Assembly: GCA_963700145.1 (NCBI GenBank) | Contig: OY969474.1 | Location: 4,480,001-4,544,000 of the forward strand | DNA from: an uncultured Acidobacteriota bacterium | GTDB taxonomy: Bacteria > Acidobacteriota > Thermoanaerobaculia > Multivoradales > UBA5704 | Length of the DNA stretch: 64,000 bases | Direction: 5' to 3' | Shown here: positions 1-64,000 of the stretch, piece after piece | Layout of the letters: each line of letters begins with the position of its first letter | Position numbering within the stretch: position 1 is the stretch's first letter | Notes under the pieces: generated by a model | What the model saw: the letters and a program-made list of their open reading frames with translations, nothing else | Databases searched by the model: none | What the model was told of the DNA's origin: nothing | Program-made: the position numbers and the translations under genes

Positions 1-861
1 CTGAACGTGGTGCTGAACGTGGCGCTGATCCGCGGGCTGGGCCCGATCCCCGCGTTCGGCACCGCGGGCGCGGCGATGGGAACGGCGATCGCGTCCGGGC
101 TGGTCGCCGTCTACGCGCTGGTCAAGCTCTGGACCGGCGGCTGGGTCGTCGCCTTCCCGCGCGGCCGCGCTCTCCGCCCGGACTGGGCGATCATCAAGGC
201 GCTCTTCCGCTTCGGGCTGCCGACCGGCATCCAGGGCATCGCCATGAACGTCGGCGGCGTGCTGCTGCTCGCCTTCATCGGTTCGCTGGCGCAGAGCGCG
301 GCGGCGCAGGCGGCCTTCGCCGTCTCCTATACCCAACTCTTCTCGCTGATCACCTGGACGTCGGTGGGGCTGATGGGCGCCGCGGCCGCGGTCGCCGGCC
401 AGAACCTCGGCGCCGGCCAGCCGGACCGCGCCGCCCAGGCCGTGCACATCGCGGCGCAGTTCGGCCTGCTCGGCGCCGCCTGCGTCGGCGTCTTCTTCTT
501 CTTCTTCCCCGAGCAGCTCCTGGCGATCTTCGGCATGAACGAGCCCGTCGTCGTCGGGATCGGCGTCGAGCTCCTGCGCGTCCTCAGCGTCTCGGGCCTC
601 CTCATCGCCGTTGCCCTCACCTACACCGGCGGGCTCCAGGGCACCGGCGACACCAAGAGCCCGCTCTACATCTCGATCGTCTCGCAGGTCGTCGTGCCGC
701 TCGGCATCTGCTTTGTGATCCAGCGGATGGGCCGGCTCGACCCGCTCGACATCTGGCTGGCGATCCTCTTCGGCCACGCCACGCGCTGCGTCCTGAGCGT
801 GCTGCGCTTCAACCAGGGCCGCTGGCGCGCGATCGAAGTCAGTATCGACCGCTCGCGATAG
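1..861 (+). CDS. MATE family efflux transporter (5'-truncated by window edge)
   Basis: Multiple hydrophobic helices; MATE-like motifs GTAGAAMGTAIA, VAGQNLGAG, GLQGTGDTKSPL; frame open from base 1. Confidence 0.9.
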   Translation: MNVVLNVALIRGLGPIPAFGTAGAAMGTAIASGLVAVYALVKLWTGGWVVAFPRGRALRPDWAIIKALFRFGLPTGIQGIAMNVGGVLLLAFIGSLAQSAAAQAAFAVSYTQLFSLITWTSVGLMGAAAAVAGQNLGAGQPDRAAQAVHIAAQFGLLGAACVGVFFFFFPEQLLAIFGMNEPVVVGIGVELLRVLSVSGLLIAVALTYTGGLQGTGDTKSPLYISIVSQVVVPLGICFVIQRMGRLDPLDIWLAILFGHATRCVLSVLRFNQGRWRAIEVSIDRSR

Positions 862-868
862 GCCGGCG

Positions 869-3067
869 GTGAGTCCCCCCCTCGTCGGCGGGCTGCCGCC
901 GGTGCTCTTCGGGGTCGACCTGCCGCGCGAGGGCGACCTGTGTGCCGGGGGAGAGATCGAGGTGGCGGGCTGGGCGCTCGGCACCGGCTCCGCCGTCGCG
1001 TCGGTGGAGGTGCGGGTGGACGGCGAGGCGAGCTGCCTCCTGCCGGTCGGTGAGGTCCGCCTCGATGTCGCCATGTCTGTCGCGCTCCCCGGCGCCGCCG
1101 TCTCCGGCTGGCGTGGGCGCGCGGCGCTGCCGGCGGACGGTGGCGGCGAGGTCGCGTTCGTGGCGCGGCTGGCGGACGGCAGCGAGCACCCCTTGGCGAC
1201 CCGGCGAGTGCGGCGCGTCGAGGGCACGTCGGGGGTCCGCCTCGAGCCCCCCGTGGACGGCGCCGTACCGCGCGGCCTGCTCGGTCTGCGCGCGTGGTCC
1301 GCGCACCCGGTGCGCGAGCTGCGGGCGAGCGTCGACGGCGAGGTGGTCGCGACGCGGCGCGTGGCCGGCGAGCCTCCGCCCTGGGCGCTGGAGGTGGGTC
1401 TCGAGGGGATCGCGGGCGATCGTGCACGCCTGTGCGTCGTGGGCGTCGATGCGGCGGGGGAGCCGACGCCGCTCCTGTTCGACGCGACCTTGCCCCTGCG
1501 GTCCCTAGCGCCGGAGGAGGGCTGGCTCGGCGGGATCGACGTCTGTTGCGTGATGGAGGGGGGCGTGCTCCTCGTTCAGGGGTGGGTCTGCTGCCGCGCC
1601 GCGGAGGTCGCACGCGTCGAGATCTCCGCGAACGACCTGCCGCTGGGCCGCGCGCAGCTCGGGGCGCCGCGGCCCGACGTCGCCGATCGGCTGGCGCTGG
1701 CCGACGCGCCGGTCGCGGGGTTCGAGATGATGGAGCCTCTGCCGGAGCGAGCGGGGGGCGAGTTGATGCTGGTCGTCGCCGCGATGAACCTGCGCGGCGA
1801 GCGCTGGACGATCTCCCGGCGCCTGAGCTCGGCGCCGGCCACGGTGCCGGGAGCGGCAGTCGGCGCCGGTGAGAGGGGCACCGCGGGTCGCGGTCGCTCG
1901 CGATCCGCGGGCGGCGGGCGCGGTGTCCGCCGCGTCCGCGTCTACGCCCACGCCTTGAGCTACGGCGGCGCGCAGCTCTACCTGCACGAGCTGCTGCGCC
2001 GGCTGCTGCCGCTCGGCTCCCTAGAAGTCACCTTCGTCGCCCCGGCGGACGGGCCGCTGCGCCAGAGGACGGAGGAGCTCGGCATCGCGGTGGAGATCTG
2101 CGGTCCCTACCCGCGTCACGGCGGCGACGAGCGCGCGGAGTGGATGCGGCGCGAGGGGGAGCGGCTGCGCGCCGCGGGCTGCGACGTCGTGCTCGTCAAC
2201 TCCCTCGGCAGCTTCGCCCCCGTCGAGCTGGCGCAGGAGCACGGGCTGCCGACGGTCTGGGCGATCCACGAGAGCTTCCCCTTCGAGGTGTTCTGCGCGC
2301 TGTCGCGGATCGAAGGCGAGGCGCGCGAGCAGTTCCGCGCCGCGCTCGGCGGCGTCACCGTCGCCGTTTTCGTGGCCGAGGCGACGCGAGCGCTCCTGGC
2401 GCCGCAGGTGGCGCCCGGCCGGGCGCGGGTGATCCGCTACGGCGTCGACACCGCCGCGATCGCGGCCTTCACCGCCGGCTTCGACCGCGCCGCCTTCCGG
2501 CGGCGCCATGGCATCGGCGAGCAAGACCGCGTGATCCTCTGCGTCGCCAGGACCGAGCCGCGCAAGGGCCAGGCGCGCCTCTGTCAGGCGTTCCGGCTGC
2601 TCGATCGCCAGCCGACCCCGACCCATCTGGTGCTCCTGGGCGACACCGGGAACCCGTACGCCGCGATGGTACGGGAGGCCCTGGCGCGGCGGCCGCCGGC
2701 CAACCCCGTGCACCTGCTACCGCTGACCCCCGACGTGCTCCCCTGGTACGCCGCCGCCGACTTCGAGGTGCTGGCCTCCGACCTGGAGTCGATGCCCCGC
2801 TCCACGATCGAGGCGATGGCGGCGGGTGCGGTGGTGGCGGCCACGGCGGTGTTCGGCGTGCCCGAGCTGATCACCGACGGCGTCGACGGCCTGCTCTGCG
2901 AGCCTAACGACCTGCGCAGCCTCCACGACCTGTTGCTGCGGCTGCTCGCCCTGTCGCCGGAGCGGCGGGCGGCGATCGCCGAGGCCGGGCGGCAGCGGGT
3001 GCTGCGGCACCACGACTCAGCGGGCTACGCCGCCGAATACCACCGGCTGCTGCTGGCGCTCGCGTAG
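869..3067 (+). CDS. GT4 (GT-B) glycosyltransferase with repeated N-terminal beta-rich domains
   Basis: C-terminal half has YGGAQLYL, PRKGQ, SDLESMPRSTIEAMAAG, GVPELITDGVDGLL; N-terminus has two similar segments (GW...RxDVA...G[WF]). Confidence 0.85.
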   Translation: MSPPLVGGLPPVLFGVDLPREGDLCAGGEIEVAGWALGTGSAVASVEVRVDGEASCLLPVGEVRLDVAMSVALPGAAVSGWRGRAALPADGGGEVAFVARLADGSEHPLATRRVRRVEGTSGVRLEPPVDGAVPRGLLGLRAWSAHPVRELRASVDGEVVATRRVAGEPPPWALEVGLEGIAGDRARLCVVGVDAAGEPTPLLFDATLPLRSLAPEEGWLGGIDVCCVMEGGVLLVQGWVCCRAAEVARVEISANDLPLGRAQLGAPRPDVADRLALADAPVAGFEMMEPLPERAGGELMLVVAAMNLRGERWTISRRLSSAPATVPGAAVGAGERGTAGRGRSRSAGGGRGVRRVRVYAHALSYGGAQLYLHELLRRLLPLGSLEVTFVAPADGPLRQRTEELGIAVEICGPYPRHGGDERAEWMRREGERLRAAGCDVVLVNSLGSFAPVELAQEHGLPTVWAIHESFPFEVFCALSRIEGEAREQFRAALGGVTVAVFVAEATRALLAPQVAPGRARVIRYGVDTAAIAAFTAGFDRAAFRRRHGIGEQDRVILCVARTEPRKGQARLCQAFRLLDRQPTPTHLVLLGDTGNPYAAMVREALARRPPANPVHLLPLTPDVLPWYAAADFEVLASDLESMPRSTIEAMAAGAVVAATAVFGVPELITDGVDGLLCEPNDLRSLHDLLLRLLALSPERRAAIAEAGRQRVLRHHDSAGYAAEYHRLLLALA

Positions 3068-3122
3068 CTCGAGGAAGATGCGGAGCGTCAGAGGTACGAT
3101 CCACGCCGGGAGGTGAACCCGC

Positions 3123-3572
3123 ATGGCCACCGACGCCAACAAGGAGCTCGCGGCGGAGCTCTTCGCCCGCATCAGCGCCAACGACGTCCCCGGCGCCCTC
3201 GACACCCTCGCCGACGACGCCACCTGGTGGATCGCCGGCAAGCCCGACGCCCAGCCCGCCTCCGGGATGCACGACAAGGCCTGGATCGCCGGTCTCTTCC
3301 ACCGCATGACGAGCCAGCTCGACGGCCCGATGCGGATGACGGTAAAAGGTCTCGTCGCCGAGGGCGACAAAGTCGCCGCCGAAGTCGAGGGCCACGGCAC
3401 CCTGCGCGACGGCCGCCGCTACGACCAGGAGTATCACTTCGTCATGACGCTCCGCGACGGCAAGATCTCCACCGTCCGCGAGTACCTCGACACCCAGCAG
3501 GTCTACGCCACCTGGTTCGCGCGCCCCGAACAGCCGGCGACTGCGATGCCGGAGGTCGCCGCGCGACCCTGA
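3123..3572 (+). CDS. SnoaL/NTF2-like (ketosteroid isomerase-like) protein
   Basis: LADDATWW, VAEGDKVAAE, YHFVMTLRDGKISTVREYLDT; GGAGG RBS upstream. Confidence 0.9.
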   Translation: MATDANKELAAELFARISANDVPGALDTLADDATWWIAGKPDAQPASGMHDKAWIAGLFHRMTSQLDGPMRMTVKGLVAEGDKVAAEVEGHGTLRDGRRYDQEYHFVMTLRDGKISTVREYLDTQQVYATWFARPEQPATAMPEVAARP

Positions 3573-4087
3573 GACGCCTTCCGATCAATTCCCCGTTGCC
3601 CCCGTGGTCCTGGGTGCCAGGCGCCTATTTTTAGGGGCGCGGCGAGCCGGCCCGAGCTCGTACTGGATGTCGTCGAGGAGTTTCACCACCCCCCGGGTTG
3701 TGGTAGATCGAAGCCACCAGCCGAAGCCACCGCTCAGTCGAGCCCTAGGGGTGACGAGACGAGACAGAGGCCGAGGCAGCCTTACCGCTGGAAGTCGTAA
3801 GCGACCTTCGGACTGATCGCCAAGCGCCTAAACCAAAGCCGGTATTCCAAGGTCAACGGCACCGAATTGACCACGGCAGCCTCCTGGTCGAGAGCCGTCG
3901 AGCCTTCTACGGGCGTGCACTTCCGGGCTTTCTTGCCGTCTTCGTATTTGCGCTGGGTAGAAAGGCTAGCGGTCCACCGCGACGATTGAAAAACACGGAA
4001 GTGGCGCCGCGGCGGGAGTGCAGAGGCTCGTGTGCGCTCAGCGCTTCACACCATACCCCGGTCGTCGCCCCCGAAGGCCCTTTCGCC

Positions 4088-6578
4088 TCAGCGAGGAGCG
4101 GAGGGACAGGGAGGCGCCGGCGCTGGCGGCGCCGCGGGCCTCAGCTCCCAGATGCCGCGGCCGAAAGTGGCGATCCGGAGAAGGCTCGAGTCGGGCGAAA
4201 CGTCGATATCCGTCACGCTGACGAGCGGCAGCCGAGCGCCTAGCCGAGTCCAATGTTCGCCGTTGTCCTGCGAGCGATAGAGCCCCAGGTGAGTGCCGGC
4301 ATAAGAGGGTGCCTTTCCTGCCGGGATCTCCGACGACGACGTTGACGGGCGCGCCGGTGGGGAAGCTCCCGCGATCGATGGGCCGCCAGCTCTTGCCGCC
4401 GTCTTGGGAGCGCCACAGGTGGCTCGCCTTCTCGTCGGGCGCCTGGGAGGCGACGTAGATCGTCTTCGGATCGAGCGGGCTGAAGCTGATGGCGCTCAGG
4501 AAGCCGCGGCTTCCCGGCAGCGCTGCGGCGGGGTTCCAGGAGCTCCCTCCGTCGTCGCTCAGGAGCACGGATCCGTCGTGGATCAGCGCACCCATTTTCA
4601 GGGAGTCCGATGCGGCGACGGCGAGGCCTTGGATCCTGCTCGTCAGGCCGGCGCCCGGGAGCTTGTTCCACCGGCTCCCGAAGTCGGTCGACTTGTAGAC
4701 CGCCTCATTCACAAAGGTCAGCACGACGTCGTCGCCTTCCCGAGGCGAGGGGACGATCCGGGTGACGAAGGGAGCGGTTTTGCTGTTTCGAGCCTCGACG
4801 ATGTCAGAGCCGCTGAAGAGCATCGTCTTGCCGCAATCCTCGGACTTGTAGATCTCGGTGAAGTAGAGCGATGCCAGCAGCCGGTTGGGATTGCGCGGAT
4901 GGACGGCGACGTCGAAGCCGTCCGCCAGCAGCCGCTGTGGGAAGACGGAGCCGCCTTTCAATCGCACGCGGGTGCCGTTGTCCTGCAATCCCGCGGCGAT
5001 GACATTCGAGCCTTCCGCCGCGCTGATGGAATAGATCATATGGGTGGCGAGCCCCAGGTTCTCCTGAGTGGAGATGGGGCCGCCTCCTTTCGGCAGCTTG
5101 GCCACGCCGCCGTCGGTACCGATCCACAGATTCCCTTGCCCGTCGAAGGCGGCGGTGTGAAAGTCCGCGTGCACATAGGGTAGACCTCCCTCCGCGTACC
5201 AATCCGAGAGGAGGCGGTAGGTCTTGCCGCCGTCCGCGGTTCGCACCAGGTTGGATTGTCCGGCGAAGTAGACGACATCCGGGTCGTCGGGATCGACGAT
5301 CACCAACTGATCGTAGATGCCCTGCGGGTCCAGCAGAGGATCGTCGTCGGGAGGCCCGAAGAGGCTGCCCAGCCTCTTCGCCGACGGAATGGGATTGTCC
5401 ATGGGGACACCCGCCACCTGCAGCGGCGAGAAGGACTCGCCGCCGTCGGTGGACTTCGCGATGTCGCGGAACATCCCTCGATCATCGGCCGCCAGGGCAT
5501 AGACGATCCGAGGATCCTTGGGTGCCACTCCCAGGCTGATCCGGCTCATCGGCCCCAGTGTCTCCAGCCCCTTGGCGGGCTTCCAGCTCCTGCCGTCGTC
5601 GGTGGAGAAGAAGACGCCGGCGCCGTCGCCCTCCCGTTCCTCCTGCGCGAAGTTTCTGCCCACGGTCAGGAGAAGCTTGCCTCCCGGGATCCACGCGAGG
5701 TCCCGCACGGTCTCCGCGCCGTGAACAAGCGGCAGGGTGACGCTGGAAAATCTCTTGCCGTTGGCGGAACGAAAGAGGCCCGCGTCGGTGCCGGCCAGGA
5801 CGATCGCCGGCTTCTCGGGGTGGACGAGGATCGAGGTGACCTTTCGGGAGTTTCCCAGGAGGGTCGGACGGGTCCAGGTCTTGCCGCCGTCGGCCGACGT
5901 CACAATGCCGCGTCCGGTGCCGCCGCGGAGTCTCTCTCCGACGTCGCCGAGGCCGAGAAAGAGGGTCGCCGGAGTCGTGCGGGTGTCCAGGGCGACGGCG
6001 CCCACGGCCAGGCTGGGGAAGGAGTCGATGTCGGTCAGGGAGCACCACGAACGGCCGCCGTCGGTGGTCTTCCACAGGCCGCCTTCGGCGGCGGCCAGGA
6101 AGAGGGTATTCGGCGCGCCGGGTTGGGCGATGATCTGACTGACGCGGCCGCTGTCCACCGCATCGATCTTCTTGGCGACGGGTGTCCCGTCGGGGTAGGT
6201 CACGTTCATCTCGAGGCCTCCCTCCGTCGGCCCGAGATTGATCCAGGCCGGCTCCGGCGGCTCAAGCTCCGCCGGCGCCCGACCTTGAAGACGGTTGCCG
6301 CGCAAAGTCGAGGGAGCGAGGCGAAGCTTGTCCGCGAAGATCTCGCGCTGCTCCTGCGCCACCTCGAACAGGAATTGCAGATACTCAGGGGACCAGGAAT
6401 CGTCAGACCGCTGGCCTTCGAAGCGTCGCCCCACCTCGCGCTCCGCGCTCAGCCGCTTGGCCTCCGCCTCGGACACCTGCTGCGGGCTTTCGGCAGGAGG
6501 TGCCGCGAGGCATCGATCCGCCGGGCTCACGAGCGCTGCGGCGAGCACGAGGATGGGGAAGCAGCGGGAGCGGTTCAT
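4088..6578 (-). pseudogene. Secreted BNR/Asp-box beta-propeller protein (VPS10/xyloglucanase-like) with a 1-nt frameshift near 4303 (or sequence error)
   Basis: Signal peptide, many SxDGGxxW Asp-boxes; removing one base at 4303/4304 restores YAGTHLGLYRSQDNGEHW...ATFGRGIWEL ending at TGA 4088-4090. Confidence 0.75.
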
Positions 6579-6798
6579 GAGGCGAATCTAGCTTGGGCTA
6601 CGGACGGAATTCGATGGCGGCGCCACCATCGCCCTTCCCTCTGTTGTCTTCTCTTCTCGTGACGCGAGTCTCCAGCTAGTACAGACGGACTCATCCAGAG
6701 AGTTCTTCGCGCCCGAGATTCAGCGATCCCGACATCTATCCCTCTTTCGTTCCGCTAAGGCGGGCAAGCTGCTGGTGAAGGAGAAGAAGGTTGGATGT

Positions 6799-6948
6799 TG
6801 GTGGAGCAGAAGGGATTCGCTCCAAAGCGCGCGAGCCGCAGGCGAGCGCGCGCTGACCGAAGCCCTTCGGCTCCAACAGACCGAGCGAAGCGAGGAATGG
6901 TGGACCAAATCACTCTGAGTTCGAACACCCCAGGAAGTTCGAACACCC
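6799..6948 (-). other. tRNA-Ala/tmRNA-like 3'-end remnants; candidate att site at the element's left boundary
   Basis: Minus strand reads CGAATCCCTTCTGCTCCACCA (6799-6819) and GTTCGAAC...GGTCCACCA (6898-6926); AGTTCGAACACCC directly repeated at 6918 and 6936; no tRNA 5' half. Confidence 0.55.
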
Positions 6949-7124
6949 TGATTTTCTGGCTCCGGGAAGTCGCGGCAATGAGGCAGGCGGCATGACGTCG
7001 GTGCCGGTGAAAGGCCTGTCTCTGGGTTCCGTGCGCCGTCTCCGGAGGAGCCCGGCAGGGCGCCTCACCGGGACCGGCGTCCCTCTCTGGCATCCGCTGC
7101 ACGGCAGCGGAGCGGAGGGGCAGT

Positions 7125-8081
7125 ATGGCTTGGAAGCCCGCGACCTCGCAGCTCTCGTTGGTCCTCCCTGGCGCCCCGGCGTCACAGTTTCATTCTACAG
7201 ATGTTGAGGTCAGAACCCGCAAGTCCAGGCGCGCTGGCAGCCTGATCCGGCAGGCGCTCTACCTCGACCAGGAGGATGCCTACGCCGCCGGCGAGGTCGG
7301 TTTCCTGGCCCGGGCGCTCGTCCAAGCCACGCTGCCCCACAGCGACCCGAAGACCAACGAGTTCGTGCGGCGGAACGGCCACTTCACGCTGTCGATCATG
7401 GCGCCCAAAGACGTCGGCCTCCCCTACGGCCGCTATCCTCGCTTGGTTCTGGCCTACCTGAGCACCGAGGCGGTCCGGCGAAAGAGCCCCGACGTCGAGC
7501 TCGGCAGCCACTTCTCTCACTTCTGCGCCTCCCTCGGCATCCCACCGACTTCCGGGCCTCGGGGCTCGCTGCCAATGCTCCGCGACCAGATGCAGCGCCT
7601 CTTCGCCTCGACCTTCCAGTGCATCTTCCATGACGAGAGCAAGGGCAGCCACGCCGGCGACGGCTTCCTGGTCGCCGAGAAGCGGGAGCTTTGGTGGGAT
7701 CCGCGACACGACAGGGGTGAGCTCTCGTGGGGCTCGCACGTGGTCCTCTCGGACCGGTTCTTCCGCGAGGCGACTGAGGCACCGGTGCCGCTTGATCTGC
7801 GGGTCCTGCGCGCCCTCCGATCGCCGTTCGAGATCGACATCTACATCTGGCTCACCTGGAGGTTCTTTCGGCTGCGCCGGCCGGTGACCATTCCTTGGCC
7901 GTCGCTGGCGCTCCAGTTCGGCTCGGGGTACGCGAACCCGCGGCACTTCAAGAAGCGGTTCCTCGGCTACCTCCGCGGGGTCATCGACTACTACCCGAAT
8001 GTGAGGCTGGAGAGCTCGTCAGCGGGGCTGCTGCTCAAGCCGTCGCCAACGCACATCGAGCCACGGCCGGCGAAGCGTTGA
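7125..8081 (+). CDS. repA: Plasmid replication initiator RepA (RepA_C family)
   Basis: QATLPHSDP...RRNG...GLPYGRYPRL...TEAVR and DIYIWLTWR motifs typical of RepA_C proteins; start uncertain. Confidence 0.85.
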   Translation: MAWKPATSQLSLVLPGAPASQFHSTDVEVRTRKSRRAGSLIRQALYLDQEDAYAAGEVGFLARALVQATLPHSDPKTNEFVRRNGHFTLSIMAPKDVGLPYGRYPRLVLAYLSTEAVRRKSPDVELGSHFSHFCASLGIPPTSGPRGSLPMLRDQMQRLFASTFQCIFHDESKGSHAGDGFLVAEKRELWWDPRHDRGELSWGSHVVLSDRFFREATEAPVPLDLRVLRALRSPFEIDIYIWLTWRFFRLRRPVTIPWPSLALQFGSGYANPRHFKKRFLGYLRGVIDYYPNVRLESSSAGLLLKPSPTHIEPRPAKR

Positions 8082-8098
8082 GCGGGTCCTGATGGTTT

Positions 8099-8131
8099 GC
8101 ACAAAAGTTAACCCTGGGTTAACATTTGCGC
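8099..8131. promoter_or_regulatory. Inverted repeat upstream of abiEi (candidate autoregulatory operator)
   Basis: GTTAACCC-T-GGGTTAAC (8107-8123) with imperfect outer arms, 11 nt before the ATG at 8135. Confidence 0.6.
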
Positions 8132-8134
8132 GCC

Positions 8135-8734
8135 ATGGGCACCGTAGCTCCGAAGGCACGGAACCAGCCGGATTGGGATGGCCTCTTCACCGTCGCGCAG
8201 GCCCAGAGCGGCTACTTCACGACGGCTCAAGCCGCCCAGTCGGGCTATTCGCGTCCACTCCTTCACAAGTACCTGGCGACGGGGAAGGTGGCGCGCGTGC
8301 GACGTGGCGTCTACCGCGTCGTTCACTTCCCGGCCAGCGAGCACGAGGACCTCATCGTGCTCTGGCTTTGGGCCGAGCAGGCCGGGGTCTTTTCCCATGA
8401 GACGGCCCTCGCGCTCCACGATCTCTCCGACGCGCTTCCCGGAAAGGTCCACATGACGGTGCCCCCGAGCTGGCGTCGTCGTCGTCTCCGAGTCCCTGCC
8501 GGCCTCGTCCTGCACTTCGCCGACGTCGGCGACGTCGATCGCGCCAGCTACTCGGCGGTGCCCGTCACGACGCCGCTCCGGACCCTGCGAGACTGCATCG
8601 AGGCCAACGTCGCCGCCGACCTCGTGCGGCAGGGGATTCTCCAGGCGCGTCGGCGCGGGATCGTTTCCGCGAAAGATGAAGCTCGACTTCTTGCCGGCCT
8701 TGGCAGCCAGGCTCGAACGGTAGCCGCGCGATGA
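8135..8734 (+). CDS. abiEi: Type IV toxin-antitoxin AbiEi antitoxin
   Basis: AQAQSGYFTTAQA wHTH, RVRRGVYR, SHETALALHDL, VTTPLRTLRD; ATGA overlap with toxin. Confidence 0.9.
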   Translation: MGTVAPKARNQPDWDGLFTVAQAQSGYFTTAQAAQSGYSRPLLHKYLATGKVARVRRGVYRVVHFPASEHEDLIVLWLWAEQAGVFSHETALALHDLSDALPGKVHMTVPPSWRRRRLRVPAGLVLHFADVGDVDRASYSAVPVTTPLRTLRDCIEANVAADLVRQGILQARRRGIVSAKDEARLLAGLGSQARTVAAR

Positions 8735-9654
8735 CCGCTCGCCAGTACGCAACGCCTCTGGCCTTCAAGCAGGCCCTCGAGCAACGGCTCAAGTCCTCGT
8801 CTGCCACCGGCGTCGACTTCGCTCGGCGCCGCCAGTTGCTCGTCTTCGATCGCTTCCTCGCTCGCCTGGCCCAGGTCGCTGGCGACGCCGTTACTCTCAA
8901 GGGTGGGCTCGTCCTCGAACTTCGCCTCGCTCGGGCGCGGACCACCAAAGACATCGACCTTCGCATGATGGGCTCGTCCGACGACGTGCTCGAGCGGCTC
9001 CAGGAAGCAGGCCGCCTCGACCTCGGCGACCACATGCTGTTCGAGGTCCAGCCGGATGCGGATCAGCCCGAGATCCAGAACGAAGGGATGCGCTACGACG
9101 GTTTTCGCTATCGCACCGAGTGTCGGCTCGCGGGCATGATCTACAGCCGACCGTTCGGCGTCGACGTAGCCTTCGGGGATCCGCTCGTGGGCCAACCGGA
9201 CATCGTCGTTGCCGACGACATCCTGGCCTTCGCAGGCATTGCCCCTCCGTCGCTGCGCCTGTATCCGGTCGTCTCCCACATCGCCGAGAAGCTTCACGCG
9301 CTCACGATGCCCCGGCCGAGGCCGAACACGCGGGTTCGAGATCTTCCCGACCTGGCACTGCTGGCGACGACCGGCCCGATCGAAGGGGCGGAGCTTCGCT
9401 TGGCGCTCGAGAGGACGTTCGGCTTCCGAGGCACTCACCCGCTGCCTGCATCCGTTCCCGCGCCGCCGGCGTTCTGGGAAGCCCCCTACGCTGCGATGGC
9501 CTCGGGCGACGAACTGATCTGGGGGACGCTTGCGGACGTCACGGGAGCCGTATCAGCCTTCCTTGATCCCGCGCTCGATTCGGCCAGCTGCGGGACCTGG
9601 GAGCCGACGGACTGGCGCTGGGACGCCGCTCGTGAGGCGCCCGCGCACCGATGA
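8731..9654 (+). CDS. abiEii: AbiEii nucleotidyltransferase toxin
   Basis: LKGG...RTTKDID, AEKLHA, NTRVRDLPDL motifs. Confidence 0.9.
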   Translation: MTARQYATPLAFKQALEQRLKSSSATGVDFARRRQLLVFDRFLARLAQVAGDAVTLKGGLVLELRLARARTTKDIDLRMMGSSDDVLERLQEAGRLDLGDHMLFEVQPDADQPEIQNEGMRYDGFRYRTECRLAGMIYSRPFGVDVAFGDPLVGQPDIVVADDILAFAGIAPPSLRLYPVVSHIAEKLHALTMPRPRPNTRVRDLPDLALLATTGPIEGAELRLALERTFGFRGTHPLPASVPAPPAFWEAPYAAMASGDELIWGTLADVTGAVSAFLDPALDSASCGTWEPTDWRWDAAREAPAHR

Positions 9655-9665
9655 AACTGTGACGG
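9647..9665 (+). repeat. Isolated iteron copy
   Basis: ACCGATGAAACTGTGACGG, identical to 14685-14703. Confidence 0.85.
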
Positions 9666-9708
9666 GGCGCCGCCGCGACGCCAGAGGCTGGCGCCGTGCT
9701 CGGGCCGT

Positions 9709-11181
9709 CTAGGTCAGGAGGAACGAGGGGGCGTAGCCCGGCTGCTGATCCTCCATGACCTCAACCTCACGCGCTACAGCGTTCAATTGGTGCCCGAGGA
9801 AGCAGGCGCCGCTAAGCGGGCCGAAGTAGAAGAGCAGAAGCCGCCTGGCGCCGTGCTCTTTCACGAAGGAGCGCATCCGCTCCTTCGTACGTCGCGCGAA
9901 TGCCACTACGTCTGCCGCCGAGCCGAAACACTCGCGGCCGAGCTCCCGGTCAGGGCGTAGGAACAAGACGGCTTGTGCCGCCAGGGTCGCCTGCAGGTAC
10001 CTTCGGACGTCGTCATCGAGCGACCCTGTAACGCTGATTCCGACAGCGACGGAGGAGCGATCGCCACCCTCGATCTGCTCCCGGCCGTGTTCGAGAACAT
10101 CGAGGGTAGACGGCAGCGCATCGGTGCGCCAGAGCTTTCCCTGCTGGTCCACCTCGACCGTGTAGCGCGCGACGTCGGCGAACGTGTGTCCAAAGGCAAA
10201 CCACGCCGACAGCCGCGAGAGTCCTCGCGCGCGAATCAGGCGTGCCGTCGAGCTCGTGTTGAGCTGTCCCTCGAGGGCGCGGAGCTCGGGGAGCATCTTC
10301 TCGTTCCACGCCGCCGGGTCCAGGACGCGGTGTCCTCTCTTCTGCTCGTCGCCTTCGAAATATCCTCGCCAGTCGAGCAGGTGATCGGGAGGCACTTCGA
10401 ACCGCTGCTGCTTCACGGTCGAGAGGTAGACGGTAGTCGCTGGCTCGCTGCTGGCCGGCAGGTGAAGGCCATGCTCGGCCAGTAGCGCCTCAACGTCAGC
10501 GCGCCGCCGGGCTCCTCGCGCTGCCTTGACGAGGTTCCTCACGATGCCGACGCCGATCAACAGCGCCGCTGAGTCGTGCCGGAGGCCAAGGTGCTCCATT
10601 CGTTCGGCGACGCGCGCCTCCAACTCCTCCGCACAGTCGAAACCGAGGCGTAGCCGTAGCGAGCCGGCGAAGGCGCGGAACTCTTCCTCCTTGATCGAGA
10701 GGTGACTCAGCCACTGGTCGCGCGCCTTCCCGAGGGCGCCTCCCGGCGACGCCGTAAAGAAGTCCTCCGACAGCGCGCAGTCCGTACCCCGAATGCATTC
10801 TCTGACGCGGTCGGCTGGATCCCACGTCCAGTTGCTGACCAGCCGCAACTCGATCGGGAACTCGGCGTCAGTGCGCAGTGCCCGCCACGTCTCGTGGAAC
10901 TTCCTGAGCAGGCTCCTGCCCTTGCCTCTTGCATCGAGGAAGGTGTCCGTGGAGTACTGACTGCGCTGGTCGACGTGGTACTTCACCTGGAGGAACAAGT
11001 TAGGCCGAGTTGCCTGCTCCTCGTACTCCATCGTGATGTCGTCAACGAAGGCGGCATCCGGGTCCTCGATGGTGACGCTCCGGAGGTGACTCTTCGGCAT
11101 GAGCAACTCCAGCAGGTGCAACCAGCCGATCAGATGCTGGTAGTCGTCACCAGCGAGCCGGGCCGCAACCTGGTTTGCCAT
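9709..11181 (-). CDS. cap4: CBASS effector, Cap4-type restriction-like nuclease + SAVED domain
   Basis: N-terminal GDDYQ...VDDI...QVKYH PD-(D/E)xK-like motif; C-terminal SAVED-like LSAWFAFGH...LFYFGPLSGACFLGHQLN; start MANQVAAR coupled to the cyclase stop. Confidence 0.85.
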   Translation of the reverse strand: MANQVAARLAGDDYQHLIGWLHLLELLMPKSHLRSVTIEDPDAAFVDDITMEYEEQATRPNLFLQVKYHVDQRSQYSTDTFLDARGKGRSLLRKFHETWRALRTDAEFPIELRLVSNWTWDPADRVRECIRGTDCALSEDFFTASPGGALGKARDQWLSHLSIKEEEFRAFAGSLRLRLGFDCAEELEARVAERMEHLGLRHDSAALLIGVGIVRNLVKAARGARRRADVEALLAEHGLHLPASSEPATTVYLSTVKQQRFEVPPDHLLDWRGYFEGDEQKRGHRVLDPAAWNEKMLPELRALEGQLNTSSTARLIRARGLSRLSAWFAFGHTFADVARYTVEVDQQGKLWRTDALPSTLDVLEHGREQIEGGDRSSVAVGISVTGSLDDDVRRYLQATLAAQAVLFLRPDRELGRECFGSAADVVAFARRTKERMRSFVKEHGARRLLLFYFGPLSGACFLGHQLNAVAREVEVMEDQQPGYAPSFLLT

Positions 11182-12071
11182 CAGGACAGCGGGAACAACG
11201 GGCCGAGCAGTGCCCGCCACGCGCTGAGAGCGGCGCCGCCCTTCCCTCCCCGCGCCAAGTGGATCGCCTCCGTTGCCGCACCGCCGGCCGAGCTGAGGGC
11301 TGCTCTCGCGGACGCACACAGGTTGGCGTCCATCTTGTCGCTCACAGGTGGGCCGAGACCGGCCGGGTCAGCCCAGGTTTCGTGGATGCGGTCTGCGAGC
11401 GCGTGGAAGAAGCCCTGCATCTCGCGATCGAACTCGCCCCCGAAAGGAGGGTGCAGAACCTCGAGCGCCATCACTTCGACTAGGAAGGACGGCTTGACAA
11501 CCTTCCCCTGGTGGTTGTTCCAGTACTTCATCATTCTGACGAGAGCCTTCCACTCGCCGCTGTACGCTTGCTGTGCGTCAACCGCCTTCTGCTCGTGCAC
11601 CTTCGGGTTCGTGCTGGTCCAGCCTGAGCTCGCCTGCGTGTCTGGGATCTCGAAGTAGTCGTCCTTCGCGAACGCCGGCACAACATCGAAGCTCATCACT
11701 TGCTCGTCGGTCTGGTCGTCGGTCGAGACGACGCCGAAGTCAACGCTGACAGACCGGCGCTGCATCGCCACGCAGTCGCGGCCGTACTTTTCAGCGAGTG
11801 CCGACTCGACATCAGCGAGGAGTACAGTCGGCACCTTCGACCGATAGTGCCGCTCCTTCGCGCCCAGAACGCAGAAGATGTCCACGTCCTTCAGCGGCTT
11901 CGTTTTCGTCCAACGCTTGTAGGAGCCGGTGAGGAAGTCCGTCTCGATGTCGAACTTCGTGTCCATGTGCTCGCGGATCTCCCGCTGGCGGCGCGAGGCG
12001 TCCTTCTGCTCCTTGTCGGTCAGCTCCAGCCGGCTCTTGAACTTCCGGAATGCCTCGTCGATCGTCAGCAT
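11181..12071 (-). CDS. cdnD: CBASS CD-NTase, CdnD-like cyclic oligonucleotide synthase
   Basis: MLTIDEAFRKFKSRLEL...FLTGSYKRWTKTKPLKDVDIF...FDVVPAF...TNPKVH, closely resembling P. aeruginosa CdnD as recalled. Confidence 0.9.
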   Translation of the reverse strand: MLTIDEAFRKFKSRLELTDKEQKDASRRQREIREHMDTKFDIETDFLTGSYKRWTKTKPLKDVDIFCVLGAKERHYRSKVPTVLLADVESALAEKYGRDCVAMQRRSVSVDFGVVSTDDQTDEQVMSFDVVPAFAKDDYFEIPDTQASSGWTSTNPKVHEQKAVDAQQAYSGEWKALVRMMKYWNNHQGKVVKPSFLVEVMALEVLHPPFGGEFDREMQGFFHALADRIHETWADPAGLGPPVSDKMDANLCASARAALSSAGGAATEAIHLARGGKGGAALSAWRALLGPLFPLS

Positions 12072-12075
12072 CGCT

Positions 12076-12579
12076 TTACACTCTCCGGTAGTACGTCGCG
12101 CCGGCACCGAGCCCGCTGGCATCCACGGTGGTCCCGATGCTCTGCCGGACGAAGCCAGCCGTTGACCGGTAGGTCGTGCTTGACCAGCCGGAGACGTTAG
12201 GGCGCCCCGCCTTGGTGTGCACCACCACGCGATAGTCGCAAGTCGATGGCCACAAGCCCTGCTTCTGGATCGCATATCGAATCTGGTCGGTGTCGATCCA
12301 GAAGGCACCGGAACCGTCGGTCCATCCGTAGGCGATCGAGAAATCCCACCGTCCGACAAGCGCATCGGTCCGCGGGTTGAATACTTCGAGCGTGACAGTT
12401 TCGAGATCACGCGTCGTGATCCAGGTCGAGAGCCCTCGCTCGAGGTTCGTCCAGTCGTCCGCGATCTTGCTCGGATCCAGGCCGCTCTTCTTGATGATCT
12501 CTTGGAGGCAGTACAGCAGGTTGTTCGTCACGTAGGTGACGGAATGGGTGTACGTGTTGACGGCGACGAAGGTGCTCAT
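12076..12579 (-). CDS. cap7: Bacterial HORMA protein (Cap7/HORMA2)
   Basis: TYTHSVTYVTNNLL...SGLDPSK...LERGLSTW...GRPNVSGWS; position within type III CBASS. Confidence 0.85.
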   Translation of the reverse strand: MSTFVAVNTYTHSVTYVTNNLLYCLQEIIKKSGLDPSKIADDWTNLERGLSTWITTRDLETVTLEVFNPRTDALVGRWDFSIAYGWTDGSGAFWIDTDQIRYAIQKQGLWPSTCDYRVVVHTKAGRPNVSGWSSTTYRSTAGFVRQSIGTTVDASGLGAGATYYRRV

Positions 12580-13046
12580 GGCCGCAGGAAGGACTCCAGG
12601 TTGATGCTCGCCTCCGAAGCGGAGGTCTTCTCTTCAGTGTCAGGGGGAGACGTCTCCGCGAGGTCGCGGGCGGTGACCCGTGACGAGTGTCGCTTGAGGC
12701 TGGCATTTACCCAAGAGAGATCGTCTGTGGGGCAAGGTAGCGACATGGCCCAGGTTTCCGATTCGGCGGGCGAGCTAGGCAGAGCTGCCTCGTTCACGCC
12801 CTCACCCTCGATCGCTGCCTCTCCGTATACGCAGTACAACCGGATACGGGGGCCATTCCCGGTTACCACGATGGGAGACTCCTTCATCGCCTCGCGCGTG
12901 ATGAGGGATGACGCGATCCCGGTCACGCGCCGCAGTTCATCTTGGGCCGAGGTGTTCGTCGGCGCCACGAGGTCGATGACACGAAGCCACGTCTCGCTGG
13001 CGAGTCGGGCCGGAATCGACGCGAGCCTGCGCGCGACAACCGTCAT
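12576..13046 (-). CDS. cap8: Bacterial HORMA protein (Cap8/HORMA3)
   Basis: MTVVARRLASIPARLASETW...GPRIRLYCVYGEAA...SLPCPTDDLSWV; ATGA overlaps on both sides. Confidence 0.85.
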   Translation of the reverse strand: MTVVARRLASIPARLASETWLRVIDLVAPTNTSAQDELRRVTGIASSLITREAMKESPIVVTGNGPRIRLYCVYGEAAIEGEGVNEAALPSSPAESETWAMSLPCPTDDLSWVNASLKRHSSRVTARDLAETSPPDTEEKTSASEASINLESFLRP

Positions 13047-13972
13047 CGGATCTTCTCCGTGCTGCTCTTCTGCTCTGCCTTGGCCGCTTGCGCTGCCGCG
13101 AGGATGTCGGCGCCGGTCAGGGATGCTGGGTCGACAGCAACTTCCTTTCGCCGAGCGCAGGCGGAGACGACGACCTTCCGAATCTGGCGGCCGTCGAGCC
13201 CTTCGCAGACCGTCGCCGCCTTGGTAACGTCCTTGTCTCCATTCAGGCTCTTCAGCCGCGGGTACGCCTCGGCGAGCGCTGCGATCGTCGACAGGAGGAT
13301 CGAGTGACACGCCTCTGGGGTCGGAAGGCCGATCGTGCGCACGAGGTCGGCTCGCGACACCAGAGCGGAGTCGATCGCCCCAGGGAAATTGCTCGTGGCG
13401 ATGAATAGCAGCTTCTTCTGCTTCGCGGCGAGGTAATCCAGCTGCGCAAGGACCGCATCCGTCGCCCGGTGGACGTCGATCGGATTGGCTTCCAGGCTCA
13501 TCTTCGAGCGGTCAGCAGCGAGCGTCTCGACTTCATCGAGGAGAACGATGAGGGGGTCGCCCGCCTGCTCCGCGATGGTCTGCCCGAAGAGTTCGGTGAC
13601 GGCCTTCTGGCTCCGTCCCAGCCTCGCGCTTGCCAGCCCATGTGGCTCGACCTCGAGGTAGCGAAAGGCACCGAGTCCCTTCACAGCCGCGGCGATTCGA
13701 GAGGCAAGACCGCGTGCGAGAGAGGTCTTGCCGGTGCCCGGCGGCCCAACGAGGAGGAGTACACCGTGAAGCGGCACGAGTGCGGGGTTCACCCGGGGGC
13801 GGAGGGTGAAGTTGAGAACACCCTGAGCCAGGAGTTCGTCCTTCAGAGCCGGGGCGACAACGATGGCGTCCCACAGCGCATCGAAGTCGGCGTCCGGCAG
13901 TAGCCTGCTGTCGAGGATGCCTTCTGCCTCGACCCGCCACTCCTTCTTCGCTGCCGCCTGGTTGCTACGCAC
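13043..13972 (-). CDS. cap6: Trip13/Pch2-like AAA+ ATPase (Cap6)
   Basis: Walker A GPPGTGKT, Walker B LLDEVE, EANPIDVHRATDAVL, ATSN, SRAD. Confidence 0.9.
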   Translation of the reverse strand: MRSNQAAAKKEWRVEAEGILDSRLLPDADFDALWDAIVVAPALKDELLAQGVLNFTLRPRVNPALVPLHGVLLLVGPPGTGKTSLARGLASRIAAAVKGLGAFRYLEVEPHGLASARLGRSQKAVTELFGQTIAEQAGDPLIVLLDEVETLAADRSKMSLEANPIDVHRATDAVLAQLDYLAAKQKKLLFIATSNFPGAIDSALVSRADLVRTIGLPTPEACHSILLSTIAALAEAYPRLKSLNGDKDVTKAATVCEGLDGRQIRKVVVSACARRKEVAVDPASLTGADILAAAQAAKAEQKSSTEKIR

Positions 13973-13975
13973 TCT

Positions 13976-14623
13976 TCACTCGCTCTCTTTTGGGATCGTG
14001 GCGACGACAACACCCTGAAGCCGGAAGTCGGGGCCAACCACGATCGGTCGGTGCACAGGGTTCGTCGACATCGGTTCGAGCAGGATCGCGTCTCGCCCGA
14101 CGCGAAGGCGCTTCACGGTCGCGCTGTCGTCGATGAGTGCGACGACGTGCTCACCGGGCTCTGCGGTGTCCTGTTGCCTGACGAGCACAAGGTCACCGTC
14201 CTGGATCCCTACGCGGTCCATGGAGTCGCCCCGGACCCGGAGAATGAAGTAGCTCCAGCGCCCTCGAGCGAGGCTCGTCGAGACGGGGATATAGCTCTCG
14301 ACATTCTCAACAGCGAGGATCGGCTGGCCGGCCGCAACCTGGCCGATGACGGGCACCGGCACGGTATCGGTGCGGTCTGGTACTTCGGTGCCGGTATAGC
14401 GCCGCAGGACGCGGACGTTGCGCGCCCCCGCCGCGCGGTCGATATATCCGGCCTGTTGGAGGGCATCGAGGAACTGCGCGACGCTGCGTGGCGAGCGGAA
14501 CCCTCCTAACGCCTGCATCTCGCGCACACTCGGTGGTACCCCCTCGCGGGCCTGGTACTGGACGAGTCGCTCGAGGAAGAGCGACTGCTTGGGTGTGAGT
14601 TTCTCGGGACGGTCTTCTCCCAT
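13976..14623 (-). CDS. lexA: LexA-family repressor (S24 autoprotease)
   Basis: LTPKQ...PPSVRE...GFRSP wHTH; VAAG cleavage site; GDSM Ser and TVKR Lys catalytic motifs. Confidence 0.9.
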   Translation of the reverse strand: MGEDRPEKLTPKQSLFLERLVQYQAREGVPPSVREMQALGGFRSPRSVAQFLDALQQAGYIDRAAGARNVRVLRRYTGTEVPDRTDTVPVPVIGQVAAGQPILAVENVESYIPVSTSLARGRWSYFILRVRGDSMDRVGIQDGDLVLVRQQDTAEPGEHVVALIDDSATVKRLRVGRDAILLEPMSTNPVHRPIVVGPDFRLQGVVVATIPKESE

Positions 14624-14641
14624 GGAGCAGGATTATACACA
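14624..14641 (-). promoter_or_regulatory. -10 box (TATAAT) for the lexA-CBASS operon overlapping a DnaA box
   Basis: Minus strand TATAAT (14632-14637) 8 nt before the lexA ATG, no SD sequence; plus strand TTATACACA (14633-14641) fits TTWTNCACA. Confidence 0.55.
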
Positions 14642-14684
14642 AACGCGCCAATCCGCCGGAGTCGGCGTCGGGCCCGCGCCAGTA

Positions 14685-14847
14685 ACCGATGAAACTGTGA
14701 CGGTCAGACGCGCCCCTCTTTCCACAGCGGCCTGCGGATTCAGAGGAGTTTTCCAGATGAAACGGTGACGCCCCCACCGATGAAACTGTGACGCCCGTCG
14801 GCCTGGCACCGATGAAACGGTGACGCGGGCCCGATGATTCGGTGACG
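14685..14847 (+). repeat. Iteron array, candidate oriV
   Basis: Five copies of (CC)GATGAAAC[TG]GTGACG at about 14685, 14756, 14776, 14808 and 14831 (degenerate); DnaA-like boxes nearby. Confidence 0.8.
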
Positions 14848-15047
14848 CGACCTCGGTGCAAGTCATTGATGCTGCGGCACCTGCGCCGTCCCCCTGTAGT
14901 TCCCTGTAGATACTCCTCTAGCTCACCTCGTAGCAGCGCGACGGCGGCTGCGGAAAACAGCCAGGACCTGAGTCCGCAAGACCAGGGATCCGCGTGACGC
15001 TGCGCTCTCCCCCTCAACGCACGACCAGTCTCATCAGCCGCTCCGGG

Positions 15048-15093
15048 GCGTCAAGGCCGAGCCCTCCGGGTGGCCTGCGGCCAGCCTTGACGC
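15048..15093 (-). promoter_or_regulatory. Branched hairpin element upstream of ardC (candidate ssDNA promoter / ssi)
   Basis: GCGTCAAGG...CCTTGACGC stem enclosing two small hairpins; 38-nt core repeated with one mismatch at 46436-46473. Confidence 0.55.
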
Positions 15094-15186
15094 TTCCTCG
15101 CGGCCGGACTGGCTCTTCAGGTGCGTTGAGGGGAAGCCCTCAGGTTCTCGGAATCCACCGAGAACGGCACCGAGAGGAGAGCGGCG

Positions 15187-16119
15187 ATGTCGAAGGTCTA
15201 CGAGGTGATCACCGGTCAGATCGTGGAGCAGTTGGAGCGCGGGGTGGTTCCGTGGGCGCGGCCGTGGAAGGTGGATGGACTGGCGCCGTCGAACTTGGTC
15301 TCGCGGCGGCCGTACCGCGGGATCAACGTCTTTCTGCTCGGCTTCCGCGCGGCGACGACGCCGTGGTGGCTGACGTTCCGGCAGGCAAAGGCGCTGGGTG
15401 GCAGCGTGCGCGCGGGTGAGCGGTCGACGCCGGTGATCTTCTGGCGCTGGATCGACCGGGCCGAGCGCGGGATCGACGATGCGTCCTCCGGCAGCGAGCG
15501 GCGGCGCGAGCGCCTGCCGGTGCTGCGCTACTACTCGGTGTTCAACCTCGACCAGACCGAGGGGATCGACGTCTCGAAGGTCCCCGCAGTCGATGCTTCG
15601 GCTATCGACGGCGTACCGACCGCCGAAGAGATCGTCGCCCGGTTCCCGGATCCGCCGGCGATCGAGCACCTGGCGCAGCCACGGGCTTTCTATCGTCCGT
15701 CGACGGACAGCGTGACGATGCCGCCGAGAAACGCGTTCGAGCGGGCCGAGGGTTACTACTCGACGCTCTTTCACGAGCTCACGCACGCAACCGGCCACGC
15801 CAAGCGCCTGGCGCGGCCCGGCTTCGACAAGAACCACGCTTCGCCGTTCGGCTCCGAGCCGTACGCGCGCGAGGAACTGGTGGCGGAGTTGGGCGCCGCG
15901 TTCTTGTGCGGCGAGGCCGGCCTCGAGCCCGACATCTCGAACTCGGCGGCCTACATCGACCACTGGCGCCAGCAGCTCTCGCGCGACTCGCGCCTGGTGA
16001 TCACCGCCGCGCAGCAGGCGCAGCGGGCCGCCGACTTCATCCTCGGCCGCGTCGCGCGATCCGCCGAGGAATCGGAATCCCACTCGATGGAGGAAAGCCG
16101 AGAAGAAGAAGCAGCTTGA
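15187..16119 (+). CDS. ardC: ArdC-family antirestriction protein (ssDNA-binding + zincin)
   Basis: YEVIT..I...LERGVVPWARPW, YRGIN, WLTFRQA, FHELTHATGH, YAREELVAELGAAF. Confidence 0.92.
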   Translation: MSKVYEVITGQIVEQLERGVVPWARPWKVDGLAPSNLVSRRPYRGINVFLLGFRAATTPWWLTFRQAKALGGSVRAGERSTPVIFWRWIDRAERGIDDASSGSERRRERLPVLRYYSVFNLDQTEGIDVSKVPAVDASAIDGVPTAEEIVARFPDPPAIEHLAQPRAFYRPSTDSVTMPPRNAFERAEGYYSTLFHELTHATGHAKRLARPGFDKNHASPFGSEPYAREELVAELGAAFLCGEAGLEPDISNSAAYIDHWRQQLSRDSRLVITAAQQAQRAADFILGRVARSAEESESHSMEESREEEAA

Positions 16120-16190
16120 CTCGGAGCAGCGGGCTCGGTAGCGTCCGCAAGTCAACAAACGTTGATATAGAGACCGAAAGGGGAGATTCC

Positions 16191-16538
16191 GTGCTGAACA
16201 AGGTGCAGCTCATCGGCCACATCGGACAGGACCCGGAGATTCGCGAGACGCCGCAGGGCACCAAGGTTGCCGACCTTCGCCTGGCTACGAGCCGTTACTG
16301 GCGCGACGGCGAAGGCAACCGCCAGGAGGAGACGGAGTGGCACCGCGTCGTCTTCTGGGGCAAGACCGCTGAGAACGTCGCGTCGGTGCTCGCCAAGGGG
16401 CGGCTGGTCTACGTGGAGGGCCGGATTCAGACTCGGTCCTGGGAGGACGAGAGCGGCAAGCACTTCCGCACCGAGGTGATCGCGGAGAGTTGGCAGGCGT
16501 TGACCCGGGCTGCGGGCTCGGGAGAAGCCGCCGCGTAA
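16191..16538 (+). CDS. ssb: Single-stranded DNA-binding protein (no acidic tail)
   Basis: LNKVQLIGHIGQDPEIR...ETEWHRVV...KGRLVYVEGRIQTRSW; GTG start after GGGGAG. Confidence 0.92.
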   Translation: MLNKVQLIGHIGQDPEIRETPQGTKVADLRLATSRYWRDGEGNRQEETEWHRVVFWGKTAENVASVLAKGRLVYVEGRIQTRSWEDESGKHFRTEVIAESWQALTRAAGSGEAAA

Positions 16539-16819
16539 GCACTGAAGCGACGGGGCTGCTGGTTTCTCCAGAGGACCAGAGGCCGCGATCCCATTCCTTC
16601 TCGACCGCCGAGTCGGGAGAACTCTCGCCAGGAGGCGCAATGTGCGACAACGATCGAAGCTATTCAGTGACGGTGGGGCCCGAGCGGTCGTCCGAGTCCT
16701 GCTCATTCTCTTCGCCCTGCCACTCGTCATCCTCGCGGCAGTCGCCGGTGGGGCACTGTCGGGACTCCGAGCTCGGCCGCGGTTCTGAAGGGCGTTCGAC
16801 TAGGGCCGATTCGTACCCG

Positions 16820-17065
16820 ATGCCACTCGTCACGGCCGAGCGGATCTATCGCTGTTTGGGTGCTGGTCGAGCGGCGCGTGCGGGGGATGTGCTCCTTCGG
16901 CCTGAGGGAGTGAGCCGGTCCACGCTTCGGAGGTGGCTGCGGTCGGGCTGGATCGTGCACCGCGATCGAGTCGTTCTCACCGCCAAGGGTTGTTCTGCGC
17001 TCCCGGTTCACCAGGAGGTCGTGGCGTTCGCTCGACGGTCTGGTCGAAGCACCCTGTTTCTGTAG
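16820..17065 (+). CDS. Small hypothetical protein, possible winged-HTH
   Basis: GVSRSTLRRWLRSGWI...VVLTAKG resembles a wHTH core; no clear RBS. Confidence 0.3.
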   Translation: MPLVTAERIYRCLGAGRAARAGDVLLRPEGVSRSTLRRWLRSGWIVHRDRVVLTAKGCSALPVHQEVVAFARRSGRSTLFL

Positions 17066-17440
17066 GCCCACTCGGTGACACCCATCCGGACCCTGAGCCC
17101 ATCCGTCCCCCTCGCCCGCATGTCTTGGAAGGCCCGGCGAAGGCGGTCGGGTCAAGGGCGGTCGAAAGACCGGCGCCAGCGAACCCTTGACGCGATCGAC
17201 TGTCGGGCCACCCTTCAGCGCGCGAGGGGGCGACCGGTGTTGTGCTACCCCAGCGTCTCTGCCTGTTCTTCAATTCGACCGCTCCCGGAGCTTCGAGGCC
17301 ACTCCGACTGCTGGTTAGGAGCCAGCCATGTTTCCCGGCCCGGGAAACCTCGCCGCCGCTCTCGCGGCAGGCGGGTTTCTCCCGGGCAGGCAACGGCTGG
17401 CCGCGGCTCGCTTGGGCTCGCAGGCGGTATCGGCGGGCTC

Positions 17441-17466
17441 GAGTTGCAAATTTGCAACTCCCTGCC
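17441..17466. other. Candidate oriT (MOBP-type)
   Basis: Perfect 20-bp palindrome GAGTTGCAAATTTGCAACTC running into TCCCTGCC (similar to the RP4 nic ATCCTG^C), just upstream of mobC. Confidence 0.6.
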
Positions 17467-17490
17467 GAACGCCGCCAACCGGAGTCCGGT

Positions 17491-17853
17491 GTGACCCGCC
17501 GGGGGCGTCCGCGCAAGGACCCGGCGCGGGCGCGCGTCGTCAAGAACGGCGCGCATTTCACGCCGGCTGAAGACGGCCGCTTGCGAGATCGTGCCCGATC
17601 CCTCGGCATCACCGTCGCGGAGTTGTTGCGGGAGGCCGCCCTCGGTCGGCCCCTTCCCCGGCGTCACCAGCCCGACCCGATCGCGTCGGACCAATGGGTC
17701 GAGCTCGGCCGGCTCGCGGCGAACCTCAATCAGCTCCAGCGCGCGATCAACCGCGGACAGACCGAAGGCGTTCCGGTGGCGCTCGTCGAGGAGCTTCGCC
17801 GGTTGCTTCACGACGTCCGCCAGTCGCTGATCGGCAAGGCGGGCGCCGCGTGA
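17491..17853 (+). CDS. mobC: MobC relaxosome accessory protein
   Basis: RGRPRK, RHH-like segment, ELGRLAANLNQLQRAIN; overlaps relaxase start. Confidence 0.85.
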   Translation: MTRRGRPRKDPARARVVKNGAHFTPAEDGRLRDRARSLGITVAELLREAALGRPLPRRHQPDPIASDQWVELGRLAANLNQLQRAINRGQTEGVPVALVEELRRLLHDVRQSLIGKAGAA

Positions 17854-20096
17854 TTCAGAGCATTCACAAGGGGAAGGGCTTTCGCGGTGTCCTCAACTAC
17901 GTCTTCGGCCGCGCGAAGTCGCCGGAGCTCGTGGGCGGCAACATGTACGGCGAGGACCCGCGCGCCCTCGCGCAGGAGTTCGGCGAGTGGCGAGAGCTGC
18001 GGCCTGGATTGACGCGCGCCGTCTTCCATTCCTCTCTCTCCCTGCCGCACGGACCCACCGGGCGCGAAGAGCTGAGCGACGCGCAGTGGCGCGACGTTGC
18101 GGAGCGCTACCTCGAACACCTTGGCTACGGGCGCTCGCCGTTCGTCGTGGTGCGCCATCGCGACACCGAGCACGACCACGTCCATATCGTCGCGGCGCGC
18201 ATCGGCGCCGACGGTCGCGCTGTCTCCGACTCGCACGACTACCGTCGTGGCGAGGAGGTCCTCCGTCAGCTCGAGCGCGAATACGGGCTCACCCAGGTCA
18301 AGTCGGCGCACGAGGTCGAGAAGACTGCGATGCGCCCCGGCGAGATCCGCCAGCTCGAGCGCACGGGCGAGGTAAGCACTCGTCTTCGCCTGCAGGATCT
18401 GCTCGATCGCGCCGCCGCGGATCGGCCTTCGATGACCACCTTCCTCGATCGGCTGCGTGAGGCGGGTGTCGAACCGGCGCCGCGGGTGGCGACGACGGGG
18501 CACGTTTCGGGCATCTCCTACGGCCTCGACGGCACGAGCTTTCGCGGCTCGGCGCTCGGACGCGCCTATTCGTGGCGTGGTGTTCAAGAGCATCTCGGTG
18601 TCGACTACCAACCCGAGCGAGATCTCGGAGCGGTGCGCGCAGCGGCTAGGCCGGACCGCGGCACAAGCCACACGCCGACGCCTTGGTCGCCCGCGAGTCT
18701 CGAGGCGCTTCAGAAGGAGCTGCGGGTGCTTCCGAGCGTTGCGCGTCGCGGTGTCGTCTCGCGGGCCGCGTCGGGCCTGGCTCGAGCGGGAGCCGGTGCG
18801 CTCGACGGACCGGCCGATGCCGTACGCCTTGCGTACGCCCTGCGTTCTCCTCGGTCGGCGGTGCGCCACGTAGCACGCCGCACTCCGGGTCTCGGTGCCG
18901 TGGCGCCGATCCTCGACCTCGCCAACGCGGCGCGTTCGCCCCTCGGACTTCTGCTCTATGGCGCCCGCCTGGCGACAACTGCGGGTCGGCTGGCTCTGCC
19001 GGCGCTCGCGAAGAGCGCGGCTCCGAGTCCGCTGTCGCGCAGCGTTGCTGCGGCCTACGTCCGGGCGGCTGCTACAGGAGCGCCCTCGATGGGACTCTTT
19101 CTCGACCGCCTCGAGGCCGCTGGCGTCCGAGCGCTCCCGCTGCTCGGCCGTGCTGGCGACGTGCGGGCCATCGTCTACCGCTTGGGAGATGAGCTGATCC
19201 CTGGCCAGGAGCTGGGGCCGTCCTTCACCTGGACCGGCCTTCAACGGCGTCTCGGAGTGACCTATGAGCCGACGAGAGACCTTCCTCGAATCCGCGAAGG
19301 CCGCGAACGACCAGGCCCTGAGCCCGGCGCCGGTGCTCGCGACCAACGCCCCCGCGAGGAGCGAGCTGGCCGCGATCCTGGCCGCCGCGGTGGAGACGAA
19401 CCGGAGATTGGAGTCGGTGGAGCGAGCCCTTCGCGAGGCCCTGCCGGCGACGCGCGAACACGCGGCGCCGAAGGCCACTCGGAGCCGCGCGGCGTCGACC
19501 GTGGTGTGGGCGCTCGTGGCGGCCTTGGCCACACTGCTGGGGATCACGCTGCTTCGCCCCGAGTGGGCGCTGCGATCCCATCAGCGGGCCGAGCTGCTTC
19601 TGGGCCAGAGGCTCTACCAGCGACTCCAGCACATGGAGGAGCCGGACCGGCTCGAGGTGCTGAAGTCGCTCTGGGCGGATCTGCCACCGACGAGCGACTA
19701 GCGGCGGCGGCGCTTCGCGAGTCCTTGCGGCGAACGGGGACGCCGCCGTTGGCGAGCTACCACCGCCATCCCGCCTACTCGGCCAGCCTCGATCGGGCTG
19801 ACGCCGCCTGGGCGACCGCGGCCCTCCGGCGTGGGGTCGAGCCGCACGTCGTGCTTCGCGAGGTGGCGGAGCGCGGTGCGCGGGCCGCGGCCTCGAAGGA
19901 TGCCGCGTTGGCGCACGGCACGCGCGTCGTGGCGCGCGCGCTCGCGACGGTGCAGCCGGGTCGTGCCGTCGAGAAGACGGTGTCGATGACCGTCCAGGCG
20001 CTCGCTACCGCGGTCAAGGCCCCGATCGCGGTGGTCAAGGCACTGTTGATTGTCCGCAGCATCGTGCGCGAGCTATCGCAGGAGCGAGGCCGATGA
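17850..20096 (+). CDS. MOBP relaxase
   Basis: GKGFRGVLNY (motif I Tyr), VFHSSLSL (II), HRDTEHDHVHIV (III); GTG start at 17850. Confidence 0.9.
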   Translation: MIQSIHKGKGFRGVLNYVFGRAKSPELVGGNMYGEDPRALAQEFGEWRELRPGLTRAVFHSSLSLPHGPTGREELSDAQWRDVAERYLEHLGYGRSPFVVVRHRDTEHDHVHIVAARIGADGRAVSDSHDYRRGEEVLRQLEREYGLTQVKSAHEVEKTAMRPGEIRQLERTGEVSTRLRLQDLLDRAAADRPSMTTFLDRLREAGVEPAPRVATTGHVSGISYGLDGTSFRGSALGRAYSWRGVQEHLGVDYQPERDLGAVRAAARPDRGTSHTPTPWSPASLEALQKELRVLPSVARRGVVSRAASGLARAGAGALDGPADAVRLAYALRSPRSAVRHVARRTPGLGAVAPILDLANAARSPLGLLLYGARLATTAGRLALPALAKSAAPSPLSRSVAAAYVRAAATGAPSMGLFLDRLEAAGVRALPLLGRAGDVRAIVYRLGDELIPGQELGPSFTWTGLQRRLGVTYEPTRDLPRIREGRERPGPEPGAGARDQRPREERAGRDPGRRGGDEPEIGVGGASPSRGPAGDARTRGAEGHSEPRGVDRGVGARGGLGHTAGDHAASPRVGAAIPSAGRAASGPEALPATPAHGGAGPARGAEVALGGSATDERLAAAALRESLRRTGTPPLASYHRHPAYSASLDRADAAWATAALRRGVEPHVVLREVAERGARAAASKDAALAHGTRVVARALATVQPGRAVEKTVSMTVQALATAVKAPIAVVKALLIVRSIVRELSQERGR
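19264..19701 (+). CDS. Nested overlapping gene inside the relaxase (MobB/MbeB-like, coiled coil + TM helix)
   Basis: GGAG RBS then ATG; helical protein with TM segment VVWALVAALATLLGITLL; the relaxase frame is low-complexity over the same span. Confidence 0.6.
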   Translation: MSRRETFLESAKAANDQALSPAPVLATNAPARSELAAILAAAVETNRRLESVERALREALPATREHAAPKATRSRAASTVVWALVAALATLLGITLLRPEWALRSHQRAELLLGQRLYQRLQHMEEPDRLEVLKSLWADLPPTSD

Positions 20097-20620
20097 TTCG
20101 ATTCAAGACGACGGCGCCTCTCGTGGCGGTCGGTCTCTTCCTGGTGATCTATCTGGTTCCGCAGGCCACGGGCCTCCGGATCAACACGTCGACGAGCATG
20201 CCGCGGGGCCTGTACCGGTCGGTCGTCGGTGCCGTTCGACGAGACGCCGTGGCGGCCGTTTGCCTGCCGCCGGCGATCGCGAGGTTTGGAATGGAGCGGC
20301 ACTATCTCGGCGCGGGCTCGTGCCCCGACGGCTCGGAGCCTGTCGTCAAGGTTCTCGCCGCCGTGGAGGGCGATCGCATCGAAGTCACGGCGAGCGCGGT
20401 CTTGGTCAACGGCGTCCGGTTGCCTCACAGCCGGTCCCTCGACCGCGACCGAGGTGGGCGGGAGTTGCTGCCCTTCGCAGCGGGCGAGCATCGGCTGGAG
20501 CCAGGCGAGGTCTGGCTCTACTCGCCCTACGAGGAGCGGAGCTGGGACAGCCGGTACTTCGGGCCGGTTCGGATCGAGAACGTCACCACGATCGTCGAGC
20601 CGTTAGTGACGTTCCGATGA
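20093..20620 (+). CDS. traF: Conjugative transfer signal peptidase TraF (S26)
   Basis: RINTSTSMPRGLY, VVKVLAAVEGD, SWDSRYFGP. Confidence 0.92.
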   Translation: MIRFKTTAPLVAVGLFLVIYLVPQATGLRINTSTSMPRGLYRSVVGAVRRDAVAAVCLPPAIARFGMERHYLGAGSCPDGSEPVVKVLAAVEGDRIEVTASAVLVNGVRLPHSRSLDRDRGGRELLPFAAGEHRLEPGEVWLYSPYEERSWDSRYFGPVRIENVTTIVEPLVTFR

Positions 20621-22710
20621 GCGCCCAGCCTTCCTACAGGCTCACGCCAGGCGGCGGGCTCACGGCCAAGGGCGTCGTCGCCCGGGGTCTCGCGGCGGTT
20701 GTCGGCGTCGCCACACTGACGGCCTGGGCGCTCACGCAGCACGCGGCGCTCCGGCTGGGGTTCCACGCCGCGCTTGGCCGTCCGTGGATCCCTGCGCTCG
20801 ACGGCCAAGAGGCGATGCTGAACATCGCCGCGTGGGCGCTCTGGGGAGCGGCGCTGCTCCTCCTCGCCCCGAAGCGCACGCGCTTGCTCGCACCGATCGC
20901 CGCGGTGCTCGGCGCGGGCGCCTTCGCCTGGTCGCTCGGACCGCTCTTCACGCCGTTCCATCTCTTCGTATGGGCACAGCGACTGAGCTCGACCGCAGCG
21001 GCGCACGAGTTCTGGCGATCGGCCTTCCTGGCGCTGGGCCTGACGACAGCAGCTTGCGCTGTCGTCGCAGCCATCGTCGTCACAGTGGCCATCAAGCGCC
21101 TCGATCCGCAGTCCGACCTCCACGGCTCCGCCCGGTGGGCCACGGAACGAGAGGCCAGAAACGCGGGGCTCTTCGCCGAGAACGGCCTCATCCTGGGGCA
21201 GTGGCCCGGTAGGAAGGGCCGGACACTTCGGCACGATGGACCGGAGCACGTCTTCGTCTTCGCTCCCACGCGGAGCGGCAAGGGCGTATCCCTCGTCGTA
21301 CCAAACCTGCTCACCTGGCCGCACTCGGTGCTCGTCCACGACATGAAAGGAGAGAACTGGGTGCTGTCGGCGGGCTGGCGGAGCCGCGAGCTCGGCAGCC
21401 TCTGTCTCAAGTTCGATCCCACTTGCTCGGACGGCTCGGGCGCGCGGTACAACCCGTTGCTCGAGATCCGGATGGGCGATCAGGAAGTGCGCGATGCGCA
21501 GAACGTCGCCGACATCCTCGTCGATCCGAACGGCGACCGCATTCGCGACCACTGGGACCGCACCGCGCATTCGCTCCTGGTCGGGCTCATCCTGCACGTT
21601 CTCTACGCGGAGAAGGAGAAGACGCTTGCCGGGTGCGCGCACTTCCTGGCGCGCCCCGACCGCCCGATCGACCTGAGCCTCGAGGTGCTGCTCGCCACCG
21701 AGCATGCGCCACCGGGGCACCCCGGTTGGCTCGATCCGATCACCGGCGAGTCGCTGCGGACGCACCCGACGGTCGCTGCCGCGGCGCGAGCGCTGATGGA
21801 CAAATCGCCGAACGAGCGCTCGGGTGTCCTGTCGACAGCCCTCAGCTTCCTCGATCTCTACCGCGATCCGATCCTGGCGCAGAACACCGCGGTCTCGGAC
21901 TTCGCGCTCGAGGACCTGGTGAGCCACGAGCGGCCAGTCAGCCTCTACCTCACGGTCCCGCCGTCCGATCTCAGCCGTACCCGGCCGCTCGTTCGTCTGC
22001 TGCTGAATCAGGCGTGTCGGCGACTGACGGAGCGCATGGACTTCTCGGAGGGTCGCGGCAGGGGAGCGGGCAAGCACCCACTCCTCCTGATGCTCGACGA
22101 GTTCCCCGCGCTCGGCAAGCTCCAGTTCTTCCAGGAGTCGCTGGCCTACCTCGCCGGCTACGACATCCGGGCAATGCTCATCACGCAGGATCTCTCGCAG
22201 CACCAGGGCGTCTACGGCAAGCAGGAGTCGATCACGGCGAACTGCCACGTCCGGATCGCCTTCGCCGCCAACAAGCCGGAGACCGCCGAGATGCTCTCCC
22301 AGATGGCAGGCGACACCACGGTGTCGCACAAGCAGGTCTCCTACCGCGGCGGGAGCCTGATGATGGGCGACAGGAACACCACACAGCAGGAGATTCGTCG
22401 TCGGCTTCTCACTCCGGACGAGGCGATGCGACTCGATCCGGACCACGAGGTCGTGTTCGTGGCCGGGCAACAGCCGATGTACGCGGGTAAGTCGCGCTAC
22501 TTCCAGGATCGCGAGCTGTCGAGGAGAGCCAACCTGGCGGCTCCGGCGTCATCAGGTCGGACCGGTCGCTGCGCCACGGCCTGGGGAGCCCTGCCACCCG
22601 CTTCGTCCGCCGTGCCGCCCACGGCCAGCCACGCTGGCGAGCTCAGTGCCCTGGCCTCGGCGCTCGACCGGGAACGAGCTCCCGAAGACGCGGTCGACCG
22701 CCAGGCCTGA
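20617..22710 (+). CDS. traG: Type IV coupling protein TraG/VirD4
   Basis: N-terminal TMs, HGSARWA, APTRSGKGV, HDMKGENW, LMLDEFPALG. Confidence 0.95.
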   Translation: MSAQPSYRLTPGGGLTAKGVVARGLAAVVGVATLTAWALTQHAALRLGFHAALGRPWIPALDGQEAMLNIAAWALWGAALLLLAPKRTRLLAPIAAVLGAGAFAWSLGPLFTPFHLFVWAQRLSSTAAAHEFWRSAFLALGLTTAACAVVAAIVVTVAIKRLDPQSDLHGSARWATEREARNAGLFAENGLILGQWPGRKGRTLRHDGPEHVFVFAPTRSGKGVSLVVPNLLTWPHSVLVHDMKGENWVLSAGWRSRELGSLCLKFDPTCSDGSGARYNPLLEIRMGDQEVRDAQNVADILVDPNGDRIRDHWDRTAHSLLVGLILHVLYAEKEKTLAGCAHFLARPDRPIDLSLEVLLATEHAPPGHPGWLDPITGESLRTHPTVAAAARALMDKSPNERSGVLSTALSFLDLYRDPILAQNTAVSDFALEDLVSHERPVSLYLTVPPSDLSRTRPLVRLLLNQACRRLTERMDFSEGRGRGAGKHPLLLMLDEFPALGKLQFFQESLAYLAGYDIRAMLITQDLSQHQGVYGKQESITANCHVRIAFAANKPETAEMLSQMAGDTTVSHKQVSYRGGSLMMGDRNTTQQEIRRRLLTPDEAMRLDPDHEVVFVAGQQPMYAGKSRYFQDRELSRRANLAAPASSGRTGRCATAWGALPPASSAVPPTASHAGELSALASALDRERAPEDAVDRQA

Positions 22711-22740
22711 GCGGGGTGCAGCTTCGTCCGAGCGCTGTTC

Positions 22741-22779
22741 TCAACAACTGTTGACATACTCTCAACGCTTGTGTAGTGT
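22741..22779 (+). promoter_or_regulatory. sigma70 promoter of the trb operon with overlapping palindromic operator
   Basis: TTGACA (22751)-17 bp-TAGTGT (22774); TCAACA-AC-TGTTGA palindrome overlaps the -35. Confidence 0.65.
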
Positions 22780-23780
22780 CCCCCGCCATGCGGCCGGCAC
22801 CACACGACGAGCAGCGGCAGCGCTGGACTGAAGGCCTGATCCGCGAGCTGGGAGAAACCATCGTCGGCGCCCTCGGCAACGACGACGTGGTGGAGATTCT
22901 CCTCAACCCGGACGGTCGGATCTGGCTCGACTCGCGGACCGAGGGGATGTACGACAGCGGCTACCGCCTTCTCCCGCAGGAGGGTGAGGCGATCCTCGCC
23001 TCGATCGCCGGAATGCTCGGCACGCAGATCGACTCCGAGCACCCGATCATCGAGGCCGAGCTGCCGCTCGACGGGAGCCGCATCGAGGGGATGGTCCCAC
23101 CGCTAGTGGCGAACCCCAGCTTCGCGATCCGCAAGCGCGCCACCCGGGTGTTCCCGCTCTCGCACTACATCGAGTCCGGCTCGATGACGGTGACGCAGGC
23201 CGAGTTGCTCCGGGCAGCGATCGCCGAGCGGCGGAACATCCTGGTGTCCGGCGGTACCGGCTCCGGCAAGACGACGCTGGTCAACGCGATTCTCGACGAA
23301 ATGGTCCGGCTCGGCGAGCCGAGCGAGCGCTTCATCCTGCTCGAGGACACGGTGGAGCTTCAGTGCACGGCCGAGAACCACACGGCGCTCCGCACCACGC
23401 GCCACGTCGACCTCGCCACCCTGGTCAAGGCAACGATGCGCCTCAATCCGGACCGGATCATCATCGGCGAGGTTCGGGGCCGCGAGGCCCTCGACCTGCT
23501 CAAGGCCTGGAACACCGGGCATCCCGGCGGTTGCACCACCGTCCACGCCAACAACGCGGTCGCCGCTCTCCAGCGTCTCGACCAGCTCGCGCAAGAAGCG
23601 GGTGTTCCGACCCAGCGAGCGCTCATCGCCGACACCGTCGGCCTCGTCGTTCACATCGAGGGAGGGAGCCGCGGGCGTCGCGTCTCCGAGCTCGTCCGCG
23701 TCGCCGGCCTCGCCGGCGACGGCAGCTATCAACTCGAGCCCACCGCGGCTCGGACTACCGAGGAGGAGTTACAGCCATGA
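22776..23780 (+). CDS. trbB: P-type conjugative ATPase TrbB (VirB11)
   Basis: [41 protein letters not shown]. Confidence 0.95.
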
Positions 23781-24097
23781 AGCAATGGAGGGAGAAGGGA
23801 ATGAAGCTCGGGGCGCTCGTGGGCCTCTGGATGGTCACCTCGCCGGCCGCGTTCGCGACGACCGGCGGCACCTCGATGCCGTGGGACGAGCCGCTCATCC
23901 GCATCCAGGAGAACCTCACCGGGCCCGTGGCGAGCGCGATCATCATCATCGCCGTTGCGCTGGCCGGCGTGATGTGGGCGCTCTCCGATCACGGCACCGG
24001 CATGCGCCGCGTCTCGCAGGTCATCTTCGGCGCCGGGGTCGCCCTGGGTGCGGTGAGCTTCGTCACGGCGCTCGGATTCTCCGGGGCGGTGCTGTGA
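23777..24097 (+). CDS. trbC: Pilin TrbC (VirB2)
   Basis: Signal peptide, GGTSMPWDEPL..I...LTGPVA, two hydrophobic segments. Confidence 0.9.
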   Translation: MKQWREKGMKLGALVGLWMVTSPAAFATTGGTSMPWDEPLIRIQENLTGPVASAIIIIAVALAGVMWALSDHGTGMRRVSQVIFGAGVALGAVSFVTALGFSGAVL

Positions 24098-24423
24098 AGA
24101 GACGGTCTCTCCGCACCGTACCGTTCCACAGCTCGCTCACGAGGCCGATTCTCTTGGGCGGGGCCGAACGCGATCTCGTGATCATCGAGGTGAGCCTGAT
24201 CGCCGCGCTGCTCTTTGGCGTTGGCTTTCGCTTCGCGAGCCTGACCCTGGCCCTGCTGCTCGGCACCGTGGGACACCGGCTCCTCGTCTGGATCGGCCGC
24301 CAGGACCCGCAAGCTACGCGTGTCTTCGCGCGGCACCGGCTTTACCAGCCGTTCTACCCGGCAGCGGCGGCGGTCGGCGCCCCGCTGCCGCGGGTCCCGG
24401 CCTTCCGGGGGGACACGCGGTGA
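24094..24423 (+). CDS. trbD: TrbD (VirB3)
   Basis: PFHSSLTRPILLGGAERDL, two TMs, DPQ...YQPFYPA. Confidence 0.9.
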   Translation: MKRRSLRTVPFHSSLTRPILLGGAERDLVIIEVSLIAALLFGVGFRFASLTLALLLGTVGHRLLVWIGRQDPQATRVFARHRLYQPFYPAAAAVGAPLPRVPAFRGDTR

Positions 24424-26870
24424 TCCTGCGCGAGCATCGACCCAAGCCGCAGGGCCTTGCCGACTTGCTGAACTGGGCCGCGCTGGTCGGGGAGGGAATC
24501 GCCGTCAACAAGGACGGCTCGTTCCTCGCGGGCTGGAGCTACACCGGCCCCGATCTCGACGCGGCAACTGCGGAGGAGCTGGCGCTCCTCTCGCAGCACT
24601 TCAACCAGGCTCTCCTGCCGCTCGGCGACGAGTGGCTGCTCAACGCCGACGCCATCCGGCGACCGAGCCGGGACTACCCACCGCCGGGCCCGTTTCCGGA
24701 TCCAACTTCGGGGCTGCTCGATGACGAGCGCCGCGAGCAGTATGAGTCGGGCCGGCGCAACTACGAGACGACCTACACGCTGTGCGTCTCGTGGTTGCCA
24801 CCCGACGAGCTCCAGTCGAGCCTCGCGCGGTGGTTCATCAGCGGCGAGGACCGCAAGGGACCGGATTGGCGGGCGCAGGTCGAGACCTTCGTCGACCGGC
24901 TCGAGGACATCGAAGACCGACTCTCGGCCTCGCTCGCGCTCACCCGCCTGAGCTCCGAGGCGTTGCTCACCCATCTCCACACCTGTCTCACCGGGCTCTA
25001 CCACCGCGTGGCGGTACCGGATACGCCTTGCTACCTCGACGTGCTGCTCGCCTCCCAAGACCTCTACGGCGGCTTCAGCCCGCGGGTCGGCGACAAGCAC
25101 CTGAGGGCGATCTCGATCACTGGCTTCCCCCACGAATCGCATCCGGCGATGTTCGACTTCCTTCACCGCATCCCGATGGAGTACCGCCTCTCGCATCGCT
25201 TCCTGCCACTCGATCCCGAGTCCGCCGCGAAGCACATTCGGCTCTACCGGAGGAACTGGTGGCAGAAGCGCAAGGGCCTCGGGGGGCTGATCAAGGAGGC
25301 GATCACGACCGAGGAGAAGGCGGCTGAACCGAAGTTCGTGAACCGCGACGCCGTGCGCATGGCAGAGGACGCTGACGAGGCGCTCGCCGAATGCCTCGGC
25401 GGCGCGGTTCGCTACGGCTTCTACACGACCTCGGTGGTGCTGATGGCGGAGGACGAGGAGGCCGTCGAGGCTTCGGCGCGGCAGGCCCTGAAGGAGATCC
25501 ACAACCGTGGCTTCGCGTCCCGGATCGAACGGGTGAACGCCTTGGAGGCCTTCCGATCGAGCCTGCCTTCCCACGCCCACCCGAACGTGCGCCGGCCGCT
25601 CATCAGCACCCTCAACCTGGCTGACCTCATGCCCACGACGAGTGTCTGGCCCGGGCTGCCGATCAATCCCTGCCAGTACTACCCGACAGGGAGTCCAGCG
25701 TTGCTCTGGGCGGCGACCAGCGGCTCGACCCCGTTCCGCCTCAACCTGCACGTCTCGGACGTCGGCCACACCCTCGTCCTCGGGCCGACGGGAGCGGGGA
25801 AGAGCACGCTGCTGGGGCTCATCCAGGCCCAGTTCTTCCGCTACCCGGACGCCCAGGTCTTCACCTTCGACAAGGGCTACTCGTCCTTCCCACTCGTCGC
25901 CGCGTGCGGTGGCCACCACTACGACATCGCCGCCGAGTCGCTCGACTCGCTCGCGTTCTACCCGCTGGCCAGCATCGATCGGCCGACCGAGCGCGCCTGG
26001 GCGGCGGAGTGGATCGAGACGCTCATGGCACTCCAGGGGGTGGTCATCACGCCGGCACACCGCGGCGCCATCGATCACGCCCTCGGGCTCTTGGCTGCCT
26101 CGCCGTCACGCACGCTGACCGACCTCCAGGTGAAGCTCCAGGATCCGAACCTGCGCCAGGCGCTCCGGCCCTACACCCTCAAGGGCAACTTCGGGGCACT
26201 GCTCGACGCGCAGAGCGACGGGCTCCGCGACGGCCGCTTCCAGGTCTTCGAGATGGCGCACTTGATGGAGCTCGGGGATCGGATCGTCATCCCGGCGCTC
26301 CTCTATCTGTTCCACCGCATCGAGCAGCGGCTCGACGGCCGGCCGACGCTGATCATTCTCGAAGAGGCGTGGACCTACCTCCTCCACGAGCTGTTCGCCG
26401 AGCGTATCCAGCTCTGGCTGAAAGAACTGCGCAAGTACAACGCGGCGGTCGTCTTCGTCACACAGAGCCTGGCGGACATTCACTCCTCGCCGAAGCGCCA
26501 CGTCATCTACGAGAGCTGCCCGACAAAGATCCTCCTGCCCAACAGCGAGGCGGCATCGGACCAGGGCGCCGCGATCTACCGTGCGATCGGGCTCAACGAG
26601 CGCGAGATCGAGATCGTCGCGCAAAGCGTCAAGAAGCGCGACTACTACTACACCTCGCCGCTCGGCAACCGGCTCATGGACCTCACGCTCGGCCCGCTGG
26701 CCCTGGCCTTCGTTGGTGCCACCGGCCGCGAGGACCTGCGGGCAATTCACGAGCTGCGCACCACCTACGGGCCGGATTGGCCCCGGGCCTGGCTGAGGCA
26801 AAGGGGTCTCGACCGCTGGGCCGACCAGCTCACCGACCGCAACGAAAGGAGCGTCGCATGCGCCGGATGA
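24420..26870 (+). CDS. trbE: TrbE (VirB4) ATPase
   Basis: LADLLNWAAL...NKDGSF, DVGHTLVLGPTGAGKS, FDKGYS, LEEAW, ESCPTKILLPN. Confidence 0.95.
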   Translation: MILREHRPKPQGLADLLNWAALVGEGIAVNKDGSFLAGWSYTGPDLDAATAEELALLSQHFNQALLPLGDEWLLNADAIRRPSRDYPPPGPFPDPTSGLLDDERREQYESGRRNYETTYTLCVSWLPPDELQSSLARWFISGEDRKGPDWRAQVETFVDRLEDIEDRLSASLALTRLSSEALLTHLHTCLTGLYHRVAVPDTPCYLDVLLASQDLYGGFSPRVGDKHLRAISITGFPHESHPAMFDFLHRIPMEYRLSHRFLPLDPESAAKHIRLYRRNWWQKRKGLGGLIKEAITTEEKAAEPKFVNRDAVRMAEDADEALAECLGGAVRYGFYTTSVVLMAEDEEAVEASARQALKEIHNRGFASRIERVNALEAFRSSLPSHAHPNVRRPLISTLNLADLMPTTSVWPGLPINPCQYYPTGSPALLWAATSGSTPFRLNLHVSDVGHTLVLGPTGAGKSTLLGLIQAQFFRYPDAQVFTFDKGYSSFPLVAACGGHHYDIAAESLDSLAFYPLASIDRPTERAWAAEWIETLMALQGVVITPAHRGAIDHALGLLAASPSRTLTDLQVKLQDPNLRQALRPYTLKGNFGALLDAQSDGLRDGRFQVFEMAHLMELGDRIVIPALLYLFHRIEQRLDGRPTLIILEEAWTYLLHELFAERIQLWLKELRKYNAAVVFVTQSLADIHSSPKRHVIYESCPTKILLPNSEAASDQGAAIYRAIGLNEREIEIVAQSVKKRDYYYTSPLGNRLMDLTLGPLALAFVGATGREDLRAIHELRTTYGPDWPRAWLRQRGLDRWADQLTDRNERSVACAG

Positions 26871-27664
26871 AGCACGTCATCGCCTGCTTTCTCCTGCTGC
26901 TGCTCTGCCAGGTCGCCGTGCCGCCGCGAGCGCAGGGACAGGTGCTGGTGGAGGACTTCCTCAACTGGGTCGAAAACGCCCTGCAGGTCATCCAGCAGGC
27001 TTACGAGATCTACCAGAAGTACATGCAGCTCTACAACGACTACCAGCGCTACGCGACGATGGTCAAGAACCTCGAGCAGTTCGACGAGCTGACGTTTCAG
27101 AACCTCATCGGCCTGACGTACGCGGTCAACGACATCATCCAGTACGGGGAGTCGCTCGGCCATACCCTCTACGACTTCGACGCCCAGTTTGCCGAGACCT
27201 TCCCCGGTTACGAGCCGATCCTCGAGGAGGACTGGCTCGCGACCTTCGAGTACCGCAATCGCCGCACGCTCGACACCATGCGCTACTCGCTCGGCGCGCT
27301 CCACCGGATCGCCGAGAACAGCGTCGAATCCCAAGAGATCCTGGAGCGCCTCGCCAGCGACGCAGCTTCCGCCGACGGCAACCTCGAGGCCCTCCAGTCG
27401 GCCAACGAGCTCCTGCATCACCAGGGCAGCGAGCTCGCCAAGATCAGTCAACAACTCTCCGTTCAGACCAACGCGCAGGCGGTCTTCTGGGCGTACCAGG
27501 TAGACCGCGAGGCCTCCGATCGCGCGACGACGAGCGAGTGGATCGCCAACGGTGTCGGCGAGATCCCACCCTACGACAGCGCGGGTGGTTCTCGCGGCGT
27601 GCCCTATGACTGGCCATGGGCGTGCCTCGGTTGCGCTCGCAGAGAGGCGGGAGGTTCACGATGA
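26858..27664 (+). CDS. trbJ: TrbJ (VirB5)-like protein
   Basis: Signal peptide, helical Gln-rich body, ADGNLEALQSANEL; synteny. Confidence 0.8.
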   Translation: MRRMKHVIACFLLLLLCQVAVPPRAQGQVLVEDFLNWVENALQVIQQAYEIYQKYMQLYNDYQRYATMVKNLEQFDELTFQNLIGLTYAVNDIIQYGESLGHTLYDFDAQFAETFPGYEPILEEDWLATFEYRNRRTLDTMRYSLGALHRIAENSVESQEILERLASDAASADGNLEALQSANELLHHQGSELAKISQQLSVQTNAQAVFWAYQVDREASDRATTSEWIANGVGEIPPYDSAGGSRGVPYDWPWACLGCARREAGGSR

Positions 27665-28062
27665 GCGCTCCGTTCCATCGCGTCCTGTCCGCGCTCGTCC
27701 TGGTGGCCGGCCTCCTCGTCGGCTGCGGTCAACCCAGCGCCGAGGAGCTCGCCAACGGCGACGATCCGCTCACCGCCTTGCGCTCGCCGGTGCGATCGGC
27801 GCGCTATGACGGCGCGTTCTGGAACCGCGAGGCGGTCCAGTCGACCGAGCTGTGGCGGGACGCCGTCGCCTACTGTCGGACGCCCGGCAACTCGACTGCC
27901 CCGAACTGCCAGACGGTCGGACTGGTGCTTTCGACGATCGAGCTCGAGAAGGCCGCTCGCGAGGCCAAGCGGCAGCTCGAGGCGCTCATGGAGCAAAGCA
28001 GGCGCTTGGGGCCGCGACGTTCAACGCGTCCCCCTGGCGCCTTTGGGTCCGGCCGGAACTGA
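27661..28062 (+). CDS. Lipoprotein, probable entry exclusion (TrbK position)
   Basis: Lipobox LLVGC; lies between trbJ and trbL. Confidence 0.6.
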   Translation: MSAPFHRVLSALVLVAGLLVGCGQPSAEELANGDDPLTALRSPVRSARYDGAFWNREAVQSTELWRDAVAYCRTPGNSTAPNCQTVGLVLSTIELEKAAREAKRQLEALMEQSRRLGPRRSTRPPGAFGSGRN

Positions 28063-28068
28063 CCCGTC

Positions 28069-28890
28069 ATGGAGACCCTGGGAATCCTCGACGGCATCGT
28101 CCAGACGTTCGAGCTCGCCACGCAGACGTGGTTCTCGACGCTGTTTCCGATCGCGCAGAACCTGTTCTTCGCGCTCATGGTCATCCAGATCGCATGGGCC
28201 GGAATCTGGTCGACACTCGTTCGGCACGAGAGCGGGGAGCAGGTTCTGGTCCACCTGCTCCGACAGGTCTTCGTCCTCTCCGTGCTCTACACGGTGCTCA
28301 TCTTCTCGCCGATCTGGGTGCCCACGGTTATCGGTTCCTTCGAGCAGGCTGGAGCGGCGGCGGGCGGGATCGACAGCATCAATCCGTCGTCGATTTTCAG
28401 CGGCGGCTTCCTTCTGGCGCTCGGGTTGCTCGACGGCCTCAACAACTGGGGCCTGCTCAACCCCATCACCGGCCCGATGATTCTTTTCACCTGCCTCACG
28501 CTCATCCTCTGCTACGCCTGGATGGCCGGAGTGCTCCTCATCTACTTGGTCGAGAGCTACGTCGTTCTCGGCGGTGGCGTGGTGCTCCTCGGTTTCGGCG
28601 GCTCGCGCTTCACTGCCGGCCTTGCGGACGGTTACCTGATCTACGTCTTTCGCGTGGGCGTCAAGCTCTTCGTCTCTTACCTCATCCTCGGGATCGCCGG
28701 CTCCCTGGCCGCCCAGTGGGCCGGTCTCCTCAACTCCGTAGCGCTCGACAACCCGGGCCCGCTCTTCGAGGTCCTGGGCGGTGCCGTGGTCTTGGCGCTC
28801 GTCACCACCAAAGTGCCGCTCTTTGCGAGCCAGATGCTGGGCGCGGGCACGGGCTTCAGCCTGCGTTCGCTGTTCACGGAGGGTCCATGA
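28069..28890 (+). CDS. trbL: TrbL (VirB6), short form
   Basis: Polytopic membrane protein, VESYVVLGGGVVLLGFGGSRFT...GVKLF. Confidence 0.88.
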   Translation: METLGILDGIVQTFELATQTWFSTLFPIAQNLFFALMVIQIAWAGIWSTLVRHESGEQVLVHLLRQVFVLSVLYTVLIFSPIWVPTVIGSFEQAGAAAGGIDSINPSSIFSGGFLLALGLLDGLNNWGLLNPITGPMILFTCLTLILCYAWMAGVLLIYLVESYVVLGGGVVLLGFGGSRFTAGLADGYLIYVFRVGVKLFVSYLILGIAGSLAAQWAGLLNSVALDNPGPLFEVLGGAVVLALVTTKVPLFASQMLGAGTGFSLRSLFTEGP

Positions 28891-29579
28891 GCCTTAGCCG
28901 TCTCCTTCGACGCCAGCAGGTCGAGTCGGAATCATCCGCGTCGGATCTGAATCTCTCTCGCGGGCGGCGCGAATGGAATGACCGGTACGCCGGCCTCGCG
29001 CGCGGCAAACGGAACTGGCAGCTCGTGGCGTTGGGCCTTCTGGCCGTGGACGGCCTCCTGACCGCCGGGATCATCCACTTGGCGAGCCAGAGCCGCGTGT
29101 CGCCCTTCATCGTGGAGGTCGACCGGCTCGGCCAGGCCGTCGCGTTCGGCCCGGCAGAGCAGCTCCGGAAGACCGACGAGCGCCTCATCCGCTACCAGCT
29201 GAACCTCTTCATCCGCGATGTCCGCTCGGTCTTCTCTGACGCGGAAGTCCAGAAGACCGTGATCAACCGCGCCTACGGCCACGCCAAGGACAGCGCGCTC
29301 GGCTTCCTGAACGATTACTTCAAGAAGAGCAACCCGTTCCTCCGCGAGGCCGAAGGCACGATCACCGTGCAAGTGCAGTCAGTCCTGCGGCTCTCGCCGT
29401 CCAGCTGGCAGGTGCAATGGCGCGAGACCCAGATCGCCCCGGCCGGCCGCGTCGTTTCCGACACCGCCTGGCAGGCGATCCTGGGCGTCGAGCTCACACC
29501 GCCGGAAACAACCGACGTCCTACTCGTCAATCCCCTCGGCCTCTACGTGACCGAAATCAACTGGACCCAGACCCTTTGA
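28887..29579 (+). CDS. trbF: TrbF (VirB8)
   Basis: REWNDRY...NWQ, PFIVEVDRLG, SWQVQWRE, NPLGLYV. Confidence 0.92.
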   Translation: MSLSRLLRRQQVESESSASDLNLSRGRREWNDRYAGLARGKRNWQLVALGLLAVDGLLTAGIIHLASQSRVSPFIVEVDRLGQAVAFGPAEQLRKTDERLIRYQLNLFIRDVRSVFSDAEVQKTVINRAYGHAKDSALGFLNDYFKKSNPFLREAEGTITVQVQSVLRLSPSSWQVQWRETQIAPAGRVVSDTAWQAILGVELTPPETTDVLLVNPLGLYVTEINWTQTL

Positions 29580-29590
29580 GGAGAATCTCG

Positions 29591-30502
29591 ATGAACCGAT
29601 CGAAGCGCTTCGCTCCAATCTGTCTCACCCTTCTCGGAACGCTCGCTGTCCTCGGAGCCGGCACTGCCAGCGCCGGCTCCCGGCCCGAGGCAGCGATCCG
29701 GGACGCGACCCAGCAGTTCGCTACCACCGGTAAGGCCCCCGTCATCGAGCGGAGCGATTCGGTGGTCTACCCCTTTGGCGAGAGTCAGCCGGTTCTTCAA
29801 TGCACGCCGCTTCGGGCCTGCGACGTCGAGCTCGAGGCGGGGGAGGTCGTGCACGGCGTGGCTCTCGGCGACACCGAGCGCTGGATCTCGAGCCCGCTCT
29901 ACTCGGGCGACCCCGACGCCCTGGTGCCGCACGTGGTGGTCAAGCCGAGGGACTACGGCGTCGCCACGAACATGATCGTGACGACGACGCGCCGGACCTA
30001 CCATCTCAACCTCGTCGCCCCGGCGAAGGGCAAGACCGACGAGACGGAGGGCGCCTACCTCCGTCGCGTCCGCTTCTACTACCCGGGAGACGTCGTCGAG
30101 CAGTGGTCCGACGCCGCTCAGCTCGAAGTGGCGCGCGCCAACCGGCACAGCGAAGCGACCATCGCGAGCCTCAGTGGCGCCATGAACCCGGGGCGGATGA
30201 ACTTCGACTACGCGCTGTCGGGTGGCCACTTCTCGGGCTTCCGGCCGGCGACGATCTTCGACGACGGCCACCACACCTACATCCAGCTGCCGGCTGGGAC
30301 GGCCGCCGGCGACGCGCCGGCCTTCCTGGCTCGCTCGCAAGCAGGCGAGGAGGCGATCCTCAACTACCGCATGAACGGCCCTTGGATCATCGTCGACGGG
30401 CTCTTCGAGCGCGGTGAGCTCGTGGCCGGCGTCGGACGCTCGCGCAAGACGGTGAAGATCACCAACCGCGGTTTCCGCCGCGCCATGGCGGAGAGTCGCT
30501 GA
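29591..30502 (+). CDS. trbG: TrbG (VirB9)
   Basis: YPFGESQPVLQCTPLRACDVELEAGE, GDTERW, TTRRTY, FDDGHHTYI, NYR. Confidence 0.92.
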   Translation: MNRSKRFAPICLTLLGTLAVLGAGTASAGSRPEAAIRDATQQFATTGKAPVIERSDSVVYPFGESQPVLQCTPLRACDVELEAGEVVHGVALGDTERWISSPLYSGDPDALVPHVVVKPRDYGVATNMIVTTTRRTYHLNLVAPAKGKTDETEGAYLRRVRFYYPGDVVEQWSDAAQLEVARANRHSEATIASLSGAMNPGRMNFDYALSGGHFSGFRPATIFDDGHHTYIQLPAGTAAGDAPAFLARSQAGEEAILNYRMNGPWIIVDGLFERGELVAGVGRSRKTVKITNRGFRRAMAESR

Positions 30503-31773
30503 TGGAGACCGGGACCCCGGCTGCGGAGCCGAAGGAGGGCGAGCTGGAGCTCACCCCACGGCCCCGCATCAAGAAGCTCAGCTCGGCGATCGTCTGGATC
30601 GCCGCCATCTTCGCAGTCGCCGTTCTCTGGCTTGTCGGCTACCTCGTGAGCTCGAAGGCCCGCCGGCCCAGCCAGGAACGGCGGGTGGCCGCGGTCCCGC
30701 CGCCGGTCGATGACCTCGCCGAACGAATCCAGCGCGCGGCTCAGAGGGAGGCAACGCTCGCCGCGGAACACGCTGCGATGGAACGAGGCAGGCAGCTCCA
30801 GGAGCCTCATGACCTGCCTCCCGGGTTCGAGGAGCTTCTCGCCGAGCAGCAGGCCCTGTCGGCCGGGCCGCCTGCCGGCGCTTACGGCCGCGAACCCGTC
30901 CGTGCTGGCTCCAGCGCCGAGAACGCCCGCTCGCCGTTGCAACGTGCATTCGACTCGGAGCTGGTGCCCGCGGCATTTCGATCCACCAGCCCTCGTGCCG
31001 TAGGTGGCCGGGAGCACGGAGAAGCCGACGACGGCAATCCTTCGGCCCCACCGGATCTCGCGACACTGCGCGCGGAGTTGGTGCGCGCGTTCGAGGCGAA
31101 GACCCAGCCACCGTCGCAGCCGCAGGAGACGCCGGCGAAGGAGTCAACCGTAGGCGCGTTGCTGCCGGCCGGATCTCCCTTCCGGATCTCCGCCGGCACG
31201 CTGATCCCGGCGGTTCTCACGGCCGGCATCAACTCCGACTTGCCGGGCCAGACGACGGCTCTAGTGCGCCGCAACGTCTACGACAGCCGCACGGGCCGGT
31301 TCCTTCTCGTGCCGCAGGGAAGCCGGCTCATCGGCGAGTACGACAGTCGGGTCGCGTTCGGGCAGAAGCGGGTGCTCGTCGCCTGGAATCGGCTGGTCTT
31401 CCCGGACGGCCGCTCGATCGACCTTGCGGGCATGCCGGGTGTCGACCTCGCGGCGGCTGCCGGCCTCCGCGACAAGGTCAACAACCACTTCGTCCGCACG
31501 TTCGGCAGCGCGTTGCTGATCGCCGCGGTGTCGGCCGGCGTACAGCTATCGCAGCCCGAGGACGACGGTGCGTTCCGCTCCAACCCATCGCCGTCGCAGC
31601 TCGCCGCAGCGGCCGTCGGCCAGGAGCTGGGGCGCGTCGCAACGGAGTACCTCCGCCGCAATCTCGACGTGCGACCGACGATCGAAGTTCGACCCGGCTA
31701 CGAGCTGAATGTGGAGGTCACGGCCGACCTCGATTTGCCGGGTCCCTACGACCAGGCCGCCGCAGCGTACTGA
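30502..31773 (+). CDS. trbI: TrbI (VirB10)
   Basis: AGTLIPAVLTAGINSDLPG, VYDSRTG, PQGSRLIGEY, PTIEVRPG. Confidence 0.95.
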   Translation: METGTPAAEPKEGELELTPRPRIKKLSSAIVWIAAIFAVAVLWLVGYLVSSKARRPSQERRVAAVPPPVDDLAERIQRAAQREATLAAEHAAMERGRQLQEPHDLPPGFEELLAEQQALSAGPPAGAYGREPVRAGSSAENARSPLQRAFDSELVPAAFRSTSPRAVGGREHGEADDGNPSAPPDLATLRAELVRAFEAKTQPPSQPQETPAKESTVGALLPAGSPFRISAGTLIPAVLTAGINSDLPGQTTALVRRNVYDSRTGRFLLVPQGSRLIGEYDSRVAFGQKRVLVAWNRLVFPDGRSIDLAGMPGVDLAAAAGLRDKVNNHFVRTFGSALLIAAVSAGVQLSQPEDDGAFRSNPSPSQLAAAAVGQELGRVATEYLRRNLDVRPTIEVRPGYELNVEVTADLDLPGPYDQAAAAY

Positions 31774-31780
31774 GGGCAGC

Positions 31781-32509
31781 ATGCGGATCGTCACGGTGAC
31801 CAACCAGAAGGGCGGGGTGGGGAAGACCACGCTCGTTTGCCACCTCGCCCTCGCGGGTATCGAGCGCGGCCTCCGGACGCTGGTGGTCGACCTCGACACG
31901 CAGGGCAATGCGAGCACCATGCTCGCGCGAGACGCCGCGGTCGCCGGCCAGCCCGGCGGCGCCTCGGCGCTCTTCGCGGATGCGCCGCTCGTTCCGACGG
32001 TCACCGCGAGCGGCCTTCACCTGCTGCACGGCCATCAGCGGCTCGACGAGGTCGATCAGCGGGTGGGCTTAGCCGACTCGAGGCGGGTGCGCGACCGCCT
32101 GCGGGCGCTGCCCTATGACCTGGTCGTGATCGACACGCCGCCGGCGATCGGGGTTCGCCATCTCGGTCCGCAGGTCTGGGCCGACCTCGTGGTGACGCCG
32201 CTCGAGCCGAACAGCTTCTCGCTCCTGGCGCTCGGTCAGACGCTGGCCACGATCGAGGAGATCCGCACCATCCGGCCCGGGCTCGAGAACCGGGTGCTCA
32301 TCAACCGCTTCACGCGCTCGTCGGGCCAGCAGAACCGCTACATCGCGCTGCTCGGCGAGCACGTGCCGCTTACGCGGCCGTTTCTGACCCTGCGCGTCGC
32401 CGTCTCTGATGCGCTCGACGAGGGAGTGCCGGTCTGGCGCTTCCGCCGCGCCGACCGTGAGACCCGTGAGACCTGGATGGAACTGTGCGGAGGGCTGATC
32501 GGTGGCTGA
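31781..32509 (+). CDS. parA: ParA/IncC partition ATPase
   Basis: NQKGGVGKTT, VDLDTQGN, VIDTPP. Confidence 0.92.
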   Translation: MRIVTVTNQKGGVGKTTLVCHLALAGIERGLRTLVVDLDTQGNASTMLARDAAVAGQPGGASALFADAPLVPTVTASGLHLLHGHQRLDEVDQRVGLADSRRVRDRLRALPYDLVVIDTPPAIGVRHLGPQVWADLVVTPLEPNSFSLLALGQTLATIEEIRTIRPGLENRVLINRFTRSSGQQNRYIALLGEHVPLTRPFLTLRVAVSDALDEGVPVWRFRRADRETRETWMELCGGLIGG

Positions 32510-33470
32510 GAGAGCAGAAGCAACCCTGGGCATGAGCTCGCTCGACCGCCTGCGCGAGCTCAAGGAGGAGACCGAGCGCCGTCAGGCCGGCGGCAAGCGG
32601 CGCGTGGTCGACCTGCCGATCGGCGAGGTCCACCCCGACCCCCGCCAGGTCCGCAGCGACTTCGTCGCCGATGTTCTGAGCGCCGAGGATCAGGAAGACC
32701 TCGAAGGCCTCGCGCGGAACATCGCCGCGATCGGCATCCACAACCCGATCCACGTGCGGCCGGACGCCGAGGGCGGCTACGTCATCATCTCCGGCGAGCG
32801 CCGCTGGCGCGCCGCCGGCATCGCGGGCCTCGATACCCTCCCTTGCCTGGTCGCCGCCGAGGGCGAGCTCGACACTGGCCGCAACACCCTTACCCAGCTC
32901 TCCGAGAACCTCCAGCGCTCGAACCTCAAGCTCCTCGACGTCGCGAACGCGCTCAGGCGCTGCCTGGACGAGACCGGCCTTGGTCAAGGGGACCTGGCTA
33001 AGGAGCTTGGCAAGTCGAAGTCTTGGGTGTCGAAGTACCTGGCGCTCCTGAAGGCTGAGGGGCCGTTTCGGGCGGCACTGGATGATGGCTTGCTCGGCAA
33101 TCCGGAGACGGCGCGGATGTTCGGCAGACTCGATCGCGGTGAGCAGGATCGACTCCTCCGTCGAGCCAGGAAGAAGAAGGAGCCGATAAGCCACTCTGAG
33201 GTAGTCAGGCTCGATCGCAGGAGGGACAAGGAAGGCACGGAAGGATCCTCGGGGAATCCCGTCGCTCCAGCAGCAGACAGGGACGATACAACTGCCGTGC
33301 AGCGCGGCAGTCTCGCTGACGCGCCAGATCCGATGGAAGAGCCACGCTACATGGTGAGGCTGACGTCGTTGCAGCTGCGGCAGCTGATTGAGCGCATCGG
33401 CGGGAGCCCGGGCGGCGATCAGGACCTCGTAGAGAGTCTGTTCGCGCTCCTATCGTCTCCCGTCCCTTGA
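32502..33470 (+). CDS. parB: ParB/KorB-like partition protein
   Basis: PDPRQVR, ISGERRWRAA, ENLQRSNL, HTH LAKELGKSKSWVSKYL. Confidence 0.92.
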   Translation: MAERAEATLGMSSLDRLRELKEETERRQAGGKRRVVDLPIGEVHPDPRQVRSDFVADVLSAEDQEDLEGLARNIAAIGIHNPIHVRPDAEGGYVIISGERRWRAAGIAGLDTLPCLVAAEGELDTGRNTLTQLSENLQRSNLKLLDVANALRRCLDETGLGQGDLAKELGKSKSWVSKYLALLKAEGPFRAALDDGLLGNPETARMFGRLDRGEQDRLLRRARKKKEPISHSEVVRLDRRRDKEGTEGSSGNPVAPAADRDDTTAVQRGSLADAPDPMEEPRYMVRLTSLQLRQLIERIGGSPGGDQDLVESLFALLSSPVP

Positions 33471-33566
33471 TTGCGAGGCGCTCCGTCGGAGTGGGCCTGT
33501 TGAGGACGGCATCAGCTCCGCCTAGAATCAACACCTGTCTATCTCGACTTCGCGTGCCCGCGGCTG

Positions 33567-35234
33567 ATGGATGCCAAGACCGCCTGGCTCAAACCGCCTT
33601 TCAAGGCCGGGGGTGTCGACCACCTAGGCATCCAGCAGACGCCCGTCAGGATCTTCTCGACGCTTCTCCCTGGCCTAACCGTCGTTACCGATCGCGTCTC
33701 GAACTACTCCTTCTACCCCTGGGTGGCTTGGGCATTCGACCAGGAAGGAGACTGGGGCGAACTCGACTTCATTCGCGTCTTGCGGCGGGCAGAGTGCCTG
33801 CTCACACTCATTGCGGAGCGGCATTCCCAGGCACTGAGCGAAGACGTGGTGCTCCACAGCCGCGGGCTAGTCGGTCGCAACACGCTGGCGCCGGCCCTCC
33901 GAGCGGAAGCAGTAAGGCCGATCCCGTTGGGAGAGCTCGCCGCACCTCGCTCTGAGAACCCGGATTCGTACTTCCAGCACGAGGCCGGAGGTTTAGGGCA
34001 GTACTACCTCGGTCCACTTCGTGAGCTAGGAGTCCTTCAACGTTCGGGAGTGAAGTTCGAATACTCGGACGACATCGGGGTTCCACTCGCGCAAGCGCTT
34101 GACAGCCGGGTTGACCGTAAGGCCTTCTTGAAGGTCGTCAAGCGGGGGACGGTCGACGAGCGGGAGCTCGACCGGCTAGCGAGCTTCTGCCCCTGCCACC
34201 TCGCGGGTCATGTTCCTGAACGTGAACTTCTCATCGACCTGCTGTTCGGGCGAACGCGCGAACGAACTCCTCCCGACGACCTCCGCAGGCAAACACTCTT
34301 GCTCTTGCTGGATCTCGCCGCGTGCCGTGACCGCCTCGGGTCCGCGCCCCTCGACGCCGCTTTCCGAGCGGCTTGCCTTACCGGCGCGATCGACGACGGA
34401 ACGGCTTGGCCAGTTCCCGAGCCCTGGCAGGCGGTTGCGCGCTCCTGGGCTACCTATGAGCGTAACGACGAACTTTCGATTGGCATCCTTGGCGTCTTCT
34501 GGGCCGCGCTCAAGCTGCTCGACGAAGAGGGTGGCCAAGCCGAGAGCACTCGGGCGGTTGGGGCACTCGTCTCGCGGGCGGTCAAGGGGGCGCTCGGGAA
34601 GGAGTCCGGCCGGAAACTGTCTGACGCTATCCGAGCCAGAGCGGCGTCTCTCCCCCCGCTGTCGGAGTGGGAGGCTCCCGAGCACGAGTTCCTCCGCTCC
34701 TTCGATATTCGGAGTGAGGCGCGGAGTGGGGACGTCGAAGCTTGCTTGCGAGCAGCCCTCGACACTCTTACTGCTCTCGCTGCGCGTCACATGGAGCCGC
34801 AGCCGTATCGAGAGATTGCGATTCCGCCGGACTACCTGAACGACTACCCCCTCAATCTCGCCAGCTTTCACCTCAAGCTCGAAGGTGAGTGGCAGGCCCT
34901 CTCGCTTGCCGAGTGGGCGGCCGTGCTTGCGACCGACTGGGGCCTCGAAGCGCACCTGCGCGTAGCCCTTCGCAAGATGCACTACGAGTCGAGAGACAAG
35001 TTCTTGGTGTATGTGACGGACGAGGGCGTTAAGAGGCGGCCCAGCACGGAGGCACCCCTTCCTGGCTTCACTGCCTCGCGCTTGAATCGGGCAGTTCAGT
35101 TCCTCGCAGACCTTGGGCTGGCGACGTGGGAACGGCCTGCAGCTACGAGTGAGGAAGTGACGCAGTTCTCGGGTGAGTGGGTCGCGAGGATCTCGCCGAT
35201 GGGCCGCAAGCTCCGGGAGCAGCTCGGTGGCTGA
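33567..35234 (+). CDS. Uncharacterised 555-aa protein, candidate defence component
   Basis: Long ORF; N-terminal GVDHLG...LLPGLTVVTDRVSNYSFYPW and LGQYYLGPL motifs; overlaps the PLD gene start. Confidence 0.75.
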   Translation: MDAKTAWLKPPFKAGGVDHLGIQQTPVRIFSTLLPGLTVVTDRVSNYSFYPWVAWAFDQEGDWGELDFIRVLRRAECLLTLIAERHSQALSEDVVLHSRGLVGRNTLAPALRAEAVRPIPLGELAAPRSENPDSYFQHEAGGLGQYYLGPLRELGVLQRSGVKFEYSDDIGVPLAQALDSRVDRKAFLKVVKRGTVDERELDRLASFCPCHLAGHVPERELLIDLLFGRTRERTPPDDLRRQTLLLLLDLAACRDRLGSAPLDAAFRAACLTGAIDDGTAWPVPEPWQAVARSWATYERNDELSIGILGVFWAALKLLDEEGGQAESTRAVGALVSRAVKGALGKESGRKLSDAIRARAASLPPLSEWEAPEHEFLRSFDIRSEARSGDVEACLRAALDTLTALAARHMEPQPYREIAIPPDYLNDYPLNLASFHLKLEGEWQALSLAEWAAVLATDWGLEAHLRVALRKMHYESRDKFLVYVTDEGVKRRPSTEAPLPGFTASRLNRAVQFLADLGLATWERPAATSEEVTQFSGEWVARISPMGRKLREQLGG

Positions 35235-37719
35235 CACGATCCGTCGGCCGGTCTCGCTGCTCGATGAGCTCCAGGCGGGTGCTGGGTTCGAGGCCGGACT
35301 GCTCACCAGCTTCAATTCTTATCTCCCATTCGTCGAGGAGGTTGTCTTCCCGCGCCTGCGGGCGACGGGTTGCCACTACCTCGTCGCGATGAGCGATCGG
35401 GCGCAGTTGGCAAGCGAGCTCGCGGAGAAAACGCGTCGGCCTCAGACGGCGGGGCGACGGTATGCGTTGCTGCCGATCGGATGCGGCGGCGCTTTCCACC
35501 CCAAGATCCTCCTCCTGGTGGGGCCGAAGCGAGCGCGGTTATTCATCGGCAGCCACAACCTCACCATGTCCGGCTTCATTCAGAACCGCGAGCTCACGAA
35601 CATCATTGAAATCACGGGGCCCAAGGACCGGGAAGGGGCCGCAGCGCTCATCGAGGCCATCGAGTTCTGCAAAGCATGGGCGGTCGATCTTCCGCTTGCT
35701 CTGCGGACCGTCATCGAGGACTTTGGGAAGCTCTGCGCGGCGTACGCAGGGCCGGTGCCGGAACGGATCTCGACTACGGTGGTTGGAGCGCGCCCGACAG
35801 GCCCCTCCCTTTGGCAGCGAGTAAGAAGCCTCCTGCCTGAATCGGCAAAGAGAATCGTCGTACTGGGTCCCTACTTTGACCAGGGCCTTTCGTTCCTGAA
35901 GCGTCTCCAAGACGATCTCGGCCCCCGGAGCTTGGTCGTGGGCCTGGACCCAAAGTCCGCCCACTTTCCGGGCGACATGAAGGCGCTACCAAGCGGCCTT
36001 CGAGTCGTCGACGCCCACGACCTGAGCCCAGGCCACAAGGGACGAGGATTCCTTCACGGAAAGGCGATCCTGATCGAGGGCAAGTCAGAGCGAATTCTGA
36101 TTACGGGAAGTGCCAACCCGACCGCTCGCGCCTGGCTGGCTCCCGCGGGCTCGCGAAATGCCGAGATCGTGGTCGTGCGGAGGCTCCCGGCGAGCCATCC
36201 GGACGACTTGGGCTTGGTCCAACTTTGCGACCAGGATCCGCTCGAGGAACGCGTACTCTCGAAGCTACGTGCTCGTCCAGAACCAAAGGGTGAGCCCGCG
36301 GACTCTAGCGGGCTCCTCGTGGGGGTCTGTCAGGAATCGACGATTCACATCGAAGGCACCTTCCGCGCGAGCAGCGCCGTGGTGGTTCGCGACTCCCGCG
36401 GGGCTGAGCTCAAGTCGCGCACGAGAAAGACGCCTGGAGGCATGGTCGTCGACGTTGAGGAGCGTGCCCACGATGCAAGCTCCCTCGAAGCAACCGTCGA
36501 CGGCCAGATTCGCTACGGGTTCGTCCATCATCCGGAACTCCTGCGGGAGGCGGCCTTGTCGTCCTCGCAAAGACGAGTCCGTGAGGCGCTGAGCGGCCTC
36601 AGCGGTGATGCCTCCCAGTTGGAGGGCCTGCTGCGTCTGGTGGAGAAGGTAATCTTCGAAGCCCCTGCCGTACGAGTCGTCGCCGGCCGTTCCAAGGAGG
36701 AGTCCAAGGAGCCCAAAGGAGGTCGGAAGGAGGGTCCGACCGTCGTCCTCGTCGAAACACTGAAGGCGGGGCAGATCCACGACCGTCGGCACCTAGCCGA
36801 GGGCGATCTGGGCCTACTTCTCGACTTCCTCTTGCGGAAGCTCTGGCAGAACCTCGCCCATGAGCCATCTGCCGGCGGGCGTTCGGAAGTCGAGCTGGTC
36901 GACAGTGAGAACGAGGACTTCGCGGAGCAGCTGCCCTCTGACCGGACCATTGCAGAGGCGTGGCATCGGAAGAGCCGGACACTTCTCAAGCGTCTCCGGC
37001 GAAGGATCGAAGAAGGAAGCGAAGCCTTGCCGGTCGTGATCGAGGCTGCCGCAGTATTGGGTGTGCTCGAGGCTGTCCGGAGAGTCGAAGATCAGGACCG
37101 CTGGCGCTCGGTGCGAGCCGAGTTCGTCGATCGCGAGGCGGCGGAAGAGTTCGTCCTGGCTGCGACGCCGCGACTGCTCACCGCCGCAACCGGCCTCGTC
37201 GACCGATCGACGGTCGAGGCAGGAGCACCCTTCGCAGAGCAGCAGGGCCTGATCGAGTGGATGACTTGGCTTGCGTGGCTGACAGGTTTCGGTCCGACGG
37301 ACCTTACGCTCGAGGAGGACCCCGAGGAGCCTGAGTCGGCAAGCGTGGAGGCTGATCGCCTCGCGTGCGCCTGCATCATCGGAGCGCATGCTTCTCGATG
37401 CAATCAGGCTCGACTGCTCGAGTTCTTGGAGGCAGCTCCATTCCCGGGGACCGACGCTCGCGGCTGGCTTGATGCGCTCTTGCAGCTGGGCGCAACGTTC
37501 GCCAACCCGCTGGCTGCACGGAAGCTCGATCGGCCACCACGACTGGGCGACCTTGTCTTGACCCTCGCTGGCGCCGGTCCGTTCGTCGTGCGGAGCGTTC
37601 GCGCTGGAAAGGTCGACCTCATCGACTTCGGGCGCGAGAACGGCGTGGCGACGTTCCTCTCGAGCTCAGTTCGCGTTCTCGACGCAGAAGTCAGCCGCCA
37701 GCGGCACGCTGCGGGCTGA
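35227..37719 (+). CDS. Phospholipase D-like (nuclease) domain protein with long unknown C-terminus
   Basis: Two HxK...GSxN motifs: FHPKILLL...GSHNLT and LHGKAILI...GSANPT. Confidence 0.8.
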   Translation: MADTIRRPVSLLDELQAGAGFEAGLLTSFNSYLPFVEEVVFPRLRATGCHYLVAMSDRAQLASELAEKTRRPQTAGRRYALLPIGCGGAFHPKILLLVGPKRARLFIGSHNLTMSGFIQNRELTNIIEITGPKDREGAAALIEAIEFCKAWAVDLPLALRTVIEDFGKLCAAYAGPVPERISTTVVGARPTGPSLWQRVRSLLPESAKRIVVLGPYFDQGLSFLKRLQDDLGPRSLVVGLDPKSAHFPGDMKALPSGLRVVDAHDLSPGHKGRGFLHGKAILIEGKSERILITGSANPTARAWLAPAGSRNAEIVVVRRLPASHPDDLGLVQLCDQDPLEERVLSKLRARPEPKGEPADSSGLLVGVCQESTIHIEGTFRASSAVVVRDSRGAELKSRTRKTPGGMVVDVEERAHDASSLEATVDGQIRYGFVHHPELLREAALSSSQRRVREALSGLSGDASQLEGLLRLVEKVIFEAPAVRVVAGRSKEESKEPKGGRKEGPTVVLVETLKAGQIHDRRHLAEGDLGLLLDFLLRKLWQNLAHEPSAGGRSEVELVDSENEDFAEQLPSDRTIAEAWHRKSRTLLKRLRRRIEEGSEALPVVIEAAAVLGVLEAVRRVEDQDRWRSVRAEFVDREAAEEFVLAATPRLLTAATGLVDRSTVEAGAPFAEQQGLIEWMTWLAWLTGFGPTDLTLEEDPEEPESASVEADRLACACIIGAHASRCNQARLLEFLEAAPFPGTDARGWLDALLQLGATFANPLAARKLDRPPRLGDLVLTLAGAGPFVVRSVRAGKVDLIDFGRENGVATFLSSSVRVLDAEVSRQRHAAG

Positions 37720-37758
37720 GCCCCAGCGTCAGGCGACGCCGGCAGATGGCCCCGGCGC

Positions 37759-38385
37759 TTATCGGACAGGAAGAACCAAGCACGACTCCGATAGCAGGGA
37801 CACGGGAACGGACCAGCCGGTCCGGAGCAGTGCGGCACCGATTAGGGAGTAGACGGATGGTTCCGCGATGATGTTCGCGCCTGCCGGGTTGGGCAATGAC
37901 TTGACGAAGGCGTTGACAGCGAGGCCTGCGTCGCCACGGTGCGTGTCGGACTTCGCAGCCCCGGAGACGAAAGCCTCCCAGAGAAACAGGCCTCCTTTGT
38001 GCTTCTCGAAGTCGGGCCAGTTGAAGTAGACGCTAGGCTCGCGCGGAAGCGCCCTCCGAATGTGATCCAAGACCCAAGCGGCTTGTACGAGCCCGGTCGC
38101 GAGTGAGCCGCACCCTGCCCCAGCCGACCATGGGCGGTCCTTCTCTCCAGCCCGTGCGCGCATCAGCTCCGATGGCTCGGCGCGGAGCGGGACAAAGAGC
38201 GGGCACTCGAACCCGAGGGCCACAGATCGTCCCGATCGAAGCCTCGCCAGGACCGCGTCAGTGAACGCCCGGATCGAGCCGCTGTCTGGTACCTCCTCAG
38301 CGGCACCGGGCAAGTCACAGATCGCCCAGCCGAAGTTTCCCTTCACTTCTGACCCGACATCCGCGCACGCGACTGAGAGATTCAT
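37759..38385 (-). CDS. Hypothetical protein, possible RNase H-fold (DUF429-like) nuclease
   Basis: VACADVGS...FGWA, ALGFECPLFVP, LWEAFVSG, H..DA acidic motif pattern. Confidence 0.55.
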   Translation of the reverse strand: MNLSVACADVGSEVKGNFGWAICDLPGAAEEVPDSGSIRAFTDAVLARLRSGRSVALGFECPLFVPLRAEPSELMRARAGEKDRPWSAGAGCGSLATGLVQAAWVLDHIRRALPREPSVYFNWPDFEKHKGGLFLWEAFVSGAAKSDTHRGDAGLAVNAFVKSLPNPAGANIIAEPSVYSLIGAALLRTGWSVPVSLLSESCLVLPVR

Positions 38386-38442
38386 GCGCCCAGGCTCCTC
38401 ACAGGGGGCGTAGCTCCCGGCCACTGAGCGGCGACCACTCGT

Positions 38443-39339
38443 CTAGTCCAGACCACATGCCCTTCGATGCCATCTTCGATCAAGATCACGATCCACGACG
38501 ATTTCTTGAGGGTGCCGCAGCGGAAAGCCAAGTCGAGAGCTCGGGACCCCAGCGTTCGGATCATCGGCAGCCCTGTGATGCGTAGCGTCCAGTCCAAATC
38601 CACGATTCTCAATCAGGTTCACCGACGGAACAGCGCAGCATCCACTCCGACGAAGGCACGCGAGGTTCCATGGCACAGCCCAAGAATCCAATTGGGACGC
38701 CGCAACGAGGTCGAAAAGGCGGGCTCGTTCGGCGAAGATCTCCTCATCTCCCAACAGCTTCCCTAGCTGCTCAAGGGTCCTTTGGTCAGTCCTCCAGGAT
38801 GCCAGGCTCGCATCGAAGTACCTCCATGCTCGACGCCAAGTAGCCCAACCCCAGGAACTGCCCAAATGAGAGAAGGAATAGCTGGCCTCGGCAGGCCGCC
38901 AGCTTCCGAGCAGGTTGAAGCCAGTGATCATCATTACCCGCTCTTGGTCTTCGAAGCGGGCCAGGAGTTCCTCGCAATAGGGGAAGAACGAAGCATCGGC
39001 AACGCAGTCCTCCTCCAGAAAGATCGCGCTTTGCTCGTGCTCTAGCACCCAAGACACGCCGCTTGCGATCCGGCGAGCGCAGCCCAGATGCGCTTGCGCG
39101 AAATTGCTGCGGACCCGGCAGGGCCAGTCCACCTCCTCAACGAGGCGTTGACTCTGGAGGCAGGCTGCGGCCTCGGAAGGCTCCCGTTCGCCGTCGGCGA
39201 TAAAGTACAGGCGAGACGGCTGGTGGCGTCGAATAGCCGCCAGAGCTTGGCGCGCAAGCTCCGGGCGGCGATAGACGAATAGCGCCACAGCCGACCCATC
39301 GGGGATTGAGACACCGCCATGCGGAGCTGAGTGCGTCAC
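38443..39339 (-). CDS. GT-A glycosyltransferase (HlpA-like / GT2-related)
   Basis: LFVYRRP, LYFIADG, IFLEEDC, SWGWATWRRAW, NLIENRGFG..ATH. Confidence 0.85.
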   Translation of the reverse strand: MTHSAPHGGVSIPDGSAVALFVYRRPELARQALAAIRRHQPSRLYFIADGEREPSEAAACLQSQRLVEEVDWPCRVRSNFAQAHLGCARRIASGVSWVLEHEQSAIFLEEDCVADASFFPYCEELLARFEDQERVMMITGFNLLGSWRPAEASYSFSHLGSSWGWATWRRAWRYFDASLASWRTDQRTLEQLGKLLGDEEIFAERARLFDLVAASQLDSWAVPWNLACLRRSGCCAVPSVNLIENRGFGLDATHHRAADDPNAGVPSSRLGFPLRHPQEIVVDRDLDRRWHRRACGLD

Positions 39340-39368
39340 AAGGTTGAGGTCCGACTAGAGTCTAACCA

Positions 39369-40199
39369 ATGCTCGAGATTCTGTACGCTCCGGCTGTCGA
39401 CACACTGGTTCCGTGGAGCGACTGCAACTCGATCGAGCGCTGGCATTACGATCGAGTGTTCGCTGAGCTTGTCCGCTCCAGGCCGAGTCTCGACTGGCAG
39501 TTCATCGTGACTGAGCTCGTCGAGGATTTGCCAAAGGTGGGCGCTCGCGTGGTAGTCATCCTCAAGAGCGATGAGCGTTCGCGGCCTCCCGCGTACACGG
39601 GCGCGGTTCGAGCGCTCTTTCGCAACTACCACAGCCCCGATTCGTCCTCGGAAAGCCGGAACGTCTTTCCGCTGCCACTTCCCAGTCTGATTTCCGCTCC
39701 GCCAGTTCTTCGGCCCACGCCGAGCAGACGACTGGACGTCGCCTTCATGGGGAATGTACGTGACCGCCGCTGGGACTTTGTGGCGAACTTCGCTGAGCTG
39801 CAGGCTAGTCGGCGCGACCTGCGTATTGCGTTCACGCCCACGGAGCGCTTTCGTGGTGGCCTCAGCGCCGTTGAGTACTCCCAGACCCTTGCGGATTCCA
39901 AGATAGCCCTGTGTCCAGCTGGCGGGGCCGTAGAGACCTTCCGATTCACCGAGGCCCTCCAGCATGGCTGCGTCGTGATTGCCGAAAGGCAGCCTCGCCA
40001 ACCCTTCTACCTCGCGGCTGAATACCACCCCGTCACGGACTGGCGGATGCTTGGGCCGTTGGTCGGGCACCTGTTGCCCTTGGAGAAGGAGTCGCGTATT
40101 CCCCCGGACGCGGCGAATCGAGCCATCTCCCACTGGGAGCGAGCGTTCAGCCCAGAAGCGGTTGCGCACTATGTTCTGGACACCCTGGAAGGCCTCTGA
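39369..40199 (+). CDS. GT-B glycosyltransferase (exostosin/GT47-like C-terminus)
   Basis: DVAFMG, EYSQTLADSKIALCPAG..VETFRFTEALQHGCVVI. Confidence 0.75.
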   Translation: MLEILYAPAVDTLVPWSDCNSIERWHYDRVFAELVRSRPSLDWQFIVTELVEDLPKVGARVVVILKSDERSRPPAYTGAVRALFRNYHSPDSSSESRNVFPLPLPSLISAPPVLRPTPSRRLDVAFMGNVRDRRWDFVANFAELQASRRDLRIAFTPTERFRGGLSAVEYSQTLADSKIALCPAGGAVETFRFTEALQHGCVVIAERQPRQPFYLAAEYHPVTDWRMLGPLVGHLLPLEKESRIPPDAANRAISHWERAFSPEAVAHYVLDTLEGL

Positions 40200-40230
40200 T
40201 TGTCGGCTTAGCAGATGACTAAAGCACGCG

Positions 40231-41031
40231 TCAGACGGCCCCTCGCTCGCCGAGAGCGAGAGCGCGGCGCGCAACAAGTACTGAGTCCCGCACCATTTCT
40301 ACGGTGAGCGACTCAAGGCATAGCGGCGTGTTGCACTCGATGTCCGTGTGTCGAGCGAAGTGCTTGCAGCCATTGCAGCCGACATCGGACATGATGGGGA
40401 TTGCGCATGGATCAAGCAGAACGAGCGAGGGGTGGGTAGCACCGAAGATAACGAAAGTCTCGCGGCCGAAGCATTGACTGAGAATCGCGGGCCCGGAGTC
40501 GTTGCCGACGAAGCATGAGGAGTGTTCGCAAAGACCTACCATCTCGGAGAAGGTATGGTGGGGCTCAAGTAAGACAAAGGGCATGTCCAGGGCGTCTTCG
40601 AGCTGGTCCCGTAGGTCTAGAAATCGTTCGCGCGGCCACTGCCTCATCAGTCGGACGAAGCTGCTTGTGTCAGGCGCGATAAGGCCATATGGGCCGGAGC
40701 GCATGCGTTGGGAACCCCGGCGAACCCGGGGGGTCCGGTAACGAGGCTCTACGCCGGCGAAGCGCGCGTATCCGTCCAAGTGATTGCAGCCGGGAAAGGT
40801 CTCGTAAACAAGCACTAGTGTCTCGTCGAACTCCCCCAGGTCGTTGGCCACGTACCGAGAGTACGGCAGGACTTCATCGTAGACATCCAACAGCCGGCCA
40901 GCTTGAACGTATTCAGAGCACAATGAAATGCTCGCGTAGCGCGGCCGGAGAGCACTGGCAATAGGCTCTGTTAGGAGCACGTCGCCCATGTGGCCGCGGC
41001 GCACAATGCAGAGTCGCGGGGTGTCCTTCAC
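40231..41031 (-). CDS. GT9 (heptosyltransferase-like) glycosyltransferase
   Basis: GHMGDVLLTEP, RQWP, FVGNDSGP, VIFGAT, C..C...C..CL tail. Confidence 0.82.
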   Translation of the reverse strand: MKDTPRLCIVRRGHMGDVLLTEPIASALRPRYASISLCSEYVQAGRLLDVYDEVLPYSRYVANDLGEFDETLVLVYETFPGCNHLDGYARFAGVEPRYRTPRVRRGSQRMRSGPYGLIAPDTSSFVRLMRQWPRERFLDLRDQLEDALDMPFVLLEPHHTFSEMVGLCEHSSCFVGNDSGPAILSQCFGRETFVIFGATHPSLVLLDPCAIPIMSDVGCNGCKHFARHTDIECNTPLCLESLTVEMVRDSVLVARRALALGERGAV

Positions 41032-41711
41032 CGCGCTGGCGCACCAATAACGTCAGCGACAACGACGGGCGCGATGCGTTGGCAGAACAGCCACTCATCC
41101 TCGGTATCAATATCGAGAGCCTCCGGATAGGAAAGCTCAAGGAAGCTCACGGGCTTGAAGGCGAGAGAGCCGTGGCGTGTGAAGTTGAGGCCAGTGGCAA
41201 CGTGAACTCCACCGGTGACGCGCCACTGCGGCGGAAGATCCTGACTGCGAGGCTGCCGACTCGGATTGTAGTTCGGTGCATCTGGCGCCGACCACGTGAA
41301 ATCCTGGCACCGCTGAACGCCGAGAACGCAGACGTCGCTATCTTGCAGAACCTGTCCGATGGCGCGGTCGATTGTGCCTGGAAGAACGAAGGGAGAGGTT
41401 GGATGTGCCCAATAGACCGCGACGTGCTGAAAGTCGGCCAGTACGGCCTCGAAGAGCTCTCTGATCTCGACGTGCTCACCGCAGAGGCGCGGGTGACGGG
41501 GTCGCGGCTCCGCACCAAGCGACGCTGCTTGCTCCAGCGCAACGTCATCATCTGAGGAAACGACGATCCGTGTGACCAACGAACAACGCTGGAGTGCCAG
41601 GATCTTCAGCTGAAGGAGAGAGAGCTCCTCAAAAAATGGGCGGGTGTTCTTGGCTGGCACTCGGACGCTACCGCGCCGTGCTGGGACCAGCGCGATGGCT
41701 GCCCTGTTCAC
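41028..41711 (-). CDS. Acylneuraminate-type cytidylyltransferase (NeuA/CMAS family)
   Basis: LVPARRGSVRVPAKN, VVSSDD, PTSPF, RSQDLP, LDIDTEDEW. Confidence 0.88.
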   Translation of the reverse strand: MNRAAIALVPARRGSVRVPAKNTRPFFEELSLLQLKILALQRCSLVTRIVVSSDDDVALEQAASLGAEPRPRHPRLCGEHVEIRELFEAVLADFQHVAVYWAHPTSPFVLPGTIDRAIGQVLQDSDVCVLGVQRCQDFTWSAPDAPNYNPSRQPRSQDLPPQWRVTGGVHVATGLNFTRHGSLAFKPVSFLELSYPEALDIDTEDEWLFCQRIAPVVVADVIGAPAR

Positions 41712-42877
41712 AATACTGCCTCGGGAACGAGGTGCGAGAGCGGGACGCGGGGAAACACCTCGAGCTCGCCGCCAACAGTGGCGTTCCAGACGCCACCGCC
41801 GGCCGCCTCAAAAGCGCCTCTGGCGCATTCGTACGCAGCCTCGACTCGAGCGCGCTGCGGTTGATGGTAGCGCCTCCCTTTGCCGAAGTACTCCGGGTCG
41901 AAGTGATTCGTGTCAGGCCCTTCAGCTACCACCACTGATTCGAGTGTCGCTCCGTGGTGAGCCGGATAGGTGCCGTCGACGCCAACCAGATAGACAGCTC
42001 TCGCGCCAGCGAAGTACGCGAGCTGGAGCAAGAGGTATGTTACGGACCAGCCTGTGAAGACTTCACTGGCGATGTCCACGGAGAACTGCGGATAGGGCGC
42101 GTAGGAGCGGATGACAGGAAGGTATGCGTCGCCAAGAAGGCGATCGCGTTGATCCCACGGGAAGAATTTAATCGCGCCTTCATAGGCCTGAATCTCCCGC
42201 TGCCTGTCCTCGGCGACGAGCCTGTCTTCGACGACATAAAAAGTCGGCCTGAAGAAGTAGCTGCGGTCAAGGAGAAATAGACCATTGCTTCCAAGCGTGA
42301 ACTCGCCAGCGAGAGCGCGGAGATTGGTACCCCGGAGACTAGGGCCGTTCCCGATGACGAAAGCCCGCCGACCCTGGAAGCGATTACGCCAGCATTGGAG
42401 TCGGCCTCTATTGGAGAGCAAGCTGGCGACCTCCGGGTCGGTGCGGACGTCCCCCAAATCAAGAGAGATCAGCAGTTCTTCCGGACCCCCGATAGCCAAC
42501 AAGGGCTCGGGCGGGTTTTCAGAGAGCAGCTTCGGGGTTCGTCGAACTGCAAAAGGCGTCGAGTAGGTTAGCGGCACGCACGAACTCTCGGTGTCGAGTG
42601 ATTCGAGGAACTCCGTCGCCCCTCCCACCTGGCTTTCGCGAAAGGCCTCATAGAGGCTCTCCTCCAAGCGAACGCGCCAGCCTTGCGGGAGGAAGAAGCG
42701 AAGATTGGCGCCGCGATGAGTGCGTCGCCGAAGGGATCTGATAGCGAGAACGGCGCTGCAGAGGTCTTCCCATGGGCAGGTTGGTGAGACGAAGACATCA
42801 GACGGGAGGGCTGGTGAGCTGGCGGCGCGCGATGGGGAGGCGCCGGCAGGTGTCGAACTAGTGGGCGGAGCGCTCAT
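41708..42877 (-). CDS. DUF115/MptE-like (Maf / sialyltransferase-fold) protein
   Basis: RAFVIGNGPSL, TLGSN, SVTYLLLQLAYFAG...YLVGVD, NHFDPEYFG. Confidence 0.78.
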   Translation of the reverse strand: MSAPPTSSTPAGASPSRAASSPALPSDVFVSPTCPWEDLCSAVLAIRSLRRRTHRGANLRFFLPQGWRVRLEESLYEAFRESQVGGATEFLESLDTESSCVPLTYSTPFAVRRTPKLLSENPPEPLLAIGGPEELLISLDLGDVRTDPEVASLLSNRGRLQCWRNRFQGRRAFVIGNGPSLRGTNLRALAGEFTLGSNGLFLLDRSYFFRPTFYVVEDRLVAEDRQREIQAYEGAIKFFPWDQRDRLLGDAYLPVIRSYAPYPQFSVDIASEVFTGWSVTYLLLQLAYFAGARAVYLVGVDGTYPAHHGATLESVVVAEGPDTNHFDPEYFGKGRRYHQPQRARVEAAYECARGAFEAAGGGVWNATVGGELEVFPRVPLSHLVPEAVL

Positions 42878-43739
42878 GCCAGTCCCTTAGTGTTGTGCAA
42901 ACCTGAATTCGCTCGGGTGGAACAACTGTTCCCCAGAACGTTCTGTCGCCCTCGAACCAATCCGCTTCGAGGCCAGCGATGTCGCCGGCGTAACGAGCCG
43001 ACAGCTCGCGCAAGCGCTGAAGCTTCTCTGTCCACGGCGCATTGGCGGGATAGCCTGGTTCGACGAGGTGATCGGCCTGGTTTCGCCATTTTGTGAGGAG
43101 TGAGAGTGGCGTGTCGCGCCTCTCGAAGTGAAGCAGGCACGCCAGTGTTGCGGGCAGAGGTACGGGGGACTGAGCCGAACCAGCGAAGAATGCTGGACTA
43201 TTCTCCCTGCGAAAGTAGTGGCCACCAACTACGACTGCGATTCCATCGTGAGTTCGGCAGAAGCTCTTGCGGAAGTGGCCTTCCTGTTCCCAGGAGCGCT
43301 CCGGCCATGGCTCGAAGAAGCGTACAGTCTCAAAGACGGACTGCCCGCTCGACCTCAGAGACGGTAGGGCGTTCAGCCACCCAATGGAGGCATAGGAGAT
43401 GCCGCCGCGCTCGAGGGCGTCTAGGAAATCAGGGAGCGGTCTGGAGAGACGGAGAAACTCGTCTGCATCCAGCGGGAAGAGCCACTCTGGGTTCCAGATG
43501 TCAACCGCGAGGTTGAGTGCGCGATTGGCATACTCCTCGTGGTCGAAGGCCAGGGCAGGTTCATAGAGCACCTTAACCCGCGCGTCCTGAGCGATGTCCG
43601 CCAGGATCGCCGAGGTCCCGTCAGTGGAGGCGTGGTCGACTATTACCAAGCCCTCGATCCCCAACTCGAGGTGCCACCTAACGTTCGCCTCGATAAGGGG
43701 GAGTTCGTCACGCACGACCATGAAAGCACAGGATCTCAT
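42858..43739 (-). CDS. GT2-family glycosyltransferase
   Basis: MVVRDE..I...V.WH, IVDHASTDGT, WLFPLDADEF. Confidence 0.85.
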   Translation of the reverse strand: MRSCAFMVVRDELPLIEANVRWHLELGIEGLVIVDHASTDGTSAILADIAQDARVKVLYEPALAFDHEEYANRALNLAVDIWNPEWLFPLDADEFLRLSRPLPDFLDALERGGISYASIGWLNALPSLRSSGQSVFETVRFFEPWPERSWEQEGHFRKSFCRTHDGIAVVVGGHYFRRENSPAFFAGSAQSPVPLPATLACLLHFERRDTPLSLLTKWRNQADHLVEPGYPANAPWTEKLQRLRELSARYAGDIAGLEADWFEGDRTFWGTVVPPERIQVCTTLRDWHERSAH

Positions 43740-43743
43740 CTAC

Positions 43744-44556
43744 TCACCGCCCGTCGGCGCGCCAAGGTGGGGGCTCTGCGTTCAAGCCGCTCACTGCTGC
43801 GATCTCTGGAAGAAAGCGCCAGAAGGCTGGGTGTTGGGGGTACGTGGCGTGTAGGGCCTTGATGCCGGCCAGCGTCTCGACCGGGGTTGAGTTGAGAGGA
43901 CAAACAACTCTGTAGTGTGCGGGATCGAGGAGCATTACCTCGGAACGGCGACAGTATGCCTGAAGGAGAAGTGCCACTGCCCCTTGTTCGTCGTGGTAGA
44001 GATACCCCTCACTTTCTGCCCGTGAAATCCAGGCGTTGTAGAGGGCCCACAGATCTATCGAGATGTCTACGCCAGCCCTTTGGCCGACAATGCCGGCGTT
44101 TATCGGGACGAAGGGAGTAGGAAGCTGAGGGCCAAACGTCCCATAGGGCCAGAGTGCGACGAACTCCTCCTGCGCGGCGAGAAGAAGGTGGGGAGACGAT
44201 GTGCGGAGAAAAGAGCGCAGCTCGTGTGGCTCGCTAACAAGAAATACATCCGCATCCAGATGCACTTCCGCCAGGCTCGCGTCCAGACGCCCGCACGGCG
44301 CCCACTTCATCCACGTGCTGCGCGAATCGCAAAACTGTCGTTGAGAATGACTGGAGTAGTCGCGCACAAGAGCGGGAGCGAGGAGATTGGCTTCGACGGC
44401 AGCGGCGTTGTCCGTATGGACAACGCAAGTCGCCTTGTCCTTGAAGAAGGCCCTAACTGTGCCGATACTGTGGGAGAGCATGAAGACGGATTCGGGCGTC
44501 GGGTTCCACAACGACCACCGGAAGAGCACCGAAGGTGTCGCCACTGTGTCGCTCAA
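43744..44556 (-). CDS. Putative GT-A fold transferase (GT8-like)
   Basis: HLDADVFL (DxD), INAGIVG, DEQG motifs. Confidence 0.6.
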   Translation of the reverse strand: MSDTVATPSVLFRWSLWNPTPESVFMLSHSIGTVRAFFKDKATCVVHTDNAAAVEANLLAPALVRDYSSHSQRQFCDSRSTWMKWAPCGRLDASLAEVHLDADVFLVSEPHELRSFLRTSSPHLLLAAQEEFVALWPYGTFGPQLPTPFVPINAGIVGQRAGVDISIDLWALYNAWISRAESEGYLYHDEQGAVALLLQAYCRRSEVMLLDPAHYRVVCPLNSTPVETLAGIKALHATYPQHPAFWRFLPEIAAVSGLNAEPPPWRADGR

Positions 44557-45998
44557 GCGGGCGGCTCCTCATTCGCGGGTGTCCTGAGAAGATGGCCATC
44601 GCGCACCCAGCGGCCGAGCTGCTCGTCGTCTATTCCCGCGGCCAGTAGTTCTGCGACACAAACGGGTGTGGAATGCCGAGACAGGACATCGAGCAATCGG
44701 GAATCCCTGCAGTACCCGTACTCGTAGTCGTTGTAGTAGCCGGCCTGAGAGTACTCGCACCACGGTGGCGTGAGGAGCAGGTCACTTGATGAGTTGGCGC
44801 GGACGGGTAGTTCGAGAGCCGCGGGTGTTCGCGTGGCCGTGGTGATGGTATTGGCGTACCCCTCGACCATCTGACGCAGAGAATAGTGCCGTGAAACATA
44901 GTCACGAACATCGGCTCGCTGTTGCCTAGGTGAAAGCAAATGCCCAGCCAGCACTTCGGCAGTTTGGTCTAGGCGACCGTAAGGAATCTTGGAGACCAGC
45001 TCGTCGGGGAGAATGTCGCGCTGAGCGCCCACGCGCGACACAATTGCTGGCGTCCCGCAGAGCTCCGACTCGACCGCGACGTTTCCGAAGGATTCAATGA
45101 AGTTGCCAATGGAAAGAGTGGCCCGGCCCAGCGAGTAGTAGGCAGGCATCAAATCGGGCGCCAGCCAAGGATGCAAAACAAGAAGGTCTGGCATCCCGAG
45201 CGCGGCGGCCTGCTCCTCTGCGTCCTTGTAGAGCCCCTGATAGACATGGCTGCTGCCAGGAGCAATGGCAGAGTCCATCCAGATCGGGACTGCCAGTCGC
45301 ACTCGCCGCATCGCACTCTCGGGCAGGTAGCTCTTGCAGAGGGAGAGTGTGGCAATGGCTTCGGTGAGGCCCTTGCGCGGGTCGGGGCGGTGGGGATGAA
45401 GGACCAGCAACTCGTCCCCACGAAGTCGCAGCGCGCGCCGAACGGGTTCAGGCTCGGTAGGTCGAAGGTCGTCGAGGTCAAAGCCGTTCGGGACGACAGA
45501 TACGTTCGATGGCGCTAGTTTCCGGAAGTCGGCGAAGATCGCTGTCACACATGCCCGGAGATAGGTGGAGGGCAGAACTAGATGGTCACGGCGGAAACCG
45601 AAGGCGCCCCCAAGCGTGTCTGGATAAACAAAGTCTTGAAGTGCGATGACGGCGGGGATGTCTTCATAGAGGAAATGAAACAGCAGCTCTCCGTCGTGAA
45701 CATAGAGAACGTCAGCGCGATCCAGAGCGCGCCTGAGTGTTGTGATGACATCGCGAAGTCGGTAGACCGCAGTGTAGTAGGGCTCCGGGTATGTCTGCTT
45801 GAAGCCGAGGACTGGGTGAACTTCGACCAGCGGATGGAGCTTGAAAGGGGCGCTGTTGTCGGTACGCCGTGTGCAGAAGACGGTGCACTCATGCCCACCG
45901 TCGCCTAGATGGCGCAAGACGGCTCCAAGTGTCTTCTGGGAACCACCGTGAACGAGAGCAGGGAAGATTGGGCCCAAGGAGAAGACGACTATGCGCAT
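44553..45998 (-). CDS. GT4 (GT-B) glycosyltransferase
   Basis: HGGSQK, VVPNGFD, HRPDPRKG, ESFGNVAVESELCGTP. Confidence 0.85.
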   Translation of the reverse strand: MRIVVFSLGPIFPALVHGGSQKTLGAVLRHLGDGGHECTVFCTRRTDNSAPFKLHPLVEVHPVLGFKQTYPEPYYTAVYRLRDVITTLRRALDRADVLYVHDGELLFHFLYEDIPAVIALQDFVYPDTLGGAFGFRRDHLVLPSTYLRACVTAIFADFRKLAPSNVSVVPNGFDLDDLRPTEPEPVRRALRLRGDELLVLHPHRPDPRKGLTEAIATLSLCKSYLPESAMRRVRLAVPIWMDSAIAPGSSHVYQGLYKDAEEQAAALGMPDLLVLHPWLAPDLMPAYYSLGRATLSIGNFIESFGNVAVESELCGTPAIVSRVGAQRDILPDELVSKIPYGRLDQTAEVLAGHLLSPRQQRADVRDYVSRHYSLRQMVEGYANTITTATRTPAALELPVRANSSSDLLLTPPWCEYSQAGYYNDYEYGYCRDSRLLDVLSRHSTPVCVAELLAAGIDDEQLGRWVRDGHLLRTPANEEPPA

Positions 45999-46435
45999 TG
46001 ATGAGAACTCAGGCTGGGCTCTGCATTTCTAGCCGGTGGGACAACCGGGGGGCCATGGGGTGCGAGGCAAAGATGCGCCCCTGGCTGTGTGTCGAGCGGA
46101 AGCTGCCCGAGTCGGCAGCGCAATAGGACGGCGATCTGGTTAGGGTTTGCACCATTTCGCGTGACCGGTAGTGGCGAGTGGAGCTGATCAGGGCGCGGGC
46201 TGCCGAGTCTCAACCGGTCCCTACACTTCTCGCGAGCCAGGGACCCCAAGGGTACCGACGCGCCGAAATGTGCCCGTTTCAGCTTTCATTGATTATAGAA
46301 GAAGGTCTGCGCGTCGGAATCACGCCACTGATGAACGCCACGGGACCAAGTCGAGAGGATGTCTGCTAGTTCGCCCTCTCCCGGCCCGGTGTCGTCCATC
46401 GGCGCCCCACATTCGATTCCGCTGCTCGCGGCCCG

Positions 46436-46473
46436 CAAGGCCGAGCCCTTCGGGTGGCCTGCGGCCAGCCTTG
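46436..46473 (-). promoter_or_regulatory. Branched hairpin element upstream of radC
   Basis: 37/38 identical to 15052-15089. Confidence 0.55.
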
Positions 46474-46506
46474 TCGCGCCGCTGCGCGGCTACATCTCGG
46501 GTGGGC

Positions 46507-47040
46507 ATGCGCCGAACGACACCCAACCGCGAGAGCCGAGACCCCCAGCCCCAGAACCGCCTCAACTTCGTCGAGCCCGGTGAGCCGGGCTTCGAGCCGG
46601 AGACCATCGCCCGCTACCGCGTAGCCCTGGTCCGAGAAGAGGCCACCCCGTACGAGTCGCCCGAGCACTGCGGCGACCCCGCAGCAGCCGCCAGATTCCT
46701 CCACACCATCCTGTCGTCCTGGGACCGCGAGGTCATGGGCGCGCTGTTCCTCGACACGCGCAACCGCGCGATCGGCCATCAGCTCGCCTACATCGGGACG
46801 CTGACCCGCGCCGCCGTCGAGCCTCGCGGCATCCTGACCGCCGCGCTGCTCTCGAACGCCGCCGGCATACTTCTATTCCACAACCACCCAAGTGGGGACC
46901 CCTCGCCCAGTGCCGAGGATCTCGCCTTCACCCGCCGGATGGCGGAGGCGGGGGAGGTCGTTGGGGTCCGGGTCCTCGACCACATCATCATCGGAGAAGC
47001 CCCAGCCTTCGTCTCGCTCCGTCAGCGCGGAGCCTTCTGA
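46507..47040 (+). CDS. radC: RadC-like JAB domain protein
   Basis: DREV..ALFLDTRN, HNHPSGDPSPSAED, VLDHIIIG. Confidence 0.9.
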   Translation: MRRTTPNRESRDPQPQNRLNFVEPGEPGFEPETIARYRVALVREEATPYESPEHCGDPAAAARFLHTILSSWDREVMGALFLDTRNRAIGHQLAYIGTLTRAAVEPRGILTAALLSNAAGILLFHNHPSGDPSPSAEDLAFTRRMAEAGEVVGVRVLDHIIIGEAPAFVSLRQRGAF

Positions 47041-47123
47041 CTCCGCAGCGCAACGGCGCCCAACGAGCTGAACCGTAGCCGCGAGAGTGGCTGAAGGCGC
47101 CGCCCGCGGCGACTCCAGGCCGA

Positions 47124-47233
47124 GCGAGCAGCGCGCCAGCTGAAGACCGCTGTCACGCCGCTCGCGGACTCCCGTTGCGCCCCTCCGCCCTCGCTCCGCG
47201 CGAGCCCCTCGTTTCCTCCGGGGCGTCGTGCTC
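47124..47233 (+). repeat. About 110-bp intergenic repeat, copy 1
   Basis: Shares CCGCTGTCACGCC and CGCGCGAGCCCCTCGT[TC]TCCTCCGGGGCGTCGTGCTC with 52865-52975. Confidence 0.8.
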
Positions 47234-47432
47234 ACCAGGGCTGCTCACGGTAGAAGCACCTTAGTCCCACCCACCTCCCGGCATCGCCGCCCCCGTCAGC
47301 GCGCGCAGCGTCGCACGGCCTGCGCGAGGCGCAAGGCAACCCTGCGGGCAGCGCTACGCGCTGGCCTTGCGCCTCGCGCCTCACGGCCGCCCGTCTTGGC
47401 GCTCGACGGCGACAGCGACACCGGGAGGCGCG

Positions 47433-48197
47433 ATGCACTTTCCATATCTCACGATTGGCAAGAAGGATGATCCGAAGGGGCGGACGTTCACCGTCCACTG
47501 CGTGGCCTCGATCCAGGCGACGGGGCTGTGCCCGCCCGCTGGGAACGGGACGGTGCGACCGGTGCTCCTGGCCTACGCCGGGAGCTCGAGCGCGGTGCGG
47601 GCCTTCACCGCCAACCTGCGGGCCGGCCTTGCCGCGGCGACCACCGACCGGCGCTTCGAGCTGCTGCGCTCGCTCGGCTACAAGTACCAGCTGACCTCGC
47701 CGGCGACCGGGCAGACGCTCGCCGTCGCCTACCTGCCCGATTTCTTCCACCTCCAGCCAGGGGTCCAGGAGCACGACGCCCTGCGGTTCATCAGCGCGCC
47801 GCCCCGTTGGTGGCTCGACCGCCAGGAGGAGCTGCTGGCTCCCGAGTTCGGCTCCCTCGCACGCGACCACGCTCTCGCGATGGCCTTCGTCGCGCGCTTG
47901 GACGCGCGCACGCCGCTGCCCATCGCGAACGACCCGGAGTTCCACCACGGGCTCTTCGGGATGGCGCTGGAGGAGCCCTGGACCGAAACCGGCGACAACC
48001 GCCAGGCCTTCACGTTCGACGGCATTGAAGCCCTCGGCCTTGCCGCACCGGTCCTCTGCGACGTGCCGAAGCGGGCCTTCGCCGACTTCCTGGCGTGCGC
48101 GACCGCGAAGCTCCTGCCGCGGCATCTGGCTCCCGCTCTCCGACCACCCATCCCGAGCTTCGCGTCCCAGCTCGTTTTCAACTTCCTGACTGCCTAA
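47433..48197 (+). CDS. Hypothetical protein
   Basis: GGAGG RBS, GC3-rich codons, sits just upstream of the MTase-helicase. Confidence 0.7.
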   Translation: MHFPYLTIGKKDDPKGRTFTVHCVASIQATGLCPPAGNGTVRPVLLAYAGSSSAVRAFTANLRAGLAAATTDRRFELLRSLGYKYQLTSPATGQTLAVAYLPDFFHLQPGVQEHDALRFISAPPRWWLDRQEELLAPEFGSLARDHALAMAFVARLDARTPLPIANDPEFHHGLFGMALEEPWTETGDNRQAFTFDGIEALGLAAPVLCDVPKRAFADFLACATAKLLPRHLAPALRPPIPSFASQLVFNFLTA

Positions 48198-48213
48198 GAG
48201 AGGAGACCGCTTC

Positions 48214-51200
48214 ATGGCACGCCCCGAGTCCCAGGCCATCGCTGGCTACTTTCCCACCCCGGAACACCTCGTTCCGGCGATCGCGTCCCTCGTCGCGCTC
48301 GAGCGCGAACGGTACGACCGACCGGTCTTCTTCGACCCCTGCGCGGGGACCGGCTCCGCGCTCGTGGCGCTTACCGCCGCGGTCCTCGACGTCGCGCCCG
48401 CAGAGGCAGCCCGCTACTGCCAGGCGATCGAGCTCGAAGCGACCCGCGCCGAGGCCCTGAGCCGGCGCCTGCCGCACGGCGGCGCACGGAGCGGTGACGC
48501 GCTGACCTTCGGCATCGCTGCGAGCCCGGGGGCGTCCGTCCTCTTTCTCAATCCACCGTACGACACGGACCGCGAGCACCGACGCCTCGAGCAACGCTTT
48601 CTCGCGCGCTTCACCGACGCGCTCGCCCCGGGCGGGGCGCTCCTCTTCGTCGTCCCCCACACCGCGCTCGCGGCATCGGCCGAGCATCTCGCCTCGCGCT
48701 ACACCAATGTCCAGGCCTGGCGATTCCCGGATCCCGACTTCGCTGCCTTCAAGCAGGTCGTCGTCGTGGCCGAGCGTCGGTGCGAGTCGGTGCCGCCGGA
48801 TCGCATGACTCTCCAGAGACTCCGCGCCGCGGCCGAGACCGCGAGCGCTCTTCCGGTGCTTCAGGGCGGAGAAGGGTCGGCCGCAGTCACCGTGCGCCTG
48901 CCGCATGCGCATCTCACCCTCCACGCGCAAGCCCTCGACGTCGAAGACCTGCTCTCGCACGCCCAGCTATTCGCGCCGAGCGCCTCTCTGATGGGCTTCG
49001 ATCGCGAGGCCCGCCAGCTCCTGGGGTCGCCGCTTCCGGTCGCGCTCCCGCCGCGCCCCGCGCACATCGCGCTCGCGCTCGCCGCGGGGCTCCTCAACGG
49101 TCGTCGGCTCGCACCGAACGACTCGAGCTGGTTGCCCTACCTCCTGGCCAAGGGCACGTTCACCCGCACTCTCCAGACCGTCGACCAGCGGCGTAACAAG
49201 AAGGGGGAGGTGACCGGCGAGGTCTGCGTGCAGCAGCCCCGTCTCGACCTCCACATCCTCCGGCTGGACACCCTGACGTTCCACCAGTTGGCGCTGGGGA
49301 CCGAGACCTCCGGGGCACCGTCCCTGGACGAGTTCAATACCGCCGACCTCCTCGAGCACTACAGCGAGTCGCTCGTGCGGCTTGTCCGCGAGCAACTCCC
49401 GGCGATGCATGATCCCGACGACCCCGAACACCAGATCGCGCTGCCCAGCCTGGCCCGCCGTCCGTACCGGCGGCAGGCGGCGCTGATCCAAGCGGGTCTA
49501 AAGCTCCTCGCTCTCGGCGAGAACCCTCAGCTCCTGGCCGAGGTTGGCACCGGGAAGTCGACCGTGGCGCTTTCGATCGCCGGTGCCCTCGCGCCCAGCC
49601 GCTTCGCCGCGACGAGGACGGAGCTCGTGCGAGTCGGCCTCACTCCGCGTCGCCTCCGTCCGGTGTCCAGGATGCTGGTCGTCTGCCCACCGCACCTGCT
49701 CCAGAGCTGGACCGATCAGGCACGCGCCGTTCTTCCGGGTGCGCCCGTGCAGATCGTTCAGGCGCCTTCGGACCTCGACCGGCCTGCCGCGATCTACGTC
49801 TTGAGCCGCGAGACCGCCAAGCTCGGATCGAGCATCGCCGGCGTGGCCGGCACGCGCTGCCCCGACTGTGGGCACCCGCTGCCGGAAGGAAGCCCAGAGA
49901 GCTTCGCCGCGCAACGCCTCCGCTGTCAGGGAGAGGTGGTCGTGCCCTCGAATCCGTTCGCGCGCCTGGCACGAGACCTGGGCCTCGTCCTGCAGCGCTC
50001 GCTAACGGGCTCCCTTCGCGAGCGGCTCTTGCCGTACCTGGAAGCTCACCCCGCCGCGCACCGGCGAGCTCTTCAGTTCTACCGTCAGGATTCGCCGACT
50101 GCTCCGATCTCGCCGTCCGGCCGCGTCGCGCTGCAGGCCGCGCTTGCCCAGGTCGCCGAGCTCGTCGAGACCAACTTCCTGCGCCTGTCGAACTGGGAGC
50201 ACCGGTTCTGGGAGCCGTTCCGCGTTGCCGCGCACCTGGCTCTGGTGCTTGATGCGTTCGAGCCGTTCGCCGCTCGCTGTCGCGAGCTGGCGGCCCGCCG
50301 CGTCGCCGAGGCGGTTCCGCGCCTCTACCTTCAGTCGATCGACGAGCTGCTGGAGAAGCAGCTCACGGAGCTCGCGCCATTGGCCGAGCGCCTGCGAGAT
50401 GCCGACTCCGACGAGGATCTCCGCAGCGAGCTCCTCGGCCGCGTGCTCGAGATGCTCCTTTCGGGCGCGACCTGGGCGACGAAGCCCGGTTGCGGCGCCG
50501 CGCTCCACACGACCACGCCCGAACCGCGACGTTACCCGCTGGCGCGGTACATCCTGAGCAAGAAGCGCCGACTGTTCGACCTGGTCATCCTCGACGAGGC
50601 CCACGAGTTCTCGACCAGCGGCAGCGCGCAGCAGAAGGCCGCGCACCGCTTGGCGCAGCTTCCGCGCGTGCCGGTGATCGCCCTGACCGGGAGTCTGATG
50701 GGTGGCTACGCGAGCTCGCTCTTCGCGAACGCCTGGGCGCTCTCGCGGCGGTTCCGGTCGCAATTCGACCTCGACGAGAAGCCCTCGTTCGTCACCCGGT
50801 ATGGGTACCGGAAGCTCCTCGTCACGCCGACCGCGGCCAAGCCGCTTCCTGGCAACCGGAGCTACGGTCGCCAGAGCGATCGCACCGACGGCGACGGCTT
50901 CGAGATTCGCCAGCTCGGCGAGGCGCCAGGGGTCCTACCTCTCTACATCCTGGAGCACATTCTCCCGACCGGTCTGGTGATGCACAAGGGCGATCTCGAC
51001 GAGGAGCTTCCGCCGTGCAGCGAGGAGCCGACCCCGGTGCGCACGTCGCCCGACGACTTCCTCGACGCGAAGCTCCTGGCCGAGTTCAGCCGCCTGCGTG
51101 CCGCGTTGGTCTCCCGGATTCACGCCGATCGGGGCACCGAGCGTGCCGGCCTCCTCTGGGGTGCGATGTCCGAGCTGCCGTCGTATCTCGACCTCGCGAA

Positions 51201-51891
51201 CGAGGAGTGCGGCCCGTTCGTCATCCGGTATCCAGACGAGGCCGGGGGAGAAGAGGTTGCCACCGGAGTCGCCTTCCCCGCGAGTTGGCGTTCGCCTAAG
51301 GAGCGCTGGCTGTTGGCCGAGCTCCGCGTCGAGCTCGACGCTGGCCGGCGGGCGATCGTCTTCCTCCGTCACACCGGCAATCGCGGCTTCCTGCGGCGGC
51401 TTCACCGCCTCATCGCCGAGGACCTCGAGCAGGCGCCCACCTTCCTCGATCCCGCAAAGGTCCCGACCGGCGTGCGCGAGAGCTGGCTCAACGAGGTCAT
51501 CGACGGCGGTTGCCGCGTGCTCCTGGTTCACCCGAAGGCGGTCCAGACGGGCCTCAACAACCTCACCGCGTTCCACACCGCGATCTGGTTCGAGGGTCCG
51601 GACTACGACGCCCGCGTCACGCGGCAGGCGAACGGCCGTCCGCACCGGATCGGGCAGACGGAGCCGGTGCGGCTCATCTACCCCTACTACGCCGACACGC
51701 TCCAGAAGGCCGCCCTCGATCTCGTCGCGCGGAAGATCACCGCGTCGCTGCAGGTCGACGGGCTCTCGCTGGCCGGCGCGCTCGAGGCTGCCGGCGCCCT
51801 CTCGGATGAAGACCGTCTGCACGCCACCGCGGCGCTCGCCATCGGCCAGGCGCTCTACCGCGCGGCGACTGGGGGCGGGGGGTCGCGATGA
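48214..51891 (+). CDS. DNA methyltransferase (DUF6094-like) - SF2 helicase fusion
   Basis: GYFPTP, FDPCAGTG, LFLNPPY; AEVGTGKS, ILDEAH, LTGS, QTGLNNL, QANGRPHRIGQ. Confidence 0.85.
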   Translation: MARPESQAIAGYFPTPEHLVPAIASLVALERERYDRPVFFDPCAGTGSALVALTAAVLDVAPAEAARYCQAIELEATRAEALSRRLPHGGARSGDALTFGIAASPGASVLFLNPPYDTDREHRRLEQRFLARFTDALAPGGALLFVVPHTALAASAEHLASRYTNVQAWRFPDPDFAAFKQVVVVAERRCESVPPDRMTLQRLRAAAETASALPVLQGGEGSAAVTVRLPHAHLTLHAQALDVEDLLSHAQLFAPSASLMGFDREARQLLGSPLPVALPPRPAHIALALAAGLLNGRRLAPNDSSWLPYLLAKGTFTRTLQTVDQRRNKKGEVTGEVCVQQPRLDLHILRLDTLTFHQLALGTETSGAPSLDEFNTADLLEHYSESLVRLVREQLPAMHDPDDPEHQIALPSLARRPYRRQAALIQAGLKLLALGENPQLLAEVGTGKSTVALSIAGALAPSRFAATRTELVRVGLTPRRLRPVSRMLVVCPPHLLQSWTDQARAVLPGAPVQIVQAPSDLDRPAAIYVLSRETAKLGSSIAGVAGTRCPDCGHPLPEGSPESFAAQRLRCQGEVVVPSNPFARLARDLGLVLQRSLTGSLRERLLPYLEAHPAAHRRALQFYRQDSPTAPISPSGRVALQAALAQVAELVETNFLRLSNWEHRFWEPFRVAAHLALVLDAFEPFAARCRELAARRVAEAVPRLYLQSIDELLEKQLTELAPLAERLRDADSDEDLRSELLGRVLEMLLSGATWATKPGCGAALHTTTPEPRRYPLARYILSKKRRLFDLVILDEAHEFSTSGSAQQKAAHRLAQLPRVPVIALTGSLMGGYASSLFANAWALSRRFRSQFDLDEKPSFVTRYGYRKLLVTPTAAKPLPGNRSYGRQSDRTDGDGFEIRQLGEAPGVLPLYILEHILPTGLVMHKGDLDEELPPCSEEPTPVRTSPDDFLDAKLLAEFSRLRAALVSRIHADRGTERAGLLWGAMSELPSYLDLANEECGPFVIRYPDEAGGEEVATGVAFPASWRSPKERWLLAELRVELDAGRRAIVFLRHTGNRGFLRRLHRLIAEDLEQAPTFLDPAKVPTGVRESWLNEVIDGGCRVLLVHPKAVQTGLNNLTAFHTAIWFEGPDYDARVTRQANGRPHRIGQTEPVRLIYPYYADTLQKAALDLVARKITASLQVDGLSLAGALEAAGALSDEDRLHATAALAIGQALYRAATGGGGSR

Positions 51892-52547
51892 CCGCCGCAA
51901 CTCGGAAGGAGGAACGAATGCTGGAGCAACTCGGACTCTTCAGCTCGGCGTCGCCGGCTGGCGATCCTTGCCTCACCAAGGAACGCGCCGCGACCGACGA
52001 CGCCTGGCCACATCGAACCTGGAGGTTCGGTCCGGGGCACTCGATCGAGTACCGCAACCCCGAGCCGGCGTCGCCTGCGCCGCCCGCCGTGTTGGGCGGC
52101 GAATGGGCATGGAACCCGCTGGTTCCGGGCTGGCAGATCGACTACCCTGTTCCGCCGTTCTCCCTCGATCCGCGCGGCGAGGGCGCCGACCGACATGGCC
52201 CGAAGCTGCTCCCGCCGCCGGGCTTCCTCGAGATCGACCGGAGACGCCTGGCGGGCCGCTGTCCACACTGCGGCGAGCGGAGCGGCGGGCGCTGGGGCGG
52301 CCCCGGCTGGTGCGGTTGGAGCGACTCCCGGGTTGGGGCTGCCTTCGAGGCGGAGGAGGCGGCCGGGCGTCGTTGCTACGGGCTCACCGTGGTCGACGTG
52401 GAGGGACTCGGTCCCGTCAATCCGTTGTCTCACTACACGCGGTGGGGCGCCGGATTCTGTGCCTCCTGCGGCGCCGTCTCCTGGAACGACTTCCGAGATC
52501 CTGCCAGCGCCTACTACCGGCCGCCCGCGAAGGCGGTCGGCCCCTGA
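51888..52547 (+). CDS. Hypothetical Cys-rich protein (possible Zn-binding)
   Basis: ATGA-coupled to the helicase; CPHC and CASC motifs. Confidence 0.5.
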   Translation: MTAATRKEERMLEQLGLFSSASPAGDPCLTKERAATDDAWPHRTWRFGPGHSIEYRNPEPASPAPPAVLGGEWAWNPLVPGWQIDYPVPPFSLDPRGEGADRHGPKLLPPPGFLEIDRRRLAGRCPHCGERSGGRWGGPGWCGWSDSRVGAAFEAEEAAGRRCYGLTVVDVEGLGPVNPLSHYTRWGAGFCASCGAVSWNDFRDPASAYYRPPAKAVGP

Positions 52548-52864
52548 ATCCCCGCGGGTTCTACTCCCCGGTGCTGGAGGCGCTCGAGTCAGGTCCCCGA
52601 GGCAAAGGCCGCACGTCGTCTAGCGGGAAACGGCAGGCGCGCTCTCACCCTCGACCTTCACGCGGTCACCCTTGCCGGGCGTTCGAGGAGGAGGCGGTGT
52701 CCAAGCGGCGCAGCGAAATCGGTGACTGCCCTCGGCATCGAGCTGACGGCTGAAGGCAGGACCTCGCGTTCGGGGGAGCGCCGGACCAGAGACTCGCGCT
52801 GAGATCGGCCACTGCTCCCTGACCTGCTTGCCGGGAGGCGAGCCTGCTACCGAGGCCCGGGCAG

Positions 52865-52975
52865 GCGAGCGTCGCGCCAGCCAAAAGGCCGCTGTCACGC
52901 CTCTCGCCCCACGCTCCAGGGTGCCCCCACCCGGGCTGCGCGCGAGCCCCTCGTCTCCTCCGGGGCGTCGTGCTC
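52865..52975 (+). repeat. About 110-bp intergenic repeat, copy 2
   Basis: See 47124-47233; both copies precede a CAAGG...CCTTG hairpin and a gene. Confidence 0.8.
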
Positions 52976-53235
52976 GCCCAGCCACCCACCCTGGAGCGGC
53001 CCGTGCCTCTTCGTCCTCGAGCCCCACCGACGTCAAGAGTGCGAGGCGCGGTCCCGTCATCTGTCTCCTTCGGTCGAGGTCCCCGCCCAACGTCCCGTAA
53101 ACCGTGCCCGCGGTGCGCCCGGCCGCAAGGCCAAGCCTGCGGAGCGCTGCGCGCTGCCTTGTCGGCCGGGCTTCGTTCACCCCGGGCTCCCACCGGTCCG
53201 TGTTGGACGGAAACCACAACCAAAGGAGAAAGCAG

Positions 53236-53628
53236 ATGACCAGCCAGACCGCAATCACCCTCTACGGCAACGTCGGCGGAGACCCGGAGACCCGCACCAT
53301 CCCCGGCAAGCAGGTCACGAAGCAGTTCTACGACCCGATCATCGACGACATGGTCGAGCGCGAGTTCACCACCCCCGAACGCGAGGTCCGGACCTTCTCG
53401 ATCGCCGTCAGCAAGAAGGACACCGAGGGCAACGACGTCACCCGCTGGATCCGCTGCGACGACTGGAACCGCCTCTCCCGCCTGGTCGGCAAGGGCGACC
53501 GCGTGAAGGTCAAGGGTCACTTCCGCGAGCGCACCTACCAGAAGGACGGCGAGACGAAGACCGTGCGCGACTTCGTCGTCGAGGACCTCAAGATCGAGCG
53601 CCACAAGATCCGGCACCGGGCGGAGTAG
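53236..53628 (+). CDS. ssb: Divergent single-stranded DNA-binding protein
   Basis: ITLYGNVGGDPETR...FSIAVS...TRWIRC..W...KGDRVKVKGHFRERTY; AAGGAG RBS. Confidence 0.85.
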   Translation: MTSQTAITLYGNVGGDPETRTIPGKQVTKQFYDPIIDDMVEREFTTPEREVRTFSIAVSKKDTEGNDVTRWIRCDDWNRLSRLVGKGDRVKVKGHFRERTYQKDGETKTVRDFVVEDLKIERHKIRHRAE

Positions 53629-53639
53629 CCGCTGGTCAG

Positions 53640-53663
53640 GGGCCGCCCCACCGGGGGCGGCCC
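53640..53663 (+). terminator. GC hairpin after the second ssb
   Basis: GGGCCGCCCC-ACCG-GGGGCGGCCC; no U-tract. Confidence 0.4.
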
Positions 53664-53917
53664 TCCCGCTCCTGGCCCCGCCGAAGCTCCTGGCGAGAGG
53701 GCAGTCGCTCATCGGACGTTCCTCCAGGCCTTGGTCGACCCGCCGGGCAACAAGCCGATGGAATGGCGAGGATTCGCCGATCACCAGCCGAGCCAGCGTT
53801 CAGCCCTCCTGGCGTGCCGGCCTGGCTCGGACCTCGAGTCGGCGCATAGCCGAATCACCGCAGGGTCCCACGCGCTCCTCAGAGACCCTCTGCCGCAGGA
53901 AGCGCGCGAGGCCTCTT

Positions 53918-54008
53918 CCAGAAGAACGGCGAGACCAAGACCGTGCGCGACTTCGTCATCCAGGACCTGGCGTTCGAGCGCCAGAAGATCCGGGAGCACG
54001 CCAGGTAG
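53918..54008 (+). pseudogene. Diverged duplicate of the 3' end of the second ssb
   Basis: Encodes QKNGETKTVRDFVIQDLAFERQKIREHAR* versus QKDGETKTVRDFVVEDLKIERHKIRHRAE*. Confidence 0.8.
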
Positions 54009-54138
54009 CGACGACGGTGCTGCAAGGGTCGCCCCCTTGTGGGGTGGCTATTCACGCCACTGCCATCGTTCCATCGAACGTCTTGAAGTCCCAATTCGTC
54101 GCCGCAACTATTCGACCAAAGCGCGCCGGGCGCCCTTG

Positions 54139-56187
54139 CTACGTAGGTGAGTCTGGCGTCCCCGAAACAACTTCGAGGACTTGCCATCCGCGCTGACTCA
54201 CCCTCTGAACGTGCTGGTCGAAAGTCTGACCTTCACCAAAGGCAGACCGTCTCACTGCAATGCATAGCAAGTGACTAGGCCGAGTCATCGCCACGTAGGT
54301 CTGCAGGAGACGCTTCCGATCCTGCTGTCCAGCGCTGCTCCGATTGACCTTCTCCCCCTGAAGCCAAGGCGCCATTTGACGAGACGAGTGAGCATGCCAA
54401 TAGGTATTCAGCAGTAGCGTTGCCAGGTGGGTTTGGCCCTTCACGGAATGGATCGACCCGAGGCGGATATCCACGTGCCGTTCGCCAACGCGAACTCGAT
54501 AGCAGTTTGGCGCAGCGTTGGCTCGCGGTTGGCGGGTGGACGTCGGCGGAGAAGGACTACCTACAACGTAGTCCAGGAAAGCATCTGCCGCGCCTCGATC
54601 GACGGTGCCCTCGCAGAGCGCCCCGGCGACGGCTAGGCTGTCCACCCGCATAGTGCTCCACTCTTCCTCGGTTAATGGTGCCGACTCCACCAGAAGCCTC
54701 TTGATGAGCCGGCGATACGTAGCTAGTGCGGTCTGATCTGGCTGCAACGCATGAACGAGAATCGTATGGGTTCGGCTTCTCCCTTTGAGGCGACCGGCGT
54801 TTCCGATGCGGCAGGCGAGGCGAAGGAGTCCGAGGCTGATCCGCTCGACACCCGGGGAGAGGTCGCCTCGATCCCGAGCCGCAAGCTGCGCGGCGCGAGC
54901 GTACTGGATCAGTGTTCGGGGGTGTGGATCCTTCCGGGAGATCTCGGCGGCGTACCCGATCCAGTAGTGTGACACTGACTTTGGATAGTGAGCATGCCCA
55001 GGCTGGATGGAGGGCTCATCTCGATGGACCGCGCCAACGGCCACCACGTCGGCCTTTCTCAACGTCGGGTCGTCGAAGCTCTCTAGCACGAGCCTCCCGT
55101 AGGCATCCAAGATGCCCGCCGTAGAATCATCTGCAAAGACGAAGACGGTGTGGGGGCACTTCGCCGATGTGCCGGGAGTTGCCTTCGGGCCGTGACCGCA
55201 CAGGCCTTGTGTTCCGACAGCAGTTACTGCGAAAGGTGAGGCGAGGGCAGCAATCTCAGGTCCAAAGCGGTAGCTGTTTGGGATGCTGAGGTGCGGAGTC
55301 GGGCTCGGCGCTGGAAACTCGGCGGGCGAGTCGTCTCGCTCGAGCTCGTGGAAGATGGCTTGATTAGGGTCTCCTACGCGTTGCACAACGGTCTCTGCCG
55401 AGTCTCGTGGAAAAAACTTGTTTAGGAGCTCGCTCTGAACGGCTGTCGTGTCCTGCATCTCGTCGACCAGCACGAGAGGGAAGCGCCGCCGAAGCCATTG
55501 AACCACATTTGGCGAGTCCGCCAAGAGTGCGCGCGCCCAGACAAACATTTCATCGTGGCAGAAGTAGCCGGCTTGCGCGCTACCTGTGACCGCCTTCCTG
55601 GCGGCGTTGAAGGTGCTGGTGTTCGCTCCGGCTGGGAAAGGCTTACCACCGAGATCGAAGGCTAGGTCGCGCGCGCAGATGCGAATCTGCTCGAAGCGGC
55701 TATGTTTCTGCTCCAAGAAGTAGGACAGTGCCACATGCTCCTTGTAGGAGAGAATTGAGCGACGATGTGCAGTGGCGACCTCGTCGTCGATCGTGGGCGA
55801 AGGGTAGCCGTTACTCCTCAGCCAGGGCAGGGCAGCAAACCGATTCACAAAGCCGTGAATAGTGTCGATAAAGTGGGGATAGTTCAGAAGGCGATGCCCG
55901 ACGACGGTTGATCCCAGCCGACGTTGCACTTCTTCGCGTGCCACGTTGGTGTGGGACAGGACGCAAATACCCTTCGTGCGGTGCGGCCAGTTGCGGGCCA
56001 GCATGGCGAGCTTCGCCACGATTAGCGTGGTCTTGCCGCTGCCAGGGCACGCCGATACGTCGAGCGTGTGTCTCGCGGTTAAGAATGCCAGCCGTGGAGC
56101 GTCGAGCGCATCCAGCCGCATGAGTACGCTTACCCAATTGATGTCATCGTCACTGATCTCTGGAAGGAGGGGCGGCGCGGCTGGCAT
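54139..56187 (-). CDS. gajB: UvrD-like helicase, Gabija GajB-like
   Basis: ACPGSGKTT, LSHTN, VDEMQD, GDPNQAIF, IHSVKG, YVAMTR; directly downstream of the OLD nuclease. Confidence 0.8.
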   Translation of the reverse strand: MPAAPPLLPEISDDDINWVSVLMRLDALDAPRLAFLTARHTLDVSACPGSGKTTLIVAKLAMLARNWPHRTKGICVLSHTNVAREEVQRRLGSTVVGHRLLNYPHFIDTIHGFVNRFAALPWLRSNGYPSPTIDDEVATAHRRSILSYKEHVALSYFLEQKHSRFEQIRICARDLAFDLGGKPFPAGANTSTFNAARKAVTGSAQAGYFCHDEMFVWARALLADSPNVVQWLRRRFPLVLVDEMQDTTAVQSELLNKFFPRDSAETVVQRVGDPNQAIFHELERDDSPAEFPAPSPTPHLSIPNSYRFGPEIAALASPFAVTAVGTQGLCGHGPKATPGTSAKCPHTVFVFADDSTAGILDAYGRLVLESFDDPTLRKADVVAVGAVHRDEPSIQPGHAHYPKSVSHYWIGYAAEISRKDPHPRTLIQYARAAQLAARDRGDLSPGVERISLGLLRLACRIGNAGRLKGRSRTHTILVHALQPDQTALATYRRLIKRLLVESAPLTEEEWSTMRVDSLAVAGALCEGTVDRGAADAFLDYVVGSPSPPTSTRQPRANAAPNCYRVRVGERHVDIRLGSIHSVKGQTHLATLLLNTYWHAHSSRQMAPWLQGEKVNRSSAGQQDRKRLLQTYVAMTRPSHLLCIAVRRSAFGEGQTFDQHVQRVSQRGWQVLEVVSGTPDSPT

Positions 56188-56193
56188 CGACGT

Positions 56194-58215
56194 CTACTCT
56201 GCAGGGTTTGGCGAGAGATGCTCTCGGGTGGGGTCGACTACGTGCGTAATCGCATCAACGATGTATCGGGGAAGGTTGGCGGTAAAGGATGCTCTGTCGA
56301 AGGTTAGCTTGTCGTGCGCTGCGAGGAGCAATTCAGCCAGATACTGAGCTCCCACAGCCTTCGAAGCATGGCCTGAGTGGAACGGCTGGTAGATCCTTGT
56401 GCATAGCACAGCGAGGTCGCCCTGCGCGGCAGCTAATAGCTCAGCATAGTCGGCTCTGGCAAGAGACTCGATTTCCGCCCGCTCCTCCTTTCCGGCCTTC
56501 CCCGTCCCGTCGTGCTTCGCCAGCCATGCGGCGAGGTGGACATCCTCTGGCATGCCGCAATATGCGAGGTCGTACTCGAGCGTCCAGTGGTCAGCGACGA
56601 ACGTTCTTACGGACTGTCCATCGTCGGCCGCGAGACGCTCGCGCCTAGTAGCGAGGAGTTGGTCTTGGTTCAGGTCACCGGCAATGAAGTCACGACGGGC
56701 CTTCCAGCGGCGACGCGGGCTTGTCCATCTCGGGTCGTCATTGTTCTCCACCAGTCCGAGAATCACGGGTGCGCAGTCCGGCATCACGTCCATGTCGGCG
56801 ATACATGCGATCGGGACGGAGAGGGGAGTTGCGGCTGAGTCGGATCGTTGGAAGATTCTGCTGAAGCGCCTCAGTCCGGTGCTGCCGACGTTTACGACGG
56901 AGACACCATGCTCAGTGAGGTCGTGACCCATGAGCTTCGCAATGACCGGCAGGAGAATCGCCTCCGCATCACCTTCAACGACTATGACGGCGTGGGCGAA
57001 GAAGAGATTGGCCTTGGTGACATCGAGAAACCGCTCTAGAAATCTGTAGTCGCTTGGGTCGAGTCTTGTATAGCCATCAGCCAAGGGAAAGGCTCGGCCA
57101 CCATCCAGCAAGAGCAGGCTCTCTAGCGGAATCCTTGAGGCGAGGTTGGGGCTGTGGGTGGTGAGTATTACCTGGACAGGACGGCGCGAGTCTTCTGTCT
57201 TGGCGGATGCGGCGCGCATCAGAAATTCCACCAGCCTGAGTTGCCGCTGAGGATGGAGGTGTGCCTCTGGCTCTTCGACAAGGAGTAGCGGCAGTCCCTC
57301 TGGCTCATAGCCAAGGAGGAGCAACTCACAGGCCATGTATAGCAAGTTGTTTGAGCCGAGGCCAAAACGGCCCCTGGCTGTTCCGGACGAGGATTCGAGC
57401 AAGGCGAGCTCTAGGCGCTCCAACATCTGCCGAAGCCGAGCCTTCTCTGTTCCCCCTTCCGTGATGTCGATTCGCCCGAGGAGTCGATCGCCACTGAGGG
57501 ACAGTGAGGAGAGGTACTGGTCATTGATCGCCTGTTCGGCGCCGCTAACGCCCTTGTGCTGCCTGACGCTGTAACGGAGATAGTCCGTGAGCCCCACGAT
57601 CCCCAGAGAGGCCACCGCGGCGGCGTCCTCTGGCAGAACGCTGGCATCGAACGAGTTGCCATCCTTGATCGCGGGGACATTTGCGAGAATCTGCGAGAGG
57701 CGAGAGCCGCGCCCGGCGGACATCTCGCGTTCAGCATCGCGCAGTGGCCTCAGGTAGGCGGTGCTCAAGAGCTCACGCACCGAGGACTCGAGGGTCGGGC
57801 CCGAGCCGTCCAATCCAGAGCGTACGGTTACGTCGACCCATCGTCGAGCGCTAGGCGATTCGCTGAGCCTCGCGGCTGTCCAGTTGATAATGAGGCTGAC
57901 GTCTTGGCCCTCGTACGACAAGTACTCGACGAATGCGCCCTTCTCGTCGTCATTGAGCTCAGTCAATTTGCAGCAGATCGCGATGTCGGTGGCCTGCCGC
58001 CCTTCTTTGTCGAGGTGGAAGTCCGCCGGCTGGACACGGAAGTACTCTTGGTCGCGCGTGAGTAGCGCATACCTGATGGCATCGATGATCGTCGATTTGC
58101 CGCTGTCATTGCGCCCTACCAACGCGGTTAGCCCACTGCTAATGGATAGGTGTAGAGCGGAATTGCCATCACCGAATTGGCGAAAATTGCGAACGGTAAG
58201 TCTAGAGAGACGCAC
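56194..58215 (-). CDS. gajA: OLD-family ABC ATPase-TOPRIM nuclease, Gabija GajA-like
   Basis: GRNDSGKST, EEPEAHLHPQ, TTHSP, VEGDAE, DMD, TLEYDLA. Confidence 0.85.
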   Translation of the reverse strand: MRLSRLTVRNFRQFGDGNSALHLSISSGLTALVGRNDSGKSTIIDAIRYALLTRDQEYFRVQPADFHLDKEGRQATDIAICCKLTELNDDEKGAFVEYLSYEGQDVSLIINWTAARLSESPSARRWVDVTVRSGLDGSGPTLESSVRELLSTAYLRPLRDAEREMSAGRGSRLSQILANVPAIKDGNSFDASVLPEDAAAVASLGIVGLTDYLRYSVRQHKGVSGAEQAINDQYLSSLSLSGDRLLGRIDITEGGTEKARLRQMLERLELALLESSSGTARGRFGLGSNNLLYMACELLLLGYEPEGLPLLLVEEPEAHLHPQRQLRLVEFLMRAASAKTEDSRRPVQVILTTHSPNLASRIPLESLLLLDGGRAFPLADGYTRLDPSDYRFLERFLDVTKANLFFAHAVIVVEGDAEAILLPVIAKLMGHDLTEHGVSVVNVGSTGLRRFSRIFQRSDSAATPLSVPIACIADMDVMPDCAPVILGLVENNDDPRWTSPRRRWKARRDFIAGDLNQDQLLATRRERLAADDGQSVRTFVADHWTLEYDLAYCGMPEDVHLAAWLAKHDGTGKAGKEERAEIESLARADYAELLAAAQGDLAVLCTRIYQPFHSGHASKAVGAQYLAELLLAAHDKLTFDRASFTANLPRYIVDAITHVVDPTREHLSPNPAE

Positions 58216-58303
58216 GGGCCCTCCTCAGAGGCGTCGCGCTTGCGCGCCAAGCAGTCCTACTTGATGCACGTCAACCGCCTCCGTGGAGTTGCATGGCTAG
58301 CCC

Positions 58304-61300
58304 TCAGCCCGCGCGTCGAATCTTCTCCGTGAGATCGATCCGCCTGATGCTTGCAGATTGACCAGCAGGATTCATGTAGTCATCTTGGCGGCATGTCAGC
58401 ACGACCACCTGCACGAGCGCGGCGGCTTGGTGCAGGGCCGCGCGGAACCACTCCAGCCGAGTCTGGTCGCTCTGAACGAGCTGATCGTCGAGGATGATCG
58501 CGCTCCCGATGCGTTCAGCGATCGCGAGGCGCAGGAGCGTTGCCAGCTGGTCCCGGGTACCGACGGACAGAACGTCCACCGCCCGTTGGCCACCGCCGGC
58601 CGCGATGTTCTGCACACGGAGATGCGGGCTCATGTCGAGGTCGCCGTAGCGGCCTTGGGTGAGCTCGCCGAACCGTCGGGCAACCTCACCCCCGAGCGCT
58701 CTGCCGAGATGCTGCGCGCCCGAGGCTTCGCAATCCTTCAGCGTGTCGCGAAGAAGCTTCCAGCCCTCGGCATCCAGCTCCAACGTGTGCTGCCGGTCGG
58801 CCGCCTCGTCGAGCGCGGCTTGGAGCGGTGCCTGCCGGTCGCGCGCGACCTTGCCGCCGACCCGCAGCAGCTCGCCTTCCACCTGATGCAGCTCGCCCTT
58901 CTTCTCCGTCAGCTCCGCTTCGAGGGTGGAGGCCGCCTTCTCGGCTGCTTGGACGTCAGCTTCGGTTGTGGGGGGATCCGGAGCGTCCAATGCAGCAAGG
59001 GTCGCCTGCTGCACGCGTACTTCCTCTTCGGCCTGGCGTAGAGGCAGGGACTCCGCGTGCTTCTTCTGCGCTTCCAGCTCTCCGCGCGCCTGGTCACGCT
59101 TGGAGCGCCCCTCGGTCGCGGCGGTGTCAGCTGTCTTGGTCGCGTCGACTGCGGTGGATAGTGCCTGCTCGGCGGCGTCCATCCTCGACTTCGCCGCGCT
59201 GACCGCGTTGCTCCCCGCGCCCTGCAGCGCGAGCAGCTCCGCCTTGATGCCGCCCGCCTCGACGTCGAGTGCAGCGATGTCGGTGGTGACGGTTCTCAGG
59301 AGCGCCTCCGGGTCGCCTGCCAGCGCGGCGCGCGCCCGTTCGGACTCCTCGCGAGCCGCCGCGAGCGACGCTGTGATTTGCGTGATCTGACCGCCAAGGC
59401 CGGCGAGCTCCGCAGACGCCGCGTCGCGGTCCGCTCTCGCTTTGATCTCGGCGCGATCCAGGTCCTTGGCTGCGTTCTCCGTCTGGCTCTCCCAGCCGGG
59501 GCCGACCGTCTTCACGATGGTGGCAAGCGCCTGGCGATCGCGCCCCTCCAGCGCTGCCTCGAGCTCGCGGACACGGCTCTCGTGTCTCGGGACCTCGGCG
59601 GATCGTGATTCGAGCGCCGAAGCCTTCTCGAGGTCGTGGCGCGCGTCCTTGTCGAGCTGCTCGGCCTGCCGCAAGGTGCCATCGGCATGTGCGCGCGCCT
59701 CCGAAAGCGCAGCAACGGAATCGAGGCCGGCCAGGATCAAGACGGGCTGGGCCTCTGCGTTCCACCGCTGCCGCAGCGCCTCGGCCCGCCTGCGATTGCC
59801 GGCATCTCCCGCGACGACGCGGACCTCCGCCACATCCTCGATCGAGAGCTCGATCGCCCGGTTTGCGTCGACGGTGAGGTCGGCGCCGGCGCGGCTCGGC
59901 TCCCCGCCGTCAACGCGGACCTCCACCTCGATACCGCTCTTCCTGAGGGAGATGGTCGCCGACAGGCCCCCTCCGAGGGCGGCCTCCGCTCGTTCCAGCT
60001 CGCCATGGAGCTCGTGGAGCGCCTTGATGGTCCCCGCCTCGGGAAGGGAACGCGCAGCGACCGCCGACCGGAGCTGGGCGGCCTCCTGACTAGCGCCCTG
60101 CGCCTTGGCCTGTAGCTCCGCGGCTTGCTGGCGGGCCTGGAGGAGCGTGCTCAGCGCCTCGGCGGCCTCGCTCCAGCGCCCGTACGCCAGCAGGCCTTGG
60201 AGCTGCTCCCGCTGGGCTCGGGCCTCTGCGAGGGCTTGGTCCGCCTTGCTGAGCCGCGCACGAGCAGCGACCGCCTTGCCTTCGATCTCCGCGTTCTGCG
60301 CTTCCAGCTTCGTCACGCCCGCGGCGCAGCCGCGAGCGTGTTCGGCGGCCTTCTGGCGAGCTACGATGCCGCCGCGCCGGACTTCGGTCGCGGCGAGCGC
60401 TTGCTCGAGCTTGGCTACCTTGAGCGCGCGCTTGCTCGCGGCCTTCTCGCTGGTCGCCTCGGCGTGGGCCTCCCTCGCCGCGGCAAACGCTGCACGCGCG
60501 GCGTCCTCGGCGGCGCGCGCTTCGGTGAGCGAAGCCTCCTGTGCGGCCGTCGCGGCAACCAGCGCGCCCAACTCCTGTTCCTTCGCCCCAACGCGAGCGC
60601 GCTCCTCCTCGATGCGCCGGAGCGCCTCCCTTGCCTGGTCGAGCCCGTGCAGCGCTGCAGCCAACCGACGGACTCTCGTCAGCCGTTCATCTGCTTCGTG
60701 GCGCCGCTCCGCTAGGTTCCCTACGCTGTCGCGCAGGGCCCTCAACCGGCTCTCGACCTCCTCGGTTGACCGCAGCTGCTCGCTGAGGGCATCGAGGTCG
60801 TCGCGCAGTCTCGTCACCTGCTCGGCGGCCTGGGTCATGGGCGAGCTCTTGCCGCGCTTTAGCTTCCCCGTCGGGCTGAAGTGCTGGTCGCACTCTGCCT
60901 CTGCCTGGTCGAGGAGTCTCTTGAACCGCGGGTCGCGGGCCAGGCCCTGCAGGGCTCGCGTGAGACGCAGCCGCCCAGACTCGCCTGGATCCGGGTCCAT
61001 CTCCAGGCTCTCCTCGAGGATCGCGGCGACGTCGGTCTGCTCCGCGAGGAGGACGTGGGAGAGGAAGGTCTGGGGCAGGCCGCGCGGAGCTCCTGCGCGC
61101 GCGCCCGCGAGTGGGGCTCCCCACTCCAGCATCTTGCGCAGGCGCTCGTCGACCTCGCGGCCCTTCGTCTCGTTCAGGAAGTCGCGCCCGTCCTTGGACG
61201 ACTCCAGGAAGGACGAGCCGCCGCGGCTGCCCCCGAACGACTTGGTGACCCTCCAGAGGCGGTCGTCGGCGTCGGCGAAGGTGAGCTTCACCTCCGGCGA

Positions 61301-61498
61301 AAAGTCACCGCGCCACGGAACGAACTTTTCCGCCTCCGAGGAGCCGTGCGGCAGGAGCAAGACGGCCCGGATCGCCGCCGCGAGCGAGGACTTTCCGAGG
61401 TCGTTCGGGCCGTAGAGGATGTTGAGCCCGGGACCGAGCTCCACCTCCGCATGCTCGATCCCGCAGAAGTGATCGACCACGAGGCGGACGAAGCGCAC
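58304..61498 (-). CDS. Rad50/SbcC/YhaN-like coiled-coil ABC ATPase
   Basis: GPNDLGKSS, long coiled coil, LSVGTRDQLATLLRLA, ILDDQLVQSD, VLTC; GTG start at 61498. Confidence 0.85.
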   Translation of the reverse strand: MRFVRLVVDHFCGIEHAEVELGPGLNILYGPNDLGKSSLAAAIRAVLLLPHGSSEAEKFVPWRGDFSPEVKLTFADADDRLWRVTKSFGGSRGGSSFLESSKDGRDFLNETKGREVDERLRKMLEWGAPLAGARAGAPRGLPQTFLSHVLLAEQTDVAAILEESLEMDPDPGESGRLRLTRALQGLARDPRFKRLLDQAEAECDQHFSPTGKLKRGKSSPMTQAAEQVTRLRDDLDALSEQLRSTEEVESRLRALRDSVGNLAERRHEADERLTRVRRLAAALHGLDQAREALRRIEEERARVGAKEQELGALVAATAAQEASLTEARAAEDAARAAFAAAREAHAEATSEKAASKRALKVAKLEQALAATEVRRGGIVARQKAAEHARGCAAGVTKLEAQNAEIEGKAVAARARLSKADQALAEARAQREQLQGLLAYGRWSEAAEALSTLLQARQQAAELQAKAQGASQEAAQLRSAVAARSLPEAGTIKALHELHGELERAEAALGGGLSATISLRKSGIEVEVRVDGGEPSRAGADLTVDANRAIELSIEDVAEVRVVAGDAGNRRRAEALRQRWNAEAQPVLILAGLDSVAALSEARAHADGTLRQAEQLDKDARHDLEKASALESRSAEVPRHESRVRELEAALEGRDRQALATIVKTVGPGWESQTENAAKDLDRAEIKARADRDAASAELAGLGGQITQITASLAAAREESERARAALAGDPEALLRTVTTDIAALDVEAGGIKAELLALQGAGSNAVSAAKSRMDAAEQALSTAVDATKTADTAATEGRSKRDQARGELEAQKKHAESLPLRQAEEEVRVQQATLAALDAPDPPTTEADVQAAEKAASTLEAELTEKKGELHQVEGELLRVGGKVARDRQAPLQAALDEAADRQHTLELDAEGWKLLRDTLKDCEASGAQHLGRALGGEVARRFGELTQGRYGDLDMSPHLRVQNIAAGGGQRAVDVLSVGTRDQLATLLRLAIAERIGSAIILDDQLVQSDQTRLEWFRAALHQAAALVQVVVLTCRQDDYMNPAGQSASIRRIDLTEKIRRAG

Positions 61499-61500
61499 CC

Positions 61501-62643
61501 TCAGGCCACCTTCCGCACCAGCGTGTAGAGGTGGTAGAGAGCCCGCCGTGCGACCTCGGCCTGCGGGCCTGTCTCCAGGTCCTGGAGGCGTCGCACCGTC
61601 TCGAGCACTGCGTCGGGCATGTCGGTGAAGAGCTGGTCGATGTTGCGGGTGTCGAGCTCGAGGAGCGATCGGTCGCACCTCAGGATGCCGACCTTGGGCC
61701 GCACAGCCTCGCTCCCTGCGAGCTCACCGAGGATCCGCTCGGCCTCTTCGTACTCGGCAGCGGGGAGGCTCGCGGCTATGGTGAGCTCGAGGACTCGCTG
61801 GGAGAGGTCGGGACGCGCGGCAAGCGCCCGCAAGGCTTCGAGACTCTCGACCCGGATCGACTCCCATCGCCACTTCGCGACGCGCTCCTTCTCGACCCGC
61901 ACCCGCCGGCGCTGGGTGATGAAGACGAGGGCAACGTGTCCGGGATCCTTGTCGCCGAAGGTTGTGGGCTCGGGTGCGCCGGGATACACAGTGGGCTTGT
62001 CGGCGGGCGGAAAGACGCGGAAACCGTGCGTGTCGCCGATTGCGAGGTAGTCGAACCCGCGCTGGACGGCCGCGTCGGGCGCGATGGGGAAGTTCGTCTG
62101 GTAGTCGTCCATCTCGAACGTGCTGCCGTGGACGAGGCCCACCCGGATGCGTTCGTCCCCGAGCGCGCGGGCCGGAAGAGCGAGGGCGATGTCCTTGCTC
62201 TGAGCGGAAGACCGGCACGGGGTGGCATGTAGCTCGGCGCCGTCCTTGAGCTGGAACGTGAAATCGTCACGGTCGATCACGTGGACGTGCGCCGGAAGCT
62301 TCCTGCGGAAGGACCCAGTGGGATCCCAGACCGAGTCCGGCAACAGCGGGTCGTGATTGCCGGGCAGTAGGAAGACGGGGCGGTGCGGTGAGGCGCGGCG
62401 CGCGATCAGGCTCGCGAGACCGTCTGCCCACTTGGGATCGGGCCTCGGCTCGTCGAAGAGGTCGCCCGCGCAGAGGACGGCGTCCGCCTCGTAGCGATCG
62501 GCGACGCCGAAGATCTGCTCGACGACGTCCAGGCGAGCGCGCATCAGCTCGAGCTCCTGTTCGTCGCTAAAGCCACGGAACCGCATCCCCAGATGCCAGT
62601 CGGCGGTGTGCACCAGTGTGAGGGCCACGTCGTCCTCCGTCAT
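61501..62643 (-). CDS. Mre11/SbcD-like metallophosphoesterase nuclease
   Basis: HTADWHLG, AGDLFD, PGNHD, LVHGS, LAIGDTH, YPGAPE. Confidence 0.9.
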   Translation of the reverse strand: MTEDDVALTLVHTADWHLGMRFRGFSDEQELELMRARLDVVEQIFGVADRYEADAVLCAGDLFDEPRPDPKWADGLASLIARRASPHRPVFLLPGNHDPLLPDSVWDPTGSFRRKLPAHVHVIDRDDFTFQLKDGAELHATPCRSSAQSKDIALALPARALGDERIRVGLVHGSTFEMDDYQTNFPIAPDAAVQRGFDYLAIGDTHGFRVFPPADKPTVYPGAPEPTTFGDKDPGHVALVFITQRRRVRVEKERVAKWRWESIRVESLEALRALAARPDLSQRVLELTIAASLPAAEYEEAERILGELAGSEAVRPKVGILRCDRSLLELDTRNIDQLFTDMPDAVLETVRRLQDLETGPQAEVARRALYHLYTLVRKVA

Positions 62644-64000
62644 TCGAGGAGCATCTCCAGCTCGAAGAGCCGTTCTACAGTGGCGGTCGAGTACCGGCGC
62701 GCGAGGAGCCGCTCTCGACAGCGGCGGTAGGTGTCGTCGTCGCGCCGCTCCAGCCGGTCGATCTCTGCTTCGATCGCCTCGATCTCGACCGCCAGCCTTC
62801 CGAGCAGGCCCTCCGCCTCTTCGCGGGCGTCCAAGCTGAGCGCCGCGTCCCGCCGCGCGCGTGCCTCCTCGCTGCGACGCTCGAGGTCGCCTCGGTCGCG
62901 GCGGCGCAGGAGGAGCCGATCCTCGATGTACCGCTCCACCTGCTCGAGCCCACGGTCGAAGCGCCCCGCCTCGCCGCTCGTCGCCGCCTGCCGGTCCGCA
63001 AAGAGCGCCTCCTCGACGATGTCCTCGAAGACCTCGTCGGGAGCCACCCCAACGAGCCCCTCGGGCAGGTCGCTGATCTCGGACAGCAGCAGCGCCTCGC
63101 CGAGGTGCGGAGCCAAAGCCGTCTCGTCGCCTTCAAAAAGCGCTACGGGGATGAGCCGCTCGACCGGTTCGAGGCCCTCGTAGCGGACCCGCAGGAGCGC
63201 GAACCGGCCGCGACGGCTGCGACGAGCGACGAGCTCGGCCGGTGCCTCGGGGCCGAGCCTGATGGTCACCGCCCGCTTGCCGTCGCGCGGAGTGCGGGCG
63301 GCTGCGATTGCAGAGAGGACGAGCGGATGAGAGAGGTGAAGGGACTCGTCCGTCCCGCCGGAGGAGCCCACGGCTACCGCGAGCCCCTCACGAAGCCCCT
63401 CCGGAAGCGCCGCGCAGGGCTCGACTCGGAGGAAGGTCCCGCTCTCGCCAACAACCCTCTCCCAGCCGGCACCGATGGCCGCCAGGTAGGAGGTGACGAG
63501 TCGCTCCATGTCCGCGTCGAACTCCGCGAGCGCAGCGGGAAGCTCGTCGCGCCGCTTCGCAAAAACGCCGCGGACCTCCTCGTCGAAGGCGCTCTCGATG
63601 AGGCGGGCCGTCTTGTTGCGCTCGTCCTCGAAGCGCTCGCGCTTCTCGCCGACGCTGTCGCGTAGCTGCCGCAGCTCGGCCTCCACCTCGTCGATCGTTC
63701 GCGCGCGCTCCCAGATCCGGTTGAGGCTCGCCTCCAGCTCGACGCCGAACGTCCCGGCCAGCACTTCAGGCGTCGGCTCACCAGCTCGGTGCAGGACGAC
63801 GTCCGAGGCATCGAGCACGGTCCCGAAGAGGTCGAGCTTGCGGCTCAGGATGTCGAAGGTGAGGCGCGCGGCCTCGTTGTCCCGGGCGAGGAAGTTGATG
63901 ACGGTGACGTCGCGCTCCTGGCCGTAGCGGTGGCAGCGGCCGATGCGCTGCTCGATGCGCTGTGGGTTCCAGGGCAGGTCGTAGTTGACGACTGTCTCGC
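62640..64000 (-). CDS. SNF2/RapA-like helicase, C-terminal part (5'-truncated by window edge)
   Basis: Frame open to the edge: VVNYDLPWNPQRIEQRIGRCHRYGQ, followed by a coiled-coil tail; ATGA overlap with the Mre11-like gene. Confidence 0.88.
   Translation of the reverse strand, partial: ETVVNYDLPWNPQRIEQRIGRCHRYGQERDVTVINFLARDNEAARLTFDILSRKLDLFGTVLDASDVVLHRAGEPTPEVLAGTFGVELEASLNRIWERARTIDEVEAELRQLRDSVGEKRERFEDERNKTARLIESAFDEEVRGVFAKRRDELPAALAEFDADMERLVTSYLAAIGAGWERVVGESGTFLRVEPCAALPEGLREGLAVAVGSSGGTDESLHLSHPLVLSAIAAARTPRDGKRAVTIRLGPEAPAELVARRSRRGRFALLRVRYEGLEPVERLIPVALFEGDETALAPHLGEALLLSEISDLPEGLVGVAPDEVFEDIVEEALFADRQAATSGEAGRFDRGLEQVERYIEDRLLLRRRDRGDLERRSEEARARRDAALSLDAREEAEGLLGRLAVEIEAIEAEIDRLERRDDDTYRRCRERLLARRYSTATVERLFELEMLLE

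Follow-up and report, generated by a model that had tools for sequence, protein, structure and literature searches.

A LexA paralog that retains its self-cleavage residues heads a six-gene cluster which, judged by its gene content, is a two-HORMA Type III CBASS. We consider it rather likely that this LexA is a swapped-in, RecA-cleavable repressor gating the CBASS, so that DNA damage, or arrival in a new host, would induce its expression. The cluster was found in a stretch of 64,000 nt (contig OY969474.1 of assembly GCA_963700145.1, positions 4,480,001 to 4,544,000), hereafter the window, to which all coordinates refer.

Organisation of the cluster

Six closely packed genes occupy 9709-14623 of the minus strand in the order lexA-cap6-HORMA1-HORMA2-cdnD-cap4. 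The first, lexA (13976..14623; 215 aa), encodes a LexA-type winged helix-turn-helix (wHTH) and an S24 self-cleaving domain. Its stop codon is separated by 3 nt, as read from the sequence, from the GTG start of cap6 (13043..13972; 309 aa), which encodes a TRIP13/Pch2-like AAA+ ATPase (PADLOC TRIP13 6e-126; Pfam AAA 7e-21); in a PDB comparison its closest solved chains are Pch2/TRIP13. The cap6 gene overlaps by 4 nt (ATGA) with the gene of a HORMA1-like protein (12576..13046; 156 aa; PADLOC HORMA PDLC00881 2e-52) that matches PDB 6p8p (9e-36) and 6p8s_C, molecule name 'HORMA1'. A further 4-nt overlap leads into the gene of a bacHORMA_2 or HORMA2-like protein (12076..12579; 167 aa; PF18173 1e-73; PADLOC 5e-77) matching 6p8s_A and 6p8r (7e-59). 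After a gap of 4 nt follows a cdnD-like CD-NTase gene (11181..12071; 296 aa from the ATG at 12071; PADLOC cyclase PDLC00809 1e-124; SMODS 1e-18), its product matching 6p8u, 6p82 and 6p8j (5e-100). This gene overlaps by 1 nt (TGATG) with that of a cap4-like effector (9709..11181; 490 aa), in which an N-terminal PD-(D/E)xK-type nuclease is joined to a C-terminal SAVED sensor (PADLOC SAVED3--SAVED_PDDEXK 2e-94 and Effector/Endonuclease 2e-77; Pfam SAVED 1e-19) and which matches 7yib, 'CD-NTase-associated protein 4' (5e-6). The first-pass annotation had described a one-strand cluster with gaps of at most 4 nt or overlaps; this is exact at all five junctions, and the coordinates it gave are right.

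The cluster has the components by which a Type III CBASS is recognised, namely a CD-NTase, HORMA proteins with a TRIP13 ATPase, and an effector with a cyclic-oligonucleotide sensor. Its CdnD, HORMA1, HORMA2 and TRIP13 are homologues of those in the system of PDB 6p8j/6p8p/6p8s/6p8u, which we take to be the Pseudomonas aeruginosa two-HORMA Type III CBASS of Ye et al. 2020, but the window cluster differs in its Cap4-like SAVED nuclease effector and its LexA regulator. The central claim of the first-pass annotation, a Type III CBASS with an intact and separate LexA paralog at its head, is supported by Pfam, by PADLOC and by comparison with the LexA of the host.

The LexA paralog

Pfam matches the paralog to LexA_DNA_bind (PF01726; 6e-12, 45.6 bits against a cut-off of 23.7), so that a LexA-type wHTH is present, and on the C-terminal side to Peptidase_S24 (PF00717; 3e-28). 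It aligns with the E. coli LexA chain 7ocj (3e-26), cleavage site and Ser/Lys dyad included, and its linker VAAGQP (A98-G99) falls opposite VAAGEP of the E. coli protein. Ala98-Gly99, Ser134 (GDSM) and Lys171 (TVKRL) do not vary among 27 aligned members of the clade, whose identity to the LexA of the window ranges from 52 to 92%; this argues for selection on self-cleavage. The wHTH, Ala-Gly site and Ser/Lys dyad, previously reported as intact from inspection of the sequence, thus hold up in Pfam, in the clade alignment and in the alignment with E. coli LexA.

The housekeeping LexA of the host is encoded separately, at 1.95 Mb of the genome. The two proteins have in common the domain pair, the cleavage site and the catalytic dyad, but the window paralog is a mobile second copy, 37% identical to the housekeeping protein and with other recognition-helix residues. 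A tree including the host LexA, which had been proposed as a check, places the window clade on a separate branch far from it. By these comparisons the window LexA is a dedicated second copy distinct from the housekeeping LexA, probably with an operator of its own and a regulon of one operon. LexA self-cleaves on RecA-ssDNA filaments, and recA is present in the host genome. The description of this CBASS as self-contained was therefore only partly right: it has its own LexA on board, but RecA has to come from the host.

Location on a conjugative element

The lexA-CBASS cluster lies between RepA_C/AbiE genes and ArdC-SSB-NikA-relaxase-T4CP-VirB genes, and Gabija is also on the element. Families matched are relaxase, T4SS-DNA_transf, VirB4, VirB8, VirB9, VirB10 and VirB11; a search of the 64-kb window for an integrase and element ends found none. 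From this gene content we conclude that an integrative conjugative element (ICE) carries the cluster as cargo. This location makes concrete the 'entry into a new host' that had been suggested as one derepressing event, and it raises the possibility that LexA serves the element as well as the CBASS. Since lexA and ardC-ssb are divergent with a 563-bp intergenic region common to both, LexA may indeed serve the element. Contigs from two sequencing runs span the lexA-cap6 junction at about 94-96% identity and represent one ICE family rather than independent cases; joints whose sides measure just 20-22 letters were left out of account as unreliable.

Comparison with known regulators

The nearest genome relatives of the window's CBASS proteins (64-76% identical) are encoded at the locus L115/L205, headed by capH (PADLOC 9.5e-14) and capP (4.6e-8). 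Its surroundings lack ICE genes except for an SSB, 36% identical, 5 kb upstream. Among the 10 other genomes of the class with the window's CBASS architecture, none has a LexA within 1.5 kb upstream. Going by gene position, LexA replaces CapH/CapP at the operon head.

Three unrelated types of defence-operon regulator are in print, all responsive to DNA damage: CapH/CapP, a CBASS operon-head repressor inactivated by proteolysis (Lau et al. preprint, 10.1101/2022.04.27.489752), the repressors CapW/BrxR, in which a WYL domain binds ssDNA (PMC9122588), and CapK/CapS, which act through kinase phosphorylation (PMC13373217). CapH/CapP, which the window LexA resembles in its operon-head position and which is found in the nearest relatives of this CBASS, consists of two proteins, an XRE-type HTH repressor and a separate ssDNA-stimulated metallopeptidase (Zn), whereas the window LexA combines a LexA-type wHTH with an S24 domain in a single chain and is predicted to need host RecA. 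The PADLOC capH and capP models gave no match to the window LexA, and no second regulator gene was found in the cluster. The folds and signals of CapW/BrxR and CapK/CapS are unrelated to those of the window LexA, and a Pfam scan of the cluster found neither a WYL domain (the wHTH-WYL-WCX arrangement of CapW/BrxR was not encountered) nor a kinase domain. SetR of SXT-type ICEs and phage CI likewise belong to mobile elements and are S24 repressors that cleave themselves when RecA filaments trigger them, but they carry an XRE-type HTH and control element transfer or lysis rather than a defence operon. Our search of the literature, which took in passages of the CapH/CapP and CapW reports, turned up no description of a LexA-headed CBASS, in agreement with the first-pass annotation, to which no such description was known. 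Burroughs & Aravind 2020, which may treat S24/HTH genes together with DUF2188, could include LexA-linked systems.

Recurrence of the linkage

The longest-contig sizes of 119 LexA-clade matches and 120 best TRIP13 matches have 15 values in common, compared with a mean of 0.93 and a maximum of 5 over 400 control offsets; co-occurrence is here deduced indirectly, from equality of contig size. The matched contigs include some of 3265, 3587 and 3770 nt as well as others of 307,484 and 1,430,174 nt, and the matched LexA proteins have identities of about 57 to 84%.

We also analysed the neighbourhoods of 76 of the best 80 LexA loci in species genomes. CBASS-type genes lie downstream on the lexA strand in seven (L017, L019, L021, L022, L027, L037 and L068), with gaps of -1 nt (L068), 14 nt (L027) and 24 nt (L022). 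A further 15 loci have other PADLOC matches downstream (Thoeris, pAgo-associated, PDC candidates, one weak PbeA match, or methyltransferase genes). PADLOC matches upstream of lexA occur in 7/76 loci, none of them a CBASS gene, against 22/76 downstream on the same strand. A search for recurrent lexA-CBASS linkage had been put forward as a way to check the original proposal, and both the shared contig sizes and the seven loci among the 76, which belong to independent LexA lineages, bear the recurrence out; on this genomic evidence the linkage recurs in other bacteria.

Of 400 further genomes in the phylum, only two gave a LexA match at E<=1e-40, neither of which adjoins a CBASS; together with the 0/10 in the class this makes the arrangement rare among species representatives. 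A metagenome scan with the window LexA gave 27 loci, of which only L083 is close (100% identical, on a 1.7-kb contig that ends inside lexA). In a scan of genome contigs the best match was 53% identical among the matches listed, which are dominated by housekeeping LexA genes, and the close LexA clade was not recovered as DNA. Every LexA match in the plasmid collection is below 41% identity, and the two contexts inspected there are without CBASS. For viral contigs the best LexA match is 45% identical and a tblastn search with the CBASS proteins of the window gave no match, a weak negative because tblastn also missed the profile-detected CBASS genes of L017, L027 and L068.

Proposed regulation and alternatives

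From its sequence, 14624..14700 on the minus strand is the presumed promoter/operator stretch. A perfect TATAAT stands at 14637-14632 on the minus strand, 9 nt before the lexA ATG and with no Shine-Dalgarno sequence, so that the lexA mRNA is possibly leaderless. A search of this stretch for a LexA operator identified none and gave only two short palindromes (14667-14654 and 14630-14614), of a kind common in GC-rich DNA; a consensus sigma-70 promoter scan found no match upstream of lexA.

We suggest that a LexA dimer bound to a putative operator upstream of its own gene would keep a co-transcribed six-gene operon at a low level. Filaments of host RecA, formed on ssDNA that arises by damage, in phage replication or as the strand entering by conjugation, would then provoke LexA self-cleavage at Ala98-Gly99 by Ser134/Lys171 and so derepress the operon. 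An autoregulated lexA as first gene is an established arrangement, and because lexA is first here, the repressor would be made again and the system would reset. The larger protein pool would stay under the usual CBASS control, with HORMA proteins activating CdnD, TRIP13 reversing that activation and the cyclic oligonucleotide activating the SAVED-nuclease Cap4. When the ICE enters a cell that lacks the LexA paralog, a burst of expression would be expected. Regulator-dependent induction was unnecessary for phage protection in the case of CapW (PMC9122588), so that control at the level of transcription may contribute little to defence as such.

It is much less likely, in our judgement, that LexA, like SetR or CI, serves chiefly as the element's master repressor and couples the transfer genes to the SOS signal, with the CBASS as mere operon cargo. 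S24 repressors of ICEs and prophages are well established, the cluster sits inside an ICE between the RepA_C/AbiE and the transfer genes, lexA shares its 563-bp divergent region with ardC, and the near-identical copies in other samples belong to one element. However, related CBASS cassettes bear their own CapH/CapP at the head outside any ICE context, LexA and TRIP13 co-occur by matched sizes on contigs down to 3.3-3.8 kb, the genome's second RepA_C remnant is without LexA, and in other phyla lexA heads defence genes in chromosomal positions outside ICEs; the N-terminal domain is also of LexA type and not of the XRE type found in SetR/CI. Control of the element and of the CBASS by the same LexA are in any case mutually compatible.

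Both remaining alternatives appear distinctly improbable to us. If lexA and the CBASS were uncoupled neighbours, with the CBASS expressed from an internal promoter and LexA controlling itself or other targets, the failure of the palindrome search in 14624-14700 and of the promoter scan to find an operator or promoter would fit, and defence genes do cluster for reasons besides co-regulation. The 3-nt gap between lexA and cap6, the start/stop codon overlaps along the cluster, the excess of defence matches downstream on the same strand (22 loci) over upstream (7 loci) and the equivalence of the lexA position to that of CapH/CapP in relatives all speak against this. LexA might instead repress the CBASS with no RecA trigger, answering another cue or being a plain repressor lost by transfer or dilution; the clade lies far from the host LexA (37% identity, separate branch) and its fit with host RecA is a prediction. 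Against this stand the invariance of the cleavage site and Ser/Lys dyad among 27 members as little as 52% and up to 92% identical, and the presence of recA in the host.

LexA at the head of other defence loci

Loci of defence genes headed by lexA occur in at least four named phyla (Acidobacteriota, Bacteroidota, Zixibacteria and two candidate-phyla-radiation lineages) and fall in two separate LexA lineages. In these loci lexA immediately precedes, in the same orientation, CBASS genes of types I, II-short and III, Thoeris genes or pAgo-associated SIR2/TIR genes; at one further locus (L004) a LexA paralog heads a TPR-PIN gene. In Chitinophagaceae-like Bacteroidota, it is the sole LexA of the cell that heads a variable defence hotspot. 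We tentatively view LexA as a module that can be used again and again as the front end of immune operons, often followed immediately by a small DUF2188 gene, a reading we hold with somewhat less than even confidence. If it is true, the Chitinophagaceae-like hotspot would put abortive-infection immunity within the SOS regulon, and the ICE-borne window paralog would be a mobile, self-contained version, with a pulse of CBASS expression predicted in new recipients.

The pairing of lexA with CBASS suggests that DNA damage turns the immunity encoded by the window cluster on. Should the SOS repressor also have been recruited repeatedly in several phyla, DNA-damage licensing would look like a convergent design rule of abortive-infection immunity and not the quirk of one family. 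Phages and plasmids act on RecA, and immunity tied to RecA would predict counter-defence through inhibitors of the SOS response.

A repeated motif flanking the cassette

Upstream of lexA, a 16-nt motif, GTCACNGTTTCATCGG, occurs five times in direct orientation at 14686..14846 on the minus strand, with spacings of 68, 23, 32 and 22 nt. The window holds 7 matches to the motif where 1.65 are expected. A sixth, perfect copy is found at 9648..9663 on the minus strand, 46 nt past the cap4 stop, so that the motif flanks the lexA-CBASS cassette on both sides, and the sole copy elsewhere in the genome is at the 3' end of the second RepA_C gene. We considered the array as a LexA operator and judged this unlikely, because the conserved core lacks symmetry, one copy is placed past the 3' end of cap4 and the other genomic copy is at the end of a second repA gene without LexA; the array is probably an iteron-like feature of the element backbone. 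Adjoining the sixth copy, a contig from run X3 carries 4,007 additional letters between 9544 and 9641.

A LexA paralog at the head of a two-HORMA CBASS cluster

The first-pass annotation described a six-gene Type III CBASS cluster on one strand, and gene calls, family matches and junctions all confirm it exactly, on the minus strand at 9709–14623. The first gene (13976–14623) encodes a LexA paralog of 215 aa that combines a LexA-type DNA-binding domain (PF01726, 6e-12) with a Peptidase_S24 domain (PF00717, 3e-28); no PADLOC model matches this protein. It is followed by genes for a TRIP13/Pch2-like AAA+ ATPase (13043–13972; PADLOC TRIP13, 6e-126; solved-structure matches to Pch2/TRIP13 chains), a first HORMA protein (12576–13046; structures 6p8p and 6p8s_C, 'HORMA1'), a second HORMA protein (12076–12579; 6p8s_A and 6p8r), a CD-NTase (11181–12071; PADLOC cyclase, 1e-124; 6p8u, 6p82 and 6p8j at 5e-100) and a nuclease-SAVED effector (9709–11181; PADLOC SAVED_PDDEXK, 2e-94; weak structure match to 7yib, 'CD-NTase-associated protein 4'). 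The structure comparison yielded molecule names only; the 6p8x entries are presumably from the two-HORMA system described in Pseudomonas aeruginosa (Ye et al. 2020). From lexA onwards the junctions are a 3-nt gap, two 4-nt overlaps, a 4-nt gap and a 1-nt overlap. A perfect TATAAT lies at 14632–14637, 9 nt 5' of the lexA ATG, and a Shine-Dalgarno sequence is absent, suggesting that the lexA message may be leaderless.

The residues expected of a self-cleaving LexA are intact. Ala98-Gly99, Ser134 and Lys171 are unchanged across an alignment of 27 clade members (52–92% identity to the paralog); their counterparts in E. coli LexA are VAAGEP, the position of the catalytic serine, and TVKRL. The genome, a single contig of 5.46 Mb, encodes RecA and has two LexA_DNA_bind matches, the cluster gene and a host lexA at 1.95 Mb whose product shares 37% identity with the paralog. 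The first-pass annotation had suggested placing the paralog on a tree with the host LexA. In a phylogeny of 114 LexA sequences (quick method, LG+G4), the paralog groups with metagenome sequences in a clade of 20 that is supported (SH-aLRT 96), apart from the host LexA, which forms a long branch elsewhere. Because recognition-helix residues of the paralog differ from those of the host LexA and of E. coli LexA, which also differ from each other, we infer that the paralog may have a private operator.

Linkage of lexA to CBASS and other defence genes

Linkage within the clade was assessed by proxy, comparing the longest-contig sizes given for 119 LexA matches and the 120 best TRIP13 matches rather than the contigs themselves. 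Fifteen sizes were identical, compared to a mean of 0.93 and a maximum of 5 in 400 offset controls. One of these, 1561 nt, is too short for both proteins and probably matches by chance. The others include contigs of 3.3–3.8 kb, so small that the two genes must be close together, and also 307,484 and 1,430,174 nt. The shared sizes lend indirect support to lexA-TRIP13 linkage.

The 80 best LexA loci in species genomes were also examined, except four (L024, L043, L044 and L049) that gave no clean LexA frame, leaving 76. At a PADLOC threshold of E<=1e-12, the first one or two same-strand ORFs downstream of lexA (86 ORFs in 50 loci) gave a match in 22 loci, and the two nearest upstream ORFs (117 ORFs in 65 loci) in seven. 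Downstream matches were CBASS-type in seven loci (a cyclase in L017, L021, L022, L027, L037 and L068; a 2TM effector only in L019), Thoeris in two (L013, L020), pAgo-associated in two (L014, L025), PDC candidates in five, methyltransferases in five and PbeA, weakly, in one. Upstream there were methyltransferase-like genes (two loci), JetD (L027), a weak TIR match (L037) and generic or doubtful matches (three loci), with no CBASS gene among the PADLOC matches of these seven. The sample is skewed to LexA resembling the query clade and its relatives are non-independent; it shows that lexA followed by defence genes recurs, and no rate is derivable from it. Taken with the shared contig sizes, the seven CBASS-type loci bear out the recurrent lexA-CBASS linkage that the first-pass annotation had proposed looking for.

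The nearest genome relatives of the clade are L003, L004 and L005. In L003 (7654–8998) and L005 (7642–9200) LexA is followed by a small ORF and a DNA methyltransferase, and in L004 (7852–11976) by a 1260-aa TPR-PIN protein. No LexA_DNA_bind gene other than the defence-linked LexA was found in the genomes that carry L013, L021, L022, L027, L005 and L017. In the genomes of L003, L004 and L037, as in the genome studied here, it is an additional copy.

In 11 loci (L013, L014, L019, L020, L021, L025, L026, L028, L033, L035 and L037) a DUF2188 gene of ~80 aa, the PADLOC candidate PDC-S16, lies ~12 nt past lexA and ahead of variable defence genes: Thoeris, CBASS, pAgo-associated SIR2/TIR or a 2TM effector. 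Pfam or PADLOC confirmed the assignment for L025, L026, L033 and L035, and the remaining seven were assigned by sequence likeness. Four Chitinophagaceae-like loci (L013, L020, L025 and L035) have two ORFs upstream of lexA that are near-identical in size and position, followed by downstream genes that vary, and from these sizes and positions we read the site as a chromosomal hotspot. The text consulted of a TIR preprint names the Sediminibacterium magnilacihabitans defence island (L013) and the DUF2188 gene in it; LexA is not mentioned there. The CapH/CapP preprint (10.1101/2022.04.27.489752), citing Burroughs & Aravind 2020, reports DUF2188 genes that share operons with genes for HTH proteins and metallopeptidases.

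Exchange of the head regulator and a possible RecA-responsive gate

Among 400 other genomes of the class, ten encode a TRIP13 relative, each followed downstream, up to the ends of the loci, by HORMA and/or CD-NTase matches in an unchanged gene order. LexA is absent from the 1.5 kb upstream in all ten. In L114 and L115 (TRIP13 76–78% identity), genes for an HTH protein and a HEAGH peptidase lie on the same strand as the CBASS genes; L116 and L119 have a divergent HTH gene with a HExxH peptidase gene, and L120–L123 a divergent HTH gene. Profile scans covered L115, L116 and L120, and the L115 regulators score as capH (9.5e-14) and capP (4.6e-8). In the extended L115 region all five CBASS genes are retained (64–76% identity), and no ICE genes were found around it save an SSB (36% identity) 5 kb upstream. 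The core cassette thus moves between contexts and exchanges its head regulator.

LexA is known as an autoregulated first gene whose product undergoes self-cleavage stimulated by RecA. These properties, the intact motifs and a position the same as that of CapH/CapP lead us to favour, with some reserve, a CBASS that would be gated by LexA and inducible through RecA. The first-pass annotation had proposed such control from the single cluster; the proposal now gains comparative support from the intact LexA, the recurrent linkage and the CapH/CapP-equivalent position, and we retain it as a likely interpretation. CapH/CapP, which occupy in the relatives' CBASS a position equivalent to that of LexA here, are reported to keep CBASS repressed until DNA damage lifts the repression (10.1101/2022.04.27.489752). 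For CapW, phage protection is reported not to need regulator-dependent induction (PMC9122588); by analogy, the LexA gate may limit toxicity or add a second, damage-triggered mode. No LexA or S24 regulator at the head of a CBASS was found described in the available portions of the literature consulted, including PMC9122588, PMC13373217, 10.1101/2022.04.27.489752, 10.64898/2025.12.14.694197, 10.64898/2025.12.03.692087 and 10.1101/2022.03.30.486325. Both the system and the repressor family are known; their pairing was not found in print.

The cluster as cargo of a conjugative element

An integrative conjugative element carries the cluster as cargo. Left of the cluster lie RepA_C (7125–8081) and, directly beside the cassette, an AbiEi/AbiEii pair (8126–9654). 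To the right of the cluster are ArdC (15187–16119), SSB and a NikA-like protein, a MobA/VirD2 relaxase (17694–20096) and, beyond it, coupling protein, VirB11, VirB4, VirB8, VirB9, VirB10 and ParA/ParB. No integrase or element ends were found within the 64-kb window. A Gabija pair lies farther right (GajB 54139–56187, 3e-172; GajA 56194–58215, 8e-192); it may belong to the same element, whose right end was not found.

The 16-nt direct-repeat motif GTCACNGTTTCATCGG occurs in five copies upstream of lexA (14686–14846) and in one just past cap4 (9648–9663), with seven matches in the window against 1.65 expected. Its sole other genomic copy (locus L204, 4999–5014) lies where a second repA gene (RepA_C; 74% identity) has its 3' end, with no LexA nearby. 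We read the motif as a putative backbone feature bracketing the cassette, not a LexA operator; its possible roles in this element family are those of an iteron or a recombination site. A 10.3-kb contig from the public sequencing run X3 spans 9641–15073 unbroken at ~94% identity and has 4,007 extra letters between 9544 and 9641, in the stretch separating AbiEii from the motif copy, so that cargo appears to insert at this border, which may be a hot spot.

G+C content drops from ~0.75 to 0.66 near position 3000 (2500–3500), which may mark the left border of acquired DNA. A second AbiEi/AbiEii pair (77% and 67% identity) is at 3.21 Mb in the genome. A 97-nt tRNA-Asn called by ARAGORN (23492–23588, minus strand) lies inside a VirB11-like ORF (22776–23780) and is probably a false call. 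Likely further cargo comprises a PLD-domain protein with a weak ZacB match (35173–37719), a RadC-like JAB protein (46171–47040), a 1225-aa DUF6094 methyltransferase-like protein (48214–51891) and an SbcCD-like pair of SMC_N protein and metallophosphoesterase (58304–62643).

What the first reader, a model, noticed from the sequence alone, without database searches (positions are those of the whole stretch)
37759..45998. Export-less eight-gene glycosylation cluster followed by a predicted nuclease, among defence systems
Seen: GT4, GT8-like, GT2, DUF115/Maf-like, cytidylyltransferase and GT9 are tightly coupled on the minus strand, then an inverted GT, an HlpA-like GT and a DUF429-like ORF. The block is visibly more AT-rich than the backbone and has no wzx/wzy/ABC exporter, no priming transferase, no obvious membrane protein and no sugar-synthesis genes. 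Inference: not a normal capsule or O-antigen locus. It could mask phage receptors by decorating a host glycan, glycosylate the pilus or other proteins, or (most speculative) modify nucleic acid as self-marking paired with the adjacent nuclease or PLD genes.
Basis: partly seen in the sequence, partly recalled or inferred. Interest (0 to 1): 0.7.

Follow-up and report, generated by a model that had tools for sequence, protein, structure and literature searches.

The report
Mobile glycosyltransferase block on a conjugative element
An 8-kb block of soluble sugar-transferring enzymes has landed in the cargo slot of a chromosomal conjugative element; it is a rare, transferable sugar-chain-building module whose target molecule is unknown, and the neighbouring predicted nuclease is not part of it.

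Summary
Eight glycosylation genes and a ninth ORF lie at 37759-45998. They are lower in G+C than their surroundings. None has an exporter, priming-transferase, sugar-synthesis or membrane-protein signature.

The window is a Trb-type integrative conjugative element (ICE). Compared with related ICEs, the glycosyltransferase (GT) genes form a discrete ~8-kb insertion/deletion unit (about 38403-46385) in a general cargo slot between ParB and RadC. The RNase H-like ORF lies outside that unit. A remnant of it sits beside RadC in a relative that has no GT genes.

A core of the block recurs in synteny in a few metagenome loci, often beside mobile-element genes, and never with the nuclease or the PLD gene. 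This core is a GT4 with a conserved C-terminal domain, a GT8-like protein, a GT2 and a GT9, with or without DUF115 and a cytidylyltransferase. The GT4/GT8-like pair also occurs in Actinomycetota.

Homologues of the DUF115 and HlpA-like genes lie in ordinary O-antigen or surface-glycan loci. The host shows no flagellin gene and no NeuB-type synthase.

Best reading: a mobile, cytoplasmic oligosaccharide-assembly module that works on a host-supplied acceptor. The acceptor is unresolved. DNA marking is unlikely.

The parts
38403..46385 (.). The ~8-kb glycosyltransferase block as a discrete insertion/deletion unit inside the ParB-RadC cargo slot of the ICE
   Evidence: blastn against the ICE of genome G032: window 38288-38402 and window 46386-47040 are 50 bp apart there and 7984 bp apart here. 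G+C is 0.60-0.63.
44553..45998 (-). GT4 glycosyltransferase, 481 aa, with a conserved extra C-terminal domain (PPWC..GYYNDY motif plus a winged-helix-like tail, residues ~405-481). First gene of the operon.
   Evidence: Pfam. A discrete family of 82 relatives aligned over their full length. AbiEi_4 matches in 4 of 32 members, best E 6.6e-5. Nearest solved relatives are sucrose-phosphate synthase, MshA and BshA.
43744..44556 (-). GT8-like retaining GT-A glycosyltransferase, 270 aa, no Pfam family. Conserved partner of the GT4.
   Evidence: 56 relatives. Invariant D101-x-D103 and H236. Model pLDDT 94. Foldseek matches to XXYLT1, LgtC and glycogenin.
42858..43739 (-). GT2 glycosyltransferase (Glyco_tranf_2_4), 293 aa
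   Evidence: Pfam E 2.4e-14. Syntenic in L089, L128, L090, L097 and L092.
41708..42877 (-). DUF115/MptE-like (Maf-type) transferase, 389 aa, with a ~150-aa N-terminal extension shared with only a few relatives
   Evidence: Pfam E 2.7e-6, below the cut-off. 516 relatives carry PF01973. N-terminal extension seen in 6 relatives.
41028..41711 (-). NeuA/PseF-like cytidylyltransferase (CMP-ulosonic-acid synthetase type), 227 aa
   Evidence: CTP_transf_3 E 2.4e-9. PseF model E 2.1e-15, far below its cut-off. Best solved relatives are NeuA enzymes, E 9e-13.
40231..41031 (-). Compact GT9-family glycosyltransferase, 266 aa, with four invariant C-terminal cysteines (C219, C222, C233, C238)
   Evidence: Pfam E 1.4e-5. 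Alignment of 4 syntenic homologues. Weak matches to solved GT9 chains 3tov and 1psw.
39369..40199 (+). Opposite-strand GT47/exostosin-like glycosyltransferase, 276 aa. Present in this copy of the block only.
   Evidence: Pfam Exostosin_GT47 E 1.2e-5 and RXYLT1_C E 2.1e-5, both below their cut-offs. GC3 pattern favours this strand. No plasmid homologue. Absent from all 80 metagenome loci, including the syntenic ones.
38443..39339 (-). HlpA-like nucleotide-diphospho-sugar transferase, 298 aa. Present in this copy of the block only.
   Evidence: tblastn on plasmids: 18 records, best 39% identity, annotated 'hemolytic protein HlpA-like' or 'glycosyltransferase'. Context of one homologue shown.
37759..38424 (-). 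RNase H-like (RuvC/YqgF-like) predicted nuclease, 221 aa. Homologues start near residue 14. A neighbour of the block, not part of it.
   Evidence: 1034 representative relatives. Model pLDDT 92. VIA-align Z 8.1-6.0 to RuvC-type domains. A remnant lies beside RadC in G032 without any GT genes.
45999..46385 (.). Upstream non-coding stretch of the operon. It belongs to the inserted block and presumably holds its promoter.
   Evidence: Related ICEs match only from window 46376/46386 onward. The consensus scan found no sigma-70-type site.

Best explanation
The block at about 38403-46385 is a self-contained, horizontally mobile glycan-assembly module. It sits as cargo in the variable ParB-RadC slot of a Trb-type integrative conjugative element.

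It encodes only soluble enzymes:
- a GT4 with an extra C-terminal domain;
- a GT8-like retaining GT-A enzyme;
- a GT2;
- a compact GT9;
- a DUF115 (Maf-type) transferase paired with a NeuA/PseF-like cytidylyltransferase;
- and, in this copy only, a GT47-like and an HlpA-like transferase.

Inferred mechanism: the enzymes act in sequence on the cytoplasmic side, using the host's nucleotide-sugar pools. They build a short hetero-oligosaccharide. The DUF115 enzyme caps or decorates it with a CMP-activated ulosonic acid. In this host that is probably Kdo, because no NeuB-type synthase was found.

The acceptor is supplied by the host. I think it is most likely a lipid-linked envelope precursor (lipid A-core or an undecaprenyl-PP-sugar). 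Housekeeping machinery would then export it, as happens for lipooligosaccharide cores. That would explain why the block needs no exporter, priming enzyme or membrane protein. The outcome would be an altered cell surface for whichever host receives the element.

Shown: the gene content, the soluble nature of the proteins, the indel boundaries, the conserved synteny elsewhere, and the independence from the nuclease.
Inferred: the order of action, the donors, the acceptor and the surface outcome.
For: -
- All nine proteins lack hydrophobic segments.
- Six of the genes overlap or nearly abut (coordinates).
- The block is one indel unit relative to related ICEs. It is lower in G+C than the backbone.
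- GT4, GT8-like, GT2 and GT9, with or without DUF115 and the cytidylyltransferase, recur in the same order or as neighbours in L089, L128, L090, L097, L088 and L092, out of 80 metagenome loci holding the GT4 family. Those loci sit beside transposases, IS elements, Prim-Pol or a terminase fragment.
- The GT8-like family was found in 0 of 400 other genomes sampled from the host's class. So the module is rare and acquired.
- A GT9 + GT4 + GT8 + GT2 + CMP-sugar set without exporters is the make-up of core/LOS loci (my own knowledge of waa and Campylobacter LOS loci, not a call).
- The DUF115 domain has closer relatives in glycan loci. 51 of 80 genome loci have a cytidylyltransferase within 10 kb. 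L004, L051 and L035 hold Wzt/ABC-2 transporters, methyltransferases and GT2s.
- An HlpA-like homologue lies in a plasmid surface-carbohydrate locus with neuB.
- Maf-type enzymes can add ulosonic acids to glycans and can use CMP-Kdo (abstracts of PMC5420450 and PMC11339370 in the listing).
Against: - No acceptor is identified, and nothing ties the block to the host's LPS genes.
- The conserved GT4/GT8-like pair also occurs in Actinomycetota, which have no LPS. The named records are Nonomuraea phyllanthi, Kribbella speibonae and Actinoplanes sp., and 14 further longest-contig lengths are shared. So lipid A-core cannot be the general acceptor.
- The GT4's nearest solved relatives glycosylate small soluble acceptors (sucrose-phosphate synthase 5e-19, MshA 1e-12, BshA 2e-12).
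- A sister clade of the GT4 family sits beside pterin-synthesis genes.
- The host shows no gmhA and no SIS_2 domain. It has only a sub-threshold rfaE-like kinase. The usual GT9 donor, ADP-heptose, may therefore be missing.
- No NeuB-type synthase was found, so the cytidylyltransferase's substrate here is a guess.
- There are no expression data (see Tried and rejected).
Confidence: 0.4

Rival explanations
1. The module makes a soluble cytoplasmic glycoside. The GT4 glycosylates a small metabolite, as MshA, BshA, sucrose-phosphate synthase or pteridine glycosyltransferases do. The other transferases then extend the sugar chain. No export or lipid carrier is needed.
For: - The GT4 family profile is closest to SPS, MshA and BshA, and more weakly matches tetrahydrobiopterin glucosyltransferases.
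- In the wider family, 23 of 74 rows lie next to GTP cyclohydrolase I, FolB, SDR or HPPK genes, in at least 5 separate places on the tree.
- Another clade lies with ATP-grasp, DegT aminotransferase and GFO/IDH/MocA oxidoreductase genes.
- L088 has DegT, a carbamoyltransferase and GFO beside GT4 and the GT8-like gene.
- The pair occurs in Actinomycetota.
- All proteins are soluble.
Against: - The module-type GT4s form a group separate from the pterin-context clade (quick tree, support 88 and 99).
- No pterin, aminocyclitol or tailoring genes lie in or beside the block here.
- GT9, DUF115 with a CMP-sugar synthetase, and HlpA-like enzymes are typical of envelope and protein glycans.
Confidence: 0.22
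2. Cytoplasmic O-glycosylation of a protein, in the manner of Maf/flagellin, TibC/autotransporter or GtfA-GtfB/serine-rich adhesin systems. The glycoprotein is then exported through its own secretion route.
For: - DUF115 is the Maf family, and a CMP-sugar synthetase accompanies it.
- The GT9 has four invariant cysteines and a weak match to the Aah/TibC model (TIGR04414, E 3.3e-4, far below the cut-off).
- GT4 + GT8 + GT2 sets glycosylate serine-rich adhesins (recalled, not from a call).
- The C-terminal winged-helix-like tail of the GT4 could be a peptide- or protein-recognition domain. This rests on a lead only: ESM feature score 0.76 to an MftB-type cluster.
Against: - No Flagellin_N match in the one-contig genome.
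- No candidate substrate gene is conserved next to the module in any of the 6 syntenic loci.
- The TibC match is very weak.
Confidence: 0.13
3. One reading: the block glycosylates DNA or RNA as a self-mark that works with the adjacent RNase H-like nuclease or the PLD gene.
For: - The block lies beside an RNase H-like nuclease and a ZacB-like PLD, in an element rich in defence and anti-restriction genes.
- The GT4 carries a winged-helix-like tail.
- GT4 domains have been proposed as effectors in conflict systems (PMC8195603, passages read).
Against: - The nuclease, PLD, unk555 and RadC are absent from all 80 loci with the GT4 family, including the 6 syntenic ones.
- A nuclease remnant abuts RadC in G032 without GT genes.
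- The nearest plasmid homologue of the nuclease is a lone gene.
- There are no PADLOC matches and only three weak PHROG rows, E 0.00021 to 0.0069.
- No family members were found in viral contigs.
- No phage DNA glucosyltransferase appears among the 56 solved chains matched by the GT4 profile.
- No enzyme for a modified base precursor is present.
- Seven or eight different transferases are far more than DNA marking needs.
Confidence: 0.03
4. Passenger DNA that is largely inert in this host. The block arrived with the ICE from a lower-G+C donor, and this host lacks its usual donors or acceptor.
For: - No NeuB, no gmhA or SIS_2, and no flagellin were found in the host.
- G+C is 8-10 points below the host's.
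- The slot carries unrelated cargo in relatives.
Against: All eight reading frames are intact and tightly coupled. Kdo, UDP-sugars and universal acceptors are available in any Gram-negative host.
Confidence: 0.1

Closest known systems
Lipooligosaccharide / LPS core oligosaccharide loci (waa loci; Campylobacter LOS loci with neuA and sialyltransferase)
   Same: Sets of soluble GT9, GT4, GT8 and GT2 enzymes plus a CMP-ulosonic-acid synthetase and its transferase. They have no dedicated exporter, polymerase or priming enzyme because they build on lipid A-Kdo at the inner leaflet (my own knowledge). The gene content here matches that recipe.
   Different: - This block is on an ICE, not in the host's LPS locus.
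- It has no ligase, kinase or Kdo transferase.
- The ulosonic-acid transferase is DUF115 rather than GT42, GT52 or GT80.
- The GT4/GT8-like core also occurs in Actinomycetota.
- The GT9 is a compact 266-aa form with a Cys4 motif.
Maf (motility-associated factor) flagellin glycosylation islands
   Same: A DUF115 transferase next to a PseF/NeuA-like cytidylyltransferase, acting in the cytoplasm (PMC4065374 seen in the listing only).
   Different: - No flagellin gene in the genome.
- No nonulosonic-acid synthase.
- The DUF115 domain is closer to ~270-aa forms in O-antigen-type loci than to a ~600-aa Maf (that size is recalled).
- Five to six further transferases accompany it.
Terminal nonulosonic-acid transferases of general O-glycan or O-antigen pathways (e.g. 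Tannerella forsythia Pse/Leg transferases)
   Same: Maf-related enzymes add a CMP-activated ulosonic acid as the last sugar of a lipid-linked oligosaccharide (abstract of PMC5420450, listing). Short DUF115 genes lie with Wzt/ABC-2 transporters, methyltransferases and GT2s.
   Different: Those loci carry the sugar pathway and a flippase or ABC transporter. This block carries neither.
Small-molecule GT4 enzymes: MshA, BshA, sucrose-phosphate synthase, pteridine glycosyltransferases
   Same: They are the best solved sequence relatives of the GT4. A sister clade of the family sits in pterin-gene neighbourhoods. Pteridine glycosyltransferases are known enzymes (abstracts of PMC5683033 and PMC4133829, listing).
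   Different: - The family has an extra ~80-aa conserved C-terminal domain.
- The match to solved tetrahydrobiopterin glucosyltransferases is weak (4e-6 and 1e-4).
- The copy here lies with seven other glycosylation genes and no pterin genes.
GT4 effector domains of bacterial conflict systems (Pfam PF20706; Kaur, Burroughs, Iyer and Aravind 2021, PMC8195603)
   Same: A GT4 in a defence-rich mobile context. 3 of 32 family members match PF20706.
   Different: The window's protein does not match PF20706 at E 0.05. It is not fused to STAND, GTPase or other sensor modules. It heads a multi-transferase operon instead of being a lone effector (passages read).

Membership tests
LPS core / LOS biosynthesis locus | GT9 heptosyltransferase with an ADP-heptose supply in the cell | tested here: inconclusive
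   GT9 domain E 1.4e-5. gmhA TIGR00441 and SIS_2 were not found in the own genome. An rfaE_dom_I-like kinase scores 241 bits, below the 345-bit cut-off.
LPS core / LOS biosynthesis locus | Confined to organisms with lipid A-Kdo and linked to other waa genes | tested here: not met
   The block is ICE cargo. The GT4/GT8-like pair is named in Actinomycetota. The host's other GT9 lies about 210 kb away.
Maf flagellin glycosylation system | DUF115 (PF01973) transferase plus a CMP-nonulosonate synthetase | tested here: met
   PF01973 E 2.7e-6, below the cut-off, and carried by the relatives. PseF model E 2.1e-15. NeuA structures E 9e-13.
Maf flagellin glycosylation system | A flagellin substrate encoded in the genome | tested here: not met
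   No Flagellin_N (PF00669) match in the one-contig genome, 95% complete. The control search hit 4 of 14 named control genomes.
Maf flagellin glycosylation system | A nonulosonic-acid synthase (NeuB/PseI/LegI) available | tested here: not met
   The only PF03102 hit is a DAHP synthase. None lies in L089 or L128 within 10 kb.
Capsule / O-antigen gene cluster (Wzx/Wzy or ABC-transporter type) | Exporter, polymerase or chain-length genes, a priming phosphoglycosyltransferase, and sugar-nucleotide synthesis genes in the cluster | tested here: not met
   No such Pfam or NCBIfam domains in the nine proteins. No hydrophobic segments.
Restriction-modification-like DNA glycosylation (phage-type DNA glycosyltransferase plus nuclease) | Conserved linkage of transferase genes with the nuclease | tested here: not met
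   0 of 80 GT4-family loci, and 0 of the 6 syntenic ones, carry the nuclease or PLD. A nuclease remnant lies next to RadC without GT genes in G032.
Restriction-modification-like DNA glycosylation (phage-type DNA glycosyltransferase plus nuclease) | Similarity to known DNA glycosyltransferases or to phage proteins | tested here: inconclusive
   None among the 56 solved chains matched by the GT4 profile. Only three weak PHROG rows, E 0.00021 to 0.0069. Viral contigs gave only generic GT4 C-domain matches. The GT-B proteins were not modelled, so no fold comparison with T4 glucosyltransferases was made.
Known anti-phage defence systems (PADLOC-DB 2.0) | A match of any cluster protein to a defence-system model | tested here: not met
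   0 of 9 cluster proteins matched at E 0.01. The neighbouring PLD matched ZacB, and Gabija was recovered, which shows the search works.
Pteridine glycosyltransferase | Neighbourhood of pterin-synthesis genes and closeness to solved BGluT/PGT enzymes | tested here: not met
   No pterin genes in the window. The module GT4s group apart from the pterin-context clade. BGluT matches are only 4e-6 and 1e-4.
DUF429 (PF04250) predicted nuclease (the 221-aa ORF) | A match to the Pfam model | tested here: not met
   0 of 40 family members match at E 0.1. There is only an ESM feature lead: score 0.93 at rank 19, where 42% of the cluster members carry PF04250.
RNase H-like (RuvC/YqgF) nuclease fold (the 221-aa ORF) | The fold plus conserved acidic residues | tested here: met
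   VIA-align Z 8.1 (Cas12i RuvC), 7.3 (YqgF), 7.2 (terminase nuclease), 7.0 (poxvirus resolvase), 6.8 (RuvX, RuvC). These Z values are middling by the tool's own note. Foldseek is weak, best E 7.7e-3. D22, E73, E150 and D165 are invariant in 40 sequences.

The most novel reading that the evidence does not exclude
The conserved core (GT4 with its C-terminal winged-helix-like domain, the unclassified GT8-like partner, GT2 and the Cys4-GT9, with or without DUF115 and the CMP-synthetase) is a phylum-crossing mobile cassette. It glycosylates a universal cytoplasmic molecule, such as a pterin- or nucleotide-like metabolite or an invader's protein or nucleic acid, rather than an envelope glycan. On this reading, mobile elements carry it as a chemical or conflict function. 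That would explain three things: it needs no export genes, it works in both diderm and monoderm hosts, and it turns up beside transposases, Prim-Pol, patatin/WYL and defence genes.
Probability: 0.12. Interest if true: 0.8.

Novelty: new variant of a known kind. Interest (0 to 1): 0.4.

Why it matters
If the module re-decorates a host envelope glycan, it shows a conjugative element carrying a portable kit for changing the cell surface. That would bear on phage adsorption, serotype and recipient recognition.

Whatever the target, the work defines two uncharacterised enzyme families:
- a ~475-aa GT4 with a conserved C-terminal domain. One of its clades looks like an unrecognised pteridine-linked transferase;
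- a GT8-like family with no Pfam model.

Together these form a rare cassette that recurs across phyla. The work also removes a tempting but unsupported idea, that of bacterial self-DNA glycosylation paired with a nuclease.

Tried and rejected
- DNA search of the block against plasmids: no match. Plasmid tblastn with the GT4 and the GT47-like protein: no match.
- Viral-contig scans with the DUF115 alignment gave 0 relatives. With the GT4 alignment, 80 loci were kept, all partial; most cover only the generic nucleotide-sugar-binding region (residues ~293-387) and the longest covers residues 105-381 at 24% identity.
- PHROGs: only three weak rows, E 0.00021 to 0.0069. PADLOC: no cluster protein matched.
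- Single-sequence PDB searches with the GT9 and DUF115 proteins: nothing at E 1.
- The genome-contig scan with the DUF115 alignment returned almost only short-form DUF115 loci. It did not recover the full-length relatives P0003 and P0006.
- Class-wide search with the GT8-like profile: only the own genome among 401.
- Flanking repeats that might mark the insertion: only short, chance-like repeats.
- Promoter and terminator scan: 0 promoter-like and 3 terminator-like sites, not above the shuffles.
- ESM Atlas on the GT4 C-terminal part: best score 0.78, a lead only.
- Foldseek of the GT8-like model against viral structures: generic GT-A transferases at the same level as the PDB hits, so not discriminating.
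- Complex prediction of GT4 with the GT8-like partner: no verdict (score 0.00). Not used as evidence either way.
- The look-up of sequencing runs for RNA: no RNA holder was listed.
- Earlier findings of this scan: nothing by place or by sequence.
- Literature searches found no description of this cassette. Terms used: 'DUF115 / glycosyltransferase / O-antigen', 'MptE-like / glycosyltransferase', and 'integrative and conjugative element / glycosyltransferases / lipopolysaccharide / phage adsorption'. That covers only these searches of the held library.
- Rejected ORF: the 313-aa minus-strand ORF at 39336-40277 (no Pfam hit, wrong GC3 pattern).
- The ARAGORN tRNA-Asn call at 23492-23588 lies inside the TrbB-like gene and was ignored.

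Full report
**Context**

The window is G000:C1:4480001-4544000 of a 5.46-Mb, one-contig chromosome. Most of it is a Trb-type integrative conjugative element (ICE). In order, Pfam finds:
- RepA; AbiEi/AbiEii; a CBASS pair (SMODS and SAVED); a LexA-like repressor; ArdC; NikA;
- the coupling protein TraG; TrbB, TrbE, TrbL, TrbG and TrbI homologues; ParA and ParB.

After the region of interest come RadC, a 1225-aa DUF6094 methyltransferase-helicase, SSB and a Gabija pair. A tyrosine recombinase gene lies 17 kb beyond the right end of the window.

ParB homologues of 75-81% identity occur in 9 of 21 sampled genomes of another family of the same order. They occur in 0 of 21 other genomes of the host's own family. 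The DUF115 gene was found in none of 4 same-genus and 20 same-family genomes. The element is therefore foreign to this lineage.

**The observation**

- Pfam supports GT4, GT2 (Glyco_tranf_2_4), CTP_transf_3 and GT9 above their cut-offs. It supports MptE-like/DUF115 and Exostosin_GT47 below theirs.
- The cytidylyltransferase resembles PseF (NCBIfam E 2.1e-15, far below the equivalog cut-off). Among solved structures it resembles NeuA CMP-sialic-acid synthetases (E 9e-13).
- The 270-aa ORF has no Pfam match. It belongs to a family of 56 relatives with an invariant DxD motif. Its model (pLDDT 94) matches GT8 and GT6 retaining GT-A enzymes such as XXYLT1, LARGE1, LgtC and glycogenin.
- The 298-aa ORF has plasmid homologues (up to 39% identity) annotated 'hemolytic protein HlpA-like' or 'glycosyltransferase'.
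- On the plus strand at 39369-40199 the GC3 pattern and two weak Pfam hits favour a GT47-like gene over the 313-aa minus-strand ORF.
- None of the nine proteins has a hydrophobic stretch typical of a membrane helix.
- G+C is 0.595-0.627 across the block, against 0.665-0.72 in the flanking ICE genes.

**The nuclease**

The 221-aa ORF belongs to a large family: 1034 representatives at E 0.001, mostly ~210-aa stand-alone proteins.
- None of 40 members matches Pfam DUF429.
- The profile finds nothing meaningful among solved sequences; its single row is alpha-crystallin at E 0.88.
- The model (pLDDT 92.3) gives only weak Foldseek hits, best YqgF at E 7.7e-3.
- VIA-align places RuvC-type RNase H-like nuclease domains in nearly all the top 20 rows: Cas12i RuvC Z 8.1, YqgF 7.3, terminase nuclease 7.2, poxvirus resolvase 7.0, RuvX and RuvC 6.8. 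By the tool's own note these Z values are middling.
- Four acidic residues are invariant.

'Predicted RNase H-like nuclease' is reasonable. 'DUF429' is not shown.

**The block is an indel unit, and the nuclease is outside it**

I fetched the DNA downstream of ParB from four related ICEs and compared it with the window.
- In G455, ParB and RadC are 1.7 kb apart. In the window they are 12.7 kb apart.
- In G032, 115 bp that are 80% identical to window 38288-38402 (the 5' end of the nuclease gene) lie 50 bp from the RadC sequence that matches window 46386-47040 at 93%. In the window these two points are 7984 bp apart. Exactly the eight glycosylation genes and their ~390-bp upstream region lie between them.
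- The same slot in G032 holds a CzcA/CusA-type metal efflux pump (E 3e-198 to ZneA), flanked by a partial second RadC copy.

Three things follow. The slot takes cargo of any kind. The GT block behaves as one unit. The nuclease gene belongs to the neighbouring DNA. The first 76 codons of the 289-aa 'RadC' ORF have no counterpart in the relatives, so they are probably not coding.

**The module elsewhere**

The GT4 protein belongs to a discrete family of 82 relatives of ~475 aa. They align over the whole length, including an extra C-terminal domain with invariant W413, C414 and D424 and a winged-helix-like tail. AbiEi_4 matches 4 of 32 members, best E 6.6e-5, and PF20706 'GT4-conflict' matches 3 of 32.

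A metagenome scan with this family returned 80 loci. I ran tblastn with all window proteins against them:
- the GT8-like gene was found in 5 loci, GT2 in 5, GT9 in 3, and DUF115 and the cytidylyltransferase in 2 each;
- they are always adjacent to the GT4 and in the window's order or close to it (L089, L128, L090, L097, L088, L092);
- the nuclease, the HlpA-like and GT47-like genes, unk555, PLD and RadC were found in 0 of 80.

Many of the loci are short contigs, so absence there is weak evidence. The six syntenic loci are the informative ones. Their surroundings are:
- L089: an HATPase_c_3 protein and Prim-Pol;
- L128: patatin, WYL, histidine phosphatases, another GT4 and an epimerase;
- L090: a DDE transposase, a pyruvyl transferase, DUF4254, a sigma-70 region 2 protein and a terminase fragment;
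- L088: IS elements, DegT, a carbamoyltransferase and a GFO/IDH/MocA oxidoreductase.

The GT8-like family lists Nonomuraea phyllanthi, Kribbella speibonae and Actinoplanes sp. These are the same organisms as in the GT4 list. Fourteen further 'longest contig' lengths coincide between the two lists. That is a proxy for co-location, not proof. The GT8-like profile found only the own genome among 401 genomes of the host's class. The core is thus a rare cassette that crosses phyla and tends to lie in mobile DNA.

**Relatives of the single genes**

- The catalytic part of the DUF115 protein (residues ~155-385) has hundreds of ~270-aa relatives. Of 80 genome loci holding such genes, 51 have a cytidylyltransferase within the 10-kb flanks and none has any other gene of the block.
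- I annotated three of these loci. They are ABC-transporter O-antigen-type loci with Wzt or ABC-2 permease genes, methyltransferases, GT2s and sugar-modifying enzymes. None has NeuB.
- One HlpA-like homologue lies on an Azospirillum plasmid among neuB, hisH/hisF-like genes, an amidotransferase and several transferases.
- The nearest plasmid homologue of the nuclease (46%, Vibrio) is a lone hypothetical gene.

**What the wider GT4 family suggests**

The family profile is closest to sucrose-phosphate synthase (5e-19), MshA (1e-12) and BshA (2e-12). All of these glycosylate small soluble acceptors. It matches tetrahydrobiopterin glucosyltransferases more weakly (4e-6, 1e-4).

In the metagenome loci, 23 family members lie next to GTP cyclohydrolase I, dihydroneopterin aldolase, SDR or HPPK genes, in several different arrangements. 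Others lie with ATP-grasp, DegT and GFO/IDH/MocA genes.

A quick maximum-likelihood tree (74 rows; the careful search did not finish) shows:
- all pterin-context rows fall in one clade of 51 rows (support 99);
- the six module-type GT4s fall, with four others, in a separate group (support 88).

The pterin link is therefore a lead about the family, not evidence about this copy.

**What the host can supply**

- The one-contig genome (95% complete by marker genes) has no Flagellin_N match.
- It has no NeuB-type synthase. The single PF03102 hit is a DAHP synthase.
- It has no second DUF115.
- It has one other strong CTP_transf_3 gene and one other GT9.
- It has no gmhA or SIS_2 match, and only an rfaE-like kinase below the family cut-off.

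Flagellin glycosylation is thus excluded here. The ulosonic acid activated by the cytidylyltransferase can hardly be a canonical nonulosonic acid made by the host. Kdo is the obvious candidate, and a Maf enzyme has been reported to accept it (abstract of PMC11339370 in the listing).

**Verdict on mechanism**

Shown:
- eight intact, tightly packed genes for soluble transferases and one CMP-sugar synthetase;
- one mobile unit;
- a conserved core elsewhere;
- independence from the nuclease and the PLD gene.

Inferred: sequential cytoplasmic assembly of a short hetero-oligosaccharide, capped by a CMP-activated ulosonic acid, on a host-supplied acceptor.

My estimates for the acceptor or outcome:

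| Reading | Confidence |
|---|---|
| Lipid-linked envelope precursor exported by housekeeping systems (the LOS-core logic) | 0.40 |
| Soluble small-molecule glycoside | 0.22 |
| Cytoplasmic protein glycosylation | 0.13 |
| Inert passenger DNA | 0.10 |
| Nucleic-acid marking | 0.03 |

The strongest argument against the leading reading is that the GT4/GT8-like pair occurs in Actinomycetota and the GT4 resembles small-molecule transferases. The strongest argument for it is the combined make-up (GT9, GT4, GT8-like, GT2, DUF115 with a NeuA-like enzyme, HlpA-like) and the glycan-locus homes of the DUF115 and HlpA-like relatives.

**Novelty**

A glycan-assembly gene set is a known kind of thing. What is new:
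- the cassette itself;
- its mobility across phyla;
- its GT4 with a conserved C-terminal domain;
- its GT8-like partner without a Pfam family.

My literature searches found no description of it. PMC8195603 (passages read) proposes GT4 domains as effectors in conflict systems. Those, however, are single domains fused to sensor modules, unlike this operon.

I rate it a new variant of a known kind, of moderate interest. Its value lies mainly in two uncharacterised enzyme families and a testable portable surface- or metabolite-glycosylation cassette.

Noticed in passing
window 33567-37719 (+): A 555-aa ORF with no family match overlaps the start of an 848-aa PLD-domain protein. The PLD protein matches the PADLOC model ZacB (E 4.5e-18) and, more weakly, DrmC. 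This is a possible two-gene defence candidate in the same cargo slot, convergent with the RNase H-like ORF.
   Followed up: partly
window 15052-15089 and 46436-46473: A 38-nt G+C-rich palindromic sequence, 97% identical in the two copies, lies upstream of ArdC and at the 5' edge of the conserved RadC region. The same stretch matches the related ICEs. It may be a regulatory or single-strand-promoter-like element of leading-region genes, or a recombination site at the edge of the cargo slot.
   Followed up: partly
window 46171-46400: The first ~76 codons of the 289-aa RadC ORF have no counterpart in RadC of three related ICEs, where the ORFs are 189-224 aa. The real RadC start is probably near 46.4 kb.
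   Followed up: partly
L263 (G032:C1:2060000-2079999) 2371-12367: In a related ICE the ParB-RadC slot holds a CzcA/CusA-like RND metal efflux pump. It is flanked on the left by an internally deleted RadC copy and on the right by a 115-bp remnant of the RNase H-like gene plus an intact RadC. This hints that cargo is exchanged by recombination at RadC-associated sequence.
   Followed up: partly
L127, L136, L137, L140, L145, L148, L152-L155, L158, L160, L161, L163, L166, L167 and others: A clade of the ~475-aa GT4 family, with the same C-terminal domain, sits between GTP cyclohydrolase I / dihydroneopterin aldolase and two SDR genes plus an HPPK fusion. This occurs in about 20 metagenome loci and in several variant arrangements. 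These are candidate pteridine glycosyltransferases of a type not among the solved ones.
   Followed up: partly
L093, L094, L149, L150, L162: Another recurrent small module: ATP-grasp (RimK-like), an unknown protein, a GFO/IDH/MocA oxidoreductase, a DegT aminotransferase and the GT4. In L149 it is flanked by a ResIII helicase, a PLD protein and an SMC-like ATPase. In L093 it is flanked by AbiEii. It looks like synthesis of an amino-sugar or aminocyclitol glycoside in defence-like neighbourhoods.
   Followed up: no
L004 15257-17539 and L051 8209-10620: In ABC-transporter O-antigen-type loci, the short DUF115 gene travels with a conserved trio of 'putative cyclase', CTP_transf_3 and a D-2-hydroxyacid dehydrogenase. 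There is no NeuB. This suggests an undescribed CMP-activated acid as a chain cap.
   Followed up: no
window 48214-51891 (+): A 1225-aa protein with an N-terminal DUF6094 methyltransferase region and a C-terminal helicase-like region (weak DpdE and ZorD matches). Relative to the ICE of G455, it and the 276-aa ORF before it are inserted between RadC and a 219-aa conserved ORF.
   Followed up: no
window 9709-12410 (-), 8126-9654 (+), 54139-58215 (-): A CBASS-like pair (SMODS and SAVED), AbiEi/AbiEii, and a Gabija pair (GajA E 8e-192, GajB E 3e-172) are further cargo of the same element. Each is lower in G+C than the backbone.
   Followed up: no
window 7-3067 (+): At the left edge, outside the ICE and at 72-77% G+C, lie a MatE-family gene fragment and a 732-aa GT4 protein. 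They are probably part of a host polysaccharide locus. This is the only exporter-type gene in the window, 35 kb from the block.
   Followed up: no
window 23492-23588 (-): ARAGORN calls a 97-nt tRNA-Asn inside the TrbB-like ATPase gene. It is probably a false positive.
   Followed up: no
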